Assembly: GCA_964016885.1 (NCBI GenBank)
Contig: OZ024746.1
Location: 56,854,001-56,918,000, forward strand
Reading direction: 5' to 3'
Source of the DNA: Eledone cirrhosa
Taxonomy: Eukaryota
Length of the DNA: 64,000 nucleotides
The notes under the pieces were generated by a model, which did no database searches, had not been told where the DNA came from, and saw nothing but the letters and a program-made list of their open reading frames with translations. Below are positions 1 through 64,000 of this stretch, one piece after another. Every line of letters starts with the position of its first letter. Positions within the stretch are counted from its first letter, which is position 1. Position numbers and translations under genes: made by a program.

Positions 1-461
1 CGTTTCTAACCTTGCCAACATTCAAAGGCGTATGAGATTGTCATTTTAGAGTCTTCTAAAAGTGACTACGAAATTGTTTCCATTTGTCATTTGTCATGGC
101 CATCTAAAAGGCACGATGGCAATCTTTCATTTTCGCAGTGAACTTTATTTATCTGAATAGGTCAAGTGAAGTCGTTGGCAAAATTTCTTTTGAAACGTGC
201 GTTTATATCAGTGGCTTGTAGATCGTTTTCTTGTTGTAATCACTAGCTCGTTTTATTTCGGATTATCGATTTGAACAAAAATTCAATATATAAGACTTTC
301 GGAATAGATTTAGAACAGTGATGTGATTAAGTTAGTAGTACATTGGAAGATATCGTGGAGATTTGCAATCAATAAGCCTATATTATCAAGGTTCTACTCG
401 TTTCAATATATTTTTTTGTAATCAAAATTAATAGAACCGGTATTATGTGCGGATATGTGAA

Positions 462-570
462 GTAATGGTTAGGGTGTTGGGCTCACAATCATAAGATCAT
501 AGTTTCAATACCTGGAATTGTTGGCACATTGTTTTCTTGAGCAAGACGCTTCGTTTTACGTTACCTCTGG
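462..570 (+). mobile_element. Degenerate tRNA-derived SINE head remnant
   Basis: Box A-like GTAATGGTTAGGG and box B-like GTTTCAATACC, followed by a CORE-like TCTTGAGCAAGACGCTT segment. Confidence 0.4.
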
Positions 571-789
571 GGTTTTATCAATAAAACTCCCACAACAATC
601 CCATGGGCAATATGCCTGTAGAAGGCTGGCTAAATACACGTAGGTGTGAACTGTATAAACATCAACAACATGATATTAGTAGATCCTCGCTCCACTAAGC
701 ACTTAGAAATCTATTAATGGATGCAATTTCATAGCAGGCGATGCAAATCTGCATCGGAATGAGCTATATCATTAAATACATTACATTTT

Positions 790-1580
790 GTTGCGCAATC
801 CTGACCATGTCCATACACGACAACCTCCACCTCATGCGACACATCAGAGAGAGGGTAGGGAGTAAAACCTTCTCGCCGTGTCTATGATACATTTAGCTAA
901 ACCAAAATGTTTAAATATGGTCGACCATTAATTCTTGGTGGCTGTCTTCAAGGCAGATCTCTTTGTTTACGTCTTCAGAGGCAAACCATGCCATTATAGT
1001 TCGACGAATGGCCTGGTGACTTTCTTCGGGGTTAGACATTGATGTGAATCTTTCAAATTCCTCTAAGAAGTTGCTGACTACCTTCATTTCTGAGGTTTCG
1101 CAACTATCACACCGTTGTCGTTGGTTGTGTTGTTGGTTTTAGCAGTGATAGTGTCTGCAAATGAGGTACTGTTGTGGATGTGTCTGTATATGTTGTGTGA
1201 GTGGTTTCCTCGGCGGATGGCAGGATAAATTTGCTCGGGGTCTGGTTTGAACCAGAGTTCCAGGTGGATAAGTACTGTGACGAGGTAAGGAGCATTGTCA
1301 CCAGCCTCACCCAAATTGAGATGAGCCGAGAAAAAACTATTCTTGAAATGTCGAATGGAGGTGGTGAACGTGTACACCACGCCTGTCAACTCATACCGCC
1401 TGAACCTAGAGTATTTAGCTTAATTGCTATGAATAATTGTTTTGTCCTTCGTCTTATACTCCACCGAACAGCGTTGACCTTTTTTTCAGCCTCTGGTAGG
1501 GTTCAAATCTGCCAATCTCCACCTCAACGGCCGATACACACTGGAGTTCTCTGTCGTTTGTATTTGTATTAAAAAAAACT
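790..1580 (+). mobile_element. Highly degenerate Tx1/L1 ORF2 fragments
   Basis: CACGACAACCTCCACCTCATGCGA at ~816 matches 12728 in the longer LINE; ORF 1201..1572 contains INLLGVWFEPEFQVDKYCDEV, similar to VKLLGVWFGPDLQTDKNWDEV. Confidence 0.75.
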
Positions 1581-1664
1581 TCTGATGGTTTCCCTCTAAA
1601 AAAACTCTTTTTCGTTTTGCCTTCTTTCCGACATTCTTTTATCCTCTCTTTGATACTTTTCCTA

Positions 1665-1735
<71 letters not shown>

Positions 1736-1804
1736 AAAAAAATCAATCTTTGTTTAAACTTTAATCTGTTATTTGTTACATATTTGCTCTAGGGTATATT
1801 TGAT

Positions 1805-3536
1805 AGCACTCTTATTCGATATGTGTATTTCCACATTCCCTCGAATTGTTTTCGCGGATATAGAGGTTATCTCCCTTGTCTAATGCCATGTGCGTTTTTC
1901 ACTGGTAGTTAGCCCCTTTTCCGCTAGGAAAAAAGCTCGTTGAGAAAGTAAACTCCGTTCCGCTTACTCTAGTAGGCTTTTATATTTATATGTGAGCTGA
2001 TAGAGTACAGTCTAAGGATTTACAGAAACCCATGAAGCTAGATTTAACACCTTTCTAGTGGGTCCGGGTATGATTTTACATTCATTTAAATTATTGATGT
2101 ATTGTTTTATTGATATTTTTTATCTGTTTGTCCCGAATCTTCTATTATCGATTTTTTATCGTATGGTTGATTGTAGACTTGTTCTATATGTGACGGTATT
2201 TTAACGATAGTTATAGCTCTGATTCATCTGAATTATTGAGCCCTCTGCCGCTCATTTCGAATTTTGTTTATCGTGAACTCGTGCGCCGATTTTTCGATAC
2301 TCGATCTTTCTAATACTTTTAGCTCTGGACATAGCTATCCACCAGTTAATTTTATTGCTCATTTTTTGTCGATTCTATTGAGTGATGAATAGCTTTTGTT
2401 TTTTTTAACATGTCTATTGAGCACTCTTATTCGATATGTGAATTTCCACATTCCCTCGAATTGTTTTCGCGGATATAGAGGTTATCTCCCTTGTCTAATG
2501 CCATGTGCGTTTTTCACTGGTAGTTAGCCCCTTTTCCGCTAGGAAAAAAGCTCGTTGAGAAAGTAAACTCCGTTCCGCTTACTCTAGTAGGCTTTTATAT
2601 TTATATGTGAGCTGATAGAGTACAGTCTAAGGATTTACAGAAACCCATGAAGCTAGATTTAACACCTTTCTAGTGGGTCCGGGTATGATTTTACATTCAT
2701 TTAAATTATTGATGTATTGTTTTATTGATATTTTTTATCTGTTTGTCCCGAATCTTCTATTATCGATTTTTTATCGTATGGTTGATTGTAGACTTGTTCT
2801 ATATGTGACGGTATTTTAACGATAGTTATAGCTCTGATTCATCTGAATTATTGAGCCCTCTGCCGCTCATTTCGAATTTTGTTTATCGTGAACTCGTGCG
2901 CCGATTTTTCGATACTCGATCTTTCTAATACTTTTAGCTCTGGACATAGCTATCCACCAGTTAATTTTATTGCTCATTTTTTGTCGATTCTATTGAGTGA
3001 TGAATAGCTTTTGTTTTTTTTAACATGTCTATTGAGCACTTTTATTCGATATGTGAATTTCCACATTCCCTCGAATTGTTTTCGCGGATATAGAGGTTAT
3101 CTCCCTTGTCTAATGCCATGTGCGTTTTTCACTGGTAGTTAGCCCCTTTTCCGCTAGGAAAAAAGCTCGTTGAGAAAGTAAACTCCGTTCCGCTTACTCT
3201 AGTAGGCTTTTATATTTATATGTGAGCTGATAGAGTACAGTCTAAGGATTTACAGAAACCCATGAAGCTAGATTTAACACCTTTCTAGTGGGTCCGGGTA
3301 TGATTTTACATTCATTTAAATTATTGATGTATTGTTTTATTGATATTTTTTATCTGTTTGTCCCGAATCTTCTATTATCGATTTTTTATCGTATGGTTGA
3401 TTGTAGACTTGTTCTATATGTGACGGTGTTTTAACGATAGTTATAGCTCTGATTCATCTGAATTATTGAGCCCTCTGCCGCTCATTTCGAATTTTGTTTA
3501 TCGTGAACTCGTGCGCCGATTTTTCGATACTCGATC

Positions 3537-3545
<9 letters not shown>
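1805..3545 (+). repeat. Tandem array of a 615-bp non-coding unit (~2.8 near-identical copies)
   Basis: GCACT[C/T]TTATTCGATATGTG recurs at 1806, 2421 and 3036 (period 615); array ends in (TA)n. Confidence 0.97.
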
Positions 3546-3600
<55 letters not shown>

Positions 3601-3609
3601 ATATATATA

Positions 3610-3663
<54 letters not shown>

Positions 3664-3777
3664 TCAAATAAATATATATATATATATAGTAAACAATTGA
3701 ACGGGAACAAAACAGAGAGGCAGTACGAACAAAGGTTTATTAGTTTCACGCTCTTGAGAGTGGGGTGGTGGTGGGGA

Positions 3778-3810
3778 ACGACGTTTCGGGCATATTCCCT
3801 TCTTCAGGTG
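3778..3810 (-). ncRNA. Minimal hammerhead ribozyme motif
   Basis: Minus strand: AC CUGAAGA AGGG-AAUAUG-CCC GAAAC GUC GU; stem I is only 2 bp. Confidence 0.7.
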
Positions 3811-5308
3811 AAAAGTGTGGGAAAGAGAGTTCCAAGTGTGTGTAGGGGAGTGGTGGAGAGAGATATAGAAAAAAGAGGGTGAGAGGAAACGGTACAAATG
3901 AAATTAAATATAAAAGCATAATAAAAATAAAAATAAAAATGAAGTAAAACAGGTGGTAGAAGGGTGTGGGGCGTGTAGGGGTGGTGGCGGGTGGAGTGGG
4001 GAGAGGGAGGCGGGGTTGCGAGCGGGGAGGGCTGAAGGTGGTGTGTGTGTGTAGGTGTACGTGTGTGTGTGTGTATGTGTATGTGAAAGTAAGAGTTGGG
4101 GGAAGAACGGGGTTGCATGTTCAGGATGAGGTGTGTGTGGGGTGGGGTGTACGTCGGTGTGTGTGTGCGTGTGTGGATGGGGAGGGGTGGGGGATAGGAT
4201 TCCGGAGGCTGAGTGTGTAAATATGTGGTGGTACGCACGTGTGTGTGTGGTGTTTATGCCTGTTGTGGATGTAAATGGCGTGTGGGAAAAAAAAAAATTG
4301 TTTAGTGTATGTCAGTGGGTGATTCATTAAGTTAGTTCCGTAGAGGATGAGGTGGAAAGCTGGGTAATATCCTTGGGATGTGGTAGATTCTAGGGATCGA
4401 TGTTCAATATGTGTAATCCGTGGTTGGTCGGAAGAGGGGAGATGTGGGGTGCGCGCGCAATAGGAAGTGGTCAGATGGTCAGGCAGGAGGAGGGTTGTGT
4501 GTCTGTGTGTGCGGGGAGGTAGTCAGAGATAAGGGCATAGCAGCAGTCACGTAGAATGGTAAGTGAAGAAAGTCGGTGTGTCAGTGTGTGCGGAGGTGCG
4601 GTGGACAGAGGAGAGGATGGGTAGGTGTGAACAATGGATTGAGGAGGGGGTATGTGTGTATTAGTAGAGGTGTTAGTGGCATGTGTGTGTGTGTGTGAAA
4701 AAGGGTGTGGGTGGTGCGGGGAGAGAAGGGTGTGGGGCCGGTGGAGGGAGTGTGGTGTACTGGTATGTGTGTGCGTGTTTGGATGAGTGTGTGTGTGGTG
4801 AAGGGGGTGTTACTGGGCGTTAGTATACTGAATGTGGGGAAAGGGTTGAATACGGGTGTGAGTGGTGGTCAGTGGTTGTAGGGTGTGTAGAGTGAGTGGT
4901 CTAAGTGGGTGTGTGTGTTCGTGTGCGTAGGGTTGGGGGTGTTAGTGATGTTAGATGCGTGTAGAGTGGGTGGTGTAAGTGGGTGTGTATGTTCGTGTGC
5001 GTGGGTTCTAGGGGTGTTAGTGATGTTAGTTGCGGGGTGGTGGGGTGGATGTGTAGAGGTGAGGGTTAGTGGTGGTAGTAGGGTGTGTGTTTAGTGTGAA
5101 CGCGTGTATATATGTACCGGTGGGTGTGTGCGTGTGATAAGGGGAGGGGAGGAGAAGAAGGGAGCGATGTTAGTATGTTCGTTGGAGAAGGGTAGTCGAG
5201 TTAGGGGTGGAGGTGTTAGTATTGTTAGTTGTGGGTGGGCGGTGAAAAGGAGGGGTGTGTTAGTGGTGTTAGTGGGGGATATGTGTGGGTGGAGGGGGCG
5301 GTCGAAGG

Positions 5309-5632
5309 CTAAATGAATAAGGGTGGGGAGTTCAGGCCGGGGGGAGTGTGGGTCTGTAGGGGGAACAGGGTTCGTTGTTCGACCCTGAGGAGAGTGGCGG
5401 GTGTTCCGTGGCATTGGAGTAGGCCACAGACTGTGACGTGGTGTGTGGAATGTCCGGGGGCACCAAAGTGGCGGGCGATGGGGGAACTACCACCAAGACG
5501 AATATCTCGGAGGTTTTCGGTAAAATGGTCCGCCAGGCGACGTCCAGTCTGTCCGACGATGTTGCGCTGCACTCCGTGCAGCGAAGTCCGTACACTAGGT
5601 TGGAGGAGGTGCAGCGGAAGGCATACCGTGCG
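5309..5632 (-). pseudogene. PLE GIY-YIG endonuclease C-terminal fragment
   Basis: ORFs 5332..5727 and 5309..5572 join across a frameshift to give the LVY..C..C / VGQT motif and CCHH residues. Confidence 0.85.
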
Positions 5633-5946
5633 TATATATATATATATATATATAAAAACAAATAACGAAACGAAATTAAATTTCGTTTCGTTTGTAACTC
5701 ACTTTTGTATGACTGACGCTTAAACAATTAAGTTAAAAATGTACATCCACATATGTATACTGAAATACTAGTATGCATATGAATACACACACGTATACAT
5801 ATGTAGATGTACCGAGTTTTTCACTGGTCACTTTACTGTGAGTGTCCAGCTATTCTGTATGTAAACACACAGACAAACCGGTTTTTAGAGTCATACTGGT
5901 TTTTGAGGAAACACCTTTCCTCTATTCTTCAGAAAGCCAAACAAGG

Positions 5947-5991
5947 AATATTGAACTAGTTTCGTTGTTGTTACAACTCATCAGCAATATT
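5947..5991 (-). ncRNA. Type I hammerhead ribozyme, intact core
   Basis: AAUAUUG CUGAUGA GUUG-UAACAA-CAAC GAAAC UA GUU^ CAAUAUU: 7-bp stem I, 4-bp stem II, palindromic ACUAGU stem III. Confidence 0.9.
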
Positions 5992-6412
5992 TACCTATCT
6001 TCCGGCCTTTCTAGAGAATCGTAAAAGCACATATCGTTATATGCTTTTTCTATGAAAATTAGTAGTGGGCAGACTAATTTGCATAGAGCGTGAGTACGTA
6101 CCGGTTCAACGGAGACGATAAAAACAAATAACGAAACGAAATTAAATTTCGTTTCGTTTGTAACTCACTTTTGTATGACTGGCGCTTAAACAATTAAGTT
6201 AAAAATGTACATCCACATATGTATACTGAAATACTAGTATGCATATGAATACACACACGTATACATATGTAGATGTACCGAGTTTTTCACTGGTCACTTT
6301 ACTGTGAGTGTCCAGCTATTCTGTATGTAAACACACAGACAAACCGGTTTTTAGAGTCATACTGGTTTTTGAGGAAACACCTTTCCTCTATTCTCCAGAA
6401 AGCCAAACAAGG

Positions 6413-6457
6413 AATATTGAACTAATTTCGTTGTTGTTACAACTCATCAGCAATATT
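6413..6457 (-). ncRNA. Hammerhead ribozyme, second unit copy (stem III C>U wobble)
   Basis: Same as 5947-5991 except GAAAU UA GUU. Confidence 0.8.
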
Positions 6458-6878
6458 TACCTATCTTCCGGCCTTTCTAGAGAATCGTAAAAGCACATAT
6501 CGTTATATGCTTTTTCTATGAAAATTAGTAGTGGGCAGACTAATTTGCATAGAGCGTGAGTACGTACCGGTTCAACGGAGACGATAAAAACAAATAACGA
6601 AACGAAATTAAATTTCGTTTCGTTTGTAACTCACTTTTGTATGACTGACGCTTAAACAATTAAGTTAAAAATGTACATCCACATATGTATACTGAAATAC
6701 TAGTATGCATATGAATATACACACGTATACATATGTAGATGTACCGAGTTTTTCACTGGTCACTTTACTGTGAGTGTCCAGCTATTCTGTATGTAAACAC
6801 ACAGACAAACCGGTTTTTAGAGTCATACTGGTTTTTGAGGAAACACCTTTCCTGTATTCTCCAGAAAGCCAAACAAGG

Positions 6879-6923
6879 AATATTGAACTAGTTTAGTTGT
6901 TGTTACAACTCATCAGCAATATT
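6879..6923 (-). ncRNA. Hammerhead ribozyme, third unit copy, G12U mutant (probably inactive)
   Basis: GAAAC has become UAAAC (plus strand GTTTAG instead of GTTTCG). Confidence 0.75.
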
Positions 6924-7373
6924 TACCTATCTTCCGGCCTTTCTAGAGAATCGTAAAAGCACATATCGTTATATGCTTTTTCTATGAAAATTAGTAGTGG
7001 GCAGACTAATTTGCATAGAGCGTGAGTACGTACCGGTTCAACGGAGACGATAAAAACAAATAACGAAACGAAATTAAATTTCGTTTCGTTTGTAACTCAC
7101 TTTTGTATGACTGACGCTTAAACAATTAAGTTAAAAATGTACATCCACATATGTATACTGAAATACTAGTATGCATATGAATACACACACGTATACATAT
7201 GTAGATGTACCGAGTTTTTCACTGGTCACTTTACTGTGAGTGTCCAGCTATTCTGTATGTAAACACACAGACAAACCGGTTTTTAGAGTCATACTGGTTT
7301 TTGAGGAAACACCTTTCCTCTATTCTCTAGAAAGGCCGGAAGATAGGTAAATATTGCATTTTTAACTTAATTG

Positions 7374-7960
<587 letters not shown>

Positions 7961-7974
7961 GTACATATATATAT

Positions 7975-8170
7975 AGGAACGAGTAGGACCCCGACGGCTG
8001 AGCTCAAGCCGTATCAACGGCTAATTCTGAGTTCAGAATCAGCCTTCGATACGGCTTGAGCTCAGCCGTCGGGTCCTACTCGTTCCTATTACCCACTCTA
8101 CTACCCTAAGTATTAAGTAATGTGGTGCGTTATGGGCCCATCTGGTTCCTTACCACATTTCCTTCGTTAT
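7975..8170. repeat. Foldback repeat, family Y
   Basis: AGGAACGAGTAGGACCC...GGGTCCTACTCGTTCCT arms of ~60 bp; homologues at 18313, 46010 and 52683; TA-flanked. Confidence 0.85.
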
Positions 8171-8197
8171 ATATATATAATATGTATATATATATAT

Positions 8198-8748
8198 AAC
8201 AACTAGAAATTGATTAACATATAAATAAACATATGAAACAATCACAGGGGATAATTTTTGCAAGTGTGTAAGCACACATAGCTAGTTAGGTAACTAAATA
8301 AACTTCAAAAATAGATACCTTATAATATGATTAATCTTCCCTGCATATATTCCATTAAAGAAATATATTTCACCAATTAATCGAATGGTAAACCACGGAG
8401 GCCGATACTTGGATTTTCAACAAGGAAGAAATCCAGTCATCTGTGTTTACGCATTAAGTTCAAATCAGCGACTGGCCAGTAACACGTGCTGTATCTACTA
8501 AAAATACACACATCATACCAGCTTCGTCCCAGTGGCGTGATTATGGTTATCGACAACTAGAAACAGCAGTCAAGTCCTGTCAACAGAGTTAACTCTACAA
8601 ATAAGGAGCCGTATTTATATATCTATATCCAAAATTAAGATAAATCAAAGTGAATTTAATCTAAATCAAAATTATGGGTGTCATGCCTTTCTGGCATGAC
8701 ACCCATAATTTTGATTTATATTAAATTCACTCTGATTTACCTTAATTT

Positions 8749-8752
<4 letters not shown>
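8198..8752. repeat. TA-flanked repeat family Z with foldback at 8622-8752
   Basis: AAAATTATGGGTGTCATGCC / GGCATGACACCCATAATTTT arms; homologous to 35630-36035. Confidence 0.8.
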
Positions 8753-8816
<64 letters not shown>

Positions 8817-9019
8817 TGTATGTATAGTATATTTGGCATTATATCGTAAGTTTAATTAAAAACATTTAGAAGACCATTCGCTATTAGTTTTAAAGTAGTG
8901 ACTATGTCACTTAGTTCCTTTCGGTGAAAATAAGCCTGTTTCTGGCTGGTTGGCGTTTAACAAAACCACACACTTGCGCAGACATTAGCATTCCTTCTGT
9001 AGATTTTTTTTAAGGTCTC

Positions 9020-9778
9020 CTCTTCCCAACTTGTATCCTGCTCTCACTTTTCGCAATATTGCCCTGATAACAGGGAAAGGTCAAACAGCAGAGAGGACAA
9101 ATTATCTCCCTGGAAGATACCTCTCTTGACCTTCACGCCTCCCAAGGATTCTTCACCCGATGTTAAATCTGTTATCCAGGACTTCATACTTTTGTTCAAC
9201 AACTGTCTGATGTTATCTGCCACCTTGAAGATCTCTAGGCTTTTCGTTATCCAAGAATGAGGTACCATGTCGAATGCCTTTTTGTAATCTATCCATCCCA
9301 TGGCAAGACCGGTGTGCCTCCTCTTGCAATTCCTCATTACCATCTTATCAATAAGTAACTAGTATTTTGTACCGCGGGACTTCTTTCGGCATCCATTCTG
9401 TTCGTCCGGTAACATGTTGTTTACGTGGAGGTGATGGTTGATTTCCTTAGACACAATATTTGTTAACTGTTTCCACATCACGGACAGACATGTGATAGGC
9501 TTATAGTAGGTAACATCATTACCCTTGATTTGGTCTTTGATTACCAGAACTGTGGTACCTTTTATCAACCACTCTGGTACTACACCCGACATCAAGCAGT
9601 CATTGAACATGGTTGTCAGTTTCGGGTGGAGGGATGTTATATGTTTAATCCAATACCCCTGCACACCATCTGGGCTTGGTGATTTCTAGTTGGTTAGTGT
9701 TTTGGCCTGCCTTTTAAGAGTTTCAACTGTGATACTCAAAACAGTTTGTTGGTGTGCTTGTTCACTAATCTCCTTTTG
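9020..9778 (-). mobile_element. R4/Dong-like non-LTR RT fragment, disrupted
   Basis: YKPITCLSVMWK, EQNGCRKKSRGTK, WIDYKKAFDMVPHSWI and GIFQGDNLS motifs; in-frame stops. Confidence 0.8.
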
Positions 9779-10175
9779 TACTGTGAGCTGAGGAGCGGTG
9801 GCGCTGCTGAGAAAGGATCCGAACAAGGGGGATAACATAGATAATTTCAGGCCCCTAACACTAATAAACACAGAGTTCAAGATTTTGGTCAAGGTGCTAG
9901 CAAAGAGGTTGGCGCTTGTCGTTGGTGGTCTGGTGGCAGAGGCGCAGGCATGCACCATTCCCGACAAATTCACCACAACCTGGCACGAGTGGGTCCTTGA
10001 TCAATTTAGATCAGTCGAAAGCTTTCGATAGGGTCGACCATCGTTACATAGCGGCAGTCCTGAGGGCGGCTGGCTTTGGGCCCGTCTTCAGAGGCTGGAT
10101 CGCTGCCATGCACAGCGACATCTGCTCTGTGGTGAGAGTGAACGGTCCCCTGTCGGAACCGTTCAACATCATGCG
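9779..10175 (+). mobile_element. Internally deleted Tx1 RT fragment, same family as the adjacent LINE
   Basis: Near-identical to ~12533-12975 with a deletion; FRPLTLINTEFKIL and LINLDQSKAFDRVDH. Confidence 0.9.
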
Positions 10176-10347
10176 ATATTTTAAATTTGTCTCAGGCAGA
10201 CATTCATTTCCCGCCATTACCAATGACTGCAGGTGTTAAAGCCTCCACCACCACCACCACCGCGACAACCCCCCCCCCCCCACCACCACCACCACCGCGA
10301 CAACAGTAACAAAAGAAGAAAAAAATAAATTAACTCGTGATGTCGAA

Positions 10348-12021
10348 ATGAAATCAAGCAAAATGGACTCTTCCCCACCAAAGACGACTGACGTCACCAC
10401 CACCACAACTGAAACAAAAATTAATATTAACACAAATAACGATAGCAACAACAACAACAATGACATTATAACCCCCCCCCTCAGTTTCGCCAGGGTAGCA
10501 AAGCAGTTCGAAGCATTTACGGTAACTCAGGAGGATTTAGAAAATGCCAAACAACTGGTAAAGAAAGATGGGTACAGGGTCAGCCTCACCCCCCCCACAC
10601 ACCTAATAAAATGGAGCATCGGCGCCTATGCACAGTGTCGTATCGAATAATAAATGTAAAATCGCGCAGAGTGGAACGGGCATCCGAGTCCCAAATCCAA
10701 AAAGCTTTGGGACATGTGTGGGCAAGAAAAACCCACATCAGGCGTGGGCAGAAGTATGGAACCGTGGACGTGTTCTTTGAAACACCAGAGGAGGCTAGAG
10801 AACACTCCATGGCCCCATTAAGAAGTGACGACTTCACCCTTGTCCCAAGCTATTGTGACCAGAGACTCGTAAAGATCAGGCTGACCCACGTTCCACCGGC
10901 CATCGAAATTCCCTGGCTAATAGCGGCCGTCCTCGCCGGCATCGAAGACAACACAAAAATAATAACAATAGCAAAAGAAAAGCAGGAGAACTGGTCCGGA
11001 TCTGGGATGGAGCTCCTGATCCAAGCGGACCAAAAAAGCAATGAGGAGATCCCAGAGGTAATAGACCTCACTGACGGCAGCCACCTCACGGTAATTGTCG
11101 AGGGCAGAAGACCTAGGTGTGTCGTTTGTGGTGAAGGAACCCACCTAAGGGCTTTCTGCCCTCAGGCTAAAAGGTTGAGGCCACCTCTCCTACCCACCCC
11201 AGTGACACAACCATCAACACCACCAGTAGCAGAGATGGCAGCAACAACTGTAGCAGCAACAACAGAAGCAACTATAACAGCAACAACCCCAGCAACAGTA
11301 GCAAAACCAACACCACCACCACCCAACGCTTCAGAACTAGCACCAGCGCCTACACCATCCACCACGCCACAACCAAAACTAACGCCTGTGGAGGATTTTC
11401 CACTCCCCGGCCTATCACAACTGGAGACAGATTGTGACGACGAGGAGTGGGAAACGATATCCGGAAAAAAGAAGAAACCAAAAAAGAAAAAATTCTCTTC
11501 CTTCCCCCTCCAAAAACAAAATACAGAGGGAAACAAATAAACTAAGAAACAAAAAAGTTAGGACATATATGCCAACATCCACACCAGCATCACCAACCCC
11601 ATCAACCCAAACACCAACACCATCATCATCATTAACTCCAACACCACCATCACCTACACCACAAAAGTCACCAAAATGCAAAACAGAAACAAACCCACAA
11701 CAAACGCAAACAAAACAAAACAACCAAAACGATACACACTACACAGCATTAAATTTGAACAACAAGCAATTATTACACTACATCCAACACAACACCAGCA
11801 TCACAGAAAAAGACTACACAACAACCCCAAAATTCACACCACCTCTACACATACAAATCACTCACATCACACAGAAAACGTACATGACACTAAAGCAAAA
11901 ATTCCCCAAAGACATCGGATACTTCCGACAAGCACTCTCCAGGAGGATTTATAAGGACATCCTTCCTGAGGAGGGCACAAGCAGTGAAAAGGATGGAAAA
12001 ACCGTCCTTCCTCTACGATAA
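10348..12021 (+). pseudogene. Tx1 ORF1 (zinc knuckle, Pro/Thr-rich), split by probable frameshifts
   Basis: SFARVAK N-terminal motif; CVVCGEGTHLRAFC CCHC knuckle; WETISGKKKK; three overlapping ORFs switch frame near homopolymer runs. Confidence 0.8.
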
Positions 12022-12064
12022 GTAAGGTAAGTGGTCTTTCCCATCTTTTCCACTCCTTTTCAAC

Positions 12065-14468
12065 ATGACCTCACTCAGAATAGGCAGCATAAATGCGCGT
12101 GGCTTGGGGTCGTCATGGAAGCAGGGCCACCTGCTCAACGACCTCAGGTCACTAAACATAGATGTAGTGGCCATCAGCGAGACCAGAATCTCCGAAGCAC
12201 AGGCTTTCGCACCGATCTTCGGCGGCTACGATGTGTACGCATCTCCCAGCCGTCCGGAATCGGGGGGAGGAGTTGCTGTGCTTTTTCGGAGAGGTTTGGA
12301 TCTTGCCATACGGGCCATCATCCTGGACCCAGAAGGTAAGTTGGTGGTGCTGGACGTGACCAGCGGAGACGGGAAAGCTTTCAGGTTAGTGGCCGTCTAT
12401 GCCCCGACAGGAGCAGGGCGGCCTGGTTTGGATGGTCTGCCTTATGAATTTTACGTACAAATGCCAAACTTGTTCGGAGGCCTCTTGGCGGATTTCTACT
12501 GCAACTGGCAACAGAACGGGAGAATTCCCAGCTCTGTGAGCCGAGGAGCGGTGGCGCTGCTGAGAAAGGATCCGAACAAGGGGGATAACATAGATAATTT
12601 TAGGCCCATAACTCTGCTAAACACAGAGTTCAAGATTTTGGCCAAGGTGCTAGCAAAGAGGTTGGCGCTTGTCGTTGGTGGTCTGTTGGGAGAGGCACAG
12701 ACATGCGCCATTCCCGACAGATCCATTCACGACAACCTCCACCTCATGCGATACATCGTAGAGAGGGTAGCTAGGGAACCTGGCACGGGTGGGTCTCTGA
12801 TCAATTTAGATCAGTCGAAAGCCTTCGATAGGGTCGACCATCGTTACCTAGCGGCAGTCCTGAGGGCGGCTGGCTTTGGGCCCGTCTTCAGAGGCTGGAT
12901 CGCTGCCATGCACAGCGACATCTGCTCTGTAGTGAGAGTGAACGGTCACCTTTCGGAACCGTTCAACATCATGCGCTCGGTCCGCCAAGGATGTCCCCTC
13001 TCGTCCCTATTGTACGTATTGACTCTCGAGCCATTACTGCACAAACTGGAGACGTTGAGGGGGGTCCTGCGCGAACTAGGATGCGGAAGATCCGTGTCAG
13101 CATATGCCGACGATGTCACCGTAGTGGTGTCGAACGCCAAACACATCGAGGCGATCGGCACTACACTAAGAGAATACGAAGCGGTGACAGGAGCAATGAT
13201 CAACCAGGAAAAGTCAGTGGGTCTGCAATTCGGCACCTGGAGAGGCAGGTCCATGCCGTCCAACAGCGTCGTCGGGCGCTGGACGGACGGACCGGTTAAA
13301 TTGCTAGGGGTCTGGTTCGGTCCAGACCTCCAGACGGACAAAAACTGGGACGAGGTAACGAGCAGGGTGGCTTCTCTCACCCAGAAATGGGCTGAGAGGA
13401 AGCTATCCCTGAAAGGTCGAGCGGAGGTGGCGAATGCGTACATCGCATCCGTCATCTACTACCGCCTGACCGTCGTACCTTGTCCTATGCCCCGCCTAAC
13501 TGCGCTGGAGCGTTTGCTCTTTCGCTTCTTGTGGAAGGGACGCGCTCCGATGGTCAGGCGGTCCATCTGCTGTCAACACCCGCTACGTGGAGGGCTGGGC
13601 ATGCCGTGGCTGACGATGCGCAGACACGCGCACAGGCTACGACATAACCACCTCTTCCTCGACGGTGATCAGGTGTGGTCGCCGTTTGCTAGACACGTTT
13701 TTCCCCAGCTCGTCTCCTTGACGGAGCTGCAGTCCTGGGTCAAGCGAAGACCTAGAGGGAGCGCTTGGAGACTGCAATGTCTTCAGGCGCTCACAGCCCT
13801 CGACCAATCGGGCAATGTGATCGGTGGAAACTCCACCTTGGCGTTCTATAGGGGATTAGTGGAGGGGAAGAGCGACGATGTACTTGGAGAATCTCTAGGC
13901 GTCGACGAAAATCAACTAGCCAATCTCTTCGGAAGGATTTTCGGGCCGGGGCCTATGGACAACTTCCAGAAATCCCTGGCCTGGCAGTGCTACCGAGGAT
14001 CTTTGCCAGTTCGGGATAAACTCTACAGGCATGGAGGTGTCGTCAGCCGGGCATGTCCGAGATGCGCTCAGGGCGACGAAACCGTCCTGCACGCACTCGT
14101 CCAGTGTCCGAGCATTGCTGACTTCTGGGTTTATGTCGAACACCTGCTGTCACGTGTAGGACGGATCCAGCTATCAGCTGAGTCCATCGTGAGGATTGCC
14201 CCGCCCCCTTCCTTTAGCCGGGAAGGGCAGGCAGTTTTTATCTGTCAGGTGGCCATGGCGAAAGAGATAGTATGGTGGACACGTTTGAAAGGGCTGAAGA
14301 CGAGCACTTACCTCTTCGGTGATGCCCTGATTAACTTTTTCAAATTTCATTTGAAAAGGAAAATCAGGGTAGAGGGAAGTGCTCTCTTCCCAGCATTTTT
14401 TTGAAAAATGGGTGAGAGAAGCAAGTATGGCCCGAATGAATGGGCCTTCTCTGAGTATGTGTCTGTAA
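12065..14468 (+). CDS. Tx1 ORF2: partial APE endonuclease, RT and C-terminal zinc finger
   Basis: SINARGL, ISET, VYAP, then PGLDG, FRPITLLN, LDQSKAFD, VRQGCPLS, YADD, CPRC..H...C; annotated ORF stops at 14404 after a T-run frameshift, the homologous tail continues to ~14468. Confidence 0.92.
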
Positions 14469-14712
14469 ATTAAAGGTGGACAACTGGGAGAGGGCACTTG
14501 GCCTGGTGGTCAGGGCCACTGTGGTCTTTTAATGGGCTTTCTCCACAAATGTCCCTCTGAAGCCTCCCCCCCTATTGGGGAATTTTTCTTTGTTATTTTA
14601 TTTCAACCTCTGTTTTTTTTACACGCAGAAATGCCCATTTGTACCGTCCTGTATTGTCCTGTACTGTCCTTAATGTCTACTTTATGTAAACCCTTGTGGT
14701 TAATAAAGAAAA

Positions 14713-14764
<52 letters not shown>

Positions 14765-14984
14765 AATTTGTCTGTGGTGAAAAATAGAAAAAATCGCCAA
14801 CTGAACAATTGTTGATTATTTACTTGTGAGGTTTCGTCGCAAGTATCTTATAAATGATTTCACTGTAAATTGTAGCATTTATATTCATAACATATAACCT
14901 CGTGGGCACAAAAAGGGGATTAGCTTTCGTAATGTATCCAGAAATAGAACAGAATGATTGACTAAGGTATCTCTCTCTAAAACT

Positions 14985-15026
<42 letters not shown>

Positions 15027-15183
15027 AAAAGAAACGAAATTTCATTTCTCACTCTTAGTACGGCTGTTACTTAAATATAAGTATGTATACGTACATACAT
15101 ATATGTATACAGACGTACAGTAGTATGTATATATATACATACATGCACACATATATATATGTACGTTCAACACTGACAAAGGA

Positions 15184-15226
15184 ACGATGTACTAGTTTCA
15201 AGCTTATTTGCTATCGTCAGCACCGT
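15184..15226 (-). ncRNA. Type I hammerhead ribozyme
   Basis: ACGGUG CUGACGA UAGC-AAAUAA-GCUU GAAAC UA GUA^ CAUCGU. Confidence 0.85.
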
Positions 15227-15611
15227 ATACCATACTGCCAGATGATTGAACGTCTGAAAGTATATACTTTCCTCATTCATATTAACGGCTGAGCAGCTAA
15301 TTTGCATACCGAGTGAGTTAATCGGCCGTGCGCACCGAAAACGATAAATGGAAAAAAATGAAACGAAATTTCATTTCTCAACCTTAGTACGGCTGTTACT
15401 TAAATATAAGTATGTATACGTACATACATATATGTATACAGATGTACAGTATTATGTATATATATACATACATGCACACATATATATATGTACGTATGGA
15501 TTTACAGAGCATTTATTATAATGCTCGGTTTGTTTGTAAACAAACATCCCGAATTAAGCCGTACAGTGTTTAGCAACCATCGTTGCCCTTTTGTTCAACA
15601 CTGACAAAGGA

Positions 15612-15654
15612 ACGATGTACTAGTTTCAAGCTTATTAACTATCGTCAGCACCGT
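15612..15654 (-). ncRNA. Type I hammerhead ribozyme
   Basis: ACGGUG CUGACGA UAGUU-AAUA-AGCUU GAAAC UA GUA^ CAUCGU. Confidence 0.85.
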
Positions 15655-15986
15655 ATACCTTCCTGCCAGATGATTGAACGTCTGAAAGTATATACTTTCC
15701 TTATGCATATTAACGGCTGAGCAGCCTAATTTGCATATGGAGTGAGTTAATCGGCCGGGCGCACCGAAAACGATAAATGGAAAAAAATGAAACGAAATTT
15801 CATTTCTCATTCTTAGTACAGCTGTTACTTAAATATAAGTATGTATACGTTCATACATTTCGTCTTACGATATGCCATACAATTGTTTTAAGTGTGCAGA
15901 AACTCCCTTAGCATATAGCCACAACATTCTCTCTTTCTCGCTCTCCTCTGAATATATACACACTCGGACGTACACACATGTGCGTG

Positions 15987-16047
<61 letters not shown>

Positions 16048-16054
<7 letters not shown>

Positions 16055-16700
16055 CTGTATTTTTGACCGTTGGTCAGTCAATGGTAAACATTGAGGACCG
16101 AATAAATTAACTGATATGAAAGATACAGAAGCGAAAACCAACCTCTTAATAATTCTGGCAATATTATTACAACAATATGACCCCCACCGTATACATATAT
16201 ATTTATTAAAATAACAGATTAAAGTTTAAGCAAAGAATCGGTGCTTTCACCGTTAACGGGATCTTCTGAAACTAACATGTGAAAGCAGCGATTCTTTGCT
16301 TAAACTTTGATCTGTTATTTTAATAAATGTTTGCTCTACGGTTCTTATATATTTGATATATATTTATCCTTATCGAGCCCTCTTTGGATTTTAGTTTTCA
16401 AATTTATTATTATTACTATATATATATACGGTGGGAGGGTCATATTGTAATAATATTCCCAACATATATATATATATTTTATACGGTGGGAGGGTCATAT
16501 TGTTGTAAGAATATTGCCAGAATTAATAACAGAACACACTCACTGTTTGGTTGGTTTTCGCTTCTGTATCTTTTATATCAATTAATTTATTTGGTCCTCA
16601 ATGTTTACCATTGACTGACCAACGGTAAAAAATACAGGTATAATATAGACACAGACACATATATATAGTCTAACAACATTCTTTCATTGCACATCGGGCA
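16048..16700. repeat. Inverted pair of Naiad-like element tails with a nested HHR foldback (16200-16410)
   Basis: 16050-16190 and the reverse complement of 16480-16695 both match 24540-24780; inner hairpin carries the HHR variant at 16223-16273 (-). Confidence 0.82.
16223..16273 (-). ncRNA. Hammerhead motif with CAGAAGA (U4A) core
   Basis: AGUUU CAGAAGA UC-CCGUUAACGG-U GAAA GCA-CCGAUUCUU-UGC UU^ AAACU. Confidence 0.7.
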
Positions 16701-16708
16701 ATATTATT

Positions 16709-16896
16709 TGGATTGGCAGTATCGGTAAGGGTCGGATGCCATGCTTTGAAGCATAGAGTTACCTCCCTTTATGATCTGAGTTCAAATCCCGCCGAGGTTA
16801 ACTTTGCCTTTCATCCTTACGGGGTCGATAAAATAAAGTACCAGTAATACACTGGGATAATTGCTGGCCTTGTGCCAAAAGCAGAAACAATTATTA
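16709..16896 (+). mobile_element. tRNA-derived SINE (octopod-type)
   Basis: Box A TGGCAGTATCGG, box B GAGTTCAAATCC, body GCCTTTCATCCTTACGGGGTCGATAAAATAAAGTACCAG, tail GAAACAATTATTA. Confidence 0.9.
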
Positions 16897-17687
16897 CAAA
16901 AATATGACCATCCCAAGTATAACAATATTTGTTTCAACACACAATTTCATATCACAATCCTCGCAAAACATATATATATATAATAAGTGTCTGTGGGAAC
17001 GTCTGTGCAACTGTGTGATTGTGTGTGTGTGTTGTTCTTTTAATCTTTTATTGGTTTCGCTCATTTGCTTCGAGCTATTCTGAGGCACGTTCTTAAAGTC
17101 TAAATGATAACTGATTTTGTGAAAGTTAGGGACTTGTTTTATTTATATATTAAATAGAAGCAATCAACCAGACATCACAGTTTAACGCTTGATAAAGTAG
17201 ACCGGGATAACAAAAACAAGCGAGATAGAGAGAATAGAAGGAAGGTTTTGTTATCCCAGTCTTGGGCTTAAGTCCTACAATTGGATTAACTCTTTCCTTC
17301 TTCATTTCTCCCCATTTCTTTCTCTCCCTTTCTCTCACCCTCACTCATTTAGTCTCCCATTATCAGTCTCCCACTCACTTATCCTCTTTCTCTCCTCCTC
17401 TCTGCTTCTTTACTACTTCCGTTTTTCTTCGTCACTCCCGCTTTACCACTGCTCTCACTAAGACCAGACGCATTTCTCTTCGCTATCGTCTCTTTTTTTT
17501 TGTCTTTTACTTCCTCAATAATTACCTGAATGTATTAACGCACTGTGGATTGATGTATTGTCTTTAATCCGTCGAAACATCAGAGCCCCACAACAAACAA
17601 CTGAAGAGGGGAACTGTCTTGCGTCCCCCTTACATTTGTAAACACACTTCATTGGTAATCACACAGCACCTTGTCACTTTTAATTCT

Positions 17688-17743
<56 letters not shown>

Positions 17744-17746
<3 letters not shown>

Positions 17747-17801
17747 ACATACATACATACATACATACATACATACATACATACATACATACATACATAC
17801 A

Positions 17802-17830
<29 letters not shown>
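17744..17830. repeat. (TACA)n microsatellite
   Basis: Direct reading. Confidence 0.95.
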
Positions 17831-17832
<2 letters not shown>

Positions 17833-18209
17833 GTGTGTATATTAATCAGGCACGCAGATAAAAATATGACAAAGGGGAGTTTGTGTCCCACGACAAAATT
17901 ATCCTCCCAAAAGTGGGGACCTATATTTGATACAGGTGAGCCAAATCTAGCTTGAGTTTTAGTCGTGGGACAGCAATTTCCCTTTTACATACTTATTCCC
18001 CGTTCCTTGAATCAGGGCCAGCTTATAGGCGGGTCGTCCGATACACAGTGGTGGCCATGACAGCACCCCTAAACCACTGATAGTACATACATGTTAAAGG
18101 GCATGAAACATTGTTTATACTAAATAAGCTCTCTTCCAACAGATTGAACGCTGTTGTCCTTGAACTTTCATCTACAGATTTCTATCAATGTATACACAGA
18201 CACAAACAT

Positions 18210-18256
<47 letters not shown>

Positions 18257-18264
18257 TATGTATG

Positions 18265-18312
<48 letters not shown>

Positions 18313-18315
<3 letters not shown>

Positions 18316-18559
18316 CGAAGGAAATGTGGTAAGGAACCAGGTGGACCATAACGCACCAAAGTACTCAATACTTGAGGTAGTAGAGTGGGTAATAGGAACC
18401 AGTAAGACCCCGACAGCTGAGCTCAAGCCGTTTCGACGGCTAATTCTGCTAGCGGAAAAGTCTGGATACGGCGTGGTAAGGTCGGAAAGTGCTCTACTAC
18501 GGGGGTAGAGAATTAGCCGTCGAAACGGCTTGAGCTCAGCTGTCGGGGTCTTACTGGTT

Positions 18560-18562
<3 letters not shown>
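18313..18562. repeat. Foldback repeat, family Y, with HHR 3' half in each arm
   Basis: Arms 18393-18447 and 18509-18563; GAAACGGCU-UGAGCUC-AGCUGUC^GGGG. Confidence 0.85.
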
Positions 18563-18595
<33 letters not shown>

Positions 18596-18601
<6 letters not shown>

Positions 18602-19400
18602 TCTTTATTTGCCACCAGGGCATCAAAAAGTGGGACAAGTACAATGGGGGGAGTTTACAAAACAAGGCGTCCTCAATAAGGAGGAGGCAATAACAATATA
18701 TAAAAGTAAAATAAAATATAACAAAAAATAAAATTTATAACAAAGTCCTCACCTATAGTCTGATGTAGAGTGAAGGCCCATTCACACGGGCCATTCTCGC
18801 CACTTTCACCCATCTTTCATAAAAACGGCTGGGGTGCAGCACCTCTCTCTCCATCCTGATCCTTCTTCCGAAATGATATCGGTAGAAACGGACCAGTTGT
18901 TGGCCAGAGATAAAGGTGTCTGACCTCAGTGCTTTCAGACGCGTCCACCATACAACCTCTTTCGCCATGGTTATTACGCACAGAAACACCGCCTCTTCTT
19001 CGTTTTTGAAGAGGAGAGGCGGCTTGATCGTTACAATAGACTCGGTGGTCAACCGGATCGGTCCCACCCTTGACAGCAGTTGTTCGACATAGCTCCACAG
19101 ATCGGCAATGCCCAAGCAGTGTACCAATGCGTGTGCAACGGTTTCCTCGTCGCACACGCATCTGGGACAGATCTTTTTCGAGGGTCCCTACCCGGGCGCC
19201 CGTGTCTGTAGAGCCTTTCTCGAACGGGCAGAGCCCTTCTGTAGCATTGCCAGGCTAGGGACCTCTGGAAGTTATCCATGGGTCCCGGGCTGAATGTCCT
19301 ACCGAACAGGTTGGCCAGTTCGTCTTCCTCCATGCCTAGGGCTTCTCCGAGGGCGTCGTCGCACCTGCTAACCACCAGCCCACTATAGAACGACGAGGTG
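18596..19400 (-). mobile_element. 5'-truncated Tx1 LINE, second subfamily
   Basis: GPMDNFQRSLAWQCYR, EETVAHALVHC and ERWVKVARMARVNG; near-identical to 58005-58915. Confidence 0.92.
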
Positions 19401-19414
19401 TATATATGTATATA

Positions 19415-22400
19415 TAACAAACACAGGAGACCACTTAACATCAACAGAAAACCCCTCTACCCCAACCATTTTTTAGACACAGCACACAGATACAGGCAAA
19501 CAAAATAACACAAGACAGAGAGGAGAAACCGATGGTAATAAAAATTATAAATCTTACTAGTGCAGAACCAACACCCAACCTTATCAACTTACTCTCCAAA
19601 GGTCTTAAATTCACACCGTCCTAACTACTATGAAATGAAGGAAGACATCACGAACTTCTGTAGAAAGTTACGACTCAGTGAACAACTATTCGACCAGTAC
19701 AATGAGGATGAATCATTCAAACTTCCCTTACCAACACTTGCACAGACAAAAACACAAGCCAAACCTCAACAAGAAAGAATGGGAAGAATTAAATAGATTA
19801 AAAACCGACAGAACCATTACAATTAAAGAGGCTGATAAAGGGAGTACAGTAGTCCTAATGGAGACAGAATTCTATATCAACTTAGCGCTCTCCACTTTGG
19901 AAAACGAAACATACTACGAAAAGGCTGAACACTACAATCAACAGAAAATTATGAGAAACCTAAAAACTCTGATCAACCAATACAAAGAAGGACTCACTAA
20001 CAAGGAATTCAGCTTCATCACAGACTTCAGAAGTAAATCCAGCATTTTCTACGGTATCCCTGAATTACATAAAAGCGAATTAATAAGTAAGGCGTGCAAG
20101 GAAGCCACAGACATAGTCATCAATGTCCCCTCACACAATGATCTCAAATTAAGACCTATAATAGCAGGTCCCGCTTGCGAAACCCACCGCCTTAGCAACT
20201 TCATTGATACACTTCTTAAGCCTTTTCTCAAACACATCAAAAGCTATATAAGGGACGACCTAGATATGCTCAATCACCTCCCTAATATGCCACTTTCTGA
20301 ACAAACCCTACTAGTGACGTTCGATGTAGTCAACCTATACTCCAACATCCCCCACAACCTAAGAATAGAAGCTATCCAATTCTGGCTGGATAATTACCAC
20401 AATGAACTCCCACAACGCATCAAAAAAGAATTCGTGATAGAGGGACTCAAATTTGTCTTGGAGAACAATTACTTTGTTTTCAATAACAAACCCTACAGGC
20501 AGAAATCTGGGACCGCTATGGGAACGAAAACAGCCCCCACTTATGCCAACCTAGTCATGGGATACCTGGAAATCACCCTCTACACTAAAGTCCTAAACAA
20601 ATTTGGAAACACTCTCCACTTACACATAGAAAGGAACTGGAAGCGATATCTAAATGACTTCTTCATCCTTTGGCACGAAAACATTGAGAAACTTAAACAA
20701 TTTCACACCCTTATAAATGGGCTCAACACGAATATTAACTTCACGATGGAATACAGCCATCAACCACTCCCCTTCCTCAACATCCTCATTAAGATCCATA
20801 ACAAAAAAATAGAAACAGACATATACTACAAGCCCACAGACTCGATGCAATATCTTCCTTTCAACTCTTGCCACCCTAGACACGTTAAAATTAATATTCC
20901 CTACAACTTAGCCAAGAGAATCTGTACTATAGTCTCCAATAAAAACACCTGCTACTTACGGCTACAAGAACTAAAGGACACACTAATAGGCAGAGACTAC
21001 CCTGCATCACTAATTGACAATGGAATCCAACGTGCCCTAAAACTCAGTACCAAGGACCTTAGACACCCTAAAGTAAATCAACCGAAACTAAAAGCTCTTC
21101 CATACATCTCCACACACAACCCCCTCAACAATGAGGCCTTTGACACCATCCTCCAGAACATCCCTGTGTTGAAAAAGGACCACAGAATGAACCAAATCCT
21201 ACGAACACACGATATCATGAAGAGCAAAAGACAATCTAAGTCAATGAAAAACATCCCAACACATTCCAAAGTAATGCAAACCACAACAACGAAACCCACA
21301 GTAAAAAAATGCGATAGACCCAACTGTGGCATTTGCATCAACCTAATAGAGGGTTCGGAATTCTATTTCAAAGAAGGACAACGTTTTATAGTAAAACACA
21401 ATTTCACATGCGCATCAGAAAATCTAATATATGTATTAACTTGCTCAGGTTGTCGAGAACAGTACATAGGCCAGACCAAAAACAGCCTCCGCCAACGCAT
21501 GACTGTCCATAGATCCCAAATTAAAATACGGGAATACAGGAAAATACCACTGAGTGAACACATTGATACCTGTACCGCCCAAAATCATCCCAACTTCAGA
21601 ATCTTTCCCTTCTACAAATATAAAGATAATGCCACCCACACCCAGCGCATCAGCAAGTAATCTTACTTTATTAACAAATACGGACCCCGTCTAAACACTT
21701 TCCCTAAGACGAACCCACAACATACACACGTCAACATACATACCTACATCAGCATACATCTCTACCCACATATAAACACAATGACATACGTAAACACACA
21801 TGTTCTATGGTGCAACACAAATATACACAAATTTGCATACCTTGTGATGTCTATAGATATAAACGTGCCGACACACACACATACATAAACGCACACATGC
21901 ATTGCACACTGATGGGCACATACATATTTGTGCACAGGTATTCCAATACGGCAAGGCCTAATGAATTCCCCTTGCAGTACGTACAATCTGGACACACTCC
22001 AGATACATATTTGTGCACAGGTATACAATTTCTGGACACACCCACACACACCTTGGTATTATACCAATACGATATATCATTTCACACCTTTTATTATTGA
22101 GGTTTTTGATGTTCTATTGAGAGAATCGATTTTACTGAAAATATGGAATAAGGTACACCATTTTACCAGCAAAAAATACTGGTCCACCCACACACACACA
22201 TTCTCTCACGCACACACACACGCGCGCTTCTCCGTATAAGACAAGAGCTGAAAAATATCTTTTAACATGTTTAAATATCCCCCACACATGTACAGACACA
22301 TTCCTACTGACCATCCCTCTACCACGAATTACTCTGCTACCCCCCCCCCTCCACACACACACTCGTCTTAATAGGCATTTGAACTGTCAACAGGCTGCGG

Positions 22401-22858
22401 TTCGCACACACATCCCTGCTGACCATTATCACAACAACGTACCTCTTTACTACTACTACACACACAACACACATATTTGTTGTAAAAGACTTATTTCTCC
22501 GTCAGCTGACACAAACCTACATTTGGCGCAAAATCAATTTTTTACGTTCACAAGATCTCTACCGACCAATCAAAATTGTTTTGACCACAAGAATTTTTGC
22601 AACACGAATTTGTGCAAAACTTATTTTAATAACGCTTCAGCCACTTTTTTAACATAAAACAGGTAGAATTCCCAAAACTAATCAGATCAGAGCAAACATC
22701 ACGGACGCTCTATCTCAAAATTATTTTTGAAAAGCATTAGAAATGCGCAACCGGTATAACTAAAAATCAAAACTGAATACTAACGAATACTATTACTAAT
22801 TCTCACTTATTCCTAATTAAACTATTTTTCACTGTGAACAATTTGTCCGTTTACCAAT
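19415..22858 (+). mobile_element. Near-complete Penelope-like element (Neptune-like)
   Basis: N-terminal IINLT...LLSKGLKFTP at ~19540-19620, RT plus GIY-YIG ORF, ~1.1-kb 3' UTR, (TA)n at both ends. Confidence 0.93.
19678..21710 (+). pseudogene. PLE RT-GIY-YIG polyprotein, mutated
   Basis: ADKG, LRPII, FDVVNLYSNI, GTAMGT, RYLND (normally YxDD), CDRPNCGIC linker, LIYVLTCSGC..YIGQT; TAA at 21658 is premature because the copy at ~50895 reads GAG. Confidence 0.92.
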
Positions 22859-22884
22859 ATATATATATATATATATACATATAT

Positions 22885-24270
22885 ACTGATCAGGTAAGAA
22901 AAATGGTCGCACATGCAATAGGGGCTAGTATCAAAACTACCCTAAAGGGCCACATATTTAAGCTCAATGAGAAAATCTACACCCAAAATGAGGGAGCAGC
23001 CATCGGCGTCAGCATGGCTGGTGATGTTGCCAACCTTTTCATGGTATGGTGGGAAAGGAGACTTAAAGATCTCCTTAATGAAAGCTCCATAGACCTCATC
23101 ATGTACTCTCGTTATGTAGACGATATCAATATAGTTATAAGAACACCCCCACTAGAGAGCACTAACAAGTTTGATTTAGAACGTAGCACGATGGAAAGCA
23201 TCCAGCAGATAGCTAATTCCATACACCAGAGTATAACTGTAACTATAGACTTCCCTTCCAAACACCCTAACAATAGACTACCTGTATTAGACACAGAACT
23301 CTGGATTAACACTATAGACGAGAGAGCCCAAATTCTCCACTCACACTATGCTAAACCCATGGCCTCCAAATACCTGATACTCAAAAACTCAGCAATGTCC
23401 AGTAGTGCTAAGTTTAATATTCTGATCGCAGATTTGGTACGAGTGATGAAGAATGTGTCCAGCATGTGCGACCCAACAGAAATGGAAGGACACATCCAAC
23501 ACTTCATCAACCGCATGCAGTTCTCTGGCTACAACCAAAGAGACAGAGTCAGAGTATACGAAGGAGCCATGGAAAAGTATAAGACCCTCATAGAACTGGA
23601 CATGAAAGGAATTTGCCCACTATACAGGAGCAAATCATGGAATAGCTTAGATAGGGCTAGACATAAGATAGGGAAGGCCACATCATGGTACGACAACCAG
23701 AGATATCAGAGTGTCATGTTTGTGGACGCCACCCCTGGAGGGAAATTAGCTAACCAGTGTAGAAAGGCCCTGAGAAAGACCCACTTAAAAATAAAGGTGG
23801 TAGAAAAGCCAGGAACCACCATAAAATCCCTGATCAGCAAAACCTACCCTTTTAAGAAAACCCACTGTACCAATAGGAAATGTATCATATGTAAGGTGAA
23901 CCCCCGGATAAACTGTAAAACTAGAAACGTAGTCTATAGCATAAGATGTACAGAGGGTACTTGCAGAAACATGACAACAACATACATAGGTGAGACAGCT
24001 CGTAGCATAGGTGAAAGGATAGACCAACACTGGGGGGAACTAAAAGGACGAAAAAACGGGTCAGTACTATACGAACATGCTAGACAACAACATGACGGTA
24101 ACATAGACAACATAGAAATTAGAATAATATCTAAACATAGGAATGACCCAGCAGATAGGCAAATCAGAGAGGCCAGTGAAATAGAAATTAGAAGACCAAA
24201 GCTAAACAGAAAGAATGAGTGGAATAGCAACAACACCCAAACAAACAACACTGACCTAAGAGAAGTATAA
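22885..24270 (+). CDS. PLE RT C-terminal half plus GIY-YIG, uninterrupted
   Basis: GAAIGVSMAGDVANLFMVWW, RYVDD, LPVLD, YAKPMAS, MQFSGY, CTNRKCIIC, NVVYSIRC...YIGETAR, PKLNRKNEW. Confidence 0.9.
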   Translation, partial: TDQVRKMVAHAIGASIKTTLKGHIFKLNEKIYTQNEGAAIGVSMAGDVANLFMVWWERRLKDLLNESSIDLIMYSRYVDDINIVIRTPPLESTNKFDLERSTMESIQQIANSIHQSITVTIDFPSKHPNNRLPVLDTELWINTIDERAQILHSHYAKPMASKYLILKNSAMSSSAKFNILIADLVRVMKNVSSMCDPTEMEGHIQHFINRMQFSGYNQRDRVRVYEGAMEKYKTLIELDMKGICPLYRSKSWNSLDRARHKIGKATSWYDNQRYQSVMFVDATPGGKLANQCRKALRKTHLKIKVVEKPGTTIKSLISKTYPFKKTHCTNRKCIICKVNPRINCKTRNVVYSIRCTEGTCRNMTTTYIGETARSIGERIDQHWGELKGRKNGSVLYEHARQQHDGNIDNIEIRIISKHRNDPADRQIREASEIEIRRPKLNRKNEWNSNNTQTNNTDLREV

Positions 24271-24782
24271 ATAAGTAAATAAAATAAAATAAAATAAGAT
24301 AAATAAATACATACACAAGCACATAAACACACACTAGTCACCCATCAGACACAACACTATACACACTAGTCACACATCACACATAACACTATACACACAC
24401 GCAAACGCATACGCAAAGAAGACAAAATAAAATAAGATAAACAAACAAGCAAATAAATAAATAAATATATAGACAGACTGAACAAAAAAAAATGGCGTAG
24501 ACATACAACACAACAGGAGGAACAATGAACGACGATGTTGCAGATGTGCAACGAAAGATTTATGTAAATTATGTAAACTATATATATGTGTTTGTGTCTA
24601 TATTGTATCTGTATTATTTTTGACCGCCGGTCAGTCAATGGCAACATTGAGGACCGAGTAAGTTAGATCGCAGATATATATACATAAAAGACAGCGAGAA
24701 GCGAAAACCAACCAAACAGTGAGTGTGTTCTGTTATTAATTCTGGCAATATTACGCAAATATGACCCTCCCCAAATATAACA
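22885..24782 (+). mobile_element. 5'-truncated Penelope-like element (Naiad-like) with 3' tail
   Basis: Open RT-GIY-YIG frame followed by a tail ending in (TA)n; tail homologous to 16048-16700. Confidence 0.88.
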
Positions 24783-24847
24783 TATATATATATGTATACA
24801 CATATTAAACACCTACATAGACACACGAACGGATATATATATATACG

Positions 24848-24914
<67 letters not shown>

Positions 24915-24942
24915 ATATGCATACACACACACACTCACACAT

Positions 24943-25107
<165 letters not shown>

Positions 25108-25650
25108 CGTTATTCCGGGTTGAATCGGAGGTAACCACAGTAAGTAAGGTACTCAATACATAGCAGAGTATAACAGTTTTAATATAGATGAGATTCTACA
25201 GGACTAGAACTGTTTCATTCATTAGAAATCATCAGGAATCTGGGTATCAAAAAATAAATATGGTATTTATAGGTCTCTACAAGTGGTAGGAGAGGGTGGG
25301 GAGTGGGATGGGTGCAGGTCATTGGTTGATAGAGAAGGGAATTCATTAAAAGCTAATTCTACATAGCTATAGTTAATTTATATTTATTTATGTTTTTAGA
25401 GTAACAAAGGCAGACAGAATTCTATAAACAGGTTCTGGATGGCGTACCATTCCTTGTCAATAAGTTTCTCTTAAGCTAGCAGATGTCTATAAAATCAGTG
25501 GGGGGTCATTCATGCTCGATAGAATTAAAGAAAAGGGAGATTCTTTACATTAAGGTTCTGCTAAGTGACAAAGGTCTAGGGAATTCTGCAGACAGATTCA
25601 AAATACTGAGTGCATATCTTACTATTATCTTCGAACTTCTCTTAAACTAA
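25108..25650 (-). mobile_element. PLE-like 3' tail with HHR
   Basis: Abuts (TA)n; HHR at 25191-25241; second partial copy at 34830-34940. Confidence 0.7.
25191..25241 (-). ncRNA. Type I hammerhead ribozyme
   Basis: AGAUUC CUGAUGA UUUCUAAUGAAU GAAA CAG-UUCUAGUC-CUG UA^ GAAUCU; stem II is weak. Confidence 0.78.
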
Positions 25651-26007
25651 TCAACAATATGCCAAATCAACAGACACATTCACAAAAAAACAAAAAAACC
25701 CAATAAAACAAAAAAACCAGAAAAACAAAAGAAACCACACCTAAAAAACAAAAAAAACACACATACTCACTCACACACTTACGCGCAACCATAAAGACAC
25801 ACATAAACACATATACACACATAAAAACACACACACATATATAAAAAATATATAAACATATACAAATATAAATATATATTCATGTACACACACATACATA
25901 CACACATACTGTGTGTGTGTGTATGAGTGTGTATATATATATGTGTATTTGTGTATGTGTGTGTATATATATATATATATATGTGTGTGCGTATGTATGT
26001 GTATATA

Positions 26008-26038
<31 letters not shown>

Positions 26039-26724
26039 GTATATATATATAATCATATACATCTAGATAGATATATATTTATTATTTAGATAGTTAGGTG
26101 TATATAAAGAGTTGATTTAAAACAACAGAAACAGAGCAAAGGTGCAAAAGATAGAATGCAAGGCAAGCGAGTAGTATCATTGTGAAGATGTGTATATACA
26201 ATGTATACACCATATAGTTATATTATATTATATTATATAGCAGCAGTATGTAGTAGCAGTAGTATTTTCATTGTATTTTATTACTTCCGTTGGCAAACAC
26301 GTTCTTAGCAGGTGATATTGTCTTATATTTATATTATATTTTTAAGCTGCTTCCATCTTGAAATACCACAGCTACATAACAAGACAAATACCACTGCTAT
26401 TTCTAAGACATTTTCTCACTCTCTATCTATCTGTTTAGCTCTCTCTAACTCCATCTCTCTCTGTCTCCGTCTGTCTCTCACATTCTCTGTTTCAGGATAC
26501 ACCATGTTTCCATAGCATCCGAAAACAGTTCCAGCAGAAATATTTCATCAGTTAGCATCCGATTTACCTTAATCTTCTGCTACTACTGTTGCTACTGTTG
26601 CTGCACTTCTTGCAGTTGTTGCTGCCAATATTGCATTACTATCTATTTTTTTAGCATTACAAGTTGCATCCTTAAATATTTCTCTGTTTATTCATCTTTC
26701 ATTCTGTTAAATATATCCTACAAA

Positions 26725-26978
26725 TTCTTCTTCTTCTTCTTCTTCTTCTTCTTCTTCTTCTTCTTCTTCTTCTTCTTCTTCTTCTTCTTCTTCTTCTTCT
26801 TCTTCTTCTTCTTCTTCTTCTTCTTCTTCTTCTTCTTCTTCTTCTTCTTCTTCTTCTTCTTCTTCTTCTTCTTCTTCTTCTTCTTCTTCTTCTTCTTCTT
26901 CTTCTTCTTCTTCTTCTTCTTCTTCTTCTTCTTCTTCTTCTCCTCCTCCTTCCCCTCCTCCACCTCCTCCTCCTCCTC
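26725..26978. repeat. (TTC)n then (TCC)n microsatellite
   Basis: Direct reading; source of the poly-E and poly-K pseudo-ORFs. Confidence 0.97.
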
Positions 26979-26999
26979 TTTTCCCACTTATTCCGGAGA

Positions 27000-27560
27000 G
27001 AACAGAGTCCTCATACACTCATTCTAACGGGTCCTGTCAGAAGCAACAGACTCCAACTGATCTGGCTGTATTCCCAAGCGATGCTCATGGATATTGTTGA
27101 GCATTCTTGCAGATTAGTTCTTCGATCGGTTGGGTTGGCCCGTAAAATGAGTCCAGCAATTATTTCTTGAGACATTCTTACCACGTGCCCATAGTTTTGG
27201 AACTTTCATCTTTCAATCTGGAGACGTAGTGACTCTACGTTGAGTGACACTCTGATCTCTGAGCTAAGTAGTGTATCGAGTAAAGTTACTCCAAAGTCCC
27301 TTCAGCCTCAGGTATTCGCAATCGTATTCGTTCGATCACTACCCGAGATTCATGACCATATATAAGGTTTGGCACGAATACCGAATTGAAGAAAGCGAGT
27401 TTGGCTTTTACATCTACCTGTCATTTTCAGATTACCGAATACTGAACCTGGTGCATTTCTCTACCAGCTGCTGCAATGGTTTCGCTTATTTCAGCCTTCC
27501 ACGTTCCATCACTCCTTGACACGTCTCCGAGATACTTCACCTTCTCCACCTACTTCATCC
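27000..27560 (-). mobile_element. Degenerate LINE (RTE-like) remnant
   Basis: Minus strand reads VEKVKYLG-like at ~27550-27525 and is mixed-composition sequence next to a triplet-repeat tail; heavily disrupted. Confidence 0.45.
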
Positions 27561-27627
27561 TTAAATATTTCTCTCTTTATTCATATTACATTCTGTTAAA
27601 TATATCCTACAAAATGTCTTCTTCTTA

Positions 27628-27659
<32 letters not shown>

Positions 27660-27897
27660 CTGATGATGATGATGATGATGATGACATGAGCAGCTGCAAT
27701 AAGAACAATGACACTGCATGGGAAAAGTATGTAATAAATATCGCCGTCATCGTCAGAACTTCATAATAATTGAACACAACATGAAGCATCAACAACACTA
27801 ATACGGACACTGCTACCATCAACACCATCCCCACCACCATCACTTCAGCAACAAAAATATTACATAGCAAAAAAAAAAGCATAACAGTTACGCAAAC

Positions 27898-28052
27898 AAT
27901 AATGGTTTCTAGTATAGGCACAAGGCGAGTAATTTGGGGGGACGGGAAAATCGATAAAATCGACCCCAATACGTTACTGGTGCGTAAAGGGCCGTAACGC
28001 TATGCTGCAAAGCATGGTGTCCGGCTCCCTATCTATACTGCCAATCCACTGC
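27898..28052 (-). mobile_element. SINE copy, degenerate
   Basis: GTTTCTAGTATAGGCACAAGG...ATACTGCCAATCCAC. Confidence 0.8.
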
Positions 28053-28387
28053 AAACGATAATGACAAAACAAATGGTAACAACAGAAATAACTACATTAA
28101 TAACAACAACAACGATGACAACACTAACAACAACGATGACAACAATAACAACAATACCTTTACAGCAACAGGCGCAAGAGGAAAGCAAGTTAACGGGACT
28201 ATTTTGGAAAAAGAGGCACAAGTTAGTCATAAACGGCCAAACGTATAAAACTAAAGAAATCATGGGTTAACATAATAACCATCGGCAGACACCCATAAAA
28301 ACTGTAATTTAGAAATGCGTTTCAACAAATACGAATCGGCCGGAATAAGCGAATAAGGCCGGAGAAGAAAGAACACTGAATAGGATC

Positions 28388-28575
28388 ATTTTTTCTACTT
28401 TTGGCACAAGGCCAGCAAATATCCAAGTGCCTTACTGGTACTTTATTTTATCGACACGTAAGGATGAAATGTAAAGTTAACCTCGGTGGGATTTGAACTT
28501 AGACAGTAAAGGGACATTACTCTATGCTGGAAATCATGGCGTCTGACCATTCTTTGATACTGCCAATCCACCGTA
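28388..28575 (-). mobile_element. SINE copy
   Basis: TTTCTACTTTTGGCACAAGGCCAGCAA...GATACTGCCAATCCACCG. Confidence 0.88.
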
Positions 28576-29862
28576 GAAGATGATAATGCCCGACATACAG
28601 CACATTGTGAAGACCAGGAAATTTGCGGATATGTCAGTTCTCTGGAAGATTGAAGCCCGGCCTGTCAAACATTCTGTGGTAGCCTATCGGAGTGACAAGT
28701 ATGTCATATTTAGGGAGAAGAAATGTATGGATAAAGAATCCAAGGATCCAGAAGTGAATATATTGTTGGACATTGGTCAGCATCCTTCTAGAACGAAGCA
28801 ATACTCTCTTCGAATTGGAGAACCTGATCCGGATTCAGTGTGTAGGCACTAATCGAAATCAAATCAGATAACATCCACAAGATCCCAGATCTCATCCGGC
28901 GCGGAGATGCTTAATGTGGTTGAGGAAAGAAAACATTGATGCCATCTGTGGAGTTTGGGAGTTTGACCACTTAGTAACATCAAGAACAGTGACAGCAAAA
29001 CCACAATTACAGCAGCAACACCTCCAGCAGCAGCACCTCCAGCAGCAACAGCAATATCAACAACGCCACCAAAAGCGGGAGAAAATTCACACCACAACCA
29101 TCAGCAGCAGAATGAGACGCAGCAGATATCATGAAAATCACCGAGAGGATCTCTCACTGAAGCTGTTCCTGGGTTACTCCACTCCCCCCCTCTCTCTCTG
29201 TCTCTCCGTGTCCTTAAATGCAATACACAAGGACCCAACTCTACCTCAAATACTAAGAGTGAATGGTTCTACTCGTAACAAGTATGACTCGGACTTATGG
29301 GTTTCCACAACTGTCCCTTTTTGAGTTTGAGACGATAAGCTTAATTCATTCGAGTATTAAAAGGGGGATAAAACAATGAGGTGATGATACTGGTGATGAT
29401 GATGATCTTAGTAAGGAGTAGGAGGATGATATCAATTATACCTCAACATATCCTTACAAATATTATGTGGAAAACCTAGAAAAATATAATCATTACAACT
29501 ATATGTTCTCTTAATGATTTCACATTTAAGACTCTTTTGGGGCGATGGGCATCGTATCATTTGAAAAAGGCTGAAATATATCACAGATGACCAGTCTTAA
29601 GGAAATTCATTCAATACATTATAATAAATAAATATCAGCCTAGACCGACGGAATAGCTATGGTAACAAGTATTACAAATCGTAAATATGGTGAGATTTGT
29701 TTGTTAAGGGGAAAAAGAAGCATCTTATAAGATGCGAGAAGCATCGAAACTGGCAAATTTAATTATGTTACATATTACATAGATGTGGAAAAAGAATGGA
29801 AAGTGCCTTTTTTGTGTGTAAATTACGTCTATATGGTATTTCATAGTTTTCGTACTAATAAT

Positions 29863-30037
29863 TGTTTCTACTTTAGGCACGAGGCCAGCAATTACCCAGT
29901 GCATTACTGGTATTTTATTTTATCGACCCCGTAAGGATGAAAGGCAAAGTCAACCTCGGCGGGATTTGAACTCAGATCGTAAAAGGACGTAACTATGCTG
30001 GAAAGCATGGCGTCCGACCCTCTACCGATACTGCCAA
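29863..30037 (-). mobile_element. SINE copy with 15-bp TSD
   Basis: TTTCGTACTAATAAT at 29848-29862 and 30038-30052. Confidence 0.93.
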
Positions 30038-31515
30038 TTTCGTACTAATAATGTGAATGTTAACTACAAATTAAATACGTTTAGAATATAAAGAGAGAAA
30101 AATACAGAAAACAGGAGGTGGAGCGTATTGAAGCTCGAAATATTGTCTATTTCAATCCAAATAAATTTAGTGGGCAGAATGACAACTTTGAGCCTGCCTC
30201 ATTGGCTTCTTTCATTTATAGTCTACTTCAGCTTATTCTAAACTCTGCGTTATTTATCAGAAATCTGGATGATATATTGAAAACAGAAGGAAGGTTTTAA
30301 TATGTATGTAACGTAGCAAACTTTAGCTATTAATGAAAAAATGTTGTGTCGTGTTGAAGTAAAATCTATGTCTTATCACAGGCAAAATGCAGTGTAACTC
30401 AACATCCAGATTTTATCTAACGCAATCACAATTGCACTTGATTATTTGGATATTTAATGAAACAAATAAAGACGCATCACTTTTTACTATAATCAATATA
30501 ATTCCAAACAATAAATTGCAAAAATCAACGACGCAGATTTACTATTAACGTCATGTATTATTAATAACGAGTAGCTTAGAAAATGTGTATATTATCTAGA
30601 TTAAACGTTTTAATCTAAATAAAAACACGAGTACACTTACGAAAGTGTAACAAATTAATTTTACTGCTGTAGGTTGTTTTTCGAATTTAATTTAAAAAAG
30701 AAATTAAGAACTTATTATCTATTCTATTGAAATATGTCCTTTAGTGGAACTTCTACCAGAGATACAAATAAATTATGAATTTCCAAGTGTACGATCAATG
30801 GAGCTGTCTGTACATGAAATTAACGTATATCACAAAGACAATTCATCTCAACGTATTTCTCAAGGAGGTTTCTCGTACAACTGTGGGAGAAGAATGGTCC
30901 ATTGACTGATTTATAGATAAGTCACAATCCCTTGAGCGTTCAAATATTCCCCGTCATATACGAAGCAAGCACTATAACCATTCAACCATGTTATGTCCAC
31001 TGTGGCTTCCATAGAATGTAAGAATCTATATATTAAACATTCTTCCATAATTTATACATAGTCATAATCTTCTATATTATAAGGAAATGCAGTCTGCCAT
31101 ATTTAAACATGCTACAATATTCAATACCTTAAATTATTACCGTATATAAGACATTAACAATTTTACACATAGCCATACTAAATAGGATGTTGGTATATAT
31201 ACATACCATAGAGTACACCAATCTATAAATTAAATACATTATAGTCTTCCAGAATTTATGCAAATTCATATTCGATATATTGCAATCTGTTATACTTTAA
31301 ATGTTTTACAATATACTAGAGTCTCCAATATTTACATATATTAGAGACTCCCTTACATAAAAACACGAGAGAATATAAATAAAGGAATGCAAACAATTTA
31401 TGTAGAAAATATGATAAATGTTAATAGCCTTGAGCTAAGACACAAACCTACTTTGATACGCACACAAGCACACACACGCGCACACATAGACAGACACATA
31501 TATGTATATACAAAG

Positions 31516-31599
<84 letters not shown>

Positions 31600-31639
31600 A
31601 TATATATAGATGACACTTTAGCCTTTGTCAAGGCAGAAT

Positions 31640-31990
31640 TCTAGGAGAAGGAAACTCTGAAATAACACCTGCAACTCTGATGGTATCCAATTATGTTGAC
31701 TTGTTCTTCTTTTTGGTAAATATCATCTTGTTTAAGAGAGTGGGACTGGCTTTGTGCAGTGCCTTTGTTCACTATAAAAGCTTCACGGCACAGGCATTGC
31801 TTTATATCTGGAGATCTCTCTGCACTTGTCGTCACATGGTCCCATGGGCCCAGCACTATGTGTCAATAATTGTCACAAATGTAGTGTTTGTACCAGAGTT
31901 TTTATGTCGCTGGCTGGACTAAAAAGTCACTCGTTCAGCGCATCGGTAGGAGTTCTCCTACATGGATATAAAGTAGTGGCCGTACTCGAA
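31640..31990 (+). mobile_element. RTE-like LINE 3' remnant
   Basis: HKCSVCTRVFMSLAGLKSH resembles the C2H2-like tail of RTE ORFs. Confidence 0.55.
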
Positions 31991-32169
31991 AACGAGTTGG
32001 CAGCCACCATATATCTAGGGAGTGTAACTTGGAGTTATTGTAGGTTCACCCGGTGAGCACTCGATGTTTAGGTTCACTTCAGTGTCGAGATGTAGAGCTA
32101 GACAGAGTGTATTATAGTTAAATAAGATAACAAGGAAGATTGGTTACTCCTTCATTACGTATATTGTTT

Positions 32170-32254
32170 GGTGACGCGCGTTTCGCCACTGAACAGCTAT
32201 AGGTTCGGTCTGTATCGATCTGACCCTACACGGTAATCCGCGGCTCGTCAGACC
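32170..32254 (-). ncRNA. Type I hammerhead ribozyme with 60-nt stem II domain
   Basis: GGU CUGACGA GCC...GGC GAAAC GCGC GUC^ ACC. Confidence 0.88.
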
Positions 32255-32298
32255 CCTTGTAGTATTAATATATACACATGCACATATACACACATATG

Positions 32299-32332
<34 letters not shown>

Positions 32333-32337
32333 TATAG

Positions 32338-32896
<559 letters not shown>

Positions 32897-32897
32897 G

Positions 32898-32945
<48 letters not shown>

Positions 32946-32962
32946 CATATATATATATATAT

Positions 32963-33354
32963 ATTTTATCGACCCTGTAAGGATGGAAGGCAAAGTTAAC
33001 CTCAGTGGGATTTGAACTCAGATGATAAGAGACAGAACTGTCGAGATCTTTGCCGCTATGCAACTATGCAGAAGACCCACCATCCCTTACATACAAAGTT
33101 AAACCTACAGTCCGTAGGCACCTCTTAACCCAATATACACCCAACTCACAAATCCTACTCCATACTCCCACTTCCGTACCCTGTAAAGTGGTCGTGTAGG
33201 TGATTCGACAAAAGCACACAATCTATAAAGTATCTGATGAGCTTTTGCTTCCAAAGTCGGGCCCTATCGTTACAGATCGAACCTTAAGCTTATCAATAGT
33301 GAAACGCGGGACACCTCTGAATAAAGTGAATGGATATACCCTGACACCGCTTTC

Positions 33355-33453
<99 letters not shown>

Positions 33454-33925
33454 TATATATATATAGATATATATATATAGATATATATATACATATATAT
33501 ATATATTATATATATATATATAAATATATATACATACGTGTGTAGGGGGATGTTTAATATTAAGTACGAAAGTAGTGTCAGGGTATCCCCATTCACTTTA
33601 TTCAGGTGTGACGCGCGTTTCACTGTTGATATGCTTAAGGTTCGTCTCTATCGATAGGGCCCGAATTTGGAAGCAAAACCTCATCAGACACTTTATAGAT
33701 TGTGTACTTCTTGTCGAATCACCTACACGAGCACTTTACAGGGGAAGGAAGTGGGATTATGGAGTAGGATTTGTGAGTGGGTCTTCTGCGTAATTGAATA
33801 GCGGCAAAGATCTCGACATTCGTCCCCTTGTGATCTGAGTTCAAATTCCGTCGAGGTTAACTTTGCCTTTCATCCGTACGGGGTCGATAAAACAACAATA
33901 TATATACTGGGATAATTGCTGGTAA
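32963..33925. mobile_element. Inverted pair of SINE-fragment + HHR-tail composites around a (TA)n core
   Basis: Arms ~32963-33356 and ~33565-33892 share both the SINE piece and the HHR tail. Confidence 0.85.
33606..33691 (-). ncRNA. Type I hammerhead ribozyme with 59-nt stem II domain (mutated mirror copy at 33230-33316)
   Basis: GUGU CUGAUGA ... GAAAC GCGC GUC^ ACAC followed by AAUAAA; the plus-strand copy has GAC at the cleavage triplet. Confidence 0.82.
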
Positions 33926-34179
33926 GTGAGCAAGGTTATGTTTTTATCACCTCGTCCCGGGGTTTTCTTGGTCTACACACACCGTAACTTTCACCATTAT
34001 ATATATAACAAATTTAGCGCAAATAACCAATTTAGACTTATAACATAATTTTACTTTATGTACATTTCAATTTATAACAGCGGGGCATATCTCAATATAT
34101 ATTTAGCATTAGTCCGCACGTGTATATAACTCACTTCAGCAATACAAATAGTGCTATAAGCATCATATAAAGCAACATA

Positions 34180-34219
<40 letters not shown>

Positions 34220-34284
34220 CTTAGAGTTTAGACTCAAAGGGGTCATTTACAATCATTTCAGCTCTAGGAATCGCTTCTGAGCAG

Positions 34285-34575
<291 letters not shown>

Positions 34576-34698
34576 CAATTCAAAGGGATATATGTATATA
34601 ATTAGACATAGTCACAGATACATATATGAGTGTGGCTACCTTTCACGGTGTGACTCAATGAAGAATTAATTAAGCAAATCATTATTAATCAGAGCTAC

Positions 34699-34818
34699 AT
34701 ATAAAATTGCAAGTTTGAAGAATTATTAGATAAAATATATACAGTATTTATACGGATTAGGGAGAGGAAATACTGTATACATTTTATCTAATAATTCTTC
34801 AAACTTGCAATTTTATAT
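34699..34818. repeat. TA-associated foldback (~50-bp arms)
   Basis: ATATAAAATTGCAAGTTTGAAGAATTATTAGATAAAAT and its reverse complement. Confidence 0.88.
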
Positions 34819-35163
34819 ATATATATAAAAGGTATTCCGGGTTGAATCGGAGGTAGCCACAATAATAAGGTACTCAATACATAGCAGAGTATAACAGTTT
34901 TAATATAGAAGAGCTTCTACAGGACTAGAACTGTTTCATTGTGGACGACCGAAATTCTAAAGATTTGATGTTGGGATTAGACCTGTCCAGCGTCTTTTAC
35001 AGCTATTGAGAGATAGACACTTGATAGATTTATGACCCTGACTGAAGACGATGTCAGTTGGCGTGTTTTGGCTGCTGAATCTTCATATGGGGAACATAAC
35101 TCCTGGGAGTGAACATCGTTAGTTTTCCTCCCTCATATGAAAGATTTGAAGACAATTCATTAT

Positions 35164-35237
35164 TCACCTGATGAGGCCAGTGAATATCGATCATGACCAC
35201 ACACACGATCTAATTCTTATTGAAACATGTGTCATGA
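35164..35237 (+). ncRNA. Hammerhead motif with 47-nt stem II domain
   Basis: UCAC CUGAUGA ... GAAAC AUGU GUC^ AUGA; one mismatch in stem I. Confidence 0.7.
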
Positions 35238-35370
35238 TTAAAATGATAGGACACTTATACCATGCCATCGGAACTTTATTTTGATATATGTATATATATA
35301 TACATATATAAAAAACATATATATATATATATGTATATATGTATATATATTTATATATATATATATATAA

Positions 35371-35474
<104 letters not shown>

Positions 35475-35511
35475 ATATATATATTTATATGTATATATAT
35501 ATATTTATATG

Positions 35512-35558
<47 letters not shown>

Positions 35559-35579
35559 GTATATATGTATATACATATG

Positions 35580-35615
<36 letters not shown>

Positions 35616-35629
35616 CATATATATACACA

Positions 35630-36030
35630 CATATAAATAAACATGAATAATCACAAGAGATAATTTTTACAAATGTGTAACCACACATAGCTAGGTAGGT
35701 AACTAAATAGAGTTGACCATATATTTCTTTAATGGAATATATACAGGGAAGATTAATCATATTATAAAGTATCTATTTTTGAAGTTCTGGTCAACTTTAT
35801 TTAGTTACCTACCTAGCTATGTGTGGTTACACACTTGTAAAAATTATCTCCTGTGATTATTCATGTTTATTTATATGTTAATCGATCTCTAGTTATTATA
35901 AAATGCTCGGACCTACTCGTTAGAATCTTATAGATTATTTTGCGGGTGATATGGCGCATCTCTTTCTCGCATGACACCCATAATTTCCGATTTAGATTAA
36001 ATTCATTTGATTTATCTTAATTTTGGATAT

Positions 36031-36035
<5 letters not shown>
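35630..36035. repeat. Family Z foldback
   Basis: 35630-35718 is inverted at 35788-35878; homologous to 8198-8752. Confidence 0.85.
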
Positions 36036-36089
<54 letters not shown>

Positions 36090-36146
36090 CACACAAATAT
36101 CAAAATAAAGATCCGAAGGCATGGTATAAATGTCCAATCATTTTAA

Positions 36147-36220
36147 TCACGACATATATTTCAATAAGAGATAGATCGATCGTGTGGTCATGATCAATCG
36201 TCACTGGTCTCCTCAGGTGA
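36147..36220 (-). ncRNA. Hammerhead motif, inverted homologue of 35164-35237
   Basis: UCAC CUGAGGA ... GAAAU AUAU GUC^ GUGA. Confidence 0.75.
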
Positions 36221-39200
36221 ATAATTAATTGTCTTCTGAACACTTCTGGACAGCCTTCCACTACGGTCATATGCCATTTCAAGGTCGACAAAACAAGAAT
36301 ATACTTCTTGGCAATACTCCCTCGATTTCTCGAATACCTGCCGCAGTGTAAATATTTGATCGGCTGTGCTTCGTCCGGAGCAGAGACCGCATTGTCCATC
36401 GGCTAGCTTAGGCTCGACATTCTCCCTGCATATCTGCCAGACACATAGTATAAACTTTTCCGGGCAAACTTACAAATGAGATCGTTCTATAATAGGAACA
36501 ATCTCTCTTACATCCCTTTTTGAAAATTAGCATTATCACCCCCGATTGCCATTGCTTAGGTGCCTTTCCATATATCCAAACCCCTCAGCACACATGAGCC
36601 TGAGAGTACCTTCTCTATTTAAGGCTTTTAATATTGCAGGCTAGAATTCATCTTCCCGAGTGGTCTTGCCATATTTGAGCTCCTTTATTACATTTGTGAG
36701 CTCAGCCTCTTAGAGATTAGGCTGTGCTCCCAGATACAACTCGTGTACATCAGAAGATGCTGTTGTGTTACAAGATAAGGAAAGTATTCTCTCCCCTCGC
36801 GAGGATGCATCTCCACGCCTGCGAAGAGAACGTTGTATTATAAAATTGTTGGATGATCTGCCAGAGCATTTTATTTGCTGTTCTGAAATCCGATTTCAGC
36901 TTAACCTCTAAGTCCGTCTATGTTTTAACTTTCGACGCTTTTACTGTCTCTACTGCGATTCATTGTGTCTGGTTGTACCACAAGTGTATGCAGGGGGACT
37001 CATATCCAAGCCAAGCTTTGTAGGCCTCAGACGTTGCTCGGATAGCAGCTTTGACCTATGATTAGACCAAGGGGTACTCCAGCCATCTCAAATCCTCGAT
37101 TTTCTCAGGGAGTTTTTTGAATTTGGATGCAATATTATCTGCTAAAATACTATTGAATATCAAATCTAATTATCACCTACGTAAACAAAAACCGACACAC
37201 AGACATACAAGTTGTCCACACACTCACACACACATTATATATATATATATATATAATCCAGGAAACCTTCTGAAGCAGATGTCTTGTAGCACTTTGTATG
37301 AAATTGATTTTGCAAACCTGTATATTGGAATATAACTCTAACCAGAAAAAGCATGTGGTGGGAGAGTCCCTTAACCCTTTTCTATCGGTACTGCGTTTCA
37401 GAATGAGTAGTGCAATGATCAAATGTGTCCTAAATGTGAACAGTCTTTTCATATTTACCCTGGCACGGTATATACCGAACTATATTATTCAATATATATT
37501 TTGCTTAAAACGACAATGACATATGATTTCAGTGGGGTTCAGCTGTTATTTATAGAATGTCAAATGATCACATAGAGCCGACATAATTCAAAAAACCAAT
37601 GGAATTAAAGCGAAATCTTTGAATGTATAAAAAATATAAGATAATTCTATTACAAAACACAACAATAGATATCACTTTATATCTGTACAATGCTGGCAAT
37701 TATGAATAATACATTCAAATACAACAAGGAAAAGATAGGCTTATTGATTTATCGTGAAAGAATTAATAAATGTCCTCTGAGACTTCCGTATGTCATTCCT
37801 CATATATAACTTGACGAAATTGCAAAATGATGTCTGGGTGGATATTTTAAAGAAGAACGCCTCTTGCTTTGTTTTTATGTTTTCCATTTTTTTTTCATCA
37901 CAATCTTACTTCAACGAATTGTAATAGAATGCAATCTACAAACAGAAACGGCTACACTGTTTTTCGGCATTATTTCCGTCTATATATATATGTATGTCTT
38001 CGTGTGTATTCGACTTCCAGCAGTTTTGACGATAAGTAGTTTAGCTGTTCGATCCACAGAACAGCCTACACATGACATTAACCTGACTGAATGTGATTGA
38101 GCATTTTTCAGGCACGTATAACTTTCCTTATTAGAGATATTATCTGACGTTTTTAGGGGAGTGCATTGGTAAAATCTTTAGATCATCGGATAAAATGCTT
38201 TACACCAGCCCTTTATGTTCTGAGTAATAATCCAACCAAACACCACTTTACTGTTAATCATTTCATAGTCAAGAAAACAAAGTACCAATGAAGGTTTTAC
38301 TTTATTTATTTTGATGTGGTTTTACTCTAGCAAATGCACCATTATGTGGTATTTTTGTTTGTATTTAGTATTTATTTTTATCAACATAATATTGGGTTCT
38401 TAATTTTTTTTTTTAGTTATTATATGTGAAGAGGTTTACAAAATCATAACTAGACTCTATGCTGGCCCACACGCAAGGTGTAAGTCGACTTTCTCCGCCC
38501 TCTTGAAATCCAACGTTGCTGGCTTTGAAACTAAATTTTAAAATTTGTTCGAATGTAATTACACCGAGGAACACCGTTAACGATCTTCTAAGCAGCAACC
38601 AATTTGAATATGCAGCAACAATATCTCAGCCTAATGGCTAACGAATAAAGAAGATTATCCAGGGTATAATAACAATCCTTGGTCCGGTACTTACCAATCA
38701 CATGGTAGAGAGACGGCATTGTATATATAATATTACCTGAGAGAAGTTAACCAAATAACAAACCAATGTGTGAAAGCATGTTAGCTATTACATACTTAAA
38801 AGCTATTTAGTGTTTCTCCAAGCGCAGTTTTAATTAATTACATAATTTAATTAACACCGTTCGACAAATCTCTAAATCATCTCTGCCGATGACATCCGTA
38901 TAATGAAATTTTCTGAGTAGCAGCACAGTGCAATGGTAAATACTTGAAGACATGTTAAGTAATATTTGTATTCCTTGGAGTTAAGAATCGTGGTGATTAC
39001 AGGTCTACCAATAAAAAATAGACATAAGTGAAATTAAATCAATAGTTTACTTCTTTTAAAACTTTCGATCCAAACGCCGGGCAAAGTATCCCTTTATTTA
39101 TATCTATATTCTATCTTTCTTAAGTACCGAGTACTAAGTTGAATAATGGTTTAACAGTCTTCAATTGAACATCTGTTTCTACTACTCCTCGTTCTCTCTA

Positions 39201-39350
39201 TTTATATACATTTTACCGCTTTGTTCCAGGTGTGTCTTTCTTTAAGCTCCATTATCCGACTTCACATCTAGCTTCCCCATCACCCCACACTTATATAACA
39301 CAGCCAAGTACATCGCTCAACTACAATGACTACATAATCCGCCACACACG

Positions 39351-39399
<49 letters not shown>

Positions 39400-39885
39400 T
39401 CATACAAGGATACAATTGTTCAACACAGTAATATCGATAACATTGACCAAATAATTTCGAGAGGAACGAGCCAAACCTAAACAATCGTATAAAAGTTCAG
39501 GTGTGGATATAAAAGGCATATGAAGTAAGGAAAGCAGGAAAGCAAGCAAGGGGCTCGAAGGAATAATGTAAACACCGATTCTTATGGCCTATACAGAACT
39601 ATTTCGAGCCGAAAAGAAATAAGGCTGATTACGATTATTAGATAAAAGGCAGCAAAAAGATGTTTGTCTCTTCTCAGTAGGCAAAATCTTGTTATTTGCA
39701 CAACGAGTCAGGAGTTTTGAGGAAGAATCGAGCCTTGTTAATTAGGATTATATCTTAAACTGACCGATATTGAAACAATGTTAACAATTGGTACAATTTT
39801 AAGTTTATATGTATGCTGCAAACGGATTTTGACCCTCAATACACACGCACGCACAGACACGCACACACACACACACGCACACACA

Positions 39886-39925
<40 letters not shown>

Positions 39926-39945
39926 AACACACACACACATACACG

Positions 39946-39999
<54 letters not shown>

Positions 40000-40001
<2 letters not shown>

Positions 40002-41556
40002 CGAATAAGGAAAAGCGAAGTAGTTTCAGATGTTCAAGTTCTTTAATAATAATGCTGTGATATATATTTCAATGACAACACTGGCCACACTGTTCTGTGT
40101 GCGAGTGTCGTGTCATCATCAGACAGCTTGTTGCATAATAAGGTTATGTTTCCGAGGCAATCCAAATTGAATCGACATGGGAACGGATGAATTGCGTGCT
40201 TTTGGGTTTTTCATCCGTTCCCTTGTGAGTACCAATTCACCCCCACCGGTCTGCGCAAGCGCATGTCCGAAGGAAGTTGACCATTAGCCACCGCAGATTT
40301 CAACGAAGTTCGCTTAGTTCACCCTCTCAGTCAAACAATGGCTTACCCATCCCGTACTATATTTTACTGCTACCCATCACGACTGTGGGTATGGGAGAGT
40401 GTTAGTTTTTACAGGTCATAATACTACCTCTCACTAAGCGTTGACAGTATGACTGACCATCACCTCATAAGGGAAAATTAACTTAATTCTAGGTATCATG
40501 GTTTTACTTTGGAAGTTAAGAGTGAGAGTTGGAAATAAAAATTAAAAATAAAATCCTAAATCAAATATCAGAAATTATAAATTAAGCAATTAAAAAATTA
40601 ACAATTAGAAATTAAAAAATAAAAAAATTGTTCAAGTGATAATTCGGATTGAGGTGAGTAAAAATATAGATTGAAGTGAGTAAATAATATGGAGAGAGAT
40701 GTTTAAGTAATAAGTTCTGAGAGTGTTCTAGTGTCACAGTTACTCTATCCACATATTGAACGACAGTGCCGTACACTATAACGGAGGGCAAATCACAGGG
40801 TTCAAGGCATTAGTCAATCTGGTACAGTCATAATTTCCATCACATGGAACAAAATCAACGAAAAAGAAAAACAGACATAAAGTACACAAAAGAAAAGAAC
40901 AGAACCAATAGTGAATAACGCAAAAACACAGAGTACATGTATGCAAAATGATCCATATGGTTGTCCATCCGTCCATGTATAGATTGAAGTGAGGGGGCTT
41001 CTGTTCAAATGCGATTTGGTGCAGGAAAATAGGGGTTTATCTTATTTTTTGTTTCCGCGTATTTATCCTGCCGAAAGTTACTATTATGTCCGTCTAGTGT
41101 TAGGGGTTTCCATTCCCATGGTAGAGGGAATTTCCGGGGTAGCTCATGGTTGGTTCCTCTCTTCTCCACCGTATCGGTTACATCGTAGAGCACTCAACTA
41201 ATTGGAGCTAAATTATTATTATGTAACAAGCTCTCTGATGATGACACGACACTCGCACACAGAACAGTGTGGCCAGTGTTGTCATTGAAATATATATCAC
41301 AGCATTATTATTAAAGGACTTGAACATCTGAAACTACTTCGCTTTTCCTTATTCGATATTTACTCCGTCACTCCTATGTGGAAAAAGTATGTTGAGTGCT
41401 TGAATTGAATTGCATCAATGTTTACCCTAATAATTTAGCTCCAATTAGTTGAGCGCTCTACGATGTAAACGATACGGTGGAGAAGAGAGGAATCAACCAT
41501 GAGCTACCCCGGAAATTCCCTCTACAATGGGGATGGAAACCCCTAACACTCGATAT
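40000..41556 (+). mobile_element. Non-coding PLE-like element with inverted HHR-bearing termini
   Basis: 40000-40142 is the reverse complement of ~41217-41359; 41092-41215 is inverted again at 41430-41555; no credible ORF. Confidence 0.8.
40054..40127 (-). ncRNA. Type I hammerhead ribozyme with 45-nt stem II domain (second copy 41230-41303, +)
   Basis: GCUGU CUGAUGA UGAC...GUCA UU GAAA UAUAUA UC^ ACAGC. Confidence 0.82.
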
Positions 41557-41574
41557 TCATCAGAGTCGAGTGTA

Positions 41575-41735
41575 TATATTATAAAGTAAACAAAAAATCA
41601 GTGATGCATCTGGACTTAGTTTATTTTGTGTTAGAAATGTTTCGCCGGCACGTAGCTACATGCCGGCGAAACATTTGTAACACGAAATAAACTTAGTCCA
41701 GATGCATCACTGATTTTTCGTTTTATTTATAATAT
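41575..41735. repeat. Foldback containing HHR 3' half
   Basis: TTTCGCCGGCA-CGTAGCTACA-TGCCGGCGAAA centre; GAAAC AUUU GUA^ ACAC. Confidence 0.85.
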
Positions 41736-41970
41736 ATATATATATATAAAGAAGTGAAAGTCAACAGCTTAATATTATCTTCGTTTATTCATATTCGCTG
41801 CTATATATATGTTGGTGATAGCTTTTATTCAACAGCTATGACCTCCTCATCAGGAAGTTAGATCATATCAATGAATTAACAAGATGTTAATTCATTGATA
41901 TGTTCTGATCCGGAGTGTGATGTTAATCCTCTAAGTACATACTCAACGTTATATGTATATATATATATAT

Positions 41971-42449
41971 ATATAAAGAATTAAAAAGAACAGAAAGATG
42001 CAGTAAAAGAGATTTATTCGGTTCTAACGTACGTTTCAATAGACATCAATTTGCCTAGATTTCGCTGCATCTATAATATTATATAGTTAGTAGATCATTC
42101 GACATCCAATGCACAATCGATCCCATATCATCAGAGATTATCTCTGATGATATGGGATCGATTGTGCATTGGATGTCGAATGCTCTACTAACTATATAAT
42201 ATTATAGATGCAGCGAAATCTAGGCAAATTGATGTCTATTGAAACGTACGTTAGAACCGAATAAATCTCTTTTACTGCATCTTTCTGTTCTTTTAAATTC
42301 TTTATACACGCCCCGGAATACGGCTAAACTGGAATATACACCTATTTTCTGCATTTCGTTGAGCACCACTCTGTTGTAAGCTGACCTTCCCCTACACGGT
42401 ACATAACACTGTGTCCTGGAAAACCTTAATGCACTCGTGCATAACCAAT

Positions 42450-42452
<3 letters not shown>
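41971..42452. repeat. Near-perfect foldback (~165-bp arms, 3-nt loop) with back-to-back HHRs at 42023-42137 (-) and 42141-42255 (+)
   Basis: UCU CUGAUGA [90 nt] GAAAC GUAC GUU^ AGA then AAUAAA in both arms; the right arm continues ~145 bp to (TA)n. Confidence 0.9.
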
Positions 42453-42492
<40 letters not shown>

Positions 42493-42743
42493 ATTGAGAG
42501 AGAGAGAGAGAGAGTAAAAGCGATAGATAGTGTGAGAGGGAGTGTGTAAGAGTGAGAGAGAGGGATAAAAAGAGAGACATAGAGGGAGTGAAAGGGAGGG
42601 AGACGCAGTGAAAGGAAAGGAAATTCACTCTCAGCTCACATGTATTGCGTGCTCATTCAGTCAGTGTTTGAACCTTCTATGTAGTTCAAATTACACACAC
42701 ACATATACACCCACACACACGCACACATGCACACACAAACAAA

Positions 42744-42804
<61 letters not shown>

Positions 42805-43804
42805 GTATGTGAGTGTGTGTTTGTGTGTAAATGTATTCCTCCCCGTGCACTTTGCTCTTTAGCGACGTACACTTGGATTTGTGCATTAAATTATCATCAT
42901 CCAAAATTGAGCCGCTAACTTATGGAATATAAAGTTAGAAGTGTATGCATAGAAATGGGAGATAGCAGGGGAAGAGATATTCCTTTTAGCCTTTGCAAAT
43001 TAATATAAACAACCACGTGATGTTGTGATCTAACGATGTTTATCTCAAATATAGTTACACAGTTTAACAACCAGCAATTTTACTCTCTACTCACGCATCC
43101 CGAAAATATTACTACAAAATGAAAGGAAGAGAAATAAAAAGCGCCTAACCCTGATTTATCAAAGTTCCGGAAGAAAGCAAAGATTGATCGATAGACCAAC
43201 TGTAAAAATCGATATTAACGAAGTCAATTATATCCATTTTGCCGCCGTTATTTGTTTAATGTTGGACATATAAATCACATCGTAGAAAAATAGTTTCTTC
43301 CATATGGCTGTTAAATGTGTTTACATTACAACATTGGAAACAGAAAGCTTTTATTTTTATATTTTATTTTCGGGTTTTTTCCTATTTTTGTGTTTTTTCG
43401 CTGTGTGTTTGTGTGATTTTTTTTCTCTATGGACTGGAAATTCTATTAAAGTTCACTTTGGAATTGTAGTATAACGTAATTCAGATTGGTACTTTCCAGA
43501 TGGTAAAATATACCGACTCACAGACACCAGAACAACATGTTTGCGTAAAACGCTATTGAATTCCCCCATCTCATTTTCTATTCCAATTGCTCAATTTCTT
43601 TCTTTCTTTCTCTCTCTTTACCTTGATCTCTCCACCGCTCCTCCGCTATCTTTCGTTTTCTCTGTTTCCCTGTAACTCTCTTCGTTGGTCTCTTTCTCTC
43701 TCATTTACATATATTCCATTCTATCTCTAAAGGCTCATGAAATGAAATATATCCTTTCAGCAGAAACTTACTACTACTACTACTACTACATCACTAATAA
43801 TAAA

Positions 43805-44530
43805 TAATAATTGTTTCTACTATGGGCACAAGGCCAGCAATAACCAGTGCATTACTGGTACTTTATTTCATCGACCCCGTAAGGATGAAAGGCAAAGTTA
43901 ACCTCGGTGGGATTTGAACCAGAATGGCAAGGGCCGTAACTCTATGCGTCAAAGCATGACGTCCCAGCCTCTACCGATACTGCCAATCTACCGCCTAATA
44001 CTAAATCATAATAATAAATAATAATTATTTCTAGTATAGGCACAAGGCCAGTAATTTGGTGGGAGGGGAAAGTCGATTAAATTGAAACCGAGCACGTTAC
44101 TGCTGCTTTAGTTTATCGACCCCATAAGGCAAAGTTAATTTCGCCGGAATTTGAACTCTATCCTGCAAAGATTGCTGTCCGACCCTATCAATTCTGCCAA
44201 TCCACTGCCCAACTACTACTACTAATAATAATAATTGTTTCTACCCTTGGCACAAGGCCAGCAATTATCCCAGTATATTACTGGTACTTTATTTTATCGA
44301 CCCCTTAAGGATGAAAGGCAAAGTTAACCTCGGCGGACTTTGAACTCAGTACGTAAAGGGACGTAACTCTGCTGCAAAGCATGGCGTCCGACCCTCCACC
44401 GATACTGCCAATCCACCGCCCACTATTATAATAATAATAATGATTCTACTATAGCGCAAGACCAGCAATTTGTGGGGATTGACCCCAGTGCTTTATTTTA
44501 TCGACTGCGTAATGATGAAAGGCAAAGCTA
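43805..44530 (-). mobile_element. Cluster of four head-to-tail SINE copies
   Basis: Tails start at ~43810, 44027, 44235 and 44442, separated by (TAA)/(TAC) runs. Confidence 0.9.
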
Positions 44531-44727
44531 ATAATAATCGTAAAGTACATGCAGGTAACTGTTTCGTTTTGTATTTATTTTTCTTTCATATTAATTCCAG
44601 TTTATTCTTTCATATTAATTCCAGTTTATGTAAATATACATTTTCCTGAATCCACCCACATTATAATTTATCAGACGAAATTTCAAAGGCCAGAGTGGAA
44701 TATAAAACATCAACAGTTTCATGTCTA

Positions 44728-44779
<52 letters not shown>

Positions 44780-44822
44780 CATGTATACGTACATACATAT
44801 ATGTATACATATGTATACGTAA

Positions 44823-44899
<77 letters not shown>

Positions 44900-44918
44900 G
44901 AGAGAGAGAGAGAGAGAT

Positions 44919-44997
<79 letters not shown>
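44900..44997. repeat. (GA)n microsatellite
   Basis: Direct reading. Confidence 0.95.
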
Positions 44998-45000
<3 letters not shown>

Positions 45001-45825
45001 AACTCAAACGAGATGTGCGCATAAAACATATATGTGCGTATGTTATGATATGTTTATATATATATATGTGTACGCATGTATATGTACTTCGTAAGATTTA
45101 GATACTAATAAGAATATAAAGTAGGGATGATAATAATACACGAATATCTCAAATACTGATTAATAAGGAGATATTTAAAGTAATCATATTATAAAGAAAT
45201 ATAATATAACTATAACGCGAGCAAGTATTTGATTTTATTCAAGCATGAGTGGTTCTCTAGCTACAAACGTTAGGCTAAATGCCAACATGTCTACTGCAAA
45301 ACTTGAAATGAAACGTTATATACCTGCACGTAACCTGTAGTAACTGATTATTTCACATGACTACTTTGTTACTGTGAAATATATGTCAGGCCAGCAGACT
45401 GACAAGGACATCAAAGCAAATAGTTCAGATTTTCATACTGAAAAGCAGGAAGGAAACCCTATTTGCTCTGATAGACATCTGAATGCTTTCCGACCAAATC
45501 ATTTGCCCGGATGAAAGACGAAAGCTAGTAGCATTTGAAGGACCTCAAAATAGAAATAAACATGATGTAGAATAGTAGTATCAATATGGTCTTGGTGATT
45601 GGTGCATTGGTTATGATAAAGATAATTATCAATAAAACATGAAAGAAAATAAGCAAAAATGTTAAGTGCAGGCAAACTGTGTAGAGTTCGGTTCGAAAGC
45701 ACGTTTATTCGAATTTGGTCGAACTGTGTAGTGTATTGGGCATGTGTCTGCTAATATAACATATTATCTCTGGTTGATCAATGAATACTCAGTGATATTT
45801 GGGAGAGGGGAACTGTATGTGAGCC

Positions 45826-45981
<156 letters not shown>

Positions 45982-46224
45982 GAGAGATAGAGAGATGGAT
46001 ATCTAACAGAGACAGTGTGGTAAGATACCAGGTTAACCATAACGCACCAGATTATTCGATACCTACTGTAGTAGAGTGGGTAATAGTAAAAGAGTAGGAA
46101 CCAGACGGCTGAGTTCTGACCGTTTGTTATTTTTACAAAATTCTCGAACGTAACTAAAAACTACGATTGTTGAGAGCTTTCTCCTGCTTACTCCTGTTTT
46201 TAACAAAACAATCTTTTCGGAACG

Positions 46225-46258
<34 letters not shown>

Positions 46259-46742
46259 GATATACACATACACACACATATATATATATCATCATCATCA
46301 CCATCATGAGCAACACCGTTTTACGTCCGTTCTTCCACGCTAGCATGGGTTAGACGGGTTGTCCTGTCGTGGGCAGTGTCCGGTCGGCTGACCTTGTCTT
46401 GCTCATACGGAAACAGACTCTGGCTTGATTTCCACAGCTGGATACCCTTACTAACATCAACCTCATTTACAGTGAGTGCTGGGTGTTTTTTTTCGTCGCG
46501 CCTACACGTTCACTTTACAGTGTGGGCTGGGTGATTTTTTGCCGTGGCACCTCCACGAACTCTTTGCAGTGGAATGATATGGACCCCAGTCCCTCTCATA
46601 TCATTTCTACAGCTGAGTAAACTGAAGCAATGTGAAATAAAGTGTCTCATCACCCGGTCCAAAAATTGAACTGGATGATGTGTAGTTTCCTTGCCCGTAT
46701 GTATATACGCACACATATGCACAGACACAAACTGACACTCTG

Positions 46743-46791
<49 letters not shown>

Positions 46792-47075
46792 TTAGCGAGA
46801 ATCGCATTTCGGCGGGTAGAAATTAGCGAAACGCAACATCCATATTGTGCAGACAAGCGCTCCATGGATATGAAGAAGATACCAGAGCTATAAACATAGG
46901 TTAAAATGGTCATACACGCTGAGACGATGGTTAAGAAGCCATTAACCACCATAGCCAAAAAACGAACAAGCTAAACGAGTCAAACAAAATGAGATATGAT
47001 TGAAATAGTTACTCGGACCCTCGGGGCTGATGGAATACTCCGAAATTGGGTTTCTGCAACACCTAAATCAATAAT

Positions 47076-47255
47076 TGTTTCTACTTTAGGCACAAGGCCA
47101 GCAATTCACCAATGCATTACTGGTACTTTATTTTATCGACCCCGTAAGGATGAAAGGCAAAGTCAACCTCGGCGGGATTTGAACTCAGATCGTAAAGGGA
47201 CGTAACTATGCTGGAAAGCATGGCGTCCGACCTCTACCGATACTGCCAATCTACC
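47076..47255 (-). mobile_element. SINE copy with 11-bp TSD
   Basis: AAATCAATAAT at 47065-47075 and 47256-47266. Confidence 0.92.
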
Positions 47256-47445
47256 AAATCAATAATACTGTCTGCTTATAAAATATAAGCTTTTGGTATA
47301 ATGATCGAAGAATATGTATAATTCACCAAAATACAATAGTGACATGCAAATCTATTTAACTCTTCTTATGGACTGAGTTCGCTGACCCTTGGACTGTTCC
47401 AGCTATCCGGCTGAGGCCATGCTGGGGCACCGCCTTTGATAAACG

Positions 47446-47513
47446 TTCCCATGCCGGGAATCGAAACTGGGTCGCCTGCGTAATACCCAGGAATCCTAAA
47501 CACTAGACCATAT
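47446..47513 (-). pseudogene. tRNA-Glu(TTC)-derived pseudogene
   Basis: Minus strand ATATGGTCTAGTGTTTAGGATTCCTGGGTATTACGCAGGCGACCCAGTTTCGATTCCCGGCATGGGAA resembles metazoan tRNA-Glu(TTC); anticodon loop mutated; 5' acceptor strand replaced by (TA)n. Confidence 0.75.
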
Positions 47514-47584
47514 ATATATATATATCCAGGGTTGCATCTTTTAATCGGCCATACGCGGAATTTTGTCTATTAATTGGTTCTGCA

Positions 47585-48288
47585 GCCTTTCATCCTCACG
47601 AGGTCGATAAAATAAAGTACCAGTAATGTACTGGTAATTTGCTGGCTTTGTGCCGAAAGTAGAAACAATTAGTATTTTGGAGCAGGGGCGGTGGATTGGC
47701 AGTATCGATAGAGAATAGAGGCTATGCTTTGCAGCATAGAGTTACGTCCCTTTACGGTTTGTTTTTAAATCCCGCCGAGGTTAACTTTGCCTTTCAACTC
47801 TACGGGGTGGATAAAATAAAGCACCTGTATAGCACTGGGATAAATGCTGACCTTGTGCCGAAAGTAGAAATAATTATTTTGAAGGAGGAAAACTGCATTT
47901 AAGAGGAAAATCCTGATAAACATAGGATCGAACATGGAAAAAACAAAAGAAATATATATTAGGTCTTTGAACACACGTATAGATCTTCACGGGGAGAAGA
48001 TATTGAAGACTGCCCAGGTATCCAAACTCCTTGTATTTGAACATAAGTCACTTCGAAACAATAACTTCTATCTACCTGAAAAGGTGATTAATTGCCATTG
48101 GATTGGCAGTATCGTTACAGGGTCGGACGCCATGCTTTGGAGCATAGAGTTATGACCCTTTATGATCTGAGTTCAAATCCCGCCGAGGTTAACTTTGCCT
48201 TTCATCCTTACGGGGTGGATAACATAAAGTACCAGTAATGCACTGGGTAATTGCTGGCCTTGTGCCAAAAGTAGAAACAATTATTAAA
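47585..48288 (+). mobile_element. Three SINE copies (47585-47672 partial, 47687-47880, 48098-48288)
   Basis: GGATTGGCAGTATCG heads and AGTAGAAA[C/T]AATTA tails. Confidence 0.9.
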
Positions 48289-48666
48289 AGGAATTAGGTT
48301 TAAAAATTATAAAGAATATTAAGAATATAAAATAAGTAGGGAATTAAGTGAAAAAGCCAAATTCGCTAAATTAAATTCAATATTCGTGCCAACCCTTACC
48401 TAAGGTCAGGAATCTTGGTTGAAAACCAAAATCATAGTCGATGAAAGAAGGATAGCTCATGTTAAATCCTACTGTAATCTCATACTAAATTTTAATCACC
48501 TGTTCTCAAATAGTAGCTCAATAGTTGTGGCTAATTACGAACTAATATAATAGTTACAAATAATTTATTATAAACGAACATTTTCTATCACAACATATTA
48601 TTGTATTATAGATCGGCACACAATTCAATAAAGTCGATTATTCAATACTCTCATCAATGTGCACAC

Positions 48667-48741
<75 letters not shown>

Positions 48742-50009
48742 ATGTATATATGATGCCGACGCTTATTAAGAAGCCAAAGCATTGCATGATACAATTTTTC
48801 AGATGTAAGATTTATGTAATAATTATAACATGACATTCTTACATGTCTACAGAGATACCACCAATATATAGAGAATAAAAAATAAGATGAACAGTAAAAT
48901 ACATACAAATCTGATTTGATATGACACGACAGTGATTTGCCTTTTAGGTATTATATTGTTAAAGAACTAACGAGATTATTTATGTCACATGTAAATATGA
49001 TATCGGTTAAGATGGCTGAAATCCCAATAGTAATGCCGGTAATTTGAAAGAGAATAATTGTAAACTATTCAGATATTACCCATGCTGTTTTGCGACGGAT
49101 ATTACTGAATTATTCATCAGAATCAATACAACCGCCATTTTTGTTAGTTCATTTGGAATTAATGCATTGTAAAATGGACGCACAAAGGAAGCTGAAAAGA
49201 AACATATAGCTGACGTCATATAGCTTGAGTATGCTGTTAATTTGTAAGTATTGTAAACTGTATTTAAAAAGAACGATATAGCTATGAACGTTAAACTACA
49301 CCACTATGAATGCACTTATAAGCATATATATGTGTGTGAATGTAAGTATATATTTGTAAGTATTCATTTATATATATATATATGTTTTGTGAATATATCT
49401 ATTTATGTATATGTTTGCATATATTTCTATATATATAATAGTGTGTAGTTAAAGCGTGTTAGTGCACAGACATGAAGAAGTATGTATAATTTAGTGCAAA
49501 GTACAACAATCTCAATGTATACAGTCGATTGAAATTCATAAATGTTTAAACAGAGAGATGCCTTTTCTACATTGGCTTTATAATTTATATGTTTATAAAC
49601 GTATTCATATATATTGGCTACACATTCAAAACAGCGAATGGCATGGTATTTTTTTTTTATGAATAAGTGTTCTTACATGTTGTCAGAGTTCATTTGTCAG
49701 AACACTATTGAACATCTAGATTCGGCGGGCTAGCATTTTGTGCAGTTATTTTCACTTTAAAGAGCAAAACGTTCAGGTGGACAACAGGCTGAGGACGCGT
49801 AACGGCTCAAATTACGTATGTTACTGATATTACGAAATTCTCTGCATAAGTATTCAGGAGTCTTTACAGAAACGAGATCCGATCAGGAATTCGAGAAGCT
49901 GTCATTAAAAGAAACACTGCTATCTTACGCACTAATTCAATACTGTATATATGTATAATAACATGCACTTTCTCACTTAAAGGCTCATTAATGTGACTTC
50001 CTTATAATG

Positions 50010-50047
<38 letters not shown>

Positions 50048-50049
50048 AG

Positions 50050-50150
<101 letters not shown>

Positions 50151-50209
50151 CATTTTCTTTTCCTTTTACTGATATATCACAACTCGTGTGTTACACCTCT
50201 ATTTTTTTA

Positions 50210-50248
<39 letters not shown>

Positions 50249-50255
<7 letters not shown>

Positions 50256-50600
50256 GTGAGGTTTTTTTTACAAAATGAAAAATAACCGAGGTGTCCTACA
50301 CGAGTGGAAGTATAAAGAAAAAGGGATGAAATCGAAAATGCAACTGAAGTCTTATTTTTTTAAAAAATATATATATTTATTTGGTTCCTTTACCGGTTTC
50401 GCAGTTCTGCTTTTCAAAAGGTGAGTTGAGATGGAGGGTCTGTGGTTTTTCTCACATCTGTGAGAAAAACCACAGACCCTCCATCTCAACTCACCTTTTG
50501 AAAAGCAGAAAAACTGCGAAACCGGTAAAGGAACCAAATAACTATATATATTTTTAAAAAAAATAAGACTTCAGTTGCATTTTCGATTTCATCCCTTTTT

Positions 50601-50605
<5 letters not shown>
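50249..50605. repeat. Foldback family X (second copy 52297-52650)
   Basis: GGAGGGTCTGTGGTTTTTCTCACA / TGTGAGAAAAACCACAGACCCTCC centre; ~145-bp arms; contains GAAAC CG GUA HHR 3' half. Confidence 0.9.
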
Positions 50606-50689
<84 letters not shown>

Positions 50690-50694
<5 letters not shown>

Positions 50695-51740
50695 TAAAAA
50701 AAATAGAGGTGTAACACACGAGTTGTGATATATCAGTAAAAGGAAAAGAAAATGCTGACAAATTTTTCCCAGTGAAAAATAGTTTAATTAGTGAACACAT
50801 TGATACCTGTGCCGCCCAAAATCATCCAAAATTTAGAATCTTTCCCCTCTACAAATTTAAAGATAATGCCACCCACATCCAGCGCATCAGCAAGGAGTCT
50901 CACTTTATTAACAAATACGGATCCCGTCTAAACACTTCTCCCTAAGACGAACCCACAACATACATACGTCGACATACATACCTACACCAGCATACATCCT
51001 ACATACATTTCTATCCACATATAAACACAATGACATACGTAAACACACATGTTCTATGGTGAAACACAAATATACACAAATTTGAATACCTTTTGATGTT
51101 TATAGATATAAACTTGCCGACACATAAACATACATATACGCACACATGCATTGCACACTGATGGGCACATACATATTTGTACACAAGTATTCCTATACGG
51201 CAATGCCTAATGGATTTCCCTAGCAGTACGTAAAATCTGGACACTCACACACACACCTTGGTGTTATAACAATACTATACATAATTTCACCCCTTTTATT
51301 ATTAATGATTTTGATGTTCTTTTGAGAGAATCGTTTTTGCAACTTACTGTAAATATCGAATAATGTACAACATTTTTACCAGTATCACAAATATACTGGT
51401 CCATCCACACTCACACACACACACACACATACACACATACACACACATATACACACACACATACACACGCGTACACTAACATACAAACAAACATACACAC
51501 ACACACTTCTCCGTATAAGACAAGAGCTGAAAAATATCTTTCAACATGTTAAAATATGCCCCACACACGTACACACACATTTCTAATGACCGAATTTATT
51601 TACTCTACCACGAACCACTCTGCTACACACACACACACATATATTTGTCTCAATAGACACCTGAACTGTTGATCTTTCAACATGACTGCAATTCACACAC
51701 ACATCCCTACTGACCATTATCACAACAATGAACCTCTTTA

Positions 51741-51810
<70 letters not shown>

Positions 51811-52270
51811 TTGTCTTAATAAACTTATTTTTCAGTGACTTCTCAATCGGGCGAAAAAGGATACTCTTCTTACAAACCTACATTTGGCGCAAAATCAATT
51901 TTTATCATTCACGTGACCTCCACCGACCAATCAAAATTGTTTTGACCACAAGAATTTTTGCAACACGAATTGGCGCGAAATTTATAGTACTCATTCACGT
52001 GACATTAAACAACCAACCAAATCTTAATACCTCTAGGGCCACTTTTTTAATATAAAACAGGAAGAATTTCCAAAACTGATCAGATTAGAGCAAATATCAC
52101 GGTCGCTCTATCTAAATTTTATTTTTGAAAAGCATTAGAAATGCGCAAACTGTAAAATGTTAAACCTAAAACTGAATAATAACCAATACTTATTACTAAT
52201 TTATACTTATTCCTAATTAAACTATTTTTCACTGGGAAAAATTTGTCAGCATTTTCTTTTCCTTTTACTA

Positions 52271-52272
<2 letters not shown>
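50690..52272 (+). mobile_element. 5'-truncated copy of the Neptune-like PLE with inverted 3' tail at its 5' end
   Basis: 50790 onward matches 21553-22858; 50735-50791 is the reverse complement of 52213-52269. Confidence 0.92.
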
Positions 52273-52302
<30 letters not shown>

Positions 52303-52641
52303 GTGAGGTTTTTTTTACAAATTGAAAAATAACCGAGGTGTCCTACACGAGTAAAAGTATAAAGAAAAAGAGATGAAATCGAAAATGCAACTGGAGTCTT
52401 ATTTAAAAAAAATATATATATATATTTATTTACCGGTTTCGCAGTTCTTCTGCTTTTCAAAAGTAGATTTGATATGGAGGGTCTGTGGTTTTTCTCACAT
52501 CAGATGTGAGAAAAACCACAGACCCTCCATCTCAACTCTACTTTTGAAAAGCAGAAGAACTGCGAAACCGGTAAAGGAACCAAATAAATATATATGTTTA
52601 AAAAAAAAAAAGAAGACTCCAGTTGATTTTCGATTTCATCT

Positions 52642-52682
<41 letters not shown>

Positions 52683-52685
<3 letters not shown>

Positions 52686-52880
52686 CGAAGGAAGTGTGGT
52701 AATGAGTCAGATGGACCATAACGCACCAGATTACTCAATACTTTGGGTAGTAGACTGGGTTATAGGAAAATGTATAACACCGACGGCGGAGCTGGAGCCA
52801 TTCCAACGGCTGTTTCTGGACCTGAATTACCCGTAGAAACGTCTGGAACTCTGCCGTCGGGGTTACACATTTTCCCATAC
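52683..52880. repeat. Family Y foldback, diverged
   Basis: TAACGAAGGAAGTGTGGTAA...GGACCATAACGCACC as at 18313; CCGACGGC / GCCGTCGG arms. Confidence 0.8.
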
Positions 52881-52899
52881 ATATATATATATGTGTATG

Positions 52900-52970
<71 letters not shown>

Positions 52971-53119
52971 TTACATACACATATATACATTATACGGAAG
53001 TCCCCTAATTTATTTCAGCAATCACCGGTGACCACCCTCTCACTTAATAACCCTTTAAGTGAGAAAGTGCATGTTATTATACATATCCCACAAAGTATTT
53101 AATATATATATATAATACG

Positions 53120-53200
<81 letters not shown>

Positions 53201-53207
53201 GTATATA

Positions 53208-53935
<728 letters not shown>

Positions 53936-53954
53936 CATGAATATATATATATAA

Positions 53955-53994
<40 letters not shown>

Positions 53995-53996
53995 GA

Positions 53997-54089
<93 letters not shown>

Positions 54090-54095
<6 letters not shown>

Positions 54096-54527
54096 TAAAC
54101 GGAATAGAAAATGCTGACAAATTGTTCACAGTTGAAAAATGGTTTAATTAGGAATAAAAGAGTATTAGTGATTGTATGGGTTAGTATTCAGTTGTGGTTT
54201 TAAGTTTTTAAGTTTTTACCGGTTGCGCATTTCTAAATGCTTTTCAAAAATAATTTTGAGAGAGAGTGTCCGTGCTGTTTGCTCTCATCAGAGCAAACAG
54301 CACGGACACTCTATCTCAAAATTATTTTTGAAAAGCATTTAGAAATGCGCAACCGGTAAAAACTTAAAAACTTAAAACCACAACTGAATACTAACCCATA
54401 CAATCACTAATACTCTTTTATTCCTAATTAAACCATTTTTCAACTGTGAACAATTTGTCAGCATTTTCTATTCCGTTTACCAATATATAATAACTTGTGT
54501 GTTACACCTCTATTCTTTTAACTCTAT
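54090..54527. repeat. Foldback of the Neptune-like 3' tail (~195-bp arms, 4-nt loop)
   Basis: Centre GTTTGCTCT-CATC-AGAGCAAAC; almost identical to 32338-32781. Confidence 0.93.
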
Positions 54528-55017
54528 ATATATATATATATATACATATATATATGTATATGCTTGTAAGTTATGTGTCTAGAACCGCTGCAGGTAGCGC
54601 GGCGTTCGAGGCACTCGATGCTATTACTGGGTCCGTTTCGTTTCGATTGGATTCCAGAGATAGGGCTGTAGACGGCAGTGTCTAAATATATTCAGAGAAT
54701 CGAAGACAGTATTGCAGCATATGTGCAAACTTTATTTGCACATCATAATTTTTTAGATATCGATCAGCTCAGGGCACATACAATAATTGTTTTGATATCG
54801 ATTAGATCGGGATCAACATGAAAACAAGGTGAAAGGAACCCACTCTTTATCGACATCTCGTCAGATATTCAAGTTTTGCTCATATAAGCTGACAATTTTG
54901 AAGAGATTTCGAAAAAGAGTAGGCTCCAGTTCCGAAGGAGAAGCAAAGGAAATAAGAGTGCTCTATGTATAATAGAGAGCTATTTAATTAGAAACTAATC
55001 ATCACAATATAAATACT

Positions 55018-55081
55018 CCATTACCAAAGGTTTCAGGACCCTAGACTATATTAACATACGTCTATTTCGCTCATCAGATGA
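55018..55081 (-). ncRNA. Hammerhead motif
   Basis: UCAU CUGAUGA [36 nt including UAGAC/GUCUA hairpin] GAAAC C-UUU-G GUA^ AUGG. Confidence 0.7.
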
Positions 55082-55111
55082 AACGTTATATATATATATA
55101 TATATATATAT

Positions 55112-55195
55112 CCACCACCCCACTCTCAAGAGCGTGAAACTAATAAACCTTTATTCGAACTGCCTCTCTGTTTTGTTCCCGTTCAATTTTTTACT
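55112..55195 (+). repeat. Solo ~80-bp tail of the PLE at 3688-5632
   Basis: Reverse complement of 3688-3774; (TA)n on both sides. Confidence 0.88.
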
Positions 55196-56497
55196 ATATA
55201 TATATATATATATATTCATTATTTCATATTTTCCCCAACTTAAAGGTGGTTTATATCGTGATGACTGTCCTCTTCTATCTACTAATCTCAGCCCATCGGA
55301 AATTGAAATAAATAAAAAACCTATTATAACTTTCCTCAAAGACTATTATAATCTCACTATTACATTTGAAAACACCAGTAAAATAGTAAATTTCCTAGAT
55401 ATAACTATGGACCTATCTACAGGTATCTACCAACCTTACCCTAAATCTAACCAAAACTTGCATTACATAAACTCACAATCTAATCACCTTAAATCTATCC
55501 TTAGAAACCTAGCATATAATATCTCACTCAGAATCTTTAAACTTTCATCAAATTTTGATGTATAAGCGGCCATAAGAATAAATTAGTCTATACACCTTGC
55601 ACCAATAATATTTCAAACATAAACGTAATATTACCAATAAACACCAAATGAAAAACCCACACCTATACGCTACTCATACTACACCTAAAAACACCAACCG
55701 AACTTAATTTCTCTACTTCTTCTCACATAAAATATAATGACTTTCAGAAAACCATTCATCCTAAAACTCTTACATACGTTAACAACATAACTAACAAAAA
55801 TTCTAGTAATCAGACTAAAACATCAATTAATCTAACTAAACCTATATATAATAAAACCATTAATAGTAACTCTCTCAGTAAACCTCCAGATATATAATAT
55901 AAATGTAAGAAACAATGTCGAAACCGTAATAGACGGGTTACTTGGTATAATGCTCCATTTAATCTACAGATTAAAGACCATATCCCTAAAAATTATTTGA
56001 TGTCCTAGCGAAATATTTCCCACTAAACCATGAATACCATCAAATTTTAAATAGATCTGCTGTCAAATTTTCCTACTCCACTATCAAGAATATACAACAG
56101 AATATAAATGCGTACAACACATATAAGTGTAAAAAACCCCATAAATATACCACCAACATATCAAACCAACCACAATAATACTAAAGTAAACCTAAATAAA
56201 CCATCTTCTTCTTCACCTATAATAGGTCCCGTAAACTCTACAGCAACTTTGATGAATAATCTCCAAAACAAACAGAGTTCTACTAGCTCCCCATCCCCTA
56301 AACTATCACCCACCAACAACCTGTCTAACCGTACTAATCTAATTACAACCAATTATAAACGATACATTAATGAAAATAGTAACACTAATACCACTATAGA
56401 TAACACAATTAACTCTACTTGCACAATATTTACGAATGGATGTAACTGTAGAATGAAAAGAAATTCCCCATTAAAGGGAAATTGTATCATTAATAAT

Positions 56498-56673
56498 TGT
56501 TTCTACTTTTGGCTCAAGGCCAGCATTTACACAGTGCATTACTGGTACTTTATTTTATCGACCCCGTAAGGATAAAAGGCAAAGTTAACCTCGGCGAGAT
56601 TTGAACTCTGAATGGCAAGGGCCGTAACTCTATGCGTCAAAGCATGGCTCCGACCCTCTACCGATACTGCGAA
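56498..56673 (-). mobile_element. SINE inserted in the PLE GIY-YIG region, 9-bp TSD
   Basis: ATTAATAAT at 56489-56497 and 56674-56682; removing the SINE rejoins GNCIINNIVYKC. Confidence 0.92.
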
Positions 56674-57246
56674 ATTAATAATATAGTCTATAAATGTGTA
56701 GTTAGTACTAAGGACTCCACTCGATCCTATATAGGAGCTACGTATAACCAATTTAAAGTAAGATTTAATACCCACTAACATAGTTTTAAAAATGCCGCAT
56801 TAGCTAATACAACCTCCTTGGCTGAAGCAATTCATAAGTATAGAAAGAAGGATATTGATTACAACCTGACCTGGAGCGTGCTCAAAAGGGCCACTCCTCA
56901 TCAAAATAGAGGATATGAGTGTAGGTTATGCTCCCAAGAACTATTTGAAATCATTAAATCTAATGATATCCTAATAAATAAGCGACAGGAATTTATTATA
57001 TCATGCAATCATAGAATTAGAAAAAACCTTCAAATACTATAAACTTATTTAATATATACCTCACTCTTATATTTTACAAATTATTATCATTACTTATTTT
57101 TAAATTGTTTTAATTTAGTTTACATATAATTAAATATTCACTACAAAGAATTTCATAATTTTATTTCCCTCTTGCAGCTCACTTTACCTAGAGTTATCTT
57201 TAACCTCACTGCTTCTTTTAACCACAGCCCTATCTATCACATTCAC

Positions 57247-58915
57247 CGGGATTGCGGAAAGCGGTGTCAGCTTACGCCGACGACGTAAAAGGAAGATGTC
57301 AACAGCCTCGGAAATCGGGGCGATCGGTACCTTACTGGAGGAGTACGAAAGGTTTACAGGGGCTAAGCTGAACCGGGACAAGTCGATCTGTCTGCAACTC
57401 GGCACGTGGAGGGGCAAATCGACGCCCTCCGATGGCGTCGTCGGGCGCTGGACGGAGGGCCCGGTGAAGTTGCTCGGGGTCTGGTTCGGACCAGACCTCC
57501 AGGTGGAGAAGAACTGGGGTGAGGTAACGAACAGGGTGTTTGCACTGACCCAGAAGTGGGCCGAGTGCGAACTGTCCCTGAAAGGTCGGGCGGAGATGGC
57601 GAACACTTATATAGCGTCCGTCATCTACTACCGCCTGACTGTTGTGCCTTGCCCAAGGGAAACGCTCGCCAAAATGGAGCGCGCATTCTTCCAATTACTT
57701 TGAAAGAAGCGGGCTCGTATGGCGAGGAGATCCATCTACTGTCAACAACCTTCGAAAGGAGGGCTGGGGATGATAAGGCTAATGATACGTAAACACGCAT
57801 TAAGGCGACGGCACCTCCAGGTATTCCACACAGGTCAACCGGTGTGGGCCCCGTTTGTGAGGCGAGCCTTTCCCAGACTCGTCTCACTCACCGAGCTGCA
57901 AGCCTGGGTCAAGCAAAGACCGAGAAAATTGGGCGCTTGGCACACCGAGTGGGCCCAGGCGCTCACGGCTCTCTGGCAGGCGGACCCGGCTGTTAGTGGA
58001 GTATCCACCTCGTCATTCTCTAGAGGGCTGGTGGTTAGCAGGTGCGACGCACCCTCGGAGAAGCCCTAGGCATGGAGGAAGACGAACTGGCCAACCTGTT
58101 CGGTAGGACATTCAGCCCGGGACCCATGGATAACTTCCAGAGGTCCCTGGCCTGGCAGTGCTACAGAAGGGCTCTGCCCGTTCGAGAAAGGCTCTACAGA
58201 CACGGGCGCCCGCGTAGCGACCCCTCGAAAAAGATATGTCCCAGATGCGTGTGCGAGAGGAAACCGTTGCACACGCATTGGTACACTGCTGGGGCATTGC
58301 CGATCTGTGGGGCTATGTCGAACAACTGCTGTCAAGGGTGGGACCGATCCGGTTGACCACCGAGTCTATTGTAACGATCAAGCCGCCTCCCCTCTTCAAA
58401 AACGAAGGAGAGGCGGTGTTTCTGTGCGTAATAGCCATGGCGAAAGAGGTTGTATGGTGGACGCGTCTGAAAGGACTGAGGTCAGACACCTTTCTCTCTG
58501 GCCAACAAATGGTCCGTTTCTTCCGATATCATTTCGGAAGAAGGATCAGGATGGAGAGAGAGGTGCTGCACCCCAGCCGTTTTTATGAAAGATGGGTGAA
58601 AGTGGCAAGAATGGCCCGTGTGAATGGGCATTCACTCTACATCAGACTATAGGTGAGGAAGATGAAAGACCAAGGGAGCACCCCCACTCTGTGCTCCCGA
58701 GGAGAAGGGTTGCACACTTTTTCGGGTGTGTGTGCGATCCCCCAAGGCGCCTCCTCTCTATTGAGGATTTTGTTATAAATTTTATTTTGTTATATTTTAT
58801 TTTATTTTTATATTTTGTTATTGCCTCCTCCTTATTGAGGACGCCTTGTTATGTAAACTCCCCCATTGTACTTGTCCCACTTTTTGATGCCCTGGTTGCA
58901 AATAAAAAGAGAATA
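57247..58915 (+). mobile_element. 5'-truncated Tx1 LINE, second subfamily
   Basis: Starts at VSAYADDV; GPVKLLGVWFGPDLQ, SLAWQCYR and CPRC; frameshifts; AATAAA at ~58901. Confidence 0.93.
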
Positions 58916-59454
58916 CCTATGATTAGTAAATATACTTAATATATTTAATATTATGGTTGTTTAGATAGATACACTACATTTTATAACATTTCATCTATTT
59001 CAGTCTTTCTGTTTTTTACTTCTTTATTCATCACATCCATAAGAATTAATATAATTTTAACTCCGTAAGTATACCTATCAATTAATTTAATTTCCTTTTA
59101 TGTATCTAGGTTCCTTAAAATTTAAACAGTAGTATTTATCACCAAGACTCTCATCCCACAAAATCATTTTCCCTATGCTTTTAACAACATTCTTTAATAA
59201 CATAATTTTTTTTTTTTTGGGGGGGGGGGGATCATTCACTACCTCATTAACTTAACCTCATTTTAACCCCTACCTTTCTCATCCCCATTATTTTCATTCA
59301 AAGCATAAACTTACATTCCTCCACAACCCTAGCATAACGTTTCTACTACGGTTATTCTATCAACTTCACTTCTAACCCTTTTCTATTGGTCAATTCTAAA
59401 CGTGTTCCCAAACAGACTTTTTGTATTAATACTTTCTTTCAATAAATATACTTT

Positions 59455-59585
59455 ATCATTTCTGAAAATGGCATATATAAGTGAAGGTATGTATATCTCC
59501 TCTGATAATTTGTAATATTATTTTACATAGATCGTTAATATGATATACATACACATATATATCCCAGAAACGATCGTAAAATGAT
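59455..59585 (+). ncRNA. Hammerhead motif with 98-nt stem II domain, G8A mutant
   Basis: AUCAUUU CUGAAAA UGG...CCA GAAAC GAUC GUA^ AAAUGAU (7-bp stem I). Confidence 0.72.
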
Positions 59586-60891
59586 GATTTTTTTTAAAAT
59601 ATAAGGAACCTGTTCTTTGTTTTTATTTCATTGTTTTTTATTAATGTGTGTATATATATGTATCTATATATATGGAAAAGCAGTATAATGTACATAGGTA
59701 CAACGGCTCACATTAGCAATTTGAGACTTTGATATACGTGAGCTGTGTAGATGTTTCCTTTTCTGAATATTGAATTTACAGTGACTCCGACATTTTTGAA
59801 ATGGTGCATCTTTTATATTTCCAAATTTCCTAAGTCATTGCTATATTTTTATACACATTATGTATATATATAAACTTCGTTGTTAAAATATATACGAACC
59901 AGAAGGACATTTTGTTCTTCACTTTGTACACAGAAACAAACCCAAAACAAAACGTTTCACTGTTAATATATCTTTCATTATTAGATAAGAGACCTTATGA
60001 TTCTGTTCACAAACTCTGTGCATATCAAACAAACCAAATGTCGAGCAGAGTAAACCAGACTGAGTGTCCCATTCTATTCGACGTTCTGCCAATTTGCCGC
60101 ACATTTATACTTTATATATATATATATATACAATGTAAATGTTCGAAAGAATTTGTGTAAAAATCAAACTCATTATTTATTCAATATTCATGATAATGTT
60201 TTCGGTTTTAAACAATGACACATATCTTTTATCAAAGCATCTAAACCCATTTGTTTTTCACAGACATAAAGCTCTTTCTTAAAAAAAACAAACAAACAAA
60301 CAAAAAACATCATAAATAATTGTACTTTATGAATTAAACTAAACGTCAACATCAACAAATACTTACTCAGTCAATCATATATAACTTGTTGTAAAGAAAC
60401 ATTTACTTGCGGGTGTATGTATATTTCTGGTTTGCTTACAGTTGCAAATCTTAATTGTATAAATGTTTGTATAAATGTATGTCTTTTTCTGTATAACATT
60501 AATTATATTTAATTCGATTATGATGTATTTTCTTATTTAGCTATCTCGACAGTCACATAAAACAGATGTTAAAAATATATTTAGGAACATAAATATAGTT
60601 AACCTATTTGTTCCCATATATAACTTAACGCTGAAAATTAATCAAGAATTTTGACAGATTTAGGAATATAATAAAACTTCCCCATGAATAATCTATTTTA
60701 GGTAACATAACTCAACAACATCTCTTATAAGAAATTATGATGGAGTGTAATGAGATAATAAGAACACCCACAAACAAATTGTTTTTCATCGTAACACAAA
60801 TGTTAGTGATAGACATACAATGTAGACATACAAGGCTGCATTTTCCGTGTACTGCGCGAGAGTGATAACAAGTACGATAAAGGAAACTAAC

Positions 60892-60906
60892 AAAATCATC
60901 CGCCAT
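60892..60906 (-). CDS. Candidate first coding exon (MADDF) of a host gene
   Basis: CAAAATGGCG start/YY1-like context followed directly by a GTTAGT donor-like site, in a repeat-poor stretch. Confidence 0.3.
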
Positions 60907-61194
60907 TTTGTAATGTTATGTAGCTTTTCACTAGAATTTGGAAAATCTTTCAAAATCTCCCGTTGATCAGTAAATTATAATAAAATCGTGGATATTGCAG
61001 CTACAAGCTATATACGAAAATTATCTCCAAAGTACTAATTCACCTATGTAGCATATGGTTAAGAAGCACGGCGTTGATGTATAAAGGTGCGTTTGTAATG
61101 ACTTTGGGTGCACATAAATACTTGTTGTAACATGATAGATTGAATCAGTCATGAGTTATTGCTGTTTATTTAAATACGTACTTATAACCTCTAT

Positions 61195-61420
61195 AATGTT
61201 TGCGATGCAGGAAAATATCGAACGACGGTACGTCATCAAATCTTGTGTGAAACTCAGAAAATCCACATCCGAAACATTTAATTTTTTAATACAAAATTAT
61301 CGTATTATATCTTTCAACATTTCATATGGGAAAAATACTTTTGGGTTTTCGAGAATTTCAGGTGAAGAAGGGTCTCAAGTAACGAATTAAATTCGAGGTT
61401 GCACAAAAACGTTTTGGAAT
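61195..61420 (+). mobile_element. Mariner transposase N-terminal remnant
   Basis: MQENIERRYVIKSCVKLRKSTSETFNFL resembles the EQRxxIKFCxKLGKxxxET HTH start. Confidence 0.65.
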
Positions 61421-62559
61421 AAACACGTATGCAATAATATATACATATAAATTAAATATCTATATATATATATCTAAGCAGATGTACACGTGCCCCTCCC
61501 CATATATATATATATATATTATGCATTTACATATATAGATAAATAGAAATATATACACAGTAAATATGTGTTTGTGTATAGTTAGAAGGGTGCTTCTCTC
61601 TCTGTATAATCAGTTCCTGATTATTACTAGAATCCTATAAGAATCCAACATTCATAATTTTCAGCGGACAGGAGGAGTGGGGAGCTTTGATAAGTACCAA
61701 CAAGTACAAAACAGAGCTCTATAAGCTTATCTCCCCTTGTTTGCTGAAAATAGAATTAAGTGATATTGTCACTACTTTAAAACAATAGCGTAAGGTCTTC
61801 AAAATGCTTTTAATTAAGCATACAGTGTATTGCAAAATACAATATATAAACATAGGGTTTATAACTTGGTTCCCCAGACACCCAATGCTGAATCATCGTT
61901 GATTGTGTGATAGAACTGTAGTCTATATATTGCGTTTCATGGATTGTGTGAGTGGTGGTGTGTACGAAGACAGTGGTGCTGTTTTGCCTCTTTTATATGT
62001 TTTATAATATGTTTGATATTTTTGATATTTTTGGTGTTTCTCTACATTCGGGATTGTATATCGTTTAGGTGTATGCGAAAAAATGATTTAACAAAACGGC
62101 CCACATGATTGCCTGCTTTAACTGCCTGATTCTACAAGTAATAATCTGCCGCACTCTAATCCTGTATAAATAAGACACGCGTGCATGCCACACGTCAGAT
62201 TGTTTCATACACTGACTACTCTAAACTTTCCTCTTGCTTTATCTTCATAAACTGCCAATGTTTTATTTTTATTTTTATTTTTATTTTTATTTTTATTTTT
62301 ATTTTTATTTTTTTATTTTTTTTTATTTTTTATTTTAATTTTTTTTATTTTATTTTTTTTATTATTTTTTTTTTTTTTTATTTTTTTTTTTTTTTATTTT
62401 TTTTTTTATTTTATTTTTTATCCTTTAACCTATATATGTAAATTGCCATGCTAAATCATTATGATGGATGTCAACCCACCGTGGGTCAATATATGCATAT
62501 GTGTTTATATGTCTCTTGTGTTGAAAAGGAGGTCAAGTATGTTATAGATCATTAAATAG

Positions 62560-62608
62560 TTGCTCCGAAGAATCCAAACCTCGGTTTGGAGGAAAGAATT
62601 GTAAGCAA
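62560..62608 (+). ncRNA. Degenerate hammerhead motif (CCGAAGA core)
   Basis: UUGCU CCGAAGA A-UCCAAACC-UC-GGUUUGGA-G GAAAG AAUU GUA^ AGCAA; stem III has a G-G mismatch. Confidence 0.65.
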
Positions 62609-62824
62609 ATAAATGATTTAAACTGAACTTGGATTATTGTAATCCCTATATAACTGCTCTGTAAAACAACTGATGTTATTACATTGAGCTATTTATCTTA
62701 CTGGTAATAAGATAGTAATAAATGACTATCTTTCACTATTTGGGGTTTATATATAAAAATATATAACCATAAAAGGTTTTATTATATACATAACCATAAA
62801 TAGTATCCTTAATACATTCATATG

Positions 62825-62898
<74 letters not shown>

Positions 62899-62905
<7 letters not shown>

Positions 62906-63695
62906 GGGAAAAATGAAAAGAAATTTCATTTCCCACTCTTAGTATGGCTCTGACTTCAATATAAGTATGTACACGTACATACATATATGTATACAGACGT
63001 ACAGTAATATGTATATATATATACATACATGCACACATATATATATGTACGTATGGATTCACCGAACATTTATTATAATGCTCGGTGTGTTTGTAAACGA
63101 ACATACGGGATGTTCGTTTACAAACACACCGAGCATTATTATAATAATGTTCAGTGAATCCATACGTACATATATAAATATATATATATATATGTGTGTT
63201 CATGTATGTATATATATATACATACTACTGTACGTCTGTATACATATATGTATGTACGTGTACATACACATATTTATGTAATAGCCGTACTAAGAGTGGG
63301 TAATTAAATTTCGTTTCATTTTTTCCGTTTATCGTTTTCGGTGCACCCGGCCGATTGGCCCACTCGATATGTAAATTGGGCTACGCAGCCGTTAATATGC
63401 ATAAGGTAAATATATACGTTCAACTGTCTGGCAGGAAGGTATACGTTGCTGACGATAATTAATAAGCTTGAAACTAGTACAGCGTTCCTTTGTTAGTGTT
63501 GAACAAACGAGCAACGATGGTTGCTGGACACTACGGCTTAATACGGGATGTTTGTTTACAACCACACCGAGCATTATAATAAATGTTCGGTGAATCCATA
63601 CGTACATATACATATGTGTGCATGTATGTATATATATATACATACTACTGTACGTCTGTATACATATATGTATGTACGTGTACATACTTATATTT
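62899..63695 (+). mobile_element. Third locus of the 428/466-bp HHR unit family: inverted partial unit plus ~1.3 tandem units
   Basis: 62899-63100 is inverted relative to 63118-63330; homologous to 15023-15860. Confidence 0.87.
63443..63485 (+). ncRNA. Type I hammerhead ribozyme
   Basis: ACGUUG CUGACGA UAAUU-AAUA-AGCUU GAAAC UA GUA^ CAGCGU; stem II is weak in this copy. Confidence 0.8.
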
Positions 63696-63719
63696 ATATA
63701 TATATATATATATTTATAT

Positions 63720-63842
63720 ATATTCATTCAAAATATTAACAAAAATAGAACTTCATTGTGATCAAGTATATTGTATTATGTATAATACAATATACTTGAT
63801 GACAATGAAGTTCTATTTTTGTTAATATTTTGAATGAATATT
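63720..63842. repeat. Near-perfect foldback (~60-bp arms)
   Basis: ATATTCATTCAAAATATTAACAAAAATAGAACTTCATTGT and its reverse complement. Confidence 0.9.
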
Positions 63843-63971
63843 AATAAATCCGGAAAATGTCTAGATGCTGAGTGCTTCCAATCTATTGTAAAACTAAATC
63901 TTTGATTTATGCATCGAACCTTGTTTAACATTTAAATATATATATATATATATATATACATATATATAGTA

Positions 63972-64000
63972 ATAATTGTTTCTACTTTAGGCACAAGACC
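63972..64000 (-). mobile_element. SINE tail, cut by window edge
   Basis: AATAATTGTTTCTACTTTAGGCACAAG. Confidence 0.8.

Follow-up and report, generated by a model that had tools for sequence, protein, structure and literature searches.

A protein-free hammerhead repeat of Eledone cirrhosa as a probable non-LTR retrozyme with the insertion footprint of Penelope-like elements

How does a short repeat that encodes no protein come to be copied, many times over, into the microsatellites of a genome? The question is raised by an array of 466-bp units in a 64,000-nucleotide stretch of Eledone cirrhosa DNA (GenBank assembly GCA_964016885.1, contig OZ024746.1, positions 56,854,001 to 56,918,000, forward strand; hereafter the window). 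The original prediction placed head-to-tail units with one hammerhead (HHR) each at three loci of the window and assigned them to an apparently undescribed retrozyme family mobilized by the reverse transcriptase (RT) of a Penelope-like element (PLE). Our analysis leads to a related reading, to which, taken jointly, we give a probability of about 0.8: the high-copy, protein-free hammerhead repeat is a non-LTR retrozyme, likely copied into (TA)n by a PLE reverse transcriptase-endonuclease, and the window copy at 5652-7375 is a single recent two-armed insertion.

The repeat unit and its ribozyme

A tandem with a period of 466 bp (3.6 copies, 99% matches) runs from 5652 to 7334, and its minus strand carries three type I hammerheads with C3 at 6916, 6450 and 5984 and predicted cuts after 6886, 6420 and 5954 (Table 1). 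With the unit numbered from the base directly after the predicted cut and read in the sense of the RNA, this long arm starts at unit position 18, crosses the three hammerheads and terminates at unit 302, the long (L) end, where it adjoins the (TA)n. The period and the three minus-strand hammerheads vindicate the predicted head-to-tail 466-bp units for 5652-7334, but 7322-7375, which had been included with them, is a short inverted arm and no further tandem unit. In this arm, unit 401-436 (7322-7357) is joined to unit 213-231 (7357-7375) by a template switch, and the 13 bp that the two arms have in common lie at a base-paired stem. Both flanks of the insertion are (TA)n, so that any target-site duplication would be unreadable there, and the copy carries seven private substitutions, two of them within hammerheads.

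Table 1. Features of the repeat, its relatives and candidate helper elements, in window coordinates
Positions	Strand	Feature	Remark
5633..5651	.	(TA)n microsatellite, left half of target	
5652..7334	-	Long arm, head-to-tail unit	449 + 466 + 466 + 302 nt
5652..5720	-	Tail, unit 234-302, between both fixed arm ends	Concept from PMC11167929, PMC8557442
5944..5997	-	Intact type I hammerhead	Predicted cut 5954/5953 (GUU)
5954..6419	-	One monomer, cut to cut	466 nt
6131..6159	-	13-bp palindromic hairpin (unit 261-289), directly 5' of long-end site	Predicted
6207..6277	-	Long AU-rich hairpin (unit 143-213), directly 5' of short-end site	Predicted
6410..6463	-	Second hammerhead	C15.2 to U at 6425; predicted cut 6420/6419
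6876..6929	-	Third hammerhead	Core G12 to U at 6895
7322..7375	+	Short inverted arm	Two unit pieces; ends at short (S) site against (TA)n
7376..7415	.	(TA)n microsatellite, right half of target	
15023..15858	-	428-bp subfamily, single arm	L end in (TA)n; C3 at 15648 and 15220
19639..22860	+	Copy of 784-aa PLE family (RT + GIY-YIG)	Second candidate helper
22886..24790	+	5'-truncated copy of young 1217-aa PLE family	Candidate helper, outside repeat
62900..63696	.	428-bp subfamily, head-to-head	(TA)n on both sides

Among the three hammerheads of the array only the copy with C3 at 5984 is fully intact: its core is unaltered, stem I is bulged, stem II has 5 bp and stem III consists of one pair capped by palindromic CUAG. 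The expectation that the core and the ACUAGU stem III are kept holds for this copy and fails for the other two: C15.2U in the 6450 copy disrupts the palindrome, with a predicted dimer duplex of -5.7 versus -8.0 kcal/mol, and the 6916 copy bears G12U, which, given the role of G12 in the core, likely makes it inactive. Pairing of stem III within a monomer has a computed probability of zero, a value that derives in part from the minimum loop size of the folding program and gives a weak, model-based hint of cleavage as a dimer. In the axolotl ribozyme HHR_Amex1, whose stem III is likewise a single pair under a palindromic tetraloop, monomers cleave poorly whereas dimers cleave well (PMC7229834), and retrozyme circles as well as dimer cleavage with a one-pair stem III have been reported (PMC7229834, Cervera and de la Pena 2020). 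The best Rfam match in 1700-7500 is Hammerhead_HH9 (RF02275; 35.9 bits, E 2e-6, under the gathering score of 52), with an alignment that takes in the core, the bulged stem I and stem II and spans the full model, save for five model positions absent from stem III; at the gathering threshold Rfam gave no match anywhere in the window. Low-scoring matches to miRNA families were discarded as AU-rich hairpin noise.

Conservation of the hammerhead fold is evident from 18 aligned copies drawn from the 466-bp and ~428-bp subfamilies, which are about 67-74% alike in local alignments. In the hammerhead register 96.2% of 288 cells are paired, as against 33-52% in slid-register controls, and seven of 16 stem pairs have changes on both sides; since these copies are related and were picked to span variants, the covariation shows fold conservation and the shuffle count is not to be read as a probability. 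Every cell of stem I pairs in all 18 copies, the stem I sequences being as first described (AAUAUUG/CAAUAUU, ACGGUG/CAUCGU and ACGUUG/CAGCGU), and within the 466 family alone stem II too changes on both sides. The compensatory changes said to extend across three loci are thus real, but the loci represent two subfamilies and not three independent points. Because the hammerhead covaries between subfamilies that are only ~70% alike, its cleavage appears, at the level of sequence, to be under selection.

Coding content is as minimal as had been claimed: in multimerized units the longest stop-free stretch is 60 codons for the 466-bp unit and 77 for the 428-bp unit. The unit has 36% GC, and a strand of one unit has a folding energy of -160 kcal/mol (z -11.5 versus shuffles); in a predicted circular fold, hammerhead stems I and II remain formed. 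Both hairpins of Table 1 have predicted counterparts in the 428-bp subfamily, and in either subfamily each fixed arm end (see below) lies ~13-20 nt 3' of one of them. No LTR structure is present, and resolved insertions are made of unit sequence alone.

These properties match those of animal non-LTR retrozymes, which are likewise built of tandem units without an ORF, each a few hundred bases long and with a single type I hammerhead, and which have less than 50% GC, extensive self-pairing, thousands of copies and co-resident PLEs (PMC7229834; bioRxiv 10.64898/2026.07.22.740005), and by its sequence the element meets the definition of that class. Its size, thought to be at or above the usual, falls inside the published range: repeats of 150-450 bp are given in PMC7229834 and consensus lengths of 51-972 bp in bioRxiv 10.64898/2026.07.22.740005. 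The literature, searched apart from Repbase and Dfam, yielded nothing on this family, nor on inverted arms, tails or two fixed ends in retrozymes; the family may therefore count as undescribed, but the class and its PLE link are already in print, PLE mobilization of retrozymes having been proposed in PMC7229834 and bioRxiv 10.64898/2026.07.22.740005.

The two other loci belong to the 428-bp subfamily, which shares with axolotl HHR_Amex2 a U-U at the base of stem II (PMC7229834). At 15023..15858 two hammerheads stand 428 bp apart, in keeping with the spacing and the hammerhead-bearing arm foreseen for 15023-15860, but the last unit has a ~97-bp deletion. The locus taken for head-to-tail units with one HHR each (62899-63695) is of a different build: a minus arm (62900-63104) that ends at unit 274 (L) faces a plus arm (63103-63696) that ends at unit 217 (S), and the latter contains the one hammerhead of the whole insertion (C3 at 63449), with a mismatch in stem II. 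A further 428-type subfamily (L103-L110) has units of ~484-538 bp, longer because a TA microsatellite is growing inside the long hairpin.

Eledone cirrhosa has a genome of 3.0 Gb, rich in TA microsatellites, in which the hammerhead of the 466 family, sought as an exact 34-base pattern, occurs at least 6,079 times; a looser pattern that takes in both subfamilies matches 35,198 times, and neither reversed control gives a match. Junctions of the L end with (TA)n number 2,197 genome-wide (control, 2) and S junctions 774 on the forward strand, reverse-strand counts being inflated by overlapping matches. We rely on pattern counts because DNA-similarity searches list only a minor share of the family (42 candidates). 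The shortest arrays fall short of one unit and the longest reach ~30 units; the family is young, abundant, dispersed and mobile. At the 5' end of one single-armed copy (L022:1440-1510), the sequence passes without a gap into a hammerhead-like core from a different repeat family, possibly a template switch between two ribozyme-bearing RNAs.

Two fixed arm ends

As a rule, a 466-family insertion has one arm that ends at unit 302 (L, 301-303) and another that ends at 227-233 (S). Among 36 loci picked by similarity, 28 were resolved and all are L/S, with ends at 302 and 228-233, with one unresolved and seven one-armed; among 25 picked by position from the hammerhead lists, the 20 resolved loci are again all L/S, including four whose second arm of only ~12-19 nt was read by eye from the flank, with one unresolved and four one-armed. 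Both samples together give 48/48 resolved loci, and two arms, the second an adjacent inverted 5'-truncated copy, are present at 50 of the 61 loci and one arm at 11. A test on listed L and S junctions in the first 120 Mb of contig C1, which overlaps the position-picked sample, returned 46 head-to-head pairs, of which 44 were L/S, one S/S and one L/L (P 1.5e-11). On inspection the S/S pair is genuine (L212:1050-2685, 228/228, accompanied by a small duplicate of an end piece); the apparent L/L pair (L211) proved to be an S/L insertion next to a separate arm. The 428-bp subfamily obeys the same rule, its ends at unit 274 and 217 being homologous to those of the 466 unit: among 29 fetched places and the window, all 12 resolved insertions are L/S, and the others are one-armed, cut off or ambiguous, one element in L069 remaining ambiguous; a motif-based end caller is unreliable at the S end of this subfamily, which is bordered by a TA-like hairpin.

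Homology to the target does not set the arm ends, since many unused positions are more TA-like than the used sites: these have one to three alternating bases, and at least four occur at 10 positions of the 466 unit and 28 of the 428 unit. The 5' ends vary. Arms run freely across the ribozyme cut site, and no more than 2/84 5' ends come within 10 nt of it, against 3.8 expected. Either arm may be the longer, the S arm being so in L012, L042, L043, L044, L050, C18 and the arrays at C1:5.74 Mb. The inner (5') ends of the two arms lie within 45 nt of each other in 15/42 insertions, where 8.2 would be expected (P 0.01). Two further patterns were set aside: a cluster of 5' ends at the base of the long hairpin (8/84 in unit 205-217) is not significant (P 0.285 after correction for scanning), and a gap in 5' ends at unit 172-204 was seen post hoc and may be an alignment effect.

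Might the arrays be a DNA satellite that spread by recombination between TA microsatellites and carries a fossil hammerhead? Every flank is indeed a microsatellite, and in one long array non-adjacent units share variants, which points to growth at the level of DNA. Such recombination leaves unexplained the fixed 3' ends, the variable 5' ends and the strand asymmetry, as well as the compensatory changes of the ribozyme and an L/S rule identical to that of RT-encoding PLEs (see below); we regard it as scarcely credible and, as the origin of the insertions, largely refuted, although it may explain later array growth. In the 30-unit arm at G000:C1:5.738-5.753 Mb (L159-L160), the variants common to non-adjacent units cluster at unit 22-56, directly 3' of the cut, and reflect growth of the array after insertion or, alternatively, errors that the RT made repeatedly on a structured stretch.

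Penelope-like elements of the same genome

Two PLE families with intact ORFs, encoding proteins of 784 and 1217 aa, were compared with the retrozyme candidate. The 784-aa protein matches Pfam RVT_1 and GIY-YIG; its family has a tandem period of 4,734 bp, 45,394 search candidates and an open frame at L112:1138-3489, with no canonical hammerhead core between its ORFs and apparent further coding sequence upstream. For the 1217-aa protein Pfam gives no match; it does align with the 784-aa protein (E 1e-8) and contains YVDD and GIY-YIG-like motifs. It also has a CxxxxCxxC linker, a feature of the Neptune and Nematis clades according to Craig et al. (PMC8557442). The family is very young, with copies 99-100% identical, 22,555 search candidates and a tandem period of 4,137 bp (L141:1327-4977); ahead of the RT its ORF has a long asparagine-rich stretch, asparagine-rich inserts being known from rotifer PLEs (PMC3846280), and the hammerhead core of the family has a weak stem I. 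The protein closest to a resident PLE comes from Octopus vulgaris (69% identity), in keeping with a cephalopod host.

Insertions of both families lie in (TA)n, and the autonomous elements, 4.1-4.7 kb long, are two-armed and multi-unit. The 1217-aa family has S ends at 526-537 and L ends at 576-591, and 14/14 resolved insertions are L/S among 15 loci, which were picked for opposite-strand ORF pairs; the 784-aa family, with ends at 1083 and 1121, is L/S in 3/3 resolved insertions of five loci examined. The repeat thus carries a PLE footprint, as it shows the same L/S rule and the same (TA)n target as two intact PLE families, and the mobilization by a PLE RT that had been surmised for it gains support from the two fixed arm ends that it has in common with co-resident PLEs.

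The likeness extends to what has been published on PLEs. Their insertions, too, comprise partial tandems with an adjacent inverted 5'-truncated copy and a tail of 30-40 bp on one end (Craig et al. 2021, PMC8557442; Arkhipova et al. 2013, PMC3846280), and they share the (TA)n bias and two internal RT start sites (PMC8557442, PMC3846280, PMC11167929). In vitro, the tail is bounded by these two start sites, both target strands are cut and extended, and a dimeric PLE protein is predicted (Frangieh et al. 2024, PMC11167929); non-PLE sequence bounded by pLTRs can be moved in trans (PMC8557442, PMC3846280, PMC11167929). The repeat differs in having no ORF, in a longer tail of 57-74 nt and in assigning, almost strictly, one arm to each site; in the in vitro study, by contrast, the two strands did not differ in start site, and the tail has been called optional. 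It also differs from retrozymes as portrayed in the available parts of the 2020 and 2026 papers, where inverted arms, fixed ends and a tail are not described; the words "tail" and "initiation" are absent from the accessible text of the 2026 preprint.

Another reading is that the unit is the pLTR of an autonomous PLE and that the arrays are 5'-truncated PLE copies. A pLTR origin of retrozymes has been proposed (bioRxiv 10.64898/2026.07.22.740005), and Xenopus retrozymes resemble pLTRs, with homology in 21-24/57 families (Li, Clavereau and Pollet 2026); the hammerheads of PLE pLTRs lie 200-300 nt upstream of both ends, a spacing like that of the unit, and our comparison took in two PLE families and a minor share of the 6,079 copies. 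Within that scope, DNA comparison of the 466-bp unit with both PLE units shows no significant similarity, resolved insertions contain nothing but unit sequence over up to ~30 units, no unit copy is continuous with a PLE ORF among the loci examined, and PLE protein matches near the arrays are separate insertions. Inspection of 30 of 202 variant-length ACUAGU hammerhead matches found none tied to an ORF of the two families; as candidates for a parent PLE these were rejected, being indel variants of the family or unrelated motifs. The case singled out beforehand as fatal to a retrozyme is accordingly not what the resolved insertions and the two PLE families present, and we consider a pLTR identity very unlikely.

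Other repeats of the window also end in TA microsatellites. An ORF-less tandem at 1805-3545 (period 615 bp, 2.8 copies, 99.7% alike), overlooked by the tandem finder because its period exceeds 500, ends in (TA)n and has a related piece at 7423-7737 and a fold z of -3.2; it contains no canonical hammerhead core and no Rfam ribozyme match, and is possibly a ribozyme-free repeat moved by a PLE. Ends of further repeat families, among them terminal pieces that resemble those of PLEs as well as a long inverted-repeat element, are stacked in TA microsatellites at 7702-7931, 7975-8160 and 16054-16428. The window also contains a LINE-type element at 10464-14404 (pieces at 57253-58659 and 18746-19404) with an upstream ORF and an endonuclease/RT/zf-RVT ORF, and nine dispersed ~185-bp repeats, 79-96% alike and probably a SINE, at 16709-16896, 28385-28570, 29856-30038, 43805-43988, 44229-44415, 47070-47251, 47692-47878, 48099-48286 and 56491-56673.

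Template and priming

We posit that the retrozyme is copied as follows. Tandem copies would be transcribed in the hammerhead sense, and paired hammerheads would cut by way of the ACUAGU palindrome to give 466-nt monomers that a host ligase would close. A PLE protein, probably a dimer, would bind the structured RNA and cut both strands of (TA)n, and cDNA would be primed from each target 3' end, one per fixed internal site. Each cDNA would extend 5'-ward for a variable length, through the ribozyme junction and over several rounds of the unit, and joining of the two cDNA ends would leave two arms head to head, of which one carries the tail. Counting against this reading are, among others, the one true S/S insertion and a tail longer than published for PLEs.

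The nature of the template can be narrowed down. A cut linear monomer it is not, because arms cross the cut and so few inner ends lie near it. Given the retrozyme reading, we think it moderately probable, judging from the sequences, that the template is the ligated monomer circle, which is favored by free crossing of the cut, by a selected ribozyme and by private differences that are fixed within an insertion while units scarcely vary among themselves. In 24 insertions, five more being left out for too little overlap, the two arms have 283 derived variants in common as against 77 differences, a comparison that partly reflects subfamily membership; an arm is nearer to its partner than to the nearest other locus in 17/24, equally near in three and farther in four. 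One array with 22 full units over both arms has a single substitution variant, and another has 18 fixed substitutions and one difference. Private variants common to both arms favor a ligated circular template without proving it. Four contig sets of unrecorded kind contain the family and a 466-base back-joint, which was rejected as evidence of circles, as a tandem DNA repeat yields the same joint; a search of sequencing runs listed no RNA run with the repeat.

Alternatively, the same element and PLE helper could use an uncut linear multimeric read-through transcript, with circles as by-products or absent. Hammerhead cleavage is dispensable for PLE insertion in vitro, unprocessed RNA being the main substrate of the anole PLE (PMC11167929), and eight of nine predicted Xenopus retrozyme dimers failed to cleave in vitro (bioRxiv 10.64898/2026.07.22.740005). 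Moreover, the autonomous PLEs of this genome display the same two-armed multi-unit pattern, the 784-aa family does so without a canonical hammerhead core between its ORFs, and young homogeneous source arrays could account for identical units. Set against this, cleavage appears to be selected, yet arm 5' ends do not accumulate at the cut as would be expected from partly cut multimers, and fixed private differences with almost no variation between units suggest a bottleneck of one unit. We hold a linear multimer to be possible, if on balance doubtful; long arrays may also grow after insertion, because non-adjacent units of the 30-unit array share variants.

How the second arm arises bears on a further possibility, proposed for the inverted junctions of PLEs (PMC3846280), in which the L-primed cDNA folds back, copies itself as the inverted arm and, by this arm, attaches to the target at the S site. 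The excess of closely spaced inner ends is in line with self-priming, and arm 5' ends are likewise within ~40 nt of each other in 5/14 PLE insertions, from loci picked partly for close inverted ORF pairs. A fold-back copy cannot exceed its template arm, yet the S arm is the longer in many retrozyme insertions and in several of the 1217-aa PLE. Self-priming is therefore improbable as the general route and may apply to a minority of insertions; the frequently longer S arm fits independent priming at both target ends, and the nearness of inner ends fits either some fold-back or two enzymes that move together.

Combining independent priming with the circular template, we tentatively envisage a PLE dimer loaded on one ribozyme-made circular RNA, its subunits at different start sites, priming both (TA)n ends and rolling round the circle, with the RNA mimicking a pLTR by shape and not by sequence. 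If so, each insertion would record an obligate asymmetric two-site priming event, the repeat would be a viroid-like parasite of Penelope elements, and its RNA would offer a ready 466-nt substrate for dissecting PLE integration. Entry of retrozymes into genomes has so far been argued from co-occurrence and pLTR resemblance; thousands of insertions with the footprint of two resident PLE families provide direct anatomical support for mobilization by PLEs. Conversely, the near-strict pairing of one L with one S arm per insertion constrains the unsolved mechanism of PLE integration, for which this family supplies exact start sites (unit 302 and 228-233) on a short non-coding RNA.
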